From IMG/VR virus record IMGVR_UViG_3300045996_000470, positions 1 to 34,666 of that record: 34,666 nucleotides of DNA. One strand, 5' to 3'. The translations under genes were made by a program, and so were the position numbers. The DNA is from a virus (taxonomy: Duplodnaviria > Heunggongvirae > Uroviricota > Caudoviricetes). Shown one piece after another: positions 1 to 34,666 of this stretch; the stretch's first letter is position 1, and every line of letters starts with the position of its first letter. The notes under the pieces were generated by a model, which saw nothing but the letters and a program-made list of their open reading frames with translations, did not search any database and had not been told where the DNA came from.

Positions 1-1
1 A

Positions 2-106
2 TTCATCCGAGAAAACTGTGTCTTAAATCCGGTAGAAATGGCTTATAAGTGCAAAGAATGCGGAAAAGAACATGACCTAGAGGTCGAAGTAAATAAGGGA
101 GACTAA
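2..106 (+). CDS. 3' end of a hypothetical protein truncated by the window edge (CxxC motif)
   Basis: Open frame from base 2 (FIRENCVLNPVEMAYKCKECGKEHDLEVEVNKGD*) ending TAA just before the next ORF. Confidence 0.4.
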   Translation, partial: FIRENCVLNPVEMAYKCKECGKEHDLEVEVNKGD

Positions 107-108
107 TT

Positions 109-360
109 ATGGATAAGGTTAAACTAATGTTTGATGGAAAACTAGTTGATTGTCATGCCGAAGAAGACCGGTTCGGAAGAGATTATCTTTTTGTGACTGA
201 CGACGGGAGCGGACGTTTTGCTAAGTTTAGTAAGGAAGAAAATTTACAGGAAGCTATCGACAAACACAACGAAGTAAACGGTGAAGAAGTAGAAATTATA
301 CCGGATGTCGAGTATGGGGAAGTCACAACTTTCGATGCAGAAGGAAACGAAGTAAAATAA
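109..360 (+). CDS. Hypothetical acidic protein, 83 aa
   Basis: ORF track; GGGAG upstream; no recognisable motif. Confidence 0.7.
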   Translation: MDKVKLMFDGKLVDCHAEEDRFGRDYLFVTDDGSGRFAKFSKEENLQEAIDKHNEVNGEEVEIIPDVEYGEVTTFDAEGNEVK

Positions 361-385
361 AATTAACAACACAAAGGAGCAGATT

Positions 386-808
386 GTGGAATTAGAAGAC
401 ATATATAGCTATACGGCTATTTTTGAGGACGGCACGGCTATCGTGCGAGACTGTAATGACCCAATTGGGGATAAATGTTTAAGTGACCCAAACGGAGCAA
501 ACAGATTTACTGATGTTCTAAACAAGGAAAAAGAATCTAAACTCATAAGTTTCGTGGTTCATAACGAACATTTTAAATGGGGAGTGGATTTAGTAGAAGG
601 AAGTTTTTCAGTGAATGGAACTAGGTTCTATCAGCATCGTCCTGATTTGGACGGATATAAAGACTTTAGAATAGTCTGGTATAGGACAGTCCGAAGACAC
701 CTTGACCAAGTAACCGGAAAAGAGATAAGAGCGGAAATTATTGGGTATGGGTTGGGGTGGCAAACAACTCACAACGGAGAGAACATTAAAAAAATACTGT
801 TCTTTTAA
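386..808 (+). CDS. Hypothetical phage protein, 140 aa (GTG start)
   Basis: ORF track; AAAGGAG SD upstream. Confidence 0.75.
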   Translation: MELEDIYSYTAIFEDGTAIVRDCNDPIGDKCLSDPNGANRFTDVLNKEKESKLISFVVHNEHFKWGVDLVEGSFSVNGTRFYQHRPDLDGYKDFRIVWYRTVRRHLDQVTGKEIRAEIIGYGLGWQTTHNGENIKKILFF

Positions 809-875
809 GAGATTTAATATGTGCAATACAATGCGCTGGAAAAAAATGTAATACAATACAATAAACATTTCTAGA

Positions 876-909
876 AGTCTAGCTATTTTATTGTAGCTAG
901 GCTTTTTGT
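876..909 (+). terminator. Intrinsic terminator
   Basis: AGTCTAGCTA-ttttattg-TAGCTAGGCT stem followed by a T-tract. Confidence 0.7.
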
Positions 910-924
910 ATTTTAGGAGAGTTT

Positions 925-1326
925 ATGGAAACCACTAGAGGATTAATTACCTTTCAACACAGGGAAATAATTGATTTACTGAGTCAAATTGTTTCTAAGG
1001 ATGTACCTTTGCAAAATCAAATCATACAAAAGATTAATGACCATTTGGCTTTAGTGGATGTTCATTTTTATCCTTACTTTGATGTAAAAGCTGAATGTAT
1101 TTCTACTTCCACTTATATTCAAGATACTAATGCCTTTTTAATAACCTTAATGGATGGATGGAACTCTAAAACAGGAAGCCAGTGGGTAGCTAGGGCAGAA
1201 GAAATTAGAACTGCATTTGCAGCCCATACTAATGATGAAGAAATTGCTTTGTTCAATCATTTAGAAAGTACATTCAGCGAAGAAGAAAGAGAAATTATCA
1301 GAACTGCTATAACAGGAGAAATTTAA
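925..1326 (+). CDS. Hypothetical protein, 133 aa
   Basis: ORF track; AGGAG SD. Confidence 0.75.
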   Translation: METTRGLITFQHREIIDLLSQIVSKDVPLQNQIIQKINDHLALVDVHFYPYFDVKAECISTSTYIQDTNAFLITLMDGWNSKTGSQWVARAEEIRTAFAAHTNDEEIALFNHLESTFSEEEREIIRTAITGEI

Positions 1327-1327
1327 T

Positions 1328-2305
1328 ATGCCATTTACAATTCCAGATAAGGGAGAAGGTTTAAGTGATATACAAAGTATTCTATTTCAAGAATATTTAG
1401 ATATTTTGGTGGAGGGGTTAAATGGCGCTAATTGCGTACTTAGTGGGGGAGCAGTAACTGCGCAGGGTAGCCCTGATATGACTGTAGCTGTAGCCAAGTC
1501 TGGAGTTATGACAAATGGAGTCCTAACTGCGGTTACTGCAGGAAATGGAACTATTACTACAGCAGATGGCACTAATCCTAGAATAGATTTGGTTGTCATT
1601 ACGTCCGGTGGAGCTATTGCCGTAAGGGCAGGGACTCCTGCCGCTGCACCTAAACCTCCCACAAGAACTGCAAATGATGTAGCACTTGCTGCCGTGTATG
1701 TTCCTGCCAGTGATACGGCAATCCAGTCTAATCAAATTGTGGATTTACGGGTTGTCCGTGGAGGAGGAGTAGCTGGCGGTGGAGGGGCGCCTTTTACACT
1801 TAAAAAATATACAACTGCGACCGTATTTAATAACACTGCTGTCGAGCAGACATACTTCACGGTCACACTTCCAAGCGGTTTGTTCCTTGCTGGACAAACA
1901 ATGAGAGTTCGTTGTGGTGGAACTATGCTTATTAACTCAGGCACCCCGACTATTCGTTTGGTTATAACTTACGGAGGTACTACTATGTTCTCTGATATTT
2001 CTGGTACTTGGACAGGAGATACTGATAGAAACTCTTGGGACTTAGATTTAACTTTGTCTGCACAAGCCAACAACGACCAAAGTTTAAATGGATTTGCTGC
2101 TATGGGTATTATTGCAGCTAAAACTGCTGCAACTACAGGAATTGGTGATGCTTGGAGCACTGCGGCAAACGTTAACTCTATAAATGGTTCTGCGGCTGTT
2201 GATTCTGATGCTGGAAATAGAGTCTTTGACATTAGATTTACGATGAACGTGGCTAATGCTTCGAATGAAATCACAATGGAGTACGGGTACTGTGAATTGA
2301 TTTAA
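1328..2305 (+). CDS. Putative virion structural / minor tail protein, 325 aa
   Basis: Ala/Gly/Thr-rich; the segment PDMTVAV...NPRIDLVV...PAAAPKPP...VALAAVYVPA resembles phage minor tail N-termini; sits in a structural module. Confidence 0.6.
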   Translation: MPFTIPDKGEGLSDIQSILFQEYLDILVEGLNGANCVLSGGAVTAQGSPDMTVAVAKSGVMTNGVLTAVTAGNGTITTADGTNPRIDLVVITSGGAIAVRAGTPAAAPKPPTRTANDVALAAVYVPASDTAIQSNQIVDLRVVRGGGVAGGGGAPFTLKKYTTATVFNNTAVEQTYFTVTLPSGLFLAGQTMRVRCGGTMLINSGTPTIRLVITYGGTTMFSDISGTWTGDTDRNSWDLDLTLSAQANNDQSLNGFAAMGIIAAKTAATTGIGDAWSTAANVNSINGSAAVDSDAGNRVFDIRFTMNVANASNEITMEYGYCELI

Positions 2306-2316
2306 GGAACCAATAA

Positions 2317-3219
2317 ATGCCGACACTGATTATAGGAGACCAGTACATAGGAGAGGGAGAAGTAGGAGGTGCTCTTAGTTCGTCGGTCACTACTACGCAA
2401 ACGCAGACCGGTAAAGCCCGTGTCCAGAGAACTGAACCTAAAGACCAGACCGGTAAAGCCCGTGTCCAGAGAACTGAATCTGGAATCCAAACAGGAATAG
2501 CTCGCCTTCAAAAGTCAGTAACCCAAGCCCAAACAGGATTAGCTAGATTACAGAGAGTGGAATCTCGAACCCAAACTGGTATTTCTAGAATACAGCAAGC
2601 CGTTGAAAGAACCCAATCCGGTGTTTCTAGGGTACAGCAAACTGCACCTCAGACTCAACTGGGTATTGCTCGTATAACAGTTTTTTCTGCTAGTACTCAG
2701 ACGGGTACAGCTAGGGTTCAAAATACCTTCACACAAACTCAACAAGGTGTGGCTAGGGTTCAAAATACCTTCACACAAACTCAACAAGGTACAGCTAGAA
2801 TTGTATCTTCTTATACCAGAGATACTCTCACCTCTTTGCCTACTACTAATACTCTTCTTGCTGTCAGTTATAGCCCACAAGATGTTACAGACGTATCTAC
2901 GAGTGACGATGTGAGAGTAGGGCAAACCGGAATTGTAGGAACGGATTTTGTTATTCACCAGTTCAAGAGAAGCGGACTTAACAATACTTCCACTATTTCT
3001 GTAAGTATTGAATTGCAATCAGATTTGGCGCCGTCCATTAGTCCTGTTTATTTACAGATTTATAACGTAGATTCCGGAATTTGGGAAACTATCGACTCCG
3101 ACAGTACAACCGCAGCTAGTACTGATTTTATTTTATCCGCCACAGTGTCCTCTAATAAAGAGGATTACTATGAGCCAGACTTTACTATTACTTGTAGGGT
3201 TTATCAGGAGGGAGTCTAA
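2317..3219 (+). CDS. Virion-associated repeat protein, 300 aa (about 11 QTGxARI repeats plus a beta-rich C-terminal domain)
   Basis: Translation shows tandem 13-aa repeats; stop overlaps the next start (TAATG). Confidence 0.7.
   Translation: MPTLIIGDQYIGEGEVGGALSSSVTTTQTQTGKARVQRTEPKDQTGKARVQRTESGIQTGIARLQKSVTQAQTGLARLQRVESRTQTGISRIQQAVERTQSGVSRVQQTAPQTQLGIARITVFSASTQTGTARVQNTFTQTQQGVARVQNTFTQTQQGTARIVSSYTRDTLTSLPTTNTLLAVSYSPQDVTDVSTSDDVRVGQTGIVGTDFVIHQFKRSGLNNTSTISVSIELQSDLAPSISPVYLQIYNVDSGIWETIDSDSTTAASTDFILSATVSSNKEDYYEPDFTITCRVYQEGV
2386..2808 (+). repeat. 39-bp (13-aa) tandem coding repeats, about 11 copies
   Basis: For example GCTAGGGTTCAAAATACCTTCACACAAACTCAACAAGGT occurs twice in tandem; boundaries approximate. 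Confidence 0.85.
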
Positions 3220-6200
3220 TGGGTAGTCAGTTATTTACAACCCTAGGCTTACAAACGTGGGACTGGCCTGCGGGTGTAACTCAAGTTACCGCCGAGTGTC
3301 TTGGCGCTGGCGGTGGTGCGGGTTCTGCCACAGGCAATCCGGCAACTGGCGGCGGCGGCAGGGGCGGGGGTTATGGAAAGGCTGTAATCACAAAAGGTGC
3401 TGAATCGTCCTTAAGTCTTTTTGTAGGAGCTGGTGGTGCGGGTGGAGTTGACGCAACATCTGCCGGTAACGGGGAGGAATCTAGTGTTTTCCAGTCTGGT
3501 AATATGCGTTGCCAAGGTGCAGGCGGTGGTTTTGGTAATTCAGGCACTACTAATAATTCTAACGGGGCGGGTGGTACTACGAGTCCCACCATAAATTTTG
3601 GTAGTACAACATTTGTTGGCGGTAATGGTGGGACTGGTACTTTTGATACAATATCAGGTGCTGGCGGTGGCTCGGCTGGTCCAACTTCTGCCGGCGGTAA
3701 TGCAACTAGCGGTACTGCTGGTACTGCTGGTACTGGTAATTTTTTAGATGGTGTTAATTATTCTAGTGCGGGTGCGGCTGGTATAGCGGCATCAAATCCC
3801 GGCATTAACGCACCTTCCTCTGGGACAGATTACGGTGGAGGCGGGGGCGGTGGTCACGCCTCTACAAACCCCAATCAGGAGGGTGGTGCTGGTCGTCAGG
3901 GTCTAATTCTTCTTACTTGGACTGACCCTGCACCATTTGAAGGTGACCAAGACGCCTTTCGTTTCTATGAAGATGGAACTGAATCAGGTTCTACAGCTAT
4001 TGCAGCACAAGGGACAGACATTGCTGTTGATACATCGGGTGGAAATGTCAATACTCTTTTACGCGTCAGAGTTCAAGAAACTGGAGATGGTGCGGGAGGT
4101 CTATCCACCGATGACTACGTTTTACGATTCTCTCACAATGGTGGAGCATACAATGCCATAGGTTCTGGTGCTGTAGTAGGTTTTAGTTCTACTAATTTAA
4201 CAGATAACGGCTCTACTACTAACAGGCTTACTGGTGGTACTGGTTCGTTTGTTGCGGGTACGGTGTCTGAGGACGGCACCGTGGATAATCACAGTATTAC
4301 GCCCTCTAATTTTACCGAATATCTTTTTGCTATTACAATTGTAGCCGCCTCTGTATCACCTTCAGATACATTAGATTTTCGTATTTACAGAAATGGTTCT
4401 ACTCTTGATGTTTATACAGATACCCCAAGAATTACAATTGAGGCTGGAGATACGACCACTCCTCAGACTATAACAGGTACAGCTAGAGTCCAAAGAACAG
4501 AGCCTAAAACTCAAATGGGTGTGGCTCGTGTTCAAAGGACAGAGCCTAAAGACCAGACTGGTACAGCTAGGATATCATTAGCTGTGGCGCAAACTCAGAC
4601 TGGTATAGCTAGAATTACAGCCACAACCCCTGCTACTCAAGCAGGTATTTCTAGAATTACTGCCTCAACGACTAGAACTCAGACCGGTATATCTAGAGTC
4701 CAGAAAACTGTTGGACTACAGCCCAGTATTACAGTTTCAGATACAAGTGTCAACGGTGTTTATACTTATCGTGGAGTTCACGATGGAGCACCTTATTATA
4801 ATTTAGAAGGAAGCGCCTCAGACCCCAACACTTCGGCAATAAGATTTAGTGATTTAAATGGTTATTGGGAACTTATAGTTATATCTGACCCCGAATTTAT
4901 TGAGGCAACAGGTACGCCCACTACAAGTCTTGGTTTACCTAGTTACCCTATTGACCCCGATATAACTTGGAATGATGCAACTTTAACTTGGACATCCTCT
5001 TTTCCTCCTAGTTTTCAGCAAGGTAAAGCCTCTATTAGAACTACTACCACCAAAACTCAAACTGGTAGGGCTAGAATTCGTGTAACTACAACTAGAACTC
5101 AACTGGGTAAGGCTGCGATTCAAAAGAGTGTATCTCAAACGCAAACTGGTGTTGCAAGTATAGTTGTTACTGCAACACAGACGCAAACAGGTGTATCTAG
5201 AATTCAACAAAGCGCAGTTCAAACCCAGTCTGGTAAGGCATTTGTCCTTAATTCCACTACACAGAATCAAACAGGTAAAGCTGCTATTCGTAAGACGGTG
5301 GAGCAGGCACAAGCTGGTGTCTCTAGAATACAGTTAGCTGTTCAGAGAACCCAAACGGGTATCTCTAGAATCCAGTTAGCCGTTGAAAGAACGCAGACGG
5401 GTATTTCTAGAATCCAGAGGACTGAATCTAGGACGCAAACTGGTGTCTCTAGAATTCAACAAACTGCGGTAAAGACTCAAACTGGTGTTGCGAGAATACA
5501 GAAAATCGAACCCAAGATTCAAGCAGGTATATCTAGAATTACAGCGGCTACCAACAGAACGCAGGAGGGAGTTTCTAGAATTACGACCACTACAGGCGTA
5601 ACTCAGACAGGAACTTCAAGAGTTACAGCTTCTGCCCAGAGAACGCAAGCAGGTAAGGCTGCAATTCAAAATACTACTTCTCAAACCCAGTCAGGTAAGG
5701 CCAATATAGTTGAGGTTCAAGACTTTACACTTTCGGTAGACCGAGTATTTATTGACTTTACTGAAAATGTAACTAGTACTCAAACGCAGACGGGTAAAGC
5801 ATCTATTCGAAAAACTGCAACTCAGACTCAAACGGGTGTTGCGAGAATTCAGAAGACCGTAGCTCAAACCCAGCAGGGTGCGGCTAGGATACAACTTGCT
5901 GTCCAACAGACCCAAACCGGTAAGGCTGCGATTCAGAAGACCGTAGCTCAAACCCAATTAGGTGTTGCGAGAATTCAGAAGACCGTAGCTCAAACCCAAT
6001 TAGGTGTTGCGAGAATTCAGCTTGCTGTCCAACAGACTCAAGCGGGTATTTCTAGAATTCAAAATATATCTACACAGACCCAGTTAGGTGTTGCGAGAAT
6101 TACGGCTGTTGCAATTCGTACCCAAACTGGTGTGGCTAGAGTTCAACTTGCAACTCAGCAAAACCAGACTGGTAAGGCTGCAATCCAGAAAACTCAGACG

Positions 6201-7127
6201 CAAACACAACAAGGCGTTGCGTATGTTTCTAGCTCCATACAGCAAAACCAGAATGGTAAGGCTGCAATCCAGAAGGCTCAGCCACAAACCCAAACCGGTA
6301 AGGCTAGTATTGTAGTTACAGTAACACAAACCCAAACCGGTGTTGCTAGAATTCAGAAAACAGCAATCCAAACCCAAACTGGTGTGGCTAGAATTCAGCT
6401 TGCATCCCAACAATTACAACCGGGTGTTGCGAGAATTATGGCATCGACAGCACGCGCTCAAGCGGGCGTGGCACGTATTCAATTGGCTGCCCAGAGAACG
6501 CAAACTGGTGTGGCTAGAATTCAACTTGCCGTTCAGCAAACCCAAAATGGTGTTGGAAGAATCACAGCGGCTACGACCAGAACCCAAACTGGCGTCGCTA
6601 GGATAACTGTATCCACACAAATAACAAATACAGGTACAGCTAGAATCCAGAGTACTGTAGCCCGAACACAAACCGGCGTTGCCAACATTCGTGCAACCAC
6701 GAGTAGACCTCAAACAGGTACAGCCAGTGTTGTAAGTTCTACACAAAGAACACAGACCGGTGTTGCTAGAATTCAAACTACGTACACACAAGCTCAGACG
6801 GGTAAAGCATCTATTCGAAAAACTACCTCCCAGAGCATAGGTGGCGTAGCTCGAATTATAACGTTTACCGTTGTTATAAGAGATATTACCTTCTCTAACT
6901 TGACAGGAGAGGGTAAACTAGTGTCTAATCTAGTTGGAGACGCTGCATTAGAATCCTCTTTAAGTGGAGACGCTGCATTAGAGTCCTCGCTAACTACGGA
7001 AGCAAAACTAATTTCTGCACTTCCTTCTGAGGCAGGACTGGAAAGTGATTTAACTAAGGACGGAAAACTAATTTCCGAATTAATAAAGGACGGAAAAGGG
7101 ACTTCTAATATAACGAATAGTCCTTAA
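3219..7127 (+). CDS. Large virion appendage / fibre-like protein, 1302 aa (Gly-rich N-terminal domain, roughly 50 QTGxARI repeats, C-terminal 10-aa repeats)
   Basis: GAGGG...GGNGG-type Gly-rich phage domain followed by a long 13-aa periodic stalk; structural-module context. Confidence 0.7.
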   Translation: MGSQLFTTLGLQTWDWPAGVTQVTAECLGAGGGAGSATGNPATGGGGRGGGYGKAVITKGAESSLSLFVGAGGAGGVDATSAGNGEESSVFQSGNMRCQGAGGGFGNSGTTNNSNGAGGTTSPTINFGSTTFVGGNGGTGTFDTISGAGGGSAGPTSAGGNATSGTAGTAGTGNFLDGVNYSSAGAAGIAASNPGINAPSSGTDYGGGGGGGHASTNPNQEGGAGRQGLILLTWTDPAPFEGDQDAFRFYEDGTESGSTAIAAQGTDIAVDTSGGNVNTLLRVRVQETGDGAGGLSTDDYVLRFSHNGGAYNAIGSGAVVGFSSTNLTDNGSTTNRLTGGTGSFVAGTVSEDGTVDNHSITPSNFTEYLFAITIVAASVSPSDTLDFRIYRNGSTLDVYTDTPRITIEAGDTTTPQTITGTARVQRTEPKTQMGVARVQRTEPKDQTGTARISLAVAQTQTGIARITATTPATQAGISRITASTTRTQTGISRVQKTVGLQPSITVSDTSVNGVYTYRGVHDGAPYYNLEGSASDPNTSAIRFSDLNGYWELIVISDPEFIEATGTPTTSLGLPSYPIDPDITWNDATLTWTSSFPPSFQQGKASIRTTTTKTQTGRARIRVTTTRTQLGKAAIQKSVSQTQTGVASIVVTATQTQTGVSRIQQSAVQTQSGKAFVLNSTTQNQTGKAAIRKTVEQAQAGVSRIQLAVQRTQTGISRIQLAVERTQTGISRIQRTESRTQTGVSRIQQTAVKTQTGVARIQKIEPKIQAGISRITAATNRTQEGVSRITTTTGVTQTGTSRVTASAQRTQAGKAAIQNTTSQTQSGKANIVEVQDFTLSVDRVFIDFTENVTSTQTQTGKASIRKTATQTQTGVARIQKTVAQTQQGAARIQLAVQQTQTGKAAIQKTVAQTQLGVARIQKTVAQTQLGVARIQLAVQQTQAGISRIQNISTQTQLGVARITAVAIRTQTGVARVQLATQQNQTGKAAIQKTQTQTQQGVAYVSSSIQQNQNGKAAIQKAQPQTQTGKASIVVTVTQTQTGVARIQKTAIQTQTGVARIQLASQQLQPGVARIMASTARAQAGVARIQLAAQRTQTGVARIQLAVQQTQNGVGRITAATTRTQTGVARITVSTQITNTGTARIQSTVARTQTGVANIRATTSRPQTGTASVVSSTQRTQTGVARIQTTYTQAQTGKASIRKTTSQSIGGVARIITFTVVIRDITFSNLTGEGKLVSNLVGDAALESSLSGDAALESSLTTEAKLISALPSEAGLESDLTKDGKLISELIKDGKGTSNITNSP
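4460..6870 (+). repeat. 13-aa (39-bp) tandem coding repeats, consensus TQTQTG[VKI]ARI[QT]x
   Basis: Visible in protein and DNA; interrupted by an insert of about 100 aa (~4715-5010) and one of about 20 aa (~5715-5775); boundaries approximate. Confidence 0.85.
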
Positions 7128-7133
7128 TAAATT

Positions 7134-7481
7134 ATGGCAAATACATTTTACTTAAAGAAAGGGGATACTTATCCTAACATTGAAACTATTTTATCGGATT
7201 CTAGCGGTCCAGTTGATTTAACGGGCAGCACAGTAGACTTTATAATGAGTGTCGCTAATACCGGAAATTTAATGATTGATAAGCCTGCAAATATAGTCCT
7301 TCCACAAACGGGAGGGGATATAGGAAAAGTTTACGCAGAATTTGAAACAGGAGACACTGATGCCTTGGGTACATATAGAGTTGAATGGAGGGTAACTTTT
7401 TCTAACGGCAAGATTGCTACATTTCCTAGAGGACAGACTGACAATTTCAACGAGGTAATTATTCAAGAAATTGTAGATTAA
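7134..7481 (+). CDS. BppU N-terminal-like baseplate/adaptor domain protein, 115 aa
   Basis: FYLKKGDTYP..ETIL.D..GPVDLTGSTVDF...GTYRVEWRVTFSNGKIATFP pattern typical of BppU-like domains. Confidence 0.65.
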   Translation: MANTFYLKKGDTYPNIETILSDSSGPVDLTGSTVDFIMSVANTGNLMIDKPANIVLPQTGGDIGKVYAEFETGDTDALGTYRVEWRVTFSNGKIATFPRGQTDNFNEVIIQEIVD

Positions 7482-7487
7482 GGCCAG

Positions 7488-7516
7488 TTGACTTTTTTCA
7501 AGGTGTGTTATATAAT
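7488..7516 (+). promoter_or_regulatory. Sigma70-type promoter (leaderless transcript)
   Basis: TTGACT-N17-TATAAT; ATG 5 nt after the -10 box. Confidence 0.75.
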
Positions 7517-7521
7517 AGGAC

Positions 7522-7842
7522 ATGAAACCAAATTGGCATTATTTTGAAGCACACATTAATCTCGGGCAAATGTCTGAGGCGTTAGAGGAAAAGCTCCCTA
7601 GAGTCTTGGAGAATATAAACTTCAAGACTACGGACATTGTAGCTATGCCCTATGAGGGCTTGGAGCAAGAGGACTTTTACAAAATCATCACTACCAAGGA
7701 CGCCAACTTACGGGCATTGACTAGTAGAATTGAGAATTCTGTAAGCCTTTTGCGCTATTTAGGTTACGAAGTGCAAAGATATAAAATCGAAAGCACGGTT
7801 TACGACAGTAAATATGAGGACAAGTTAGACTTGTTAGTGTAA
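7522..7842 (+). CDS. Hypothetical protein, 106 aa
   Basis: ORF track; own promoter; coupled to the next ORF (TAATG). Confidence 0.7.
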   Translation: MKPNWHYFEAHINLGQMSEALEEKLPRVLENINFKTTDIVAMPYEGLEQEDFYKIITTKDANLRALTSRIENSVSLLRYLGYEVQRYKIESTVYDSKYEDKLDLLV

Positions 7843-8294
7843 TGATAAAAGGATTCAGAGGAAAAAACAGATGGCTATCAAACTTTGTCGAGGCAGAAGT
7901 GTCTTTTCAAGGGGAAAAATATGCTTCGGTGGAACATGCTTACGTAGCTGCAAAGACTCAAGATAAAGAGCTTAGAAAGATAATCCAGTCTTTTGCTACA
8001 GCAGGAGAAGCTAAGCGTTTCGGAAAGTCTCTAGACCTTAGACCTAATTGGGACAAGATGAAGCTATGTGTGATGGAAAATCTGGTCAAACAGAAATTTT
8101 CTCTCCCTGAATTTGCTGAAAAGCTTTTAGCGACAGGTGACCAAGAAATTGTTGAGGAGAACACTTGGCATGATAACTTCTTTGGTTCTTGCCTTTGCGA
8201 GGACTGCGGTAATAAGGGAGAAAACCATTTGGGTAAAATCCTAATGAAGGTAAGGGAAGGCTTAAATCAGCTTTCCCTTGACTTTTCTAAATAA
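7842..8294 (+). CDS. NADAR (YbiA-like) family protein
   Basis: WLSNF...YASVEHAY.AAK...AK.FG...LRPNWD..KL.VM...KF...LLATG...IVE.N.WHDNFFG...GENHLGKILMKVRE motifs. Confidence 0.9.
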   Translation: MIKGFRGKNRWLSNFVEAEVSFQGEKYASVEHAYVAAKTQDKELRKIIQSFATAGEAKRFGKSLDLRPNWDKMKLCVMENLVKQKFSLPEFAEKLLATGDQEIVEENTWHDNFFGSCLCEDCGNKGENHLGKILMKVREGLNQLSLDFSK

Positions 8295-8306
8295 TCGAGT
8301 TATAAT
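8278..8306 (+). promoter_or_regulatory. Sigma70-type promoter for the first tRNA/accessory cluster
   Basis: TTGACT-N17-TATAAT, 12 nt upstream of tRNA-Gly. Confidence 0.75.
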
Positions 8307-8318
8307 ATAGCTTTACGT

Positions 8319-8393
8319 GTGGGTGTAGCATAGAAGTAAATGCAGAACATTGCCAATGTTCGGAAGGGAGAGCGTTACTCCTCACTCACTCCA
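8319..8393 (+). tRNA. tRNA-Gly(GCC) with non-canonical T-loop AGCGTTA
   Basis: Acceptor GTGGGTG/CACTCAC, U73, CCA; anticodon arm GAACA-TTGCCAA-TGTTC. Confidence 0.85.
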
Positions 8394-8401
8394 TTTTATT
8401 T

Positions 8402-8779
8402 ATGAGTGACTTCGAAGCCCTATTAAATGCCGAGATAGTAGAAGCGGGTAGAGTTCCTGATATACGGGTAGTCTCTAGGGCAAGAAGAATTGGTGAAATC
8501 CTTGAAGAGCATTATCCTGACAGGAACACTATGACTCCTTCTGTGTCTCCAAGTGATGATATCATTATCTTTACGGGAGAAATCACAGACGATAGTGGGT
8601 TTAAATTAACTGTTCTCATTAAAGAGGACGACCAGAAAGTGGAAGAGCAATTGATTGTCTGGCACAGCGCAGACAATGTTTTTATAAACATTAAGGGAAC
8701 TCTAGCCGTCAAAGATTTAGAATATGCCCTGAATAGGGATAAAGAATATGCCTATTTGGACGAGCCTATTGAAGATTAG
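8402..8779 (+). CDS. Hypothetical protein, 125 aa (TAG stop)
   Basis: ORF track; ATG 8 nt after the tRNA CCA. Confidence 0.7.
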   Translation: MSDFEALLNAEIVEAGRVPDIRVVSRARRIGEILEEHYPDRNTMTPSVSPSDDIIIFTGEITDDSGFKLTVLIKEDDQKVEEQLIVWHSADNVFINIKGTLAVKDLEYALNRDKEYAYLDEPIED

Positions 8780-8788
8780 GAGATAGCT

Positions 8789-9094
8789 ATGAAGAAACTA
8801 TTAATCACAGCAGTAATGGCAGTCGGCTTCTTTTTTGCAGCACAGACCGCTAATGCTCAGGACTATAGATATGAGAGAGAATGTAGATGGCAAAGAAATT
8901 ACTATGGAAGATTAGTTTATGTTTGCCAGAACAGAAGGGTTTATAGGAATTACGGCGATTACAGAAGTCGTCAGGTAAGAAGGGATTATAACAGAGGGCA
9001 TAGATGCTTCGGGCGTTACAATGACCGCAGATGTTATAGACCGGAGCGTAGAAACGGACTGAGAATTTATATTCCTCTCCATATAAGATTTTAA
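8789..9094 (+). CDS. Secreted Arg/Tyr-rich small protein, 101 aa
   Basis: Signal peptide MKKLLITAVMAVGFFFAAQTANA|Q; AGGAG SD. Confidence 0.75.
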   Translation: MKKLLITAVMAVGFFFAAQTANAQDYRYERECRWQRNYYGRLVYVCQNRRVYRNYGDYRSRQVRRDYNRGHRCFGRYNDRRCYRPERRNGLRIYIPLHIRF

Positions 9095-9099
9095 TTTAA

Positions 9100-9188
9100 G
9101 CAGGTGCGGACATTGGAAGAGTCAGCTAGTCTTCGAAACTAGTACCGTACATAGATACGTGGGGGTTCGAATCCCTCCACCTGCACCA
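9100..9188 (+). tRNA. tRNA-Arg(TCG) with long variable arm
   Basis: GCAGGTG/CACCTGC, A73, CCA; CTAGT-CTTCGAA-ACTAG; V-arm CGTA-catag a-TACG; canonical TTCGAAT T-loop. Confidence 0.8.
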
Positions 9189-9190
9189 GT

Positions 9191-9374
9191 TTGAAATATA
9201 GTTGTAGGGGTCTGCAACTTGATACAAGGGGTCGTTTGAAGTGTAAGTAGAGATACTAGGCACTATATGGAGCGGCTGAAATAATCGGTAATACGTCCTC
9301 AATGTGGCAAGGCTGTCCTATAGAAGGAATGTAACTGCATCCACTACGTTAATTACGGACTTGTAATATTTCAA
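9191..9374 (+). ncRNA. Candidate multi-stem structured RNA between two tRNA-Arg genes
   Basis: Closing stem TTGAAATAT/ATATTTCAA plus several internal helices; no long ORF. Confidence 0.5.
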
Positions 9375-9380
9375 TTTTAT

Positions 9381-9469
9381 GCTCGTGTAGTTTAGATGGA
9401 GAAAATACACCGCTACGAACGGTGAGAGAGCGAAAGCCGTCGCAGGTTCGAGTCCTGCCACGAGTGCCA
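9381..9469 (+). tRNA. tRNA-Arg(ACG) with GCGAAAGC variable-arm hairpin
   Basis: GCTCGTG/CACGAGT, G73, CCA; CACCG-CTACGAA-CGGTG. Confidence 0.85.
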
Positions 9470-9490
9470 ATTTATTATCTGGAGGATAAC

Positions 9491-9751
9491 ATGAAGAAGT
9501 TACTAGGAATTTTATTTTTATCCGCGTTTTTAATGGCGTGTGATGACGGAAAGCCCAAGCCTCCGTTTGGGGTGGTACTTGATAGGGTAAACTATGCTGA
9601 AAAGCATGTCCTCAAGGTACAAATGGAAGAAGATAAGGCAATCAAGTATTGTGTAGTGGATGAAGATAACTTTGGTCATTACCCAACAGGAAAGAGGGCT
9701 TCCCTTTACGGAGAAGATTGTTCATACAATTCCCTCACAGAAATTAAATAA
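9491..9751 (+). CDS. Putative lipoprotein, 86 aa
   Basis: GGAGG SD; MKKLLGILFLSAFLMA-C lipobox; start moved from 9422, which lies inside the tRNA. Confidence 0.75.
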   Translation: MKKLLGILFLSAFLMACDDGKPKPPFGVVLDRVNYAEKHVLKVQMEEDKAIKYCVVDEDNFGHYPTGKRASLYGEDCSYNSLTEIK

Positions 9752-9830
9752 GCTCCTGTACCGGAACACTTTCCTAAAGTGTACAACCGTAATCGGAAGT
9801 ATGTGGGTTCGAGTCCCATCAGGAGTTCCA
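9752..9830 (+). tRNA. D-armless tRNA-Arg(CCT)-like gene
   Basis: GCTCCTG/CAGGAGT, CCA; only 7 nt (TACCGGA) between acceptor and ACACT-TTCCTAA-AGTGT; V-arm CCG-TAAT-CGG; normal T-arm. Confidence 0.65.
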
Positions 9831-9837
9831 GTTTATT

Positions 9838-10215
9838 ATGGACACATTAATTACAGTTCTAGCGTGGATGCTACTAGTTTGGGCAATAGTAGAAGTAGTA
9901 GTATCCGCCATTAAAGCACTCAGGGGACAAACTCAAGACACTTGGAAGGGCGGTAATGGGTGTAATTGGTTCAATGCCCCCGACAGGGAAGCTTGTTGCA
10001 CAGAGCATGACCGAGAATATAAAGCAGGTGGCTGGTATTTATCCAGACTTGGTGCTGACTGGCGTGTATTCAAATGCTCTTGGAAAGAAGGAGCTAAAAT
10101 CTATCCCTTCCTTTATTTTATAGGCTCCAGACTTGGGGGAATGTTTACTTTTCAGTGGGGAAAGAAGAGGCATGTTGACTACCCCACGGTAGAAAGCAAA
10201 GAAGAAAATGCATAA
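9838..10215 (+). CDS. Membrane-anchored protein with a PLA2/DUF1353-like CCxxHDxxY motif
   Basis: N-terminal hydrophobic helix; ACCTEHDREY...ADW motif. Confidence 0.55.
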   Translation: MDTLITVLAWMLLVWAIVEVVVSAIKALRGQTQDTWKGGNGCNWFNAPDREACCTEHDREYKAGGWYLSRLGADWRVFKCSWKEGAKIYPFLYFIGSRLGGMFTFQWGKKRHVDYPTVESKEENA

Positions 10216-10360
10216 AATATCTGATAAATTATTTACCTTGCTAATAAAAATTAGCTATAAGCTTCCCTTAAAATGGCAAGCAAAAATTTACTCTTATCTA
10301 ATGTCTAAGGCGTTAGAAGGACAAACTGGAAAGAAAATTCCTGTTAAGATTGAAATATAA
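10208..10360 (+). CDS. Small basic hypothetical protein, 50 aa
   Basis: Own translation MHKISDKLFTLLIKISYKLPLKWQAKIYSYLMSKALEGQTGKKIPVKIEI*; fills the gap exactly up to tRNA-Thr. Confidence 0.55.
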   Translation: MHKISDKLFTLLIKISYKLPLKWQAKIYSYLMSKALEGQTGKKIPVKIEI

Positions 10361-10436
10361 GCCGCTGTAGCACGTTCGGAAGTGCCCATCTTTGGTAAAG
10401 ATGAGGTAGTGGGTTCAAATCCCATCTGCGGCTCCA
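10361..10436 (+). tRNA. tRNA-Thr(GGT)
   Basis: GCCGCTG/CTGCGGC; CATCT-TTGGTAA-AGATG; GGTTCAAATCC; CCA. Confidence 0.9.
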
Positions 10437-10443
10437 AAAAATT

Positions 10444-11865
10444 ATGAAAAGACTAGTATCTATAGCACTTCTATTGATGTGTGCAGCAGTCTTCGTTACT
10501 GCCCAACCTAAGAAAAACTGGGAACCAGTTCCCGATTCCTACATCGTCGTAATCAAGAAAGACAGAGATTTAAAGAAAAACTTTGACAGAGGAAAAGGAA
10601 GACAAAAGAAAATACTTGCCCACTCCGTCCACGGTTATCTAGTCAAAATGTCTAAGGAAGAATTAGAAGAAACTAGAAAGAATCCAGATGTAGCGTTTAT
10701 TGAAGTAGATAGACATATTGCCCCTAATCAGACAGCCCCTATTTGGAATCTAGATAGAATTGACCAAGTAAACCTTCCTTTAGACGGTGTATTTAATTCT
10801 GTTAGGGACGGTAGAGGCGTTTCTGTGTATGTTATAGACTCAGGAATTAATTACTCCCACGTAGATTTTGAGGGTCGTGCATCTTTTGGTATGGATGCTA
10901 TGGGAGAAGATGGCGGAGATTGTCACGGACACGGTACTCACGTTGCAGGCACAATAGGTTCAGCGACTTACGGAGTTGCAAAGAAGGTCGATATTTATTC
11001 TACGAGAATTGCGGGGTGTGACGGGTTTTCTTATGTTTCCAGTTTATTACAAGCTGTAGACTGGATTAACGCTAACCACAAAAAACCTGCTGTAGCAAAC
11101 CTCAGTTATGGATTATCAGGAATCTCTCAAACCCTAACTCTAGCATTTGAAAGGGGGTATGACTACGGAGTAATTTATGTAGTCGCTGCTGGTAATTTGA
11201 ATAGAGATTCTTGTACATACAGTCCCTCTAATGTGCTAAAAAACATAGTAGTTGGCGCCTCTGCTTCCACCTCTACGGATGATTATAGAGCCGGATTTTC
11301 TAATTGGGGAGCTTGTGTAGATATTTTTGCTCCGGGCACTAACATTCTTTCTACTTACATTGGAAGCGATACTGCTGTGAGGGCTATGAACGGTACATCT
11401 ATGGCATCTCCAATGGTTGCAGGAGCAGTAGCCGCTCATTTAGGTATTCGTCCCTTAGATTCTCCAGACTTGGCGCAGAGCGTACTTATGTCTGAGTCTA
11501 GTAAAGACTTGTTAATAAATGTTCCGGCAGGAACATACAACAGATTTCTTTATACGGGGTACGGCATTCATCCAACTGAAAATTATGAAGTATGCGGTGA
11601 CACTAAGGAAAATGAAACTATTTTATTGGGAGAAACTAAAGAAGTAGCTTTTCTGGATGTGCGTGGGAATAGGACACTGACAGCTTCAGTTAGTCCTCAA
11701 TTAGGGTTGGGCGTCTTAATCCATTTGGAATCCTTAAAGGGAAGCAACTGGACTGCTGTTACCTCAGAGTCAACGAGTGTAACTCATACAGTAAAAAGAG
11801 GAAGGCACCGTTGGATGGCACGAAGTACATATGGAAGTGGTGCATTCAACTTCTGCCACAATTAA
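10444..11865 (+). CDS. Secreted S8 subtilisin-family serine protease (proteinase K/aqualysin-like) with I9 prodomain
   Basis: Signal peptide; catalytic motifs VIDSG, HGHGTHVAG and GTSMASP; WNLDRIDQ N-terminus of the mature domain; short C-terminal beta domain. Confidence 0.95.
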   Translation: MKRLVSIALLLMCAAVFVTAQPKKNWEPVPDSYIVVIKKDRDLKKNFDRGKGRQKKILAHSVHGYLVKMSKEELEETRKNPDVAFIEVDRHIAPNQTAPIWNLDRIDQVNLPLDGVFNSVRDGRGVSVYVIDSGINYSHVDFEGRASFGMDAMGEDGGDCHGHGTHVAGTIGSATYGVAKKVDIYSTRIAGCDGFSYVSSLLQAVDWINANHKKPAVANLSYGLSGISQTLTLAFERGYDYGVIYVVAAGNLNRDSCTYSPSNVLKNIVVGASASTSTDDYRAGFSNWGACVDIFAPGTNILSTYIGSDTAVRAMNGTSMASPMVAGAVAAHLGIRPLDSPDLAQSVLMSESSKDLLINVPAGTYNRFLYTGYGIHPTENYEVCGDTKENETILLGETKEVAFLDVRGNRTLTASVSPQLGLGVLIHLESLKGSNWTAVTSESTSVTHTVKRGRHRWMARSTYGSGAFNFCHN

Positions 11866-11870
11866 ACTCT

Positions 11871-11899
11871 TTGCAAACAGGCATCCAATGTGGTAGAAT
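11871..11899 (+). promoter_or_regulatory. Sigma70-type promoter (leaderless)
   Basis: TTGCAA-N17-TAGAAT; ATG 6 nt downstream. Confidence 0.6.
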
Positions 11900-11905
11900 A
11901 TTCGT

Positions 11906-12232
11906 ATGAAGATGCCGAAAGAAATCTCAATTGCTAGAGAGGCGTACTACAAAGCTTACGATAAAATCCAAGCTAAAGTTAGGGAGAATAAGCGCAAGTA
12001 TCTTGGCACAAAATTTGAAGACTGTCCTCCGCTTATCAAAGAGCAGGGACAGTTTTTTGTTAAAAAGGCATCCCTCGAAAAAACGAAAGAAAGATTAGAA
12101 AAGAAATACAAGAAAGAGATTCCCTCAACTTGGGTGTACTGGGTAACTTGGTATGAAACGAACAGCGTTCAAAAAGAAACCGTATCAGTGGACGATAAAG
12201 CCAAAAAAAGAAGGCAAGACCCTGATTCCTAA
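11906..12232 (+). CDS. Basic hypothetical protein, 108 aa
   Basis: ORF track; own promoter. Confidence 0.65.
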   Translation: MKMPKEISIAREAYYKAYDKIQAKVRENKRKYLGTKFEDCPPLIKEQGQFFVKKASLEKTKERLEKKYKKEIPSTWVYWVTWYETNSVQKETVSVDDKAKKRRQDPDS

Positions 12233-12587
12233 AAAAGAAACTAAGGATGAAGAGTGGCGTAGAATCAAAGTAGACATTCTAGACCCTTTCTTTAAAGCCA
12301 AGAACCTTTACAACGGGTGTGAATTATTGTTAGATGATATATGTATAGGGAATGTTCTCAAACTCTGTTATGCCCACTCTAAGAAGCGCGATGATATAGC
12401 CCTAGAAGAGCCACAGAGGACGCAGGAGCTGTGTGAAGTGGTAAGGGCATGTCCTAGCTGCCATAATTACATAGAGTACCTCCCAGAGCGTAAGGGGATT
12501 AGCGGTAAAGAGCAGATGTACAAAATAGTTACAGACGCAATATCTCGAAGAAACAGACGTTTAGCTAGGTGGAAACGGGTGACTTGA
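12153..12587 (+). CDS. Putative Zn-binding HNH-like protein, 144 aa
   Basis: GCE...C...AH.KKR...CPSCH motif; overlaps the upstream ORF by 80 nt. Confidence 0.5.
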   Translation: MKRTAFKKKPYQWTIKPKKEGKTLIPKKETKDEEWRRIKVDILDPFFKAKNLYNGCELLLDDICIGNVLKLCYAHSKKRDDIALEEPQRTQELCEVVRACPSCHNYIEYLPERKGISGKEQMYKIVTDAISRRNRRLARWKRVT

Positions 12588-12612
12588 CTTTTATACAGCG
12601 ATAGTCTATAAT
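12584..12612 (+). promoter_or_regulatory. Sigma70-type promoter
   Basis: TTGACT-N17-TATAAT. Confidence 0.75.
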
Positions 12613-12678
12613 GATTTTGTAAATTAAACACAGGAGAACAACTAAATGTTGTAGAATAAACAGAAGAAGGACAAAAAT

Positions 12679-13290
12679 ATGTTGAAGGGTAGAGTTTTAC
12701 TATTAAATGCGACTTACGAAGTGCTTGGCACAATTGGGGTTGCTAGGGCTATGAGGATGACTTTGAGAAAAGAAAACCCGGTAGTCGTACAGGAATACAT
12801 CCCTGACCGTTTTTTAACAAGCGGTAAGGGTGAAAAGTATCCTGTTCCTAGCGTTATCACGTTGAAGCATTTTGTAAATGTGCGTAAAAAGAGGCAAGAA
12901 TCTGGTGCGAAGAGAATGAAAATTTATCTTCGTGACAAGTATCAGTGTCAGTATTGCTCTGCCAAGGTGACTAAAAAGCATCCGCTACTTAAGAGAGTTC
13001 TTGAAGTTAAGGATTTAACTCTTGACCATATTACTCCTAAGAGTAGGGGCGGAAGTAACCTACCTTCTAACTTGGTAACGGCTTGTAAGCCTTGTAATCA
13101 GAGAAAGGCAGACAGAACTCCTGAGGAAGCTAAAATGCCTCTTAGGACTGAGATTCACGATATTACAAACGTAGGACTTGATAAACTTATGCTTTGTAAG
13201 TACGTTGAGCATCGTCCAGAATGGAAACCTTACCTTGAAATGCAAGAAGGTTTTAAGGAAATGTTTGAAGAGCTAGAAATGGCAGCTTAA
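12679..13290 (+). CDS. HNH endonuclease (McrA-like), 203 aa
   Basis: VLLLNATYEVL N-terminus; RDKYQCQYC...LTLDHITPKSRGG...NLVTACKPCNQRK. Confidence 0.92.
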   Translation: MLKGRVLLLNATYEVLGTIGVARAMRMTLRKENPVVVQEYIPDRFLTSGKGEKYPVPSVITLKHFVNVRKKRQESGAKRMKIYLRDKYQCQYCSAKVTKKHPLLKRVLEVKDLTLDHITPKSRGGSNLPSNLVTACKPCNQRKADRTPEEAKMPLRTEIHDITNVGLDKLMLCKYVEHRPEWKPYLEMQEGFKEMFEELEMAA

Positions 13291-13293
13291 ACT

Positions 13294-13689
13294 ATGAAGA
13301 AAATAAGTGCGAAGGAAGCCCGACAACAAGGGCTTCCTCATTATTTTACCGGAGTTCCTTGTGTCAAAGGACACATCACCAAAAGGTACGCAACAAATAA
13401 TAGATGCGTAATATGTTGTGACAATGTAAGGCGTAGGTGCGAAAGGAATAATATGGTCGCTACGTTAAGGGCGATTAAGAGGAGAGCGGCTAAATTAAAA
13501 AGAACTCCTTTGTGGTCGAATAAAGAAGAAATAGACCAGTTCTACTTGAACACACCAAGAGGAATGACTGTAGACCACATCATTCCCCTACAAGGTGAGT
13601 TGGTTAGTGGGCTTCACGTCCTTGATAATTTACAGTATCTTACTAAAGCAGAGAACTCTAGGAAAAAAAATAAATATGAAGTTGGTTAA
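13294..13689 (+). CDS. HNH endonuclease, 131 aa
   Basis: HYFTGVPCVKGH N-terminus; VDHIIPLQG..VSGLHV..NLQYLT..ENSRKKN. Confidence 0.88.
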   Translation: MKKISAKEARQQGLPHYFTGVPCVKGHITKRYATNNRCVICCDNVRRRCERNNMVATLRAIKRRAAKLKRTPLWSNKEEIDQFYLNTPRGMTVDHIIPLQGELVSGLHVLDNLQYLTKAENSRKKNKYEVG

Positions 13690-13737
13690 TCACGCATCAG
13701 GAGGAATTGCTCATTAGAAAACCATAGGAGGTATTTA

Positions 13738-14142
13738 ATGAGTCGTTCTTATAGAAAAAACGTTTTTAGTAGCATAGTTTGCTGCGGTTCTCACTCTATG
13801 AAACAGTGGAGAACACGGGAAAATCGTCGCCTACGTCATAATGCCAAGCAGATTATTAATATTTGCGAGAATTATGACAACCTTATCATTCCAGTTCTAA
13901 ATGATTACGATACCCTTTGGGGCAGTCCCCAAGATGGGCGTAAACGATATATCCCTAAACCTGCGTTGAATCAATGTGAACTTGATTTACAACGTTATCT
14001 TATAAGTTCCTTCCGTTGGTATGGAACGATTAGTGAAGAAAGGTTAGATAAACTTGTAAACAGCTTTAGACACGGAGGAAGAGACTGCGAGTGCTATTCC
14101 AACAAACGCCACTGTTCGTATTGGAAAATAAAGAGAAAATAG
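13738..14142 (+). CDS. Basic hypothetical protein (MSRSYRK-type), 134 aa, TAG stop
   Basis: AGGAGG SD; ORF track. Confidence 0.75.
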   Translation: MSRSYRKNVFSSIVCCGSHSMKQWRTRENRRLRHNAKQIINICENYDNLIIPVLNDYDTLWGSPQDGRKRYIPKPALNQCELDLQRYLISSFRWYGTISEERLDKLVNSFRHGGRDCECYSNKRHCSYWKIKRK

Positions 14143-14143
14143 C

Positions 14144-14172
14144 TTGACAGAATTCCTTTACTGTGCTATCCT
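14144..14172 (+). promoter_or_regulatory. Sigma70-type promoter for the tRNA-Ile/Thr pair
   Basis: TTGACA-N17-TATCCT with TG extended -10. Confidence 0.6.
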
Positions 14173-14184
14173 TCAGAATTCAAT

Positions 14185-14259
14185 GCATAGTTAGCTTAGT
14201 GGGAAAGCCCAGAGCTGATAACTCTGTGAGACTAGGTTCGATTCCTAGGCTATGCACCA
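14185..14259 (+). tRNA. tRNA-Ile(GAT)
   Basis: GCATAGT/GCTATGC, A73, CCA; CAGAG-CTGATAA-CTCTG. Confidence 0.9.
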
Positions 14260-14264
14260 ATTAA

Positions 14265-14334
14265 GCCTATGGTACTGGGTACGTAGAAGTTTCGTAAACT
14301 TCAAACCGGAGTTCGACTCTCCGTGTAGGCTCCA
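14265..14334 (+). tRNA. tRNA-Thr(CGT), 70 nt, miniature D-arm
   Basis: GCCTATG/TGTAGGC; D-arm GTAC-TGG-GTAC; GAAGT-TTCGTAA-ACTTC; CCA. Confidence 0.7.
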
Positions 14335-14346
14335 AATTATTGATTT

Positions 14347-14379
14347 AAGTCCATTAGAAATAATGGACTTTTATTTTTT
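14347..14379 (+). terminator. Intrinsic terminator
   Basis: AAGTCCATTA-GAAA-TAATGGACTT followed by a T-tract. Confidence 0.85.
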
Positions 14380-14388
14380 CTTTGTAAC

Positions 14389-14418
14389 TTGACTTCCTTT
14401 AAGTAAAGCAGCTATAAT
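14389..14418 (+). promoter_or_regulatory. Sigma70-type promoter of the tail-fibre gene
   Basis: TTGACT-N18-TATAAT; ATG 8 nt downstream. Confidence 0.65.
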
Positions 14419-14426
14419 GATTTACT

Positions 14427-17400
14427 ATGGCTATTTATCTCACTACTCAAGAATTAAGACAAGGCAGTTTAGGATTCAATTTAGGACTGCAATTCCATAT
14501 GCCGGGAAACTATAAACCCACGATTTTTGATGTGTGGCAAGTCAAAATAGTTTGCCCCGATGGGACAATCTTATTCAAAACAGATGATATAGGTATCGAC
14601 CATAAAGCAACAATTCCCACTATTTTTGTTCCCATCGTTGATTATGATTTAATTTTAGCAGGAACGTATTACTATCAAGTTTCCTTAATAACTGGGGGAG
14701 GTCTCGTTAATTCTTCTGTAGAATCTTTTGAAATTGAGCCTAGCATTCAAGAACAATTTGAGTACAGTATAATCTCTAGTAATTTTGGTCATTTTCCTAT
14801 TTACACAGTTGGAGGGGCTTTGGCTTCTTCCAATTTGCGTGTAGATGAAAACACTGCTTTGAATTATTCTGGAGGGGGAGCAGTTTTTAACGGGCAAGTC
14901 ACCTTAGCCGACGAAGCTTATGACCCTGTGTGGAATGGAAAGCTGGAAGCAGCAACTAAAAACGCAATTTATGACAAATTTCAGTCTTTAACTAAAGCAG
15001 ACGTAGGACTGGGGAATGTAGACAATACTTCTGATGCCAATAAACCTGTATCTATTGCCGCACAAGCTGCTCTTAATCTTAAATCCGACCTAGCAGGAGC
15101 TACTTTTACGGGGGCAGTCAATGTTCCTGATGAAGCTTATGGCGCTTTGTGGGAAGCTAACTCATCCGTTCCAACTAAAAATTCTATTTATGACTTAATA
15201 ACTTCTAATGCCATAGTAGGAAAATTCCTACACGCCTTTGATACAACAATAGATGGACAGACTTCTCCTTGGCCAGTAATTGCTCCTAGTGTTATACCAG
15301 AAAGGAAAATGGGGTTTGGTAGAGGAGGCATTAATCCTGATGGTTCAGGAGCAATTGCTCATATTTTAGTGCTTAATAGTGGGTATGGGTCAGCAGGAGA
15401 GTTGACAGACCATTATCAAGCCGCTTTGGCTGTGGCAGCGTCCCCTTTTACTTACGCTATGAGAGTCCTCAAAGCTCGTGGAGATGCTTCTACTTATGGA
15501 ACTGCTTATGCTAATGTGGTTTTAAATTTAAACACTGAAGAACCAACAACTATAAATTATTTACCTAAGTGGACAGCCCTTGAAGGGACAAGAATAGGAA
15601 GCTCTGATGTAGAAAATGTTAGTTTAGGAGTAATAAGAGTTCATAGAAGTGCCTCCGTTTATTCTCAAATCTGGTGCCAGACTAATGGAAGTACAGCTTT
15701 TTCTATCGTCGGTACGGGTAGTCCTCTTTTTAGTTTTAGTCACCCCGTTTCCATACAAACATCCGTTAGAATTAATCCGGGAACATTTAATCCCGGAACT
15801 TATAGTATAGATGCATGGAATGGAAATGCGGGTCCAACTCCTTTTGTTGCAGGAACTTACCTTGGAAATATGGATGGAGGAACTCCCCGACCTCCTGACC
15901 CTGCTTTAATTTTATCTAGGCGTGGAACTCCTAGTATAGCTAGGGATAACTACGCTGAATTTAAACTTGTCAGGTATGAAACTACTGGAGGAGGGGCACA
16001 GCACCCAAGAACCAGAATGGACATTGCTTTAACTCACACTGAAACAGATTCTGTGGGAGTAGATGTAATGTCTTTAAGAAGTGACGGACGAGTGGGAATA
16101 AATACAGTCACTCCTGCTTATATGCTTGAGGTAGTTGCTAAATCCACAACTGTGAGTGTTCTTAATGCTTCTGCTTTTAGTTCTAGTGGATACAATGCTA
16201 GGTACAGCGTACAAACTTCAGGGGCTGCGTGGTCTCATTGGATTGAAGACGGAGCATTTGGAGCAGATACAAATGCTTTTGTGTGGGATTCCACTGTCGG
16301 AGGTGGAGGTAGGGTTATATTTAACCACTTGGGAAGACTGGGACTAGGTCTAGGGTATGTTCCTGTGTTGGCGTCCATTCACGCGAGAGGAACTGGAGAC
16401 CATTTGAGACTAGAATACGATGGCTCTAATCGTATGTTATTAACTGTAGGGTCAACTGGAACTGTGACACTAGATGCAGTAGGTTCAGGTGCGGGGTTTG
16501 TATTTTCCGACAGTGTAACCGTTCCGGATGAAGTTTATGGAGTGGGATGGGACGGCAATCTGTCAGTTCCTACCAAGAATGCTCTTTACGATTTAATAAC
16601 CGCAACTACTTACAACTTCGGTCCAGTGGGTGATATAGACTTGTGGTACTTAGACCCCGCACCGTGGATATCTGGTTTGGAATCTCCTGTTTCGATTTCA
16701 ACTGGGACAACTGTATATGCTGTAACGGACAGTTTTGCCGGGCTAGAGCTTATCTCAGAGTTGACTGGGACGGGTGCGAGTAAGTTTTACATTGGGTCGT
16801 TGAATAACATCAATGTCCGAGGCGACCATACCAATAGTTGGATTTACGGCTTTTACAGTCTAGCGAACAATAGGTTCGCAACTGGAAGCGGAACCAAGAT
16901 AATTGGAGCTAATATAGCGGCACAGGTCGAAGCGGCTGCGGCCAGTGTTGTAGGAGCTAGTATCGGGGCAATTCGTGGAAACATTAATAGCACTCCCCTA
17001 ATTACTGGGTTAGAGGTCGTAGCGTATAACGGTTATTCTAATGCAACAGAATTAATTGCCCAGAAAATTACAATTGGAGGGCAATCATCACCAGCAACTG
17101 TTGCCCTTGGAAAAGCGTTACAGATTAGAGCAATTAATAGCGGTGGAGCACACGCATGGACGGAATTACGAGGCATATCCTTGGATACATGGACGTGGGG
17201 AGGAACAGAAACATGTGCCTTAAGTTATGGAATTTATGCAGATGCAACTATAGATAAAGGAACTACCAAATATTTTATTTATTCCCTTTCTACGAGTCCA
17301 AGTATATTCACTGGTTCTATAAGTGTTCCAGATGCGGCGTATGGAGCGGGCTGGGACGGTTCGTTAGAGGTTCCGACTAAGAATGCTGTTTATGATAAGA

Positions 17401-18401
17401 TTGAGGCGTTGATAATAGGAGGGGGTAGCGGAGACGCCGTCCTTGCTGGACAATCTGGGGGACAAATCCTACACGGTGGAACTGATGCAGGAGACGACTT
17501 AACTTTACGCTCAACATCACATGCTACTAAAGGTTCTATTTTTATTGGAGCAGCATCAGCATATGACCATGTGAACGAGAGGCTGGGAGTGGGTACTCTC
17601 GCCCCAGTGTCCTCGTTGGAAATAATCTCGCCAATGAGTACCCAAGCTTTCAAGGCGACAGGAACTCAATTGACTCCTGCAAATGGGGCAGGAAGTGGAA
17701 CCACGGCTGGAAACTTTATGGCTATAACTGCACCGGCAGGTCAGGCATCGTCAAGCACGACGGGTAGTACCTTCGGAGGGCAGGGAGGACTGATAACAGT
17801 TAATGCGGGTGTTGGAGGAGCGCATTCTGGAATTCCAGCCTCTGGCTTTACTAGAGGAGGAGCAGGAGGTACTCTTACTTTTACGGGAGGTACGGGAGGA
17901 GCAAATACAGCAGGCAGTGGAGATAATAGAGGGGGCACAGGTGGAGGAGCCACTGTGTCGGGAGGAACGGGCGGTGCTACAAATGGTGCTGGAGCAGCAG
18001 GCAATGGCGGTGGTTTGACGTTATTCGCAGGAGGCGGAGGTAATGCTACCGCTGCGGGCGGTACAGCAGGAACAGGCGGTGTTGTGGCTATAAGCGGTGG
18101 AGCGGCTGGAGTGGCATCGGGCGGGGCTGCGGGTTCAACTCACGGTGGAATACGAATGGGAGACTTGGTCAACTTTAATTCTTTTATAGTTATAGGGCAC
18201 TCTACAATTACGATAGGATTCTTCGGAGCGGCGCCTGTAGTGCAACCCAACGGGACTGGAGAGACCACGGGATTTACGGCCGGCGCAGGAACGCCTGTGT
18301 TGGACGATTCAACTTTTACAGGAAACGTTGGAACTAAAGCGTATAGAATCTCTGATATTGTAAAAGCCCTTAAAAACCTAGGGTTGATAGCTTCCTCGTA
18401 A
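14427..18401 (+). CDS. Tail fibre / receptor-binding protein, 1324 aa
   Basis: DVGLGNVDNTSDANKPVS tail-fibre motif; GRVGINTVTP and RLGVGTLAP fibre motifs; four PDEAYG..W...PTKNA.YD repeats; Gly-rich C-terminal part. Confidence 0.85.
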   Translation: MAIYLTTQELRQGSLGFNLGLQFHMPGNYKPTIFDVWQVKIVCPDGTILFKTDDIGIDHKATIPTIFVPIVDYDLILAGTYYYQVSLITGGGLVNSSVESFEIEPSIQEQFEYSIISSNFGHFPIYTVGGALASSNLRVDENTALNYSGGGAVFNGQVTLADEAYDPVWNGKLEAATKNAIYDKFQSLTKADVGLGNVDNTSDANKPVSIAAQAALNLKSDLAGATFTGAVNVPDEAYGALWEANSSVPTKNSIYDLITSNAIVGKFLHAFDTTIDGQTSPWPVIAPSVIPERKMGFGRGGINPDGSGAIAHILVLNSGYGSAGELTDHYQAALAVAASPFTYAMRVLKARGDASTYGTAYANVVLNLNTEEPTTINYLPKWTALEGTRIGSSDVENVSLGVIRVHRSASVYSQIWCQTNGSTAFSIVGTGSPLFSFSHPVSIQTSVRINPGTFNPGTYSIDAWNGNAGPTPFVAGTYLGNMDGGTPRPPDPALILSRRGTPSIARDNYAEFKLVRYETTGGGAQHPRTRMDIALTHTETDSVGVDVMSLRSDGRVGINTVTPAYMLEVVAKSTTVSVLNASAFSSSGYNARYSVQTSGAAWSHWIEDGAFGADTNAFVWDSTVGGGGRVIFNHLGRLGLGLGYVPVLASIHARGTGDHLRLEYDGSNRMLLTVGSTGTVTLDAVGSGAGFVFSDSVTVPDEVYGVGWDGNLSVPTKNALYDLITATTYNFGPVGDIDLWYLDPAPWISGLESPVSISTGTTVYAVTDSFAGLELISELTGTGASKFYIGSLNNINVRGDHTNSWIYGFYSLANNRFATGSGTKIIGANIAAQVEAAAASVVGASIGAIRGNINSTPLITGLEVVAYNGYSNATELIAQKITIGGQSSPATVALGKALQIRAINSGGAHAWTELRGISLDTWTWGGTETCALSYGIYADATIDKGTTKYFIYSLSTSPSIFTGSISVPDAAYGAGWDGSLEVPTKNAVYDKIEALIIGGGSGDAVLAGQSGGQILHGGTDAGDDLTLRSTSHATKGSIFIGAASAYDHVNERLGVGTLAPVSSLEIISPMSTQAFKATGTQLTPANGAGSGTTAGNFMAITAPAGQASSSTTGSTFGGQGGLITVNAGVGGAHSGIPASGFTRGGAGGTLTFTGGTGGANTAGSGDNRGGTGGGATVSGGTGGATNGAGAAGNGGGLTLFAGGGGNATAAGGTAGTGGVVAISGGAAGVASGGAAGSTHGGIRMGDLVNFNSFIVIGHSTITIGFFGAAPVVQPNGTGETTGFTAGAGTPVLDDSTFTGNVGTKAYRISDIVKALKNLGLIASS

Positions 18402-18439
18402 GCACTAAACTTTTAGAACACAGGACTTGGTTCAACCTA

Positions 18440-18468
18440 TTGACTTAGTCATTAGTTTGTGTTAAAAT
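18440..18468 (+). promoter_or_regulatory. Sigma70-type promoter
   Basis: TTGACT-N17-TAAAAT; TTG start 6 nt downstream. Confidence 0.6.
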
Positions 18469-18474
18469 TAAAAA

Positions 18475-18927
18475 TTGAGCAGAATTATGAAATTACCTTA
18501 CAGACGATTATTGAACAGTATTACGGCGTTTAGAGAATTACAGGAGATTAAATTTCCTCCTAGAACTTCTCTGGATATTTATAAATTAGGTAAATCTTTG
18601 GACAAGGAACTTGAAACTTATCAAGCTATGCAGAGAGAGCTTTATAAGAGATACGAAGTTCCTGAGAAAGGGCAAGGCTACGACTTAGCTGCCCTTAAAG
18701 AAGACGAAGCTTCAAAATTAATAGCAGACATTGAAGAACTTATGGATGCAGAAGCGGACGTTAAGGAAATGGAAATCCCGTTGGAAATTTTCGAACAGAA
18801 CGGAGTTCCTATTTCTACTAATCTACTTGTAGCCCTTGACTGGCTCATTAAGATTGGGGATGAAAAAGAAGAAGCTTCTATCACAGAAGAAAAAGAAGAG
18901 AAAGCAGAAGCAGCAGTTAGTGATTAA
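18475..18927 (+). CDS. Putative tail-fibre-associated chaperone-like protein (DUF1617-like), 150 aa; start may be ATG 18487
   Basis: Helical acidic protein directly after the tail fibre; family call is by recollected resemblance only. Confidence 0.5.
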   Translation: MSRIMKLPYRRLLNSITAFRELQEIKFPPRTSLDIYKLGKSLDKELETYQAMQRELYKRYEVPEKGQGYDLAALKEDEASKLIADIEELMDAEADVKEMEIPLEIFEQNGVPISTNLLVALDWLIKIGDEKEEASITEEKEEKAEAAVSD

Positions 18928-18929
18928 GT

Positions 18930-19277
18930 ATGCCAAATATAGCAACGAGCATAATTCCACAAGGCAGTCATACCTTTAATTTGGGATTAACATTTGTAAT
19001 TCCGGGTTATGCCGATGTTTTATACCATGATTCAGGAGTTCCGGACACTTGGGAAGTTAGGGTTGTTACTCCGGAAGGGGTTTTATTAGTAAAAACCTCC
19101 GGAATTACATTTCCTACTCCGGAGGCACCACAAATCTTTTTTCCTATTACTACAGGAGACTTGGATAGAGCAGGAACCTATTATTATCAGGTTACTAAAA
19201 CAACTGGTGGTGCAAAGATTAAGTCCGAAGTTAGTATGTTTACAGTGGAGGAAAGCGTACCGTCGCTTGCATTTTAA
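18930..19277 (+). CDS. BppU-like beta-sandwich protein, paralogue of the tail-fibre N-terminus
   Basis: FNLGL.F..PG...W.V..V.P.G.LL.KT...DL..AGTYYYQV shared with aa 1-105 of 14427. Confidence 0.65.
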   Translation: MPNIATSIIPQGSHTFNLGLTFVIPGYADVLYHDSGVPDTWEVRVVTPEGVLLVKTSGITFPTPEAPQIFFPITTGDLDRAGTYYYQVTKTTGGAKIKSEVSMFTVEESVPSLAF

Positions 19278-19280
19278 GAT

Positions 19281-19643
19281 ATGCCATACCCAACAATGGA
19301 CATTGGGGCTAGCCCCACAGCAGGAAAAACAAATGCTTATATTCCTTTGCTTATAGAGGGTGTGGACTTATATCGTTGGCTAGTAGATACCGCTGGAACA
19401 TTCACCGGAAAGCTAAAAGGGACTTTAATTAAACCCGATGCCTCTACGGTTAGCAAGGTTTGGGCAGCTTCTGATTCTCCTATTCTTCTAATGAATACGG
19501 AGCCTAAGTATATAAAGGTACTTTTAGAGACAACAGATATAGCAGCAGCAGGGACGTACCAATTCGTTGCGGAGTTTAAACAAGCAGATGGTTGGCTTGT
19601 AGCGCCTCCGGTATCGTTCACAGTGATAACAGCAACAGTTTAA
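19281..19643 (+). CDS. BppU-like beta-sandwich protein, 120 aa
   Basis: LIKPD...TTDIAAAGTYQF...F.V motif similar to the neighbouring gene. Confidence 0.55.
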   Translation: MPYPTMDIGASPTAGKTNAYIPLLIEGVDLYRWLVDTAGTFTGKLKGTLIKPDASTVSKVWAASDSPILLMNTEPKYIKVLLETTDIAAAGTYQFVAEFKQADGWLVAPPVSFTVITATV

Positions 19644-19673
19644 TGTCAGTGACCACTAGAGATTCATAATAAG

Positions 19674-19702
19674 TTGACTTTTATGAATCATTATGGTAAA
19701 CT
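19674..19702 (+). promoter_or_regulatory. Promoter of HNH cassette (leaderless), -35 box inside an inverted repeat
   Basis: TTGACT-N17-TAAACT; GATTCATAA/TTATGAATC arms at 19661-19669 and 19681-19689. Confidence 0.6.
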
Positions 19703-19708
19703 GTTGAA

Positions 19709-20146
19709 ATGAAACACTGCTACAGATGCAAAAAAGATAAGCCTCTAGAAGATTTTGGCGACCACCGTAAAAGGAAGGACGGTAAACAGACTCAATGCAA
19801 GGCGTGTAGAAGACAAAGACAGAAAGATTGGTATAAAAATAATGCCAAAGTTCAGTATCAAAGAACGAGGGAAGGAAAAACCACTTCTATACGAAAAGCT
19901 AGGGAATTTGTTACAAGGTTTTTAAAGAAAAATCCTTGCGTAGATTGCGGAGAAAAGGATTACGTTGTTTTAGAGTTCGACCACTTAGAACCTAGCTTGA
20001 AATTTAAGGAAATTTCTCATATGGTTCATGTTGGCTATGGCATAGAGTCTATTGAAAAAGAGATATCCAAATGTCAAGTGCTTTGTGCTAATTGCCATAG
20101 AAGAAAGACTGCAAAACAATTTAATTGGTATAAAGCAACCAATTGA
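19709..20146 (+). CDS. Free-standing HNH homing-type endonuclease, 145 aa
   Basis: N-terminal CxxC...CxxC; CVDCGE...LEFDH...CQVLCANCHRRKT; TGA stop overlaps the first bases of tRNA-CAT. Confidence 0.85.
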   Translation: MKHCYRCKKDKPLEDFGDHRKRKDGKQTQCKACRRQRQKDWYKNNAKVQYQRTREGKTTSIRKAREFVTRFLKKNPCVDCGEKDYVVLEFDHLEPSLKFKEISHMVHVGYGIESIEKEISKCQVLCANCHRRKTAKQFNWYKATN

Positions 20147-20226
20147 CAGTGACCACAGGTAACGAAAGTGGAGCAGAGTCTCATAAACTCTAGCGGGCAG
20201 AGGTTCAACTCCTCCCACTGTCACCA
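20145..20226 (+). tRNA. tRNA-CAT (elongator Met or lysidine-type Ile2)
   Basis: GACAGTG/CACTGTC, A73, CCA; AGAGT-CTCATAA-ACTCT; G1-C72 pair, so not an initiator. Confidence 0.8.
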
Positions 20227-20233
20227 ATTTTAT

Positions 20234-20575
20234 ATGACTACAGCCCAAAAGAAAAGAGCTTTACGGGCACAAATTCGTGCTAAGAAAGCTATCAAATTTA
20301 CCTACCAACATGACCCAAAAGGTTCTGACCCTAGAACTGGGAATCCACATACATTAGGAATATCTACAACGGAAAAATGGGCTGTTAGAATCTATCAAAC
20401 AAATGGCCCTAGTACGAGGGGTCTAGTCGGTAACAATTCTCCTGAAGATTTTAGGTTTTTTTTGTTGGAAGACATTGATGGTATTGTTGAACAATCCACA
20501 GAATTTGAAGTGCATCCTGCGTTTAAGAAGGGAGATAAACTATTTTCCAAGATTGATGTAGAAGTGCAAAAATGA
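20234..20575 (+). CDS. Stand-alone WYL-like domain protein, 113 aa
   Basis: IKFTY...R..NPH.LG.....WAVRIYQ.....FRFFLLEDI pattern; start moved to the ATG after the tRNA. Confidence 0.6.
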   Translation: MTTAQKKRALRAQIRAKKAIKFTYQHDPKGSDPRTGNPHTLGISTTEKWAVRIYQTNGPSTRGLVGNNSPEDFRFFLLEDIDGIVEQSTEFEVHPAFKKGDKLFSKIDVEVQK

Positions 20576-20600
20576 TTTTCTGAATATAACAGGGGTTTCA

Positions 20601-20987
20601 ATGCAAAATAACATATTCGTTTTCGGGTCAAATACCGCAGGGCGTCACGGAGCAGGTGCTGCCCGCCGCGCACGTTTAGCTTACGGCGCTAAGTATGGGC
20701 AAGGAAAGGGATTACAGGGACGGTCTTATGCTATTCCTACTAAAGATAGTTCTTTGAAAACATTACCTATTGGCAAAATTTCCTCTTATATAAAAGAGTT
20801 TAAGGAATTTGTTGCGCTAAATCCTGACAAAGAGTTCTATGTAACAGCTATAGGAACTGGGCTTGCAGGACTTAGTCACGAACAAATAGCTCCATTGTTT
20901 GAGAATTCTCCTCTAAATTGTGTGTTTCCTAAGACTTGGGAAACATATTTGGGAGCTAAGTATCGGTACTTTACCGAAAATCTATAG
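20601..20987 (+). CDS. A1S_2505-family (macro-like) phage non-structural protein
   Basis: IFVFGSNTAGRHGAGAA..A...YGA.YGQG.GLQGRSYAIPTK...FYVTAIGTGLAG motif. Confidence 0.8.
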   Translation: MQNNIFVFGSNTAGRHGAGAARRARLAYGAKYGQGKGLQGRSYAIPTKDSSLKTLPIGKISSYIKEFKEFVALNPDKEFYVTAIGTGLAGLSHEQIAPLFENSPLNCVFPKTWETYLGAKYRYFTENL

Positions 20988-21004
20988 GAAGTGAGGTTAA
21001 TAAA

Positions 21005-21571
21005 ATGAGAAAATTTAGAAATATTGTGATGATGTTTGCACTCATCTTAGCGGTTTCGTTGTCGGGTTGTGGGGATGATTCCCCCAAGATGCCGGGGAAT
21101 ACGGTATACACTCCCCACCCAATACCAACTGTGACCCCCTTTGTTCCTCAATCAGTAGCAGGGAAAATTAATATACAGTCCCCCGTTGTGTTAGACTCCT
21201 CTACAATTGAAGGTATGAACGCTGCCTTCACACAGCTTTTTTCGGAAGCCAAGTCCAGAGGTTACACCAAGTACGTAGGTCATTCGGATTACACTGTCAT
21301 AGTGAGAAATGATTGCCAATTAATTAACGGAACAATGGCTTGGAAGGAATACGTCCCTGATTATGGAGAGATTTGGCAAGCGGAACAGGTCAGGATATCT
21401 AGCAACAAAGTTCAGACTTTTCAAATATGTAAAGATGTTTCTCAGAATATGAGCAACACTACTAGATATGGTGCAGAGCATATCATTCTGTACTTTAACA
21501 ATAGACCGGAGTTTGAAAGAACTAAGATTCACACAGATGCTCCGGAGACTTGGCATCCTATCATCAGGTAG
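21005..21571 (+). CDS. Putative lipoprotein, 188 aa (TAG stop)
   Basis: LAVSLSG-C lipobox followed by a Pro/Thr-rich linker. Confidence 0.75.
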   Translation: MRKFRNIVMMFALILAVSLSGCGDDSPKMPGNTVYTPHPIPTVTPFVPQSVAGKINIQSPVVLDSSTIEGMNAAFTQLFSEAKSRGYTKYVGHSDYTVIVRNDCQLINGTMAWKEYVPDYGEIWQAEQVRISSNKVQTFQICKDVSQNMSNTTRYGAEHIILYFNNRPEFERTKIHTDAPETWHPIIR

Positions 21572-21576
21572 GGTGC

Positions 21577-21699
21577 TTGACAAATAGCGGGGGTTAGTGT
21601 ATACTCTTAATATGATTTTAACAGTGAATACAGTTTAACCCTTGCAAGTAGTCTGACGGTGACGACACCCTAGGACTATGTTCTGGGGCGTTTTTATTT
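21577..21699 (+). promoter_or_regulatory. Candidate ribosome-mediated attenuator 1
   Basis: TTGACA-N17-TATACT; leaderless ORF MILTVNTV*; alternative hairpins TAGTCT/AGGACTA versus CCCTAGGAC/GTTCTGGGG plus T-tract. Confidence 0.65.
21612..21638 (+). CDS. Putative leader peptide MILTVNTV
   Basis: ATG at the predicted +1; codons ATT TTA ACA GTG AAT ACA GTT TAA. Confidence 0.55.
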   Translation: MILTVNTV

Positions 21700-21933
21700 A
21701 TGCTGGAATTACTAATAGACGAAGAAGATTATTTGATAAACATAAAACAGCTTAAAGACTTTGCAGAAAGTCAGGGAATTCCCTTTGATGGTTCTTCTCG
21801 AAAAGTTGTTGAAGTAGCATTAACAATGATGATTGCCACAGAGCTAGATGCCGATGCAGTTGTAATGCTAGGAAAATTGATTTATAATGTAGGTTACAGG
21901 GACAATAATTTTAAGACTCTGAACATACACTAA
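21700..21933 (+). CDS. Hypothetical protein, 77 aa
   Basis: ORF track; starts right after the terminator T-tract. Confidence 0.65.
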   Translation: MLELLIDEEDYLINIKQLKDFAESQGIPFDGSSRKVVEVALTMMIATELDADAVVMLGKLIYNVGYRDNNFKTLNIH

Positions 21934-21938
21934 GAAAT

Positions 21939-22025
21939 GCCTGTGTTCCTCGTGTTGGCTAGAGGCACTGTCTTGTAAGCAGTCGAGCGAAAGCGTCGGG
22001 GGTTCGATTCCCCTCTCAGGCTCCA
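21939..22025 (+). tRNA. tRNA-Thr(TGT) with GCGAAAGC variable-arm hairpin
   Basis: GCCTGTG/CTCAGGC; ACTGT-CTTGTAA-GCAGT; GGTTCGATTCC; CCA. Confidence 0.8.
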
Positions 22026-22032
22026 GATTTAT

Positions 22033-22110
22033 TCAAGCGGAGCACGTAAGTATGTTGCGGCAGTCTGTTAAACTGCGTCGAAGGTGGAGCGTTACCACTC
22101 GCTTGAGCCA
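22033..22110 (+). tRNA. tRNA-Asn(GTT) with AGCGTTA T-loop
   Basis: TCAAGCG/CGCTTGA, G73, CCA; GCAGT-CTGTTAA-ACTGC. Confidence 0.8.
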
Positions 22111-22128
22111 TTACAGTATGGTTATAAC

Positions 22129-22158
22129 TTGCAATGTTATAGCCATATTTGTTATACT
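22129..22158 (+). promoter_or_regulatory. Promoter of HNH cassette (leaderless), -35 box inside an inverted repeat
   Basis: TTGCAA-N18-TATACT; TATGGTTATAAC/GTTATAGCCATA arms at 22117-22128 and 22136-22147. Confidence 0.6.
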
Positions 22159-22164
22159 ATCTAA

Positions 22165-22521
22165 ATGCTAAAAGAAAAGTATGTAGATAGAACATGTAGA
22201 ACTCACGGTCTTACGGAATACGTTTTAGATTATCGTAATTCTTACCGATGCAAAAAATGTAGAGTAGATGCAGTAACGAAGAGACGAAGAGTTCTTAAAC
22301 TTAAGGCAGTTGAGTATAAAGGTGGAAAATGTCAGAGATGTGGTTATAGTAAGTGCGTCCAAGCCTTACAGTTTCATCATACAGACGATAACAAAGAGTT
22401 TACTATTGCCAGAAAGGGAGTTACTCGTTCTTGGGAAAAAGTAAAAAAAGAAATTGATAAGTGTATGCTAGTGTGTGCTAATTGTCACGCAGAAATACAC
22501 GCAGAAAAATATAATGTTTAA
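22165..22521 (+). CDS. Free-standing HNH homing-type endonuclease, 118 aa
   Basis: CQRCGY.KC..ALQFHH...CMLVCANCHAEIH; stop abuts tRNA-Val. Confidence 0.88.
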   Translation: MLKEKYVDRTCRTHGLTEYVLDYRNSYRCKKCRVDAVTKRRRVLKLKAVEYKGGKCQRCGYSKCVQALQFHHTDDNKEFTIARKGVTRSWEKVKKEIDKCMLVCANCHAEIHAEKYNV

Positions 22522-22598
22522 GCGCTTCGGACTGTGGCTGGCTAACAATCTCGTTTACACCGAGAAAATGCGGGGTTCGATTCCTCGGAGGCGCACCA
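22522..22598 (+). tRNA. tRNA-Val(TAC)
   Basis: GCGCTTC/GAGGCGC, A73, CCA; TCTCG-TTTACAC-CGAGA. Confidence 0.85.
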
Positions 22599-22617
22599 AC
22601 TTTAGGAGGATAAAGTT

Positions 22618-22719
22618 ATGGCGATAAGAGATATAGCAAAAGCAGGCGCACTTACTTGGCTTTTGGGTGGAGGGTTCTTGATGTTCCTTCTCATCATGTT
22701 GTTCATGTACGGTTGTTAA
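22618..22719 (+). CDS. Small single-pass membrane protein, 33 aa
   Basis: AGGAGG SD; MAIRDIAKAGALTWLLGGGFLMFLLIMLFMYGC*. Confidence 0.65.
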   Translation: MAIRDIAKAGALTWLLGGGFLMFLLIMLFMYGC

Positions 22720-22725
22720 GTTTAT

Positions 22726-22801
22726 TCCAGTGTGGGCTAATTGGTAAGTCGGGAGATTGTTAATCTCTACGATTTCGGTTCAAATCCGAACGCTGGAGCC
22801 A
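22726..22801 (+). tRNA. tRNA-Asn(GTT), canonical
   Basis: TCCAGTG/CGCTGGA, G73, CCA; GGAGA-TTGTTAA-TCTCT; GGTTCAAATCC. Confidence 0.9.
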
Positions 22802-22808
22802 GTTTTAT

Positions 22809-22858
22809 TCGGTGAAATATTAACTTCTATTTAGGTGTAAGTCCTAAACGCCGAGCCA
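22809..22858 (+). other. tRNA-like minihelix (acceptor stem plus T-arm plus G-CCA, with no D or anticodon arm)
   Basis: TCGGTG/CGCCGA-G-CCA; TTTAGG-TGTAAGT-CCTAAA. Confidence 0.5.
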
Positions 22859-22900
22859 GTTTATAAAAAAATGTTATAATGTTCGTGGAGGATTTTATCC

Positions 22901-23347
22901 ATGAACAAAGCAGATAATTATGTTTCTCTTAAGGAACATGTGGCGGCTTTAAGAAAAGCTGACCATCAATGGTTAGTGGAACGTGACCGAAGGTATGCAG
23001 CAGAGCGTGCAGCCGATGCCGCAGCTCTTGCAATTAAAGAGTTGGCAGACAAAGAGGCTCGTGGTTTAGCGAGGGATATTCAAACTTATAAAGACGAAAA
23101 AGCTAACGAACTTCGTGAGCAAATTAGTAGCGAAAGAGGACTGTACTCTACGAAAAGCGATATGATAGCCGCAGTAGAAAAATTTGAGACAGCCTTAAAG
23201 CCTTTAAATGCTTTTATTGCAGGAGAACAGGCTCGGGCAGCAGGAGCAAATTTTTGGTGGTTTATTATATTCGGTTTGATTGCTGCTACAGGAACATTCA
23301 TAGCTATTACCGCTGCTGTCATCGGTCTAGTAATGTATTTAACATAA
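22901..23347 (+). CDS. Coiled-coil protein with C-terminal transmembrane helix, 148 aa
   Basis: GGAGG SD; hydrophobic C-terminus FWWFIIFGLIAATGTFIAITAAVIGLVMYLT. Confidence 0.75.
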   Translation: MNKADNYVSLKEHVAALRKADHQWLVERDRRYAAERAADAAALAIKELADKEARGLARDIQTYKDEKANELREQISSERGLYSTKSDMIAAVEKFETALKPLNAFIAGEQARAAGANFWWFIIFGLIAATGTFIAITAAVIGLVMYLT

Positions 23348-23359
23348 TTGGAGGAAGTT

Positions 23360-23488
23360 ATGAAACTGTTTGCTACTTCTAAAAAGAAATCTAAGACCAA
23401 GAAAAAGAAGGGAACTTCCAAAGCTAAAACTAGCAAGTCTTCGAAGAGAAAGAAGAGAACCAAAAAGAAAGTGAAGTGGGGGTACTAA
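23360..23488 (+). CDS. Very basic Lys-rich microprotein, 42 aa
   Basis: GGAGG SD; MKLFATSKKKSKTKKKKGTSKAKTSKSSKRKKRTKKKVKWGY*. Confidence 0.65.
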   Translation: MKLFATSKKKSKTKKKKGTSKAKTSKSSKRKKRTKKKVKWGY

Positions 23489-23490
23489 CC

Positions 23491-23649
23491 ATGCCTTTAA
23501 CTAAGAAAGGAAAGAAAATTAAACGTGCTATGCAGAAACAGTATGGCAAGAAGAAAGGATTAAAAGTTTTCTACGCTTCTAGGAATGCCGGTAAAATCAA
23601 AGGTGTTGAAAAGAAAAGTAGGAAGAAGAAAGGTAGGAAAAAGAAATGA
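23491..23649 (+). CDS. Very basic Lys-rich microprotein, 52 aa
   Basis: MPLTKKGKKIKRAMQKQYGKKKGLKVFYASRNAGKIKGVEKKSRKKKGRKKK*; ATGA overlap with the next gene. Confidence 0.7.
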   Translation: MPLTKKGKKIKRAMQKQYGKKKGLKVFYASRNAGKIKGVEKKSRKKKGRKKK

Positions 23650-23834
23650 GAATAAGTAATCAACTTAGAGACGTAGATAGACACTACCTAAACAATTTAA
23701 TCGTCAGTGGACTCGGAGAAATTCCGGACAAGGATGGTAAGGTATCCTCTAGAGCTACGCATAAATTTGTGCTCGAAAAGGGGTTTATTGTTGCGGCAAT
23801 AAAGATAATGAAAAAAGAGGGACATAAAAAATGA
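23646..23834 (+). CDS. Hypothetical protein, 62 aa
   Basis: ORF track; ATGA overlaps at both ends. Confidence 0.65.
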   Translation: MRISNQLRDVDRHYLNNLIVSGLGEIPDKDGKVSSRATHKFVLEKGFIVAAIKIMKKEGHKK

Positions 23835-24178
23835 CTTTAGCACTCGTGTTCATATTATTGGCTGCTGCCGTAGGCACAGCATTAGGAGTAGAAACTTTAG
23901 TAATGGCTGTACTTGGAGCATTCGGAACGATAATAGTTCAAGGAATCAAGAAATACAGCGGGGCAAACGGAAACAGGGCACTAAACATTACGGTTGGTGT
24001 GTCCGTGGGACTAGCGCTTATGGGAGCATTTGCAACAAAGGCTTTCACAGGAGCAGATGGAGTAACTAATTGGGCTAGCATACTTAACGGAGCATTCGTG
24101 GTATTTGGCGTGGCGACTCTAGCATACAAGTACTTGCTTTCAAAGGACACAGAAATAGTTTCTGAGCCGCCTGTTTAA
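23831..24178 (+). CDS. Small multi-pass membrane protein (holin-like), 115 aa
   Basis: 3-4 hydrophobic helices; function inferred only. Confidence 0.6.
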   Translation: MTLALVFILLAAAVGTALGVETLVMAVLGAFGTIIVQGIKKYSGANGNRALNITVGVSVGLALMGAFATKAFTGADGVTNWASILNGAFVVFGVATLAYKYLLSKDTEIVSEPPV

Positions 24179-24196
24179 CTTCAGGTTTGAGGGTAC

Positions 24197-24341
24197 TTGA
24201 CAAAACCTAAATTTAGGTGTAATATAATTAAATGATGAATTTTTCAACTATAGCCAAGATTAAATCTGAATAACTACTTTGTGGTTTGGCTATAGGTGTA
24301 TTCCCTTCCAGACCGTGTGTTTGGAGGGGATTTTTATTTTT
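24197..24341 (+). promoter_or_regulatory. Candidate ribosome-mediated attenuator 2
   Basis: TTGACA-N17-TAATAT; leaderless ORF MMNFSTIAKIKSE*; 1:2, 2:3 and 3:4 hairpins plus T-tract. Confidence 0.7.
24232..24273 (+). CDS. Putative leader peptide MMNFSTIAKIKSE
   Basis: ATG at the predicted +1; core codons ATA GCC AAG ATT AAA. Confidence 0.55.
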   Translation: MMNFSTIAKIKSE

Positions 24342-24346
24342 AGGGG

Positions 24347-24374
24347 TTGACTTTTCCTGAAAATGTGTTAAGAT
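24347..24374 (+). promoter_or_regulatory. Possible internal promoter
   Basis: TTGACT-N16-TAAGAT. Confidence 0.45.
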
Positions 24375-24381
24375 AAAAAAG

Positions 24382-24521
24382 ATTGATAGTGGAGGCTAAG
24401 ATTGATAATCACTCCAACTCCGATGAAGAGGCTAATCTGCCTTCTAGAACCCGAAAGGGGACTAGGGTTATACGATAAGAGAAGAAGCTAGCACTTCGCC
24501 GTGCCGTGCTGTGGTCGGAGC
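24382..24521 (+). ncRNA. Candidate structured RNA upstream of tRNA-Ala
   Basis: TGGAG/CTCCA, CTCCGA/TCGGAG, GAAGAGGC/GCCTTC, CTAG-CCC-GAAA-GGG-CTAG and GCAC/GTGC helices. Confidence 0.4.
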
Positions 24522-24533
24522 AAAAAAGATTAA

Positions 24534-24609
24534 GGGGTCATCCAATATTGGCATTGGGTTTTGATTTGCAATCAAAAATCTGAGAGTTCGATTCTCTCTG
24601 GCTCCACCA
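24534..24609 (+). tRNA. tRNA-Ala(TGC)
   Basis: GGGGTCA/TGGCTCC with G3:U70, A73, CCA; TTTGA-TTTGCAA-TCAAA. Confidence 0.85.
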
Positions 24610-24701
24610 ATTCATTTCTATAGAAAGAAAACTGTTCGCGTTCGACTGATGGCGTGAAGACATAAAGCGGTAAGAGTCCGAATCAAGGTCATAGAATTTA
24701 A

Positions 24702-24786
24702 GCCCTTATGTGGAGAGTGGGATTCCAGCGGTCTTTTAAACCGATGCCATAAGGCGGGCGAGGTTCGATTCCTCGTGGGGGCACCA
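24702..24786 (+). tRNA. tRNA-Lys(TTT) with GCC-ATAA-GGC variable arm
   Basis: GCCCTTA/TGGGGGC, A73, CCA; CGGT-CTTTTAA-ACCG. Confidence 0.8.
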
Positions 24787-24789
24787 TAT

Positions 24790-24865
24790 GGGAGTATGGG
24801 GAAAGTAGTATCCTAGGAGCCTTTTAAGCTTCGGTTCTCCGTGCAAGTCGAGAGTGCTCCTACCA
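24790..24865 (+). tRNA. tRNA-Lys(TTT), second copy, atypical T-loop TGCAAGT
   Basis: GGGAGTA/TGCTCCT, A73, CCA; GGAGC-CTTTTAA-GCTTC. Confidence 0.75.
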
Positions 24866-24871
24866 AATTAT

Positions 24872-25159
24872 ATGGACAGATTAAAGAGACAAGCAAATTG
24901 GTGTAGGTTTGTTAAGCAAAGATTCAAAGAATCTGTCCAGACTTCGGACGGAAGGTGGAGAATGTTCGGCCCAGTTCACGTTAAATCCGAGGATTACGGC
25001 AAAGATTTCGGAGGACTCGTTCCCTATACTAACAGATACGTTAAGGCTGTTAAGAGAGAACTAAAGATTGAATACCGAGCAGCCAAGCGTGGCGAGAAAC
25101 AAGAGGTAAGGAAGGAAATAGAAAGAATCCTTCTAGAAGAAAATGAAACTGCCGTGTAA
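24872..25159 (+). CDS. Basic hypothetical protein, 95 aa
   Basis: In frame with the ORF-track call at 24854; ATG 6 nt after the tRNA CCA. Confidence 0.65.
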   Translation: MDRLKRQANWCRFVKQRFKESVQTSDGRWRMFGPVHVKSEDYGKDFGGLVPYTNRYVKAVKRELKIEYRAAKRGEKQEVRKEIERILLEENETAV

Positions 25160-25424
25160 ATATACTCCCTTAACCTTTGTCGAAAGGCGTAACGTTAGGG
25201 GAGAGTATATCAAACAACAAAAAGGATTGTGTTGGTATTGTCAAGGCAAGTTGGATGAAGAACCTCCGGAGAAAATCCTTAAGTATAAGGTCACTCCGAG
25301 GCTGTATCCAAAAGGATTTTTTGATAACCCTATTCACTTGCACCACGACCACGTAACGGATATGACGTTGGGAGCAGTTCACGCATATTGTAATGCAGTG
25401 CTTTGGAAATATTATGGGCAGTAA
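25143..25424 (+). CDS. Endonuclease VII-like (His-Me finger) protein, 93 aa
   Basis: QKGLCWYC...LHHDHVT....GAVHAYCN. Confidence 0.6.
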   Translation: MKLPCKYTPLTFVERRNVRGEYIKQQKGLCWYCQGKLDEEPPEKILKYKVTPRLYPKGFFDNPIHLHHDHVTDMTLGAVHAYCNAVLWKYYGQ

Positions 25425-25429
25425 TTTAT

Positions 25430-25513
25430 ACTAGCGTGACAGATGGGGATGTAGACAGCCGATTACTGTCGTTCGAAAGAGCTATGAGAGTTCGAATCTC
25501 TCCGCTAGTACCA
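25430..25513 (+). tRNA. Atypical tRNA, anticodon GAT (Ile), with C33/U37 and long variable arm
   Basis: ACTAGCG/CGCTAGT, A73, CCA; GACAG-CCGATTA-CTGTC; V-arm GTTC-GAAA-GAGC. Confidence 0.6.
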
Positions 25514-25517
25514 TTAT

Positions 25518-25934
25518 ATGAGCAAAAGATTCAACTCTGAAATCCTTAATCAGTTAATCAACGAGCGTTGGAACGATGAAGGATTAAACATTAAGGTAGA
25601 GTATAAAGATAGCTCACGATGGGCTGGAACAGCAACTATAAAGAAACTGATTAAAGTTAAGAAGGGCTTTAGTTACGAAGAATTAGCTGATGAAATAATC
25701 CAGTATATAAAAGATTGTTTGAATCAGAACGCAGGTACGAGTCCACTAGTTACCTTTCGTAAATGTCCTGATGGAAATTATTTTAACGCAAAGTTTGTTT
25801 GTGGTAGTGATGGAAAGTTTTGGAAAGAAGTTTACGCAAGAGTAACTTCAAATATGATTTATGCCCCAATGACAGAGATAACATTTAACGATGGGGATGA
25901 TTGGGTATTAGATTACTATAGAATGCCGTATTAG
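25518..25934 (+). CDS. Hypothetical protein, 138 aa (TAG stop)
   Basis: ORF track; wedged between two tRNA genes. Confidence 0.7.
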   Translation: MSKRFNSEILNQLINERWNDEGLNIKVEYKDSSRWAGTATIKKLIKVKKGFSYEELADEIIQYIKDCLNQNAGTSPLVTFRKCPDGNYFNAKFVCGSDGKFWKEVYARVTSNMIYAPMTEITFNDGDDWVLDYYRMPY

Positions 25935-25936
25935 AC

Positions 25937-26023
25937 GGGGGTATGTGGAGAGTGGGATTCCTGCTGGCTCTTAACCAGACAAGCGAAAGCTTAGACAAGG
26001 TTCGATTCCTTGTGCCCCTACCA
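25937..26023 (+). tRNA. tRNA-Lys(CTT) with AAGC-GAAA-GCTT variable arm
   Basis: GGGGGTA/TGCCCCT, A73, CCA; CTGG-CTCTTAA-CCAG; D-arm nearly identical to the tRNA at 24702. Confidence 0.8.
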
Positions 26024-26032
26024 ATTTTATAT

Positions 26033-26127
26033 GGAAGACAGCACAAGTGTGCGGGAGGGTCTTATAACCCCTTAATTGGCAGTAGATAACTGTTCACGGC
26101 TCCGAGCGTTACGGAGGTTTTCTACCA
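26033..26127 (+). tRNA. tRNA-Ile(TAT), 95 nt, very long variable arm, AGCGTTA T-loop
   Basis: GGAAGAC/GTTTTCT, A73, CCA; AGGG(T)-CTTATAA-(C)CCCT; V-arm GCAGT-AGATA-ACTGT. Confidence 0.7.
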
Positions 26128-26152
26128 AATTTATGCTAGATTTATGACCAGA

Positions 26153-26190
26153 CAAAAAGGCGTTACTTACTTCGGTGAGGACGCTTTTTG
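26153..26190 (+). terminator. Terminator-like hairpin closing the Ala/Lys/Ile tRNA cluster
   Basis: CAAAAAG(G)CGT...ACGCTTTTTG with an inner TTCG-capped stem. Confidence 0.6.
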
Positions 26191-26217
26191 TTCGTTTAAG
26201 GGGAGGGGGCCGGCCCC

Positions 26218-26246
26218 TTGACTCCTAGAGAAATTTCCTTTATAAT
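26218..26246 (+). promoter_or_regulatory. Sigma70-type promoter (leaderless)
   Basis: TTGACT-N17-TATAAT; ATG 6 nt downstream. Confidence 0.75.
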
Positions 26247-26252
26247 AGAAGG

Positions 26253-27122
26253 ATGGCTAATGGAGTAAAGAAACAGTCCGTGTGTTGGCAGTATGAGATG
26301 AGGACTGCTAATTTAAAAGAGGATTTGAAAGCAGCGGGGTTTACAAAGAAATATGTGGATGGGCTTACTTGCAGCGATTTTACTTTTAGAATTGTTACAG
26401 ATATACAAGAGAGAAGGAAACTCATTGATTTCATAAAGAGGCACGAGTGGCTTGGAACGATATCCCAATACCCCACTCACTACTTCGGGTGCTATCATAA
26501 AGGAGTGTTGGCAGGAGCTTTAATCCTGAATTTGCCCAACGCCTTTACTAAGATGTTGGGAGAAGAAACCCCGGAACTTGAGAGACTTATAAGTCGTGGT
26601 GCTTGCATTAGTTGGTCGCCTAAAGGTTTAGCCTCCAAGTTCATTATGTGGACTATCCGCTATATGGTGCAGAACACTAGGTATAGATTGTTCTCCGCAT
26701 ACAGTGATGTAGAAGCAGGAGAATTGGGAACTATCTATCAAGCCTGTGGTTTCTATTATATGGGGCAGAACGCAGGCACGACAACTCGCTATATCAATCC
26801 CTACACCGGTAAGGAAGTTAGCGATAGATTCTTTAGGCAGAGAGCGACTTATAAGAAGTATGCTAAAGAATTAAAAATAGAGTGGCAGAAAGATTGGACT
26901 GTAAAGACGGGGATGAACTGGAAAGCAATCCCCACAAAGGTTGCTGACAGGTTGAGAGCCTACAGTAGAGAGCAACAAAAAGCTCAAACACCAATCATTA
27001 AACCCAAAAAACACAAGTACGTTTATGTGCTTGGAAGGGACAAAAGAGAGACAAGGGAATTAAGGAAAAGATTCCTAGCAAATAACAAAACATTCAATTA
27101 TCCAAAAAAACGAGGAATATAA
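26253..27122 (+). CDS. Mom-like GNAT-fold DNA-modification protein, 289 aa
   Basis: FIKRHEWLG...YFG.Y..G.L.G...L...ELERL...LASKFI...LFSAYSD.EAGELGTIYQACGFYY.G pattern. Confidence 0.6.
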   Translation: MANGVKKQSVCWQYEMRTANLKEDLKAAGFTKKYVDGLTCSDFTFRIVTDIQERRKLIDFIKRHEWLGTISQYPTHYFGCYHKGVLAGALILNLPNAFTKMLGEETPELERLISRGACISWSPKGLASKFIMWTIRYMVQNTRYRLFSAYSDVEAGELGTIYQACGFYYMGQNAGTTTRYINPYTGKEVSDRFFRQRATYKKYAKELKIEWQKDWTVKTGMNWKAIPTKVADRLRAYSREQQKAQTPIIKPKKHKYVYVLGRDKRETRELRKRFLANNKTFNYPKKRGI

Positions 27123-27871
27123 TGAATTTAAAACAATACAGCAAGACTAAGGATTGCTACCGAAAACGTGGTGGATTTCTTATCGGCTTAAACGGTGTAG
27201 CTCAATCTGGAAAAGATAGTGTAGGACGTATTTTAGTACAGAGTCATGGATTTGAAAGACTTGCGTTTGCAGACGCTTTAAGGAAAGGACTCTACGACTT
27301 TAATCCTATTGTAGATATTAGGGTAGAACTAGAGCATGAAACCTTTTGGGAATGGCTTAGAGGTAAATCTGGTGGGTATACTACTAGAATTGTTAGGCTT
27401 AGGGAGTTAGTAGACGCGATAGGCTGGGATGAAGCTAAGGTTAAATACGATGAAATCCGGGTTGGGATGCAGAAGTATGGTACTGAAGCGGGGAGAAATA
27501 TTCATGGAGACGATTGCTGGATAAACATCATTAAGAGACAAATTGAGAATACTTCAGGCAAGAGTTATGTCATTACTGACATGAGGTTTGAAAACGAATT
27601 GGAAGAAGTTGAGAAGCTGGGCGGGCTGTTGGTACAAGTCCAAAGAGAAGGAGTCACTTCAGTTAATAATCATATTTCGGACAAGGTTTTGGATGAGAAT
27701 AGGTTTCACGCTATCATAGAGAATAACGGCACTCTGGGTGATTTAGAAGATAAGGTGGGAAGGCTGCTGAATGACCTTAACCCGTTTAAGAATACAGCAG
27801 GAATTTCTTCCTTTTCCAAATTTATAGAGAACAAAATCCCGCAAAAGCCCTTGACAAAGTACGGATATTAG
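27122..27871 (+). CDS. Deoxynucleoside monophosphate kinase (phage type)
   Basis: IGLNGVAQSGKDSVG P-loop; LAFADALR; MQKYGTEAGR; VITDMRFENE. Confidence 0.9.
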   Translation: MNLKQYSKTKDCYRKRGGFLIGLNGVAQSGKDSVGRILVQSHGFERLAFADALRKGLYDFNPIVDIRVELEHETFWEWLRGKSGGYTTRIVRLRELVDAIGWDEAKVKYDEIRVGMQKYGTEAGRNIHGDDCWINIIKRQIENTSGKSYVITDMRFENELEEVEKLGGLLVQVQREGVTSVNNHISDKVLDENRFHAIIENNGTLGDLEDKVGRLLNDLNPFKNTAGISSFSKFIENKIPQKPLTKYGY

Positions 27872-27879
27872 TATAATAT
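27851..27879 (+). promoter_or_regulatory. Promoter of the CUA tRNA
   Basis: TTGACA followed by TATAAT (15 nt spacer) or TAATAT (17 nt spacer). Confidence 0.55.
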
Positions 27880-27888
27880 ATAGGATAA

Positions 27889-27958
27889 GCGCGGTCTAGG
27901 GTAGGCGATGGGTCTCTAAAACCCTGTAGCGAGGATTCGAACTCCTCATCGCGCGCCA
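27889..27958 (+). tRNA. Amber suppressor tRNA(CTA), 70 nt, compact Pyl-like geometry
   Basis: GCGCGGT/ATCGCGC, G73, CCA; GGGT-CTCTAAA-ACCC; GAGGA-TTCGAAC-TCCTC; tiny D-arm. Confidence 0.75.
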
Positions 27959-27964
27959 ACATTT

Positions 27965-28180
27965 ATGGATAATAGAGCAAAGAAATTAGAAGAGTTGGAA
28001 GCCCTCCAAAGACTTCAGAACGAAGCGGAACTACAAAGTAGGATTGACTGGCTAGAGACCACAGTGTCCTCCTTAGTTACCGAAGTAACCGAACTTAAAA
28101 GAAATCTCACAGGACTTCAGATGGAGTTTAACAGAGACCACACAAGACTAGGAGCGCAAGATGCTCCCTACAGAAAATAA
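27965..28180 (+). CDS. Coiled-coil hypothetical protein, 71 aa
   Basis: ORF track; ATG 6 nt after the tRNA CCA. Confidence 0.65.
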   Translation: MDNRAKKLEELEALQRLQNEAELQSRIDWLETTVSSLVTEVTELKRNLTGLQMEFNRDHTRLGAQDAPYRK

Positions 28181-28183
28181 CCT

Positions 28184-28486
28184 ATGTTTCATATCTTAAT
28201 TGAGAACTCAACCCCTAATCATTTAGTCGGCGGTCCTTGGACTAGTGTTTTTCCCCGCATTCATTCAGGAGAAGTGGTCGCCTCTTTTCTAGAGTGCGGA
28301 TTACGTGGAGGACAGGTCAGAGAAGCTCTTAGCCACACAGAAGCTAAAAGGCTTATTAAAGCAGGTAAACTAAACAGGGACAGGGCTTGCAAGTCGTGTC
28401 TCCGAAGAATAGGAGGCAGGTATAACGATGGCAAAGTTCAAAAAGATGGTGAAGCAAGTCAATCTAATGGAGAGACGAATGAATAA
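28184..28486 (+). CDS. Hypothetical protein with Cys motifs, 100 aa
   Basis: ORF track; ECG...ACKSC. Confidence 0.55.
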   Translation: MFHILIENSTPNHLVGGPWTSVFPRIHSGEVVASFLECGLRGGQVREALSHTEAKRLIKAGKLNRDRACKSCLRRIGGRYNDGKVQKDGEASQSNGETNE

Positions 28487-28658
28487 CCTCGTGGCTATGT
28501 TGGCTGTAACCGCACACAAGAACGGTGGAAAGCTAACTATTACAAAAGAGGACATGGAATCTCTTCCGGAAGTAGGATTTGGGATGGAGCATAACGAAGG
28601 GACTTTTACTGTAACGCTTAAGTATAACAACGAGTTAGCAGAGAAGGCACCCTCCTAA
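28428..28658 (+). CDS. Hypothetical protein, 76 aa
   Basis: AGGAGG upstream; overlaps the previous ORF. Confidence 0.65.
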   Translation: MAKFKKMVKQVNLMERRMNNLVAMLAVTAHKNGGKLTITKEDMESLPEVGFGMEHNEGTFTVTLKYNNELAEKAPS

Positions 28659-28691
28659 GGTATTCATAAAAGAGGCACTTAGCCCTGAGCT

Positions 28692-28721
28692 TTGACTTCT
28701 ACCCCTAAAATGGGTTAGAAT
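28692..28721 (+). promoter_or_regulatory. Promoter of the GIY-YIG gene inside a long imperfect inverted repeat
   Basis: TTGACT-N18-TAGAAT; AGCCCT...AGGGCT arms spanning 28681-28736. Confidence 0.55.
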
Positions 28722-28736
28722 AAAAGGCTGAGGGCT

Positions 28737-29384
28737 TTGTATTTCTATATGTTGATTTATCGAATCACTAATAAGGTCAATGATAAACGCTACATAGGAC
28801 AGACTATTCAATCCTTACAGAGAAGGTTTAATCAACACTGTAAAGGAAAATCTGTACTGAGTAGCGCCATACGTAAGTACGGGAAGGATAATTTTATCGT
28901 AGAAGAGTTAGCCATAGCTAAGTCTTTAGAAGAATTGAACGGGCTGGAAAAACAATACATCATAGAGAATAATTGTATTGCTCCTTTGGGGTATAACCTA
29001 CAAAAAGGCGGTAACACGGCTAAAGCTACGGAAAATACTAAGAAGAAGCTGAGTGCATCCATTAAGGCTATGTGGAAGGATAAGGATTATAGAAACAAAA
29101 TGTGTGAATCTATGAAATCTATTCAACACAGTGAACATAACAAAAACAGATTGAGAACTTTATTTGCAGGACACCAACACTCTCCCTCAAGTAAGCAAAA
29201 AATATCGCAAAAAGTTAGGGGAAGTGCCAATGCTAACTCCAAACTAAACGAATTAGACATTAAATTTATTAGACATTGGAAATCAGTTGGCGGCAGAAGT
29301 AAAGATATTTATACTTGTTTCTATATAAGTAAAAGTTTATTTCATGCTATTGTCAACAAAGAATGCTGGAGACACGTAGAATGA
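28737..29384 (+). CDS. GIY-YIG homing endonuclease (Seg-like, NUMOD3-type C-terminus); start may be ATG 28749
   Basis: LIYRITNKVNDKRYIGQT...RFNQH...YNLQKGG; HSPSSKQKIS repeat. Confidence 0.9.
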   Translation: MYFYMLIYRITNKVNDKRYIGQTIQSLQRRFNQHCKGKSVLSSAIRKYGKDNFIVEELAIAKSLEELNGLEKQYIIENNCIAPLGYNLQKGGNTAKATENTKKKLSASIKAMWKDKDYRNKMCESMKSIQHSEHNKNRLRTLFAGHQHSPSSKQKISQKVRGSANANSKLNELDIKFIRHWKSVGGRSKDIYTCFYISKSLFHAIVNKECWRHVE

Positions 29385-30505
29385 ATATAGACAAGAAGAA
29401 ATTTTTTGACCAATTCAGAGCTTTCTATAAAAGGAAAACCGGAAGGAAATCCCTCTCCGTTCCTGTAGTTGAAGGTGTGGACTTCTTGTTAGACGAGTTC
29501 TCCACAACGCCTGAATGGTCGGATGTGCGGCATGTGGCGTACGCCCTTGCTACCATACACCATGAAACGGCAGCAACTTATCAGCCCATAAAAGAATACA
29601 GAGCAAAAGCAGGAAGTAGAGGCAGAAAGAACCAAGATAGATACTGGCTTTCTGGATACTACGGGCGTGGCTACGTACAGCTTACTTGGCTTAGGAATTA
29701 TCAGAAGGCAATGCAGAAGCTTGGAGTGAATCTTGTGGCTAACCCTGCGTTAGCTCTGTCTCCTGATATAGCATTCCAGATTTTAACTGCCGGTATGTTT
29801 GAGGGATGGTTCACTAATCATAAACTCTCCGACCACATTAACGCAAGAAAGACCGATTACGTAAACGCAAGAAAGATTATTAACGGACTAGATAAAGCCT
29901 CCACTATTGCAGGCTATGCTAGAGATTTTGAGCAGATGCTTCGCATTGCTGTAGAGGACGATGTAGCTTTAGCTCCATTAGTAGGAGGAGAACCTATAAC
30001 TGGAGGCCCTGCGGAAGCTCCACAAGAGTTTGATGCCGAAGGCAATCCTATAGACAGTGCTGCACCAGAGAGTCCAGAAACTCCAGACGGAGCAACTCCG
30101 GGCACTCCCGCACCTGATGAAGCTGCCAAGAAGGATGAAGCTATCGTGGGTGGACGACCAGACGATGCTCCTAAAGAAGTTCCTTCTACCCAGCCAGCGG
30201 AAACAAGTGGATGGGGAACATGGGCTTCTAATATTAGAGCACAGTGGGCATCCTTAGGCATAGGAATTCCCGCTCTTTCAAGTCTAGCGTTCTTACAGAA
30301 TCCAGTATTTATTTATATTGCTGTAGGGCTTGTAATCACAGCAGTTATAGTTTCTGTTACAGTCTTCCTTACTTCTATGTACATAAAGTCTAAGGATAAA
30401 AGAATTAGAGAAGCACAGGCACATGAAATTAATATGGAACAGTTGCGACTAGCTGCTGACCCAACTAAATATAATGTTGTACTGACGGAGGTAAAGAAAT
30501 CATAA
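29381..30505 (+). CDS. Endolysin, GH19/lysozyme-like, with acidic linker and C-terminal transmembrane segment
   Basis: YALATIHHETA..YQPIKE...YYGRGYVQLTW..NY...ARKIING; ATGA overlap with GIY-YIG suggests start 29381. Confidence 0.85.
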   Translation: MNIDKKKFFDQFRAFYKRKTGRKSLSVPVVEGVDFLLDEFSTTPEWSDVRHVAYALATIHHETAATYQPIKEYRAKAGSRGRKNQDRYWLSGYYGRGYVQLTWLRNYQKAMQKLGVNLVANPALALSPDIAFQILTAGMFEGWFTNHKLSDHINARKTDYVNARKIINGLDKASTIAGYARDFEQMLRIAVEDDVALAPLVGGEPITGGPAEAPQEFDAEGNPIDSAAPESPETPDGATPGTPAPDEAAKKDEAIVGGRPDDAPKEVPSTQPAETSGWGTWASNIRAQWASLGIGIPALSSLAFLQNPVFIYIAVGLVITAVIVSVTVFLTSMYIKSKDKRIREAQAHEINMEQLRLAADPTKYNVVLTEVKKS

Positions 30506-30972
30506 TGAAGAAAGCATGGGGATGGTTTACAGGACTCGGGTTATTTGCAAAGATAGCCCTCATCGCGGGCATTATTATTGCTGCTGTTTTTATCTGGGAC
30601 TTTCTTACCGGAGGTTTGTCAGACGTTAAAGGCTACATAAACGATAAAGTTTACGAACAACGAATGAAAAAAGATGCAGATTGGCAGAAAGAAGTTGACC
30701 AATTAAGGCTAGAGAAACAGGAACTAGTCAAACAAGCTGTGGAAGCTAAAGCCAAAGAAGCCTTCTTCGAGGAAAGAGAGAAAGAATTAAGTGCGAAGAG
30801 CCAACAAGAGCTACAGAAATTGGAGGAAGCCCTAAAAGCACAAGATGCGGTGGAAGCAGAGACAGCCCAAGAAACTGATGCCTACACTAGATGCGAAAGA
30901 ACAAAGCAGAAGATGCTTCAGGAAAATATTAAATCAGCACAGGAGATAAATTGTGAAACATTTAAACAATAA
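30505..30972 (+). CDS. Inner-membrane spanin-like protein (N-terminal TM plus coiled coil)
   Basis: Hydrophobic N-terminal helix, long coiled coil, directly after the endolysin. Confidence 0.55.
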   Translation: MKKAWGWFTGLGLFAKIALIAGIIIAAVFIWDFLTGGLSDVKGYINDKVYEQRMKKDADWQKEVDQLRLEKQELVKQAVEAKAKEAFFEEREKELSAKSQQELQKLEEALKAQDAVEAETAQETDAYTRCERTKQKMLQENIKSAQEINCETFKQ

Positions 30973-31414
30973 ATTTGGAATGATGCTTTTAGCTTCTCTT
31001 CTATTTCTAGGGGTAGGAGCGGTAGGCACTAATGCACAGGTTAAGGACGACCCGTTCGTCAAAGCTTGCGAAGAAGCGGTGGACAAAGTTAAAAGATTGG
31101 ATATAGAGAACTCCAGCCTAAAGGCACAGCTAGATTTGGCGAATCAGAGGCTAGTTTTGAAAGATGAGCAGATTGCTAACAAAGAAGAGCAGGTGCAGTT
31201 TTATAAGAAAGCAAGTGAGAAGGGAGACCAGATTGATAGGACACATGAGTTGATGGTGCAAAATCTAAGACAACAGATTGCCGACGATAGACTCAGAATT
31301 AATGATTTGGAAAACGAAAACGACAGTTTGAGACGTTCCAGAACCATTAGGACTATTGCAGGATTTGGCATAGGATTCGGTTTAGGGTACTACGTTAAGA
31401 AGCAAAACTTCTAA
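30953..31414 (+). CDS. Secreted coiled-coil protein, possible outer spanin analogue
   Basis: Signal peptide without lipobox; C-terminal AGFGIGFGLGYY; overlaps the previous gene. Confidence 0.5.
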   Translation: MKHLNNKFGMMLLASLLFLGVGAVGTNAQVKDDPFVKACEEAVDKVKRLDIENSSLKAQLDLANQRLVLKDEQIANKEEQVQFYKKASEKGDQIDRTHELMVQNLRQQIADDRLRINDLENENDSLRRSRTIRTIAGFGIGFGLGYYVKKQNF

Positions 31415-31423
31415 TCAAAGATT

Positions 31424-31747
31424 ATGATACCACCAACACTACTGTTCATTTTAGAGACTCTCTCTTGGGGAGAGATTGCTGGAGGACTTGTGGGTCTCGG
31501 AGTGCTTCTCTGGGCCCTTAAATCCGGTATTCCCCAGAGCTTGTTTTCTACTACTAACAGCTTGTTAGAGAAGAGGACGACAGAAAGAGATGATGCTTTA
31601 AGAGAAAGAGACACAGCATTAAAAGAGGTGGAGCAGCTTGAAGAAGAAATCAAAACTATGAGAAGAGAAATAATTCAAAGGATTGATATCAGTGTTCAAG
31701 ACCAAGAAACAATAAGAAGATTAAGGGATAATCAGAAGGATATATAA
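31424..31747 (+). CDS. Holin-like membrane plus coiled-coil protein, 107 aa
   Basis: N-terminal hydrophobic segments then a coiled coil; lysis-module context. Confidence 0.5.
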   Translation: MIPPTLLFILETLSWGEIAGGLVGLGVLLWALKSGIPQSLFSTTNSLLEKRTTERDDALRERDTALKEVEQLEEEIKTMRREIIQRIDISVQDQETIRRLRDNQKDI

Positions 31748-32181
31748 TGAAGCACATACTATTTGTTGATGATTCAGCAGAAACAAGGGAACTCGTTCAA
31801 ATGATTTTTAAGTTGGCGGACGAGGATGGGGTAGTTATTGACTATGCCATGAATTCTAGGGAAGCTATTGACTTATTCAATATCAATGCCTACAATGCCT
31901 GCGTGTTAGATGTATCTTTACCTGATTTAACGGGGTATTATTTAGGTAAGCTTATTAGAGAATCCTGTCCTGACATGCCTATTGCTTTTCTTACCAACTA
32001 TGAAGGAGATTTAACTAAGGAAAATGCAGAAGATATAGAGGCAGTATTTTGGGCGAAAAGTGAGGTCTTTGAAAATCCTATACAACTTAAAGGATTAATT
32101 TCAGAGTTATCTTTAGAAAATGCGTGCGAAGCACACGAAAAAATAGAAATGCCTGAGATTATAAAAGAAATCAATGAGTAA
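31747..32181 (+). CDS. Single-domain response regulator (receiver domain)
   Basis: HILFVDDS...VLDVSLPDLTG...IAFLTNY...WAKS: acidic pocket, phosphoacceptor Asp, Thr and Lys all present. Confidence 0.9.
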   Translation: MKHILFVDDSAETRELVQMIFKLADEDGVVIDYAMNSREAIDLFNINAYNACVLDVSLPDLTGYYLGKLIRESCPDMPIAFLTNYEGDLTKENAEDIEAVFWAKSEVFENPIQLKGLISELSLENACEAHEKIEMPEIIKEINE

Positions 32182-32893
32182 ACGTACGGAATTAATGATA
32201 GCTACAGACCGGGCTAGGGTCTGTGAGCTTATGCTGCGAGGATATAGAAATAAATCCGAAATGGCTAGAATTATAAATCAAGGAAGGTCTGAAGAATTCC
32301 ATATAAGTCCTCAACAAATAACCAAAGATATTAAATTCATGGAAGAGGAACTTATAGAAAGGGGAGTCGAAGACCTTGCCTTGGCTAGAGAGCAGTCTAA
32401 AGAAGAACTTTACTATCTCCTCAGACTATATTACGAAGGGTTTGAGAGGTCTAGAATTAACAAGATTACTTTGGAATCTGCCCGCCAAATTGATACCCCC
32501 GAAGAATATGACCAAGTGATGGACAATGAGGAATTCGAGCAGGAAGAGTTATTGGAAGAAGGTCTTCATCCTTTTAATAGAAACGCTAAGGTCAAAGAAG
32601 AATTTAGGGGAGAAGGTAACCCAGCTTTTCTTAATGGAGCTAAGAGCGTATTAGATTCTATTCACAAGATGAAGCACGTTGATGGAACAACCAAGGTTTC
32701 TCTTACAGACCCAACAGGCACAGAGGAACATTTAGGTATTGCCGAGTATATGAAGCAGAGGATTGCAGAACTTTCTACTAGAGAAGCTCCCACAGATACA
32801 GACCAGTATCTTTTAGAGTCCGCTCCTGAGCAGAGAGGGGAATACGTCGATGCGGAAGTAATAAGGGAGGAAGAGAAAGAAGAAGATGAGTGA
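32174..32893 (+). CDS. Putative terminase small subunit, 239 aa
   Basis: N-terminal HTH-like region (LMLRGY.NKSEMARII...ISPQQITKDI); overlaps the TerL start. Confidence 0.6.
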   Translation: MSKRTELMIATDRARVCELMLRGYRNKSEMARIINQGRSEEFHISPQQITKDIKFMEEELIERGVEDLALAREQSKEELYYLLRLYYEGFERSRINKITLESARQIDTPEEYDQVMDNEEFEQEELLEEGLHPFNRNAKVKEEFRGEGNPAFLNGAKSVLDSIHKMKHVDGTTKVSLTDPTGTEEHLGIAEYMKQRIAELSTREAPTDTDQYLLESAPEQRGEYVDAEVIREEEKEEDE

Positions 32894-34340
32894 GTTACAA
32901 GAAAGTCTAGCTCAAAAATTCTCTAAACTTCCTATAGAAGAGCAGGAGAAGATTTGGAATAACATGACTCCTGCCCAGATGAACCAACTCAATTATGATT
33001 GGAACTGGTGGGGAAGACCCAAACAATTAAAGTGTTTTGAAGAAGATAACTGGTCAACATTCCTTTATCTTTGTGGTCGTGGATTTGGAAAGACTAGAAC
33101 GGGAACTGAATGGGTTAAGCATATAGCTGAAACTCGTCCGGGGTCATACATTGCAGTGGTTGGCCCTACTACACAATCTGTTAACCGTACACTGGTGGAA
33201 GGTCCAACCGGACTTACAACTATTTGTGACCCTAGTACTATTCACTACCAACGTACTAAAGCTCAAATTAGGTGGAAGAATGGTTCCGTTGCTATGCTTT
33301 ATTCTGCTGAAAAGCCTGACCGTTTGAGAGGTCCAAACCATCACTACGCGCTGGCTGACGAAATCGTAGCTTGGAAGAACCCTGAAACTTGGGACATGCT
33401 TAAGTTTACACTTCGTATTGGAGTGCGCCCCCAAACCCTTGTAACCACTACACCCAGACCAACGGACTTGGTACTGAAGATTATTGGTGGAGAGGACAAT
33501 GTAGGCAGAGTCAACTCTCACGACTATATAAGATTTAAAAAGACAATAATTGTAAGAGGAACAACTTTTGAGAATACTGCACTATCAGAAGACGCTTTAG
33601 CAGAGTATAAGGACATTTATTTTGATACTGTGATGGGTGACCAAGAGCTTTATGCTAAGTTGCTTGTTAACATTCAGGGAGCGTTATTCAAGAAGGAATG
33701 GATTAGGCATCATGGAGCCTATGCTGATTGGCAACAAACCGAAGAGCCAAGACCAGAACCAGTTTACGTTCAAACAGTGGTCGCAGTTGACCCCGCCGCT
33801 ACTGCTAAAACACACAGCGACCAAACAGCTATCTGTGTGGTGTCCAAAGGAGAGGACGGTAGGTACTATGTTCGCCATTGCGAAGGACATCAATTATCTC
33901 CAGATAAATGGGCGCAAGAAGTAGTTAAGGCTTATTACAAATACAATGCCAACAAGATTGTAGTGGAAGTGAATAACGGAGGAGATATGGTAGAGAATAC
34001 CATCAGACACGTAAAAAGTTATGTTCGTAATAAGAGAACTTATACAGTGGATGCGTATTCTATACCCGTTGAGAAAATTCACGCTAAGAAAGGAAAGTTT
34101 TTGCGAGCAGAAGAGGTTGCTCTTTTGTACGAACAGGGAAGGGTTACCCACATCCACTCTTTCACTGAGTTAGAATCTCAGATGATTGTGTTTAAAGGAG
34201 AACCCAACGGAGCAGATGACTTGGTAGACGCTATGGTTTATGGTATCAAAGAGCTAGCAGGAGTGCGCTTAGTTGAATCCACACGACCAATAGTTATAGG
34301 AGAAGGACTGGTCAGCGATAGGCTGTCTTTGTTATACTAA
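32886..34340 (+). CDS. terL: Terminase large subunit
   Basis: Walker A GRGFGKT, Walker B ALADE, TTTP motif, RNase H-like VAVDPA and DDLVDA. Confidence 0.95.
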   Translation: MSELQESLAQKFSKLPIEEQEKIWNNMTPAQMNQLNYDWNWWGRPKQLKCFEEDNWSTFLYLCGRGFGKTRTGTEWVKHIAETRPGSYIAVVGPTTQSVNRTLVEGPTGLTTICDPSTIHYQRTKAQIRWKNGSVAMLYSAEKPDRLRGPNHHYALADEIVAWKNPETWDMLKFTLRIGVRPQTLVTTTPRPTDLVLKIIGGEDNVGRVNSHDYIRFKKTIIVRGTTFENTALSEDALAEYKDIYFDTVMGDQELYAKLLVNIQGALFKKEWIRHHGAYADWQQTEEPRPEPVYVQTVVAVDPAATAKTHSDQTAICVVSKGEDGRYYVRHCEGHQLSPDKWAQEVVKAYYKYNANKIVVEVNNGGDMVENTIRHVKSYVRNKRTYTVDAYSIPVEKIHAKKGKFLRAEEVALLYEQGRVTHIHSFTELESQMIVFKGEPNGADDLVDAMVYGIKELAGVRLVESTRPIVIGEGLVSDRLSLLY

Positions 34341-34341
34341 T

Positions 34342-34666
34342 ATGGCAGAAGGACTTAGAGTGGGTAAGTTTTGGTTCAGTTCACTAGTTCCTAAAGAAGT
34401 GCTGGACACTTGCAAGGACACCTTGCTAAAATATGAATGTTTGATTCCTAATTGGTGTAATGAAGTTAGGGTTTATTGGGATGCAGAGGGAAATTCTCCG
34501 GATGATGGAGAAAACACAGCGACAGCTTATATCTCAACAAACTATGCCTACAGATTCGCTTCTCTTAATATCTGTCCTCCGTTTCTTTCAGAGGAAATTG
34601 AAGACAGGGAAACCAGATTAAAGCATGAACTTTGTCACATCGTCAGTTCTCCTTTGGTTTCTTATG
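34342..34666 (+). CDS. 5' part of a putative zinc metallopeptidase-like protein (truncated by the window edge)
   Basis: Own translation MAEGLRVGKFWFSS...IKHELCHIVSS; HExxH motif in frame. Confidence 0.55.
   Translation, partial: MAEGLRVGKFWFSSLVPKEVLDTCKDTLLKYECLIPNWCNEVRVYWDAEGNSPDDGENTATAYISTNYAYRFASLNICPPFLSEEIEDRETRLKHELCHIVSSPLVSY

Follow-up and report, generated by a model that had tools for sequence, protein, structure and literature searches.

How is the transcription of phage-borne tRNA genes governed when the nearest conserved promoter lies just ahead of an intrinsic terminator? The question is raised by a 34,666-nucleotide stretch of a soil phage genome (the window), in which a promoter, a mini-ORF of eight codons, an antiterminator and a terminator precede a small protein gene, ORF77, and a group of tRNA genes, all on the + strand. 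The promoter, mini-ORF, antiterminator and terminator are genuinely present as a unit, which statistical comparison shows to be unusual.

The sigma70-type promoter (TTGACA-N17-TATACT; 21577–21605) is an 11/12 match and scores highest in a promoter scan of positions 17000–26000. It belongs to the phage's own promoter family, members of which abut long ORFs genome-wide. Across the 121-kb genome, most strong TTGAC[AT]-N16-18-TAnnnT sites are followed, 5–8 nt past the -10 element, by an ATG that opens an ORF of 55–1324 amino acids, and 28 long ORFs open at this leaderless spacing. The ATG at 21612, noted in the original prediction as lying 6 nt downstream of the -10 element, is indeed found at that distance and thus fits a leaderless start. 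Judged from sequence, the RNA should begin at or beside A21612, placing at its 5′ end the mini-ORF MILTVNTV (21612–21638; ATG ATT TTA ACA GTG AAT ACA GTT TAA), whose UAA stop codon occupies 21636–21638. When paralogs of the leader were sought in the genome, a unit at 24197 was found to share the -35 region only.

ORF77 (21700–21933) starts with an ATG directly 3′ of the terminator U-tract and encodes a small acidic protein, with a coding score of 0.28 versus negative scores in the other frames and homologs recovered by profile search (L025 ORF80; 40% identity, E=6e-18). It is followed by a tRNA-Thr(UGU) gene with a long variable arm (21939–22025), called by both ARAGORN and Rfam. The orthologous gene lies 0–8 nt past ORF77 in the related contigs L032, L034 and L035. 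Of the four downstream tRNAs originally proposed, Thr(UGU), Val(UAC) (22522–22598; ARAGORN, with an Rfam score of 27.2 bits, just under the cut-off) and Asn(GUU) (22726–22801; ARAGORN, Rfam 56.5 bits) stand, but the fourth, at 22033–22111, is only a degenerate Asn-like element. It received no ARAGORN call and no Rfam call even at E<=5. Its fold is a cloverleaf whose anticodon loop reads CUGUUAA and whose T and D loops are degenerate, and it aligns to the canonical tRNA-Asn of L035 and L032. Relatives have a canonical tRNA-Asn(GUU) at this position, of which the element is a degenerate copy. Consistent with a caveat raised earlier, an inserted HNH endonuclease cassette (22129–22521), absent at the equivalent place in L035, carries its own promoter (22129–22158) with a leaderless ATG six nucleotides later (22165), and the tRNA-Val and second tRNA-Asn genes also sit behind this promoter. 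A promoter-like 10/12 site before tRNA-Thr (21860–21888) is not conserved: its TATAAT (21883–21888) is made up of Ile-Tyr-Asn codons, and relatives have lost it, which favours the model of the original prediction. As no other conserved promoter serves them, transcription of ORF77 and tRNA-Thr requires read-through of the terminator.

Two RNA folds are predicted to compete in the leader. The intrinsic terminator (21664–21699), located by terminator scan and folding, has the stem CCCUAGGAC/GUUCUGGGG and a U5AU3 tract; nine base pairs at 21668–21688 are followed by CG-T5AT3, and the stem can be extended to 21664–21692. The antiterminator core hairpin (21648–21679; −12.9 kcal/mol) joins GUAGUCU to GGACUAU, with G21648–U21654 paired to G21673–U21679 around GGUG-ACGA-CACC, and is present in the minimum-energy fold. 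It begins 10–11 nt past the stop region of the mini-ORF, the measured distance from stop codon to 5′ arm being the 10 nt first proposed. The core ties up the terminator 5′ arm and is predicted to fold first in nascent RNA. A further element, region 1 (CCCU; 21639–21642), adjoins the stop codon and duplicates, further upstream, the 5′ arm of the terminator. In the predicted folds it pairs with GGGG at 21685–21688, and the terminator 3′ arm, which ends in these residues, has two possible partners: region 1 or its own 5′ arm. The closing helix between region 1 and GGGG stabilises the alternative fold by about 7.5 kcal/mol.

The long alternative fold has a predicted energy of −20.4 kcal/mol, versus −12.5 to −17.7 kcal/mol for the terminator. 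Correspondingly, the computed probability of terminator formation is 0.02–0.06 in the free leader and 0.87–0.99 with region 1 masked, and masking from 21640 onward turns the predicted fold to the terminator (P=0.99). It is the sole terminator among 16 in the genome to be out-competed by an upstream fold (P=0.02, versus at least 0.95 for the other 15), and the upstream sequence out-competes it in only 0.2–1.2% of dinucleotide shuffles. These results bear out the proposal that the antiterminator excludes the terminator. It had also been suggested that a terminating ribosome would block the antiterminator 5′ arm. In the folding calculations masking does yield the terminator, but the element that the ribosome would mask is mainly the CCCU after the stop codon, and the AGUCU arm would only be abutted by it. 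The alternative fold itself ends in a GC helix of 4–5 bp right next to the U-tract and might thus cause termination as well; the terminator scan scored this fold as a terminator too. The mini-ORF region is unstructured in the predicted folds, which contain no 1:2-type pause hairpin that would synchronise polymerase and ribosome, in agreement with the caveat that no strong 1:2 helix was seen. No Rfam family matched the leader of the window (E<=5) or those of its relatives (E<=1).

The argument that two independent leaders, each matching its own tRNA cluster, make coincidence less likely is weak. The terminator of the 24197–24335 unit (24302–24330) is predicted to be constitutive (P=0.98) and is bypassed by a second promoter (24347), so this promoter and terminator define a stand-alone short transcript.

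An exhaustive ORF77 profile search, together with contig look-ups, recovered the orthologous locus in seven metagenomic contigs (L025, L031, L032, L033, L034, L035 and L036). Conservation in relatives had been set beforehand as a test by which the prediction could fail, and the whole unit is kept in five divergent phages (L032, L033, L034, L035 and L036), whose ORF77 proteins are 32–55% identical. The shared order is promoter, ORF of 8–11 codons (MIxT[A/V]N..), stop codon, CCCUC-like copy of the terminator 5′ arm, AGUCY, GGACU, terminator, ORF77, tRNA-Thr(UGU) and tRNA-Asn(GUU). The promoter is kept in L032, L033, L035 and L036, and in L034 its -10 element is seen. Only L036 departs from a spacing of 6–7 nt between -10 element and ATG: there, 12 nt separate the -10 element from an in-frame ATG, and 30 nt separate it from the conserved one. 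The ORF has 8 codons in the orthologs apart from L032, where an in-frame 9-nt insertion extends it to 11. Its stop codon (TAA or TGA) abuts region 1 in every case and lies 11–12 nt from the invariant AGUCY; GGACU is likewise invariant. The terminators of all five relatives have U-tracts that end at the ORF77 ATG, with hairpins of −16 to −22.5 kcal/mol. Behind ORF77 come tRNA-Thr(UGU) and then tRNA-Asn(GUU) at each locus whose sequence extends far enough (the window, L032, L034 and L035). By contrast, L025 and L031 have no tRNA behind ORF77, no mini-ORF and no AGUCY:GGACU pairing, a contrast that represents one evolutionary split only.

Nucleotide identity is 65% in the leader, versus 53% in the neighbouring coding gene. 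The antiterminator core is the minimum-energy fold of the nascent transcript in all six leaders, and the RNAalifold consensus is the alternative fold. Pairs of this fold are kept in 95.5% of cells, versus 23–59% when the pairing is slid, and the pairing of region 1 is retained in 93% of cells over the six leaders. A mask-dependent equilibrium switch is predicted in three of the six (the window, L033 and L036); the other three (L032, L034 and L035) favour the terminator whatever the masking state. Pair covariation across the six leaders is weak, with 270 of 500 shuffles doing as well, and such statistics are uninformative because the paired 5-mers are invariant.

Other searches returned no further relatives. 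INPHARED held no close relative, the HNH gene alone being matched, and none was found among loci sought in IMG/VR and JGI metagenomes with the lipoprotein, large terminase (TerL), Mom and an ORF77 alignment. A phrog_2072 neighbour search gave 20 non-syntenic loci without useful tRNA context, a word-based protein search with ORF77 found only ORF77 itself, and a conserved-leader DNA pattern revealed no further orthologs in metagenome and viral contigs. The TerL relatives L024, L026, L027, L028 and L029 were left out, as their contigs end before the locus. Across near-identical copies of the phage from four soil metagenome runs the leader is unchanged, leaving no population variation to exploit.

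The codons of the mini-ORF were the basis of the original prediction, in which five of the seven after the start were said to be read by the downstream tRNAs. This count holds at the amino-acid level (5/7) and falls to 4/7 by strict wobble, for a nominal p of about 0.004; only 0.1–0.25% of 814 short ORFs in the genome match as well. The Val part of the match does not hold across relatives: it is specific to the present phage, and L035 has a Val(UAC)-like tRNA yet a leader without a Val codon. What is conserved is Thr ACA/ACG and Asn AAU, which match the downstream tRNAs. The six leaders contain nine Thr codons, every one either ACA or ACG, a pair that supplies 40% of the Thr codons of phage genes, and Thr plus Asn account for 38% of leader codons versus 15% in the N-termini of the 28 long leaderless genes. 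Each leader holds just 1–3 Thr and 1–2 Asn codons, with no tandem run, and the A-rich codons may merely keep the leaderless 5′ end free of structure.

Conservation of the mini-ORF has a 3-nt period, with 2, 6 and 6 variable columns at codon positions 1, 2 and 3, and A is kept at position 1. Codon differences among the leaders comprise 54 non-synonymous and 11 synonymous changes, so the peptide sequence itself is not conserved. A back-translated MILTVNTV pattern gave two matches in IMG/VR, both by chance and within coding regions. The ORF was also considered as a remnant of a deleted leaderless gene; this reading was rejected because its length and position are conserved across relatives.

Taken together, the locus may be a transcription attenuator that senses ribosomes by means of a leaderless mini-gene and gates ORF77, tRNA-Thr(UGU) and tRNA-Asn(GUU) (and, in the window, Val and Asn), a model to which roughly even credence is given. 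A ribosome at the last codons or the stop would cover region 1 and abut the core. The terminator would then form, and transcription would end at about 21695–21699. With the ribosome absent, or held at codons 4–6 (ACA-GUG-AAU), region 1 would be exposed, the alternative fold would lock both terminator arms and RNA polymerase would go on to transcribe ORF77 and the tRNAs. The hungry codons that are conserved would be Thr ACA/ACG and Asn AAU, read by tRNAs encoded just downstream. Because of this match, the likely signal would be a shortage of usable tRNA-Thr(UGU) or tRNA-Asn(GUU), arising, for example, from poor host supply or a tRNA-cleaving defence, and the outcome would be feedback control over the phage's own tRNA output.

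Three other accounts bear on the same evidence. The leader could be a small-RNA gene, perhaps dual-function, whose abundant RNA of ~86–88 nt acts in trans through its A-rich single-stranded 5′ part or the UAGUCUAAUGGC block, with the ORF incidental or secondary and read-through mere leakage. An unstructured A/U-rich 5′ end, hairpins and a U-tail do resemble base-pairing small RNAs, the neighbouring 24197–24335 unit is a stand-alone short transcript, and both the invariant blocks without covariation and the poorly conserved peptide would suit such a gene. Nevertheless, this account is unlikely: it does not anticipate the 3-nt periodicity, the in-frame insertion in L032, a TAA or TGA stop constantly abutting region 1, or an ATG retained at leaderless spacing. 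Furthermore, there is no second conserved promoter for ORF77 and tRNA-Thr, a simple small-RNA terminator has no need of the conserved bistability, and no Rfam family matches. Alternatively, an ordinary, leaky constitutive terminator could end the upstream lipoprotein operon and dampen the new promoter, the antiterminator and CCCU:GGGG helix being a longer version of the same hairpin, and the ORF and its codon match arising by chance. Both folds set a GC helix right before the U-tract, and the long fold was scored as a terminator. Among ~14 strong promoters without a long ORF, about one would be expected to have an ATG at 5–8 nt (own calculation) and two are seen, and the equilibrium switch appears in only three of six leaders. 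This possibility is nonetheless quite unlikely, as it leaves unexplained why the leader is better conserved than the adjacent gene and why GGACU is invariant when its partner within the terminator changes. Nor does it account for the retention of region 1, ORF frame and stop in six divergent phages, or for the joint absence of the mini-ORF and antiterminator pairing where tRNAs are absent.

The third account invokes a factor, either a protein of phage or host origin or an RNA, that would set read-through by binding AGUCY/GGACU; alternatively, the two folds would act on ORF77 translation and not on transcription. In favour of this account, neither 5-mer varies or shows covariation, and the ORF77 start follows the U-tract without a well-spaced Shine–Dalgarno sequence, so that translation of ORF77 may hinge on how the leader is folded. 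Protein-controlled promoter-proximal terminators are, moreover, classical in phages, as in lambda PR′-tR′ with Q. We regard this account as very unlikely. The invariant 5-mers are mutually complementary, and they are paired in the minimum-energy fold of the nascent RNA in six of six leaders, and the periodicity, in-frame insertion, stop position and ATG spacing of the mini-ORF are left unexplained. A lambdoid, Q-type antitermination unit was also rejected on a search for two families, PF06530 and PF03589, both absent from the 121-kb record (about 77% complete).

The proposed attenuator resembles several known systems. The leaders trpL, hisL, thrL, leuL and ilvL are leader-peptide transcription attenuators of amino-acid biosynthesis operons. 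Like the phage unit, they have a short ORF close to the promoter, and ahead of the structural genes an intrinsic terminator that competes with a mutually exclusive antiterminator. In these operons ribosome position picks the fold and the leader is rich in codons tied to the controlled genes, two features that are proposed for the phage leader as well. The phage leader differs in being leaderless and eight codons long, with 1–3 regulatory codons and no tandem run. It also lacks a 1:2 pause hairpin: the terminator 3′ arm has as its partner the segment just beyond the stop (1:4), and the 2:3 pairing is the core. Finally, it is phage-borne and controls tRNA genes, not enzymes. T-box leaders, 200–300 nt long, sense tRNA status, as the phage leader is proposed to do, and switch between terminator and antiterminator, in their case by direct tRNA binding through Stem I and a UGGN bulge. 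Direct sensing of this kind was rejected for the phage leader, which at 88 nt is too short, has no Rfam T-box match at the thresholds given above, and does not keep in the window the UGGC of its relatives.

The bar minigenes of lambda are similarly very short phage ORFs that engage specific tRNAs. They have a Shine–Dalgarno sequence, in contrast to the leaderless phage mini-ORF, and their known effect is toxicity in Pth-defective hosts, with no sign of a regulatory switch RNA. At lambda PR′, as here, a promoter is soon followed by a terminator that must be overcome; the 6S RNA/tR′ terminator lies about 100–200 nt after the promoter and read-through needs the Q protein, no homolog of which turned up in the two-family search of the phage record. 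The mycobacterial leaderless polycysteine short ORFs described by Canestrari et al. (bioRxiv 10.1101/834739) are the first cistron of their operon, and codon-specific stalling on them remodels downstream RNA and raises downstream expression. The phage unit shares the leaderless first short ORF and, as proposed, the stall-driven RNA remodelling. Its competing structure is an intrinsic terminator, and whereas the mycobacterial ORFs sense cysteine supply for bacterial metabolic genes, the phage unit would sense tRNA supply for tRNA genes.

In the literature library searched, no description of leader-peptide control over phage tRNA genes was found. Phages are mainly proposed to carry tRNAs in order to compensate for differences in codon usage, to make up for host tRNAs that have been degraded, or to evade defences that cleave tRNAs (e.g. 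PMC11555353). More tentatively than the attenuator model itself, it is suggested that this soil-phage family may sense usable tRNA-Thr(UGU) and tRNA-Asn(GUU) by means of a leaderless 8-codon 'test' gene, hesitation on which would let polymerase bypass the terminator and make more of the same tRNAs. If true, this would be a leaderless ORF serving as an attenuator leader outside Actinobacteria, and a compact, portable reporter of tRNA supply; at 125 nt, with six natural variants, the unit is a directly testable case. The classical attenuation principle would, moreover, be put to a new use: a cis-acting sensor would rely on the ribosome to gauge whether tRNA supply suffices and would adjust tRNA transcription by feedback. 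The tRNA output of this soil phage and of at least five distant relatives is thus probably tuned by how smoothly a mini-gene is read.

In front of ORF77 and a set of Thr/Asn tRNA genes lies a leader that is both conserved and bistable and that contains a leaderless mini-ORF. The original prediction had placed an attenuator at 21577–22801, and each element it described was found at its predicted position, all on the plus strand. The promoter (TTGACA-N17-TATACT, 21577–21605; 11/12 match) is the best site within 17000–26000, and the mini-ORF MILTVNTV extends from ATG 21612, six bases past the −10 element, to UAA 21636–38. A terminator scan located the terminator at 21668–21688, followed by CG-T5AT3. 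The minimum-energy fold of transcript 21610–21700 contains the antiterminator rather than the terminator: the antiterminator core pairs G21648–U21654 with G21673–U21679, enclosing GGUG/CACC, and a closing helix joins CCCU 21639–42 (region 1) to GGGG 21685–88. The first base of ORF77 (21700–21933; coding signal 0.28 in frame versus negative out of frame) directly follows the U-tract, and its transcription is possible only via terminator read-through. The tRNA-Thr(UGU) gene starts 5 nt past the ORF77 stop. A promoter-like site inside ORF77 (21860–88) is probably fortuitous, because it is made of Ile-Tyr-Asn codons and synonymous changes abolish it in relatives.

The window covers the first 34.7 kb of an IMG/VR record (121,203 bp, ~77% complete, 41% G+C), for which soil metagenome runs of several studies contain near-identical DNA. 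Its TerL is only ~37% identical to the best match in named phages, and thus no cultured relative is known. When every TTGAC[AT]-N16–18-TAnnnT site in the record was listed, most had an ATG 5–8 nt past the −10 element that opens a long ORF. In 28 long ORFs of this leaderless type (each at least 55 aa, the longest 1324 aa), strong sigma70-type promoters end 4–9 nt before the ATG. The layout is pervasive, with examples at 7488, 14389, 19674 and 26218 in the window and many minus-strand cases beyond 60 kb. As these promoters end 5–8 nt before the ATGs of long ORFs, the first genes of many operons of this phage are predicted to be expressed from leaderless mRNAs. The 5′-terminal AUG 21612, which has no Shine–Dalgarno sequence, is likewise a plausible start since it has the exact spacing of the leaderless genes. 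The tRNA-driving promoters at 8278, 14144 and 27851 have no ATG at this spacing. Internal genes use AGGAGG-type Shine–Dalgarno sites, as seen ahead of 22618 and 22901. On the minus strand, at 73880–73838 of the record, a leaderless gene of 112 aa carries a perfect 20-bp inverted repeat that covers its −10 region, transcription start and first codons and that may serve as an operator or form a 5′ hairpin.

Word-based and pattern-based searches found no relatives of the locus. Metagenomic TerL homologs (63–75% identity) included one contig, L025, that extends to it. This contig has the promoter too, together with a lipoprotein gene remnant, a hairpin-containing leader of 73 nt and an ORF77 homolog of 80 aa (40% identity, E=6e-18). 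The lipoprotein gene upstream of this leader has shrunk to a 19-codon signal-peptide remnant (L025:3642–3700). An exhaustive profile search with ORF77 and the L025 homolog yielded eight further homologs, and six contigs were retrieved. The unit is kept in five divergent relatives (L032–L036), whose ORF77 proteins, together with that of the window, are only 32–55% identical to one another. The promoter is common to all six loci, although L034 begins inside it and shows the −10 element only. The ATG lies 6–7 nt past the −10 element except in L036, where an in-frame ATG lies 12 nt past it and the conserved ATG 18 nt beyond that. In all six, the mini-ORF stop (TAA/TGA) abuts a CCCUC-like region 1 that repeats the terminator 5′ arm, an invariant AGUCY follows 11–12 nt further on, and an invariant GGACU occupies the upper part of the terminator 5′ arm. 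The terminator hairpins (−16 to −22.5 kcal/mol) are followed by a U-tract ending at the ORF77 ATG. Mean nucleotide identity is 65% in the leader versus 53% in the adjoining coding gene. GGACU is invariant even though its partner within the terminator differs among phages, which argues for AGUCY as its partner.

The mini-ORFs have eight codons, or 11 in L032 through a 9-nt insertion. They encode MILTVNTV in the window, MILTAITNKTI in L032, MIKTANKI in L033, MISIVNTN in L034, MISTANKI in L035 and MRSTANKN in L036. Several features suggest that they are translated. The ATG retains the spacing of leaderless genes, neither the insertion in L032 nor the additional upstream ATG in L036 breaks the reading frame, and the stop alternates between TAA and TGA while its position next to region 1 never shifts. 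Variable columns number 2, 6 and 6 at codon positions 1, 2 and 3, with A retained at position 1, and five of seven invariant columns fall in one phase (p ~0.02–0.05, hypergeometric estimate). The peptide itself is unconserved (54 non-synonymous versus 11 synonymous codon differences). ANN codons make up 76% of the leaders versus 44% of the N-termini of long leaderless genes, and Thr+Asn 38% versus 15%. All nine Thr codons in the leaders are ACA or ACG, the pair read by a UGU anticodon; in phage genes this pair makes up 40% of the Thr codons. These patterns suggest that the conserved property is the codon class, not the peptide. The predicted match of five of the seven post-start codons of the window mini-ORF to the downstream tRNAs has a nominal p = 0.004 given genome codon usage (Thr+Val+Asn, 19% of codons in phage genes), as does a strict-wobble match of 4/7; 0.1–0.25% of the 814 short ORFs in the genome reach this share.

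Folding of the transcript up to GGACU formed the antiterminator core in 6/6 leaders (−8.8 to −11.7 kcal/mol), with GGUG/CACC as the inner hairpin of the window leader and GGC/GCC as that of the other five. The RNAalifold consensus comprises the core and a helix between region 1 and the terminator 3′ arm; standard pairs occupy 95.5% of its cells, versus 23–59% with the partner slid. Covariation among the six leaders did not exceed shuffles (270/500 equal or better) because the key positions never vary. In every leader, no more than ~6 kcal/mol separates the two folds at full length, so the element is predicted to be bistable. Shuffling the 52 nt ahead of a fixed terminator brought the terminator to P<0.5 in only 1.2% of cases and to P<0.1 in 0.2%; the native value is 0.05. 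Among the 16 convincing terminators in the genome, the leader terminator alone loses to the sequence that naturally precedes it (mean pair probability 0.02 versus at least 0.95 for all other 15).

A ribosome was simulated by making the 5′ part of the leader unpairable. Covering region 1 switched the alternative fold to the terminator in the window, L033 and L036, with P(T) rising from 0.01–0.09 to at least ~0.9; the terminator of L032, L034 and L035 dominates at equilibrium even when region 1 is uncovered. If the 3′ edge of a ribosome is assumed to lie ~15 nt from where its P-site codon begins, region 1 would stay free while the ribosome waits at codons 4–5 (ACA, GUG); at codon 6 (AAU) the ribosome would reach only the first base of region 1, and at codons 7–8 or the stop it would cover region 1 and abut the core. 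The last GC helix of the alternative fold directly precedes the U-tract, and this fold may therefore itself terminate transcription. If so, the simple two-state model fails and a three-state logic is needed, in which an untranslated leader would terminate, a stall at codons 6–8 would permit read-through, and completed translation would again terminate. No pause hairpin was seen in the leader.

ARAGORN and Rfam confirmed the predicted Thr(UGU), Val(UAC) and Asn(GUU) tRNAs. The predicted tRNA-Asn at 22033 has a cloverleaf and a CUGUUAA anticodon loop, but its T and D loops are degenerate and neither program called it; relatives have canonical tRNA-Asn(GUU) genes at this position to which it aligns, so it is a degenerate copy. 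In the window phage, tRNA-Val and the second tRNA-Asn are also served by the promoter of an HNH cassette (22129–58), which has a leaderless ATG at 22165. Behind ORF77, L032 carries Thr(UGU) x2 and Asn(GUU) x3, L034 Thr(UGU) and Asn(GUU) before the contig end, and L035 Thr(UGU), Asn(GUU), a Val(UAC)-like tRNA and Asn(GUU); L033 has an HNH cassette before the contig end, and L036 ends there. The Val codon match is not conserved, as L035 has Ala at the window's Val position despite its Val(UAC)-like tRNA. In L025 and L031, which represent the other ORF77 lineage and share 62% identity with each other, ORF77 is followed by protein genes rather than tRNAs, and both lack a homologous mini-ORF and the AGUCY:GGACU complementarity. 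This absence from tRNA-free loci, a single evolutionary contrast, fits a functional tie between switch and tRNAs.

Many class-I tRNAs (Arg, Thr-UGU, Met, Lys, Ile) at 9100–26023 are 82–89 nt long because of stem-loop variable arms, and that of Thr(UGU) is also kept in L034 and L035. At 8278–8390, 14144–14259 and 27851–27958, single tRNA or tRNA-like genes lie 9–12 nt behind strong promoters, which are thus dedicated and leave almost no 5′ leader. The last of these genes encodes a CUA-anticodon tRNA (amber-suppressor type), which at 25.3 bits falls below the Rfam cut-off; copies at the same place in relatives (L028:387–462, L029:1797–1874, L030:5937–6010) are called 'Pyl' by ARAGORN. Its conservation may reflect TAG read-through or recoding. 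In the more distantly related L030 (TerL identity 54%), a gene for a Ro60/TROVE-vWA protein lies among the tRNA genes (4168–5919).

A further attenuator had been proposed at 24197, where no competing structure was found and the terminator formed in every simulation (P=0.98). This unit comprises a promoter (24197–24225), a leaderless 13-codon ORF, MMNFSTIAKIKSE (24232–24273), a 10-bp hairpin between ORF codons and 24287–98, and a strong terminator (24302–30), with a further promoter behind it (24347–74). It looks like a stand-alone short RNA of ~105 nt, not a switch, and lends little independent support to the attenuator reading. The ~160 nt between promoter 24347 and tRNA-Ala (24375–24533), with no ORF or Rfam match, may be a structured non-coding RNA.

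Comparison with T-box elements and Q-type units was negative: Rfam gave no match for the leader, and neither of the two Q-type Pfam families searched (PF06530, PF03589) occurs in the 121-kb record, itself ~77% complete. The proposed logic of the leader is that of the leader-peptide attenuators trpL, hisL and thrL, from which it differs in four ways: it starts leaderless, it is far shorter, a 1:4 helix replaces the 1:2 helix, and it targets tRNA genes. Leaderless short ORFs with an attenuator role are known from mycobacteria; there, ribosome stalling exposes a ribosome-binding site (10.1101/834739). In the literature searched, no description of leader-peptide control of phage tRNA genes was found. 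The most likely reading, held with evenly balanced confidence, is that the leader is a ribosome-sensing attenuator. More tentatively, it is plausible that the leader would sense the supply of the very tRNAs it controls.

Follow-up and report, generated by a model that had tools for sequence, protein, structure and literature searches.

A cluster of tRNA genes is probably headed here by a ribosome-mediated transcription attenuator, in which a short leader peptide would govern read-through into the tRNAs, and it appears to be one of two such units in the genome. This reading draws on sequence, predicted RNA folding and comparison with relatives. The DNA that we analysed, a stretch of 34,666 nt referred to as the window, comes from an uncultured soil phage with a genome of 121 kb.

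A leaderless mini-ORF and terminator precede the tRNA cluster

The unit, leader 1, comprises the following parts:

24197..24225 (+): promoter P1, with TTGACA (24197-24202), a 17-nt spacer and TAATAT (24220-24225)
24232..24273 (+): leaderless mini-ORF of 13 codons, encoding MMNFSTIAKIKSE*
24250-24264 (+): candidate control codons ATA GCC AAG ATT AAA, inside the mini-ORF
24248..24295 (+): hairpin 1:2, formed by 24248-57 and 24286-95, with segment 1 spanning codons 6-9
24282..24315 (+): candidate antiterminator 2:3, in which 24282-89 pairs with 24308-15
24302..24341 (+): intrinsic terminator 3:4, a stem at 24302-24330 followed by the T-tract TTTTTATTTTT

The original prediction had read a promoter, a leaderless mini-ORF with a five-codon run and three alternative pairings from this sequence. 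Every part of P1, the mini-ORF and its codon run, the perfect 10-bp match of 1:2, the 8 bp of 2:3 (including two G-U pairs) and the 12-bp terminator stem with its T-tract were found where it had placed them. The RNA from 24226 to 24345 is predicted to fold at -35 kcal/mol (z = -3.66), and none of 200 shuffled sequences was equally stable.

Leaderless starts are the rule in this phage genome. Across the 121 kb, an ATG 5-8 nt past the -10 box opens real genes at about 30 promoters, and the mini-ORF's ATG at 24232, 6 nt past its -10 box, has the same spacing. Among the 36 promoter and ATG pairs with the ATG 4-10 nt past the -10 box, 33 open ORFs of 59-1324 aa and one is a chance 3-codon ORF whose promoter sits directly on a tRNA-Ile. 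Only the remaining two consist of a mini-ORF (8 and 13 codons) and then a terminator, and both are upstream of tRNA clusters. The usual order in the window is terminator and then promoter (8251 and 8278; 14347 and 14389; 26151 and 26218); promoter, short ORF and terminator follow one another only at the two leaders. We looked for extra leaders in the window before tRNA-Arg (9100), tRNA-Ile (14185) and tRNA-Met (20145) and found none; these tRNAs have a direct promoter or are placed after protein genes. Homing-endonuclease genes with promoters of their own shuffle the leader and tRNA region.

The tRNA genes behind leader 1

Six tRNA or tRNA-like genes and a closing terminator follow leader 1:

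24534..24609 (+): tRNA-Ala(UGC)
24702..24786 (+): tRNA-Lys(UUU), long variable arm
24790..24865 (+): second tRNA-Lys(UUU)-like gene, weak T-arm
25430..25513 (+): tRNA-Ile(GAU), long variable arm
25937..26023 (+): tRNA-Lys(CUU), long variable arm
26033..26127 (+): tRNA-Ile(UAU)-like gene
26151..26192 (+): closing terminator of the cluster

Four of the six tRNAs that the original prediction had listed, Ala(UGC), the first Lys(UUU), Ile(GAU) and Lys(CUU), were called by both ARAGORN and Rfam; the second Lys(UUU) and Ile(UAU) are atypical. ARAGORN reported the former only at 95% of its default threshold. The latter, at 26033..26127, was called by neither ARAGORN nor Rfam; folded without constraints, it forms a cloverleaf in which the anticodon is UAU, the variable arm is long and the T-loop (AGCGUUA) is unusual. 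Both the anticodon loop and the variable arm can be aligned to those of a tRNA-Ile(UAU) that ARAGORN called in a relative, L013. The terminator expected at 26153-26190 is real and was computed at 26151-26192 (-17.6 kcal/mol, z = -3.65). The second Lys(UUU)-like gene (24790..24865) is a member of repeat family D12. Unusually long variable arms occur on several of the phage's tRNAs, and we counted them as fitting the nuclease-sensor reading set out below.

A second unit precedes another tRNA cluster

A second promoter-leader-terminator unit of the same design, leader 2, lies further upstream in the window:

21577..21699 (+): second unit as a whole
21577-21605 (+): leader-2 promoter, at the head of the unit
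21612-21638 (+): leader-2 mini-ORF of 8 codons, MILTVNTV*
21649-54 with 21672-78 (+): candidate pairing of TAGTCT with AGGACTA, by sequence complementarity
21668-21688 (+): leader-2 terminator, with a T-tract to 21699
21939-22025 (+): tRNA-Thr(UGU), downstream of leader 2
22522-22598 (+): tRNA-Val(UAC), downstream of leader 2
22726-22801 (+): tRNA-Asn(GUU), downstream of leader 2

The ATG of the following ORF abuts the T-tract, and no promoter intervenes. A search with this 77-aa ORF found only itself. The conservation of leader 2 approaches that of a tRNA: its DNA identity to relatives is 79-86%, against 61-73% in the flanking genes.

Each leader carries codons for its own tRNA cluster

The amino acids spelled by leader 1 differ from those of leader 2, and each set corresponds to the tRNAs of the cluster behind it. 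A run of at least five Ala, Lys or Ile codons within 12, as in leader 1, has p ~0.002 among windows of the phage's own proteins and p ~0.001 among random peptides of intergenic composition. A simple tally of 5/12 is unremarkable (p ~0.09). The homologous leader peptides reach 8/12 in the relative L012 (p ~0.002) and 9/11 in L004 (p ~1e-4 to 1e-5). The five-codon Thr/Val/Asn run within seven codons of leader 2 has p ~3e-4. By comparison, the longest run in 28 real leaderless N-termini is at most three for Ala/Lys/Ile and at most four for Thr/Val/Asn. In the leader-2 variants the Thr codons are all ACA, the codon read by the tRNA-Thr(UGU) encoded downstream, although the phage's commonest Thr codon is ACT. 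The Ala codons also give the stem its G+C, so structure could account for part of the composition.

Two of the leader-1 codons depend on less regular decoding. GCC, whose reading by UGC would need a modified U34 according to the original prediction, depends on four-way wobble by tRNA-Ala(UGC), and the reader of ATA is the atypical Ile(UAU)-like tRNA.

The leader-1 unit is kept in diverged relatives

Two diverged metagenomic relatives, L004 and L012, keep the leader-1 unit with its promoter, start distance, frame, hairpin and terminator. The position and hexamers of P1 are retained, the ATG lies 6-7 nt past the -10 box, and ORF length and stop position are unchanged. The homologous ORFs encode MMKFKAAIAIKSD in L012 and MIKKAAIAIKSD in L004, both richer in Ile, Ala and Lys than the peptide of the window. 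Indels within the ORF are multiples of 3, and its substitutions include Ser TCT to AGT and Glu to Asp. The hairpin equivalent to 1:2 has changed in sequence in both relatives and the two-hairpin shape is retained; all three variants have a G+C-rich terminator stem of 12-13 bp and a U-tract. Mini-ORF and terminator are jointly present in three loci and jointly absent in five (L006, L009, L010, L013 and L014). Relatives carry nearly identical tRNA sets; L012 retains a Val codon, and ARAGORN called no tRNA-Val on its short contig.

Wider searches added no further copies. Megablast of 23800-26300 against GenBank phages gave no match, and protein-anchored scans of IMG/VR and JGI metagenome contigs gave no confirmed relative. 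In Vibrio phage 501E54-1, the named phage that comes closest, the leader and tRNA region is not syntenic. Searches with exact or degenerate leader DNA patterns returned L011, L015, L021 and L022, chance matches in coding or AT-rich DNA, and the P0015 and P0014 contexts (L016-L020) come from other phages, which lack the unit. Two soil metagenome runs contain the region; the leader is identical in both, so microdiversity was uninformative. Neither the Rfam leader families (Trp, His, Thr, Leu and others) nor the T-box matched 24150-26250 at E values up to 5; the best non-tRNA match, to an unrelated sRNA of Bacteroides, scored 23 bits (gathering score 105).

Predicted antitermination under a stalled ribosome

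Equilibrium folding with ribosome masks never removed the leader-1 terminator, and we therefore folded the nascent transcript, with the ribosome footprint masked and the 3' arm of the terminator not yet made. The terminator likewise wins at equilibrium in the trp leader. With nt 1 to 34-43 covered, 2:3 was the minimum-energy fold of the nascent leader-1 RNA (-10.7 kcal/mol), falling to -6.9 kcal/mol once the ribosome sat at the stop codon. With the ribosome placed over the control codons, 2:3 was predicted in all three variants (window, L004 and L012) from differing pairing sequences, and it was lost or weakened once the ribosome had reached the stop codon. The antiterminator energies (-10.7 and -7.8 kcal/mol) were only marginally better than those of shuffled sequence, with p of 0.05-0.12. 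RNAalifold gave no usable covariation signal on three to four leader sequences; with only three copies of leader 1 and four of leader 2, all homologous, covariation has no statistical power.

A second promoter behind the terminator

Two further features lie between the leader-1 terminator and tRNA-Ala:

24347..24374 (+): promoter P2, TTGACT, 16 nt and a TG-extended TAAGAT, directly 3' of the terminator
24418..24520 (+): conserved structured RNA of unassigned family, between P2 and tRNA-Ala

The warning that an internal promoter at 24347 could bypass the switch was justified. P2 is a full member of the phage's promoter family, which it fits better than P1 does, and over 40 nt it is 80% identical to a promoter at 97888 of the same genome. 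In the window an independent promoter thus stands between the terminator and the genes that it would regulate. Since P2 lies behind the terminator, the switch cannot be the sole gate in this genome, and most of its tRNA transcripts may skip the switch by starting from P2. P2 is absent from the corresponding site in L004 and L012. In L004 the T-tract leads straight into tRNA-Ala and no promoter intervenes, and in L012 a different promoter, located about 45 nt downstream, serves an inserted HNH gene.

The structured RNA at 24418..24520 is present in L009, L010 and L014 with compensatory changes in 6 of 20 pairs, and it had no match in Rfam.

Proposed mechanism and alternative readings

From sequence, folding and comparison we propose the following course of events. 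Transcripts from P1 would have their 5' end at the AUG of 24232 or immediately beside it, and would be translated without a leader. With the ribosome absent or finished, hairpin 1:2 and then terminator 3:4 would form, and transcription would stop near 24341. Under a shortage of acylated tRNA for Ile, Ala or Lys, the ribosome would linger on ATA-GCC-AAG-ATT-AAA and cover segment 1; segment 2 could then pair with the upper part of the terminator's 5' arm while the 3' arm is still to be transcribed, allowing read-through into the Ala, Lys and Ile tRNA genes. The new tRNAs would speed decoding of the leader and restore termination, closing a feedback loop. In the window genome the switch would add to constitutive transcription from P2; in L004 it would be the only visible route into tRNA-Ala. 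Start spacing, the conserved module, the second leader and the predicted 2:3 pairing strengthen the attenuator that was originally predicted, and the P2 bypass, two atypical tRNAs and the marginal 2:3 energies weaken it.

More tentatively, the leaders might be codon-barcoded sensors, in which attack by a host anticodon nuclease leads to stalling on the matching codons and to replacement tRNAs; we consider this possible at a fairly low probability. Between them, the two clusters encode Lys(UUU), Thr(UGU) and Asn(GUU). One report names these three as targets of the PARIS nuclease AriB that are rescued by phage T5 tRNAs (PMC12409363), and this overlap between AriB targets and gated tRNAs makes the context fit a nuclease sensor.

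The leaderless start, the geometry of ORF and terminator and their conservation would fit equally well a gate on general translation status, in which tRNA output tracks ribosome loading or elongation rate and codon identity is secondary. Leader 2 lends this some weight: its fold seems to be set mostly by cover on ACCCUC, directly after the stop codon, and its relatives match the tRNA set only loosely (4/7, 3/7 and 2/7, less well than in the window). Such a gate leaves unexplained, however, why each leader has a different amino-acid set matching its own cluster, and why 8-9 of 11-12 residues are Ala, Lys or Ile in L004 and L012, and we regard it as unlikely.

Just as improbable, in our estimate, is an ordinary terminator or insulator beside a mobile promoter cassette, whose only role would be to close the upstream operon or to dampen P1; the ATG would have arrived with the promoter, the frame would be an accident of that insertion, and the codon match would be due to chance or to the composition of the stem. 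Promoter cassettes with an attached ATG are indeed common in this genome, P2 resembles a recent insertion, the region is shuffled by homing-endonuclease genes with their own promoters, and the antiterminators are statistically marginal. Moreover, L007 and L008, which lack the tRNAs, keep a promoter and terminator at the leader-2 site, with an unrelated 18-codon frame. An accidental frame is nevertheless hard to reconcile with conservation of frame and stop and with 3-nt indels, with a leader 2 conserved almost like a tRNA, or with two independent codon-tRNA matches in one genome (joint chance < ~1e-5), and in five relatives no terminator follows the same upstream gene.

Finally, a stand-alone transcript of about 105 nt, which would serve as a small regulatory RNA or encode a 13-residue peptide and have nothing to do with tRNA control, is very unlikely: promoter and strong terminator do delimit a discrete small RNA, and in Sinorhizobium attenuator RNAs, once released, and leader peptides are reported to be able to work in trans (PMC6614838, PMC7298713), but there is no Rfam match or evident target, the N-terminal half of the peptide is variable, the location before matching tRNA clusters, twice, is left unexplained, and tRNA-Ala in L004 has no other visible promoter.

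Relation to known attenuators

The leader-peptide attenuator that we favour resembles the multivalent leaders of enterobacteria, thr (Thr and Ile codons) and ilvGMEDA (Leu, Val and Ile codons), and their prototype, trp. Shared with these are a short ORF close to the promoter whose candidate control codons specify several amino acids, a segment 1 inside the ORF, predicted alternative pairings 1:2, 2:3 (a candidate) and 3:4, a stop codon a few nt 5' of segment 2, and an intrinsic terminator with a U-tract. Unlike them, the phage-encoded units would control tRNA genes and not biosynthetic enzymes, their ORFs are leaderless and, at 13 and 8 codons, very short, they have one codon per tRNA species in place of long runs, and they show no sequence similarity (no Rfam leader match).

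The E. coli pheST attenuator, with the pheM leader peptide, senses one amino acid through a Shine-Dalgarno-led ORF. As proposed here, a component of the decoding apparatus is attenuated, and the output restores the acylated tRNA that the leader measures; pheST, however, is cellular and yields a synthetase, whereas the phage unit would yield tRNAs. T-box riboswitches likewise respond to the state of one specific tRNA by choosing between terminator and antiterminator. They bind uncharged tRNA directly with neither ORF nor ribosome, in contrast to the phage unit, whose ORF would be read by a ribosome.

Polycysteine leaderless short ORFs are described as cysteine-responsive attenuators in mycobacteria (bioRxiv 10.1101/834739). 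These too lie at the 5' end, there of a polycistronic transcript, and set downstream expression through their codons; their targets are bacterial cysteine-metabolism genes, whereas the phage ORFs precede tRNA genes and an explicit terminator.

Phage tRNA genes are treated in published work as supplements to codon usage and, lately, as replacements for host tRNAs destroyed by nucleases (PMC10264068, PMC11464382, PMC11555353, PMC12409363). Control of their expression is hardly addressed in the literature. A full-text literature search found no published description of leader-peptide attenuation of tRNA genes; this form of control has been described for amino-acid genes.

The phage genome holds an unusually small version of the device, leaderless and 8 or 13 codons long. 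Its relatives, some having the unit and others not, some having a bypass promoter and others not, supply natural controls. If the proposed reading is true, a textbook mechanism would reach a new class of target, and the leaders would provide a compact natural sensor of specific tRNA shortage and predict which tRNAs matter to the phage during infection. The virus would then gauge decoding speed codon by codon and correct the tRNA pool on demand.

Leader units ahead of the tRNA clusters

Every element of the leader originally predicted at 24197–24341, before the Ala/Lys/Ile tRNA cluster (leader 1), was found in place, and DNA near-identical to the window is present in soil metagenome runs. A second unit of this design (leader 2) stands before the Thr/Val/Asn tRNA cluster.

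Elements of the two leaders in the window
Leader 1 promoter: TTGACA, 17 nt, TAATAT
Leader 1 ORF: 13 codons, MMNFSTIAKIKSE*, ATG six nt after the −10 box
Leader 1 hairpin (segments 1:2): perfect, 10 bp, 5′ arm over codons 6–9
Leader 1 terminator (segments 3:4): 12-bp stem plus T-tract
Leader 2 promoter: TTGACA, 17 nt, TATACT, ATG six nt later (unit 21577–21699)
Leader 2 ORF: ATG ATT TTA ACA GTG AAT ACA GTT TAA, MILTVNTV*
Leader 2 hairpins, then terminator: 21668–21688, TTTTTATTT tract identical to that of leader 1

The leader 1 stretch folds far more strongly than its shuffles (z = −3.66), and its terminator would also stop transcription coming from upstream genes. Scanning the whole 121-kb IMG/VR virus record, of which the window is the first 34.7 kb, for TTGAC-N, a 16–18 nt spacer and TA-NNN-T, followed by an ATG within 4–10 nt, returned 36 sites, 33 of which open ORFs of 59–1324 aa, including a Mom-like gene right behind the tRNA cluster (promoter 26218, ATG 26253). 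Because the spacing of the mini-ORF is that of the phage's own genes, its proposed leaderless start is not special pleading. A mini-ORF with a terminator occurs at only two of the 36 sites, 21612 (8 codons) and 24232 (13 codons), each before a tRNA cluster; the last site is a chance 3-codon ORF with its promoter directly on tRNA-Ile at 14185. Elsewhere in the window a terminator is usually followed by a promoter (8251/8278, 14347/14389, 26151/26218), and only at leaders 1 and 2 do a promoter and a short ORF come before the terminator.

Two further features of this genome emerged. A 12-bp hairpin within 8251–8306 overlaps the −35 box of promoter 8278, and at several other promoters TTGAC is closely preceded by a G+C-rich stem whose last bases are CCCC, a pattern that suggests putative hairpin–promoter cassettes. 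At about 2400–6900, a very large ORF, which probably encodes a fibre-like structural protein, contains an extended array of diverged repeats of 42 nt (14 codons).

Leader codons and downstream tRNAs

Five successive codons of leader 2 specify exactly Thr, Val and Asn, the amino acids of the tRNAs behind it, where the order is a 77-aa ORF, tRNA-Thr(UGU), a homing-endonuclease gene, tRNA-Val(UAC) and tRNA-Asn(GUU). Both of its Thr codons are ACA, matching anticodon UGU; the phage's commonest Thr codon, ACT, would pair with the Thr(GGU) encoded elsewhere. For the chance estimates, the amino-acid sets were fixed in advance by the downstream tRNAs, and the leaders of L004 and L012, two metagenomic loci homologous to the region, were inspected only after the hypothesis was stated. 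In the phage's proteins Ala, Lys and Ile make up 20.9% of residues, and Thr, Val and Asn 18.2%.

Chance estimates from phage-protein windows and, where given second, from random peptides of intergenic composition
Window leader 1: five or more successive Ala/Lys/Ile among 12 residues, p 0.0024; 0.0009
L012 leader 1: 8/12 Ala/Lys/Ile, p 0.002
L004 leader 1: 9/11 Ala/Lys/Ile, p 1e-4; 1e-5
Window leader 2: five or more successive Thr/Val/Asn among 7 residues, p 3e-4; 3e-4

These p-values cannot simply be multiplied, since the copies are homologous, and the plain Ala/Lys/Ile count in window leader 1 (5/12) is unremarkable by itself (p about 0.09). Runs as long as those of the leaders were seen in none of 28 real leaderless N-termini tested. 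In the N-terminal half of leader 1, the five positions at which L004 departs from the window all hold Ile, Lys or Ala in L004. The leader 2 homologues (L012 MISTVNTI*, L004 MISIVNTH*, L006 MISTANKI*) match Thr/Val/Asn less well, at 4/7, 3/7 and 2/7.

The six-tRNA set first proposed behind leader 1 held in part. ARAGORN and Rfam call Ala(UGC), Lys(UUU), Ile(GAU) and Lys(CUU); the second Lys(UUU) falls slightly below the ARAGORN default threshold, and 'Ile(UAU)' is an atypical tRNA-like gene that gives a cloverleaf in an unaided fold, its anticodon loop and variable arm being alignable to a called tRNA-Ile(UAU) of the relative L013. The proposed cluster-closing terminator is present at 26151–26192.

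Three tRNA-like genes (about 8320–8395, 22033–22115 and 26033–26127), with anticodons GCC (Gly-like), GUU (Asn-like) and UAU (Ile-like), have in common the unusual T-loop AGCGUUA, borne by a stem of 5 bp; all have a terminal CCA and were missed by ARAGORN and Rfam. Window tRNAs for Arg, Thr, Lys and Ile are 82–89 nt long with stem-loop variable arms (9100–9188, 9381–9469, 21939–22025, 24702–24786, 25430–25513, 25937–26023); short variable loops are normal for tRNAs of these four amino acids. Two overlapping, extremely lysine-rich small ORFs of 46 and 57 aa (23348–23649) lie between both tRNA clusters, just 5′ of the Lys tRNA genes.

Conservation of the leaders in related phages

Relatives were found through the 115-aa gene just upstream (homologues of 56–65% identity), which gave nine usable contexts. 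Leader 1 is present in L012 and L004 (L005 is the same phage as L004), with the same promoter, an ATG 6–7 nt past the −10 box, the 1:2 hairpin, the terminator, and an ORF of 13 or 12 codons (MMKFKAAIAIKSD in L012, MIKKAAIAIKSD in L004). Inside the ORF, the differences from the window all preserve the frame: two 3-nt indels offset each other, and there is a single 3-nt deletion. A Ser codon switches from TCT to AGT with the residue unchanged, Asp replaces Glu, and the stop position is the same. The comparison with related phages that the original prediction had proposed supports it in that promoter, frame, hairpin and terminator are kept. Leader 1 and the upstream coding sequence are conserved to a similar degree (70–74%); between L004 and L012 the leader is 88% identical.

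At the leader 1 site, L006, L009, L010, L013 and L014 have neither mini-ORF nor terminator; there, the upstream gene's stop is overlapped by a promoter that leads directly into tRNA-Ala or a conserved structured RNA. Because ORF and terminator are both present or both absent across the relatives, they appear to be gained or lost together. L007 and L008 have no tRNAs at all. At their leader 2 site (L007 4515–4600; the L008 copy is identical) promoter and terminator persist despite that loss, as does an ATG at the start distance; the frame there has 18 codons and is unrelated to leader 2.

In the relatives, leader 2 has no indels inside the ORF and several just 3′ of it. Its terminator stems vary compensatorily between variants. 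Neither the terminator loop nor an upstream TAGTCT able to pair with it changes. DNA identity is 79–86% for leader 2, versus 61–73% for neighbouring genes and 85–100% for tRNA-Thr. The ATG of the 77-aa ORF adjoins the leader 2 T-tract (window 21680–21702; L004 3765–3788; L006 4275–4298), and the terminator 3′ arm (GAGGG or GGGG) lies about 11–13 nt 5′ of that ATG; judged by position, the arm could serve as a ribosome-binding site when the terminator is open.

Folding of the nascent leaders

When leader 1 was folded at equilibrium with ribosome masks, as originally suggested, the expected switch did not appear: the terminator was predicted whichever part was masked. The trp leader likewise favours its terminator at equilibrium, and the order of synthesis decides. 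As equilibrium always gives the terminator, we instead folded nascent transcripts ending at the terminator loop. If no ribosome is placed on the RNA, the 1:2 hairpin is predicted, at −16 kcal/mol for the window and −12 for the relatives. When nt 1 to 34–43 are covered (A site at codons 8–11), the best fold of all three variants pairs segment 2 with the top of the terminator 5′ arm and the loop, at −10.7 kcal/mol for the window and −7.8 for both L004 and L012. Moving the ribosome to the stop codon weakens this pairing to −6.9 (window), −2.7 (L004) and −3.2 (L012) kcal/mol. The pairing is GGUUUGG with CCAGACC in the window and CGUAGC with GCUACG in the relatives, and the topology is shared. The proposed 2:3 antiterminator is the best predicted nascent fold under a stalled ribosome in 3/3 variants, although its energies are marginal against dinucleotide shuffles (p 0.05–0.12).

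In leader 2, a TAGTCT-to-GGACTA hairpin forms first in 4/4 variants (−10 to −13 kcal/mol, p 0 to 0.036). In three variants, the optimal full-length fold encloses this hairpin with a stem between ACCCUC, directly past the stop codon, and the terminator 3′ arm, whereas the two folds of L004 have almost equal energies. The closing stem could not form with a ribosome close to the ORF end, which suggests a logic similar, not identical, to that of leader 1.

A bypass promoter in the window

The internal promoter that the original prediction had flagged as a possible bypass, P2 (24347–24374, directly behind the leader 1 terminator), belongs to the phage's main promoter family, with a 16-nt spacer, a TG-extended −10 box and 80% identity over 40 nt to the promoter at 97888. 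It serves a conserved structured RNA and then tRNA-Ala.

Conserved structured RNA, about 105 nt, between promoter and tRNA-Ala
Window: 24383–24533 (core 24418–24520)
L009: about 816–922
L010: about 1136–1243
L014: about 652–753

This RNA is closed by the stem UCCGAU/AUCGGA and includes a terminal hairpin, with 6 of 20 pairs compensatory; 24418–24520 matched no Rfam family. In L004, whose cluster is Ala, Lys(UUU), Lys(CUU) and Ile(GAU), tRNA-Ala(UGC) starts with the first base past the T-tract and no promoter intervenes. L012 has no P2 at the equivalent position, directly behind the terminator; its sole promoter past the terminator, about 45 nt further on and before tRNA-Lys, serves an inserted HNH gene. 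As it is absent at this position in both relatives, P2 is probably a secondary insertion in the window lineage. In the window genome, the proposed switch could do no more than supplement transcription from P2. HNH homing-endonuclease genes lie among the tRNA genes at 22129–22521 in the window and 2699–3304 in L012, and carry their own promoters, with an ATG 6 nt past the −10 box, adding internal transcription starts.

Implications for phage tRNA expression

Taking sequence, folding and comparison together, a candidate leader-peptide attenuator is the best explanation of these units, and we lean towards it with some reserve, given the marginal antiterminator statistics, the few homologous copies and the bypass promoter P2. 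In a full-text literature search, no account emerged of tRNA genes controlled by leader-peptide attenuation. Leaderless short-ORF attenuators are described in mycobacteria, the likeness lying in the leaderless short ORF (10.1101/834739). One study reports tRNA-Lys(UUU), Thr(UGU) and Asn(GUU) as targets of the PARIS nuclease AriB; the T5 versions of these tRNAs are reported to defeat PARIS defence (PMC12409363). All three target species are encoded behind leaders 1 and 2, which is suggestive as context for defence sensing, not as evidence. It is possible, though less likely than not, that the leaders act as sensors of host defence attack on tRNAs.
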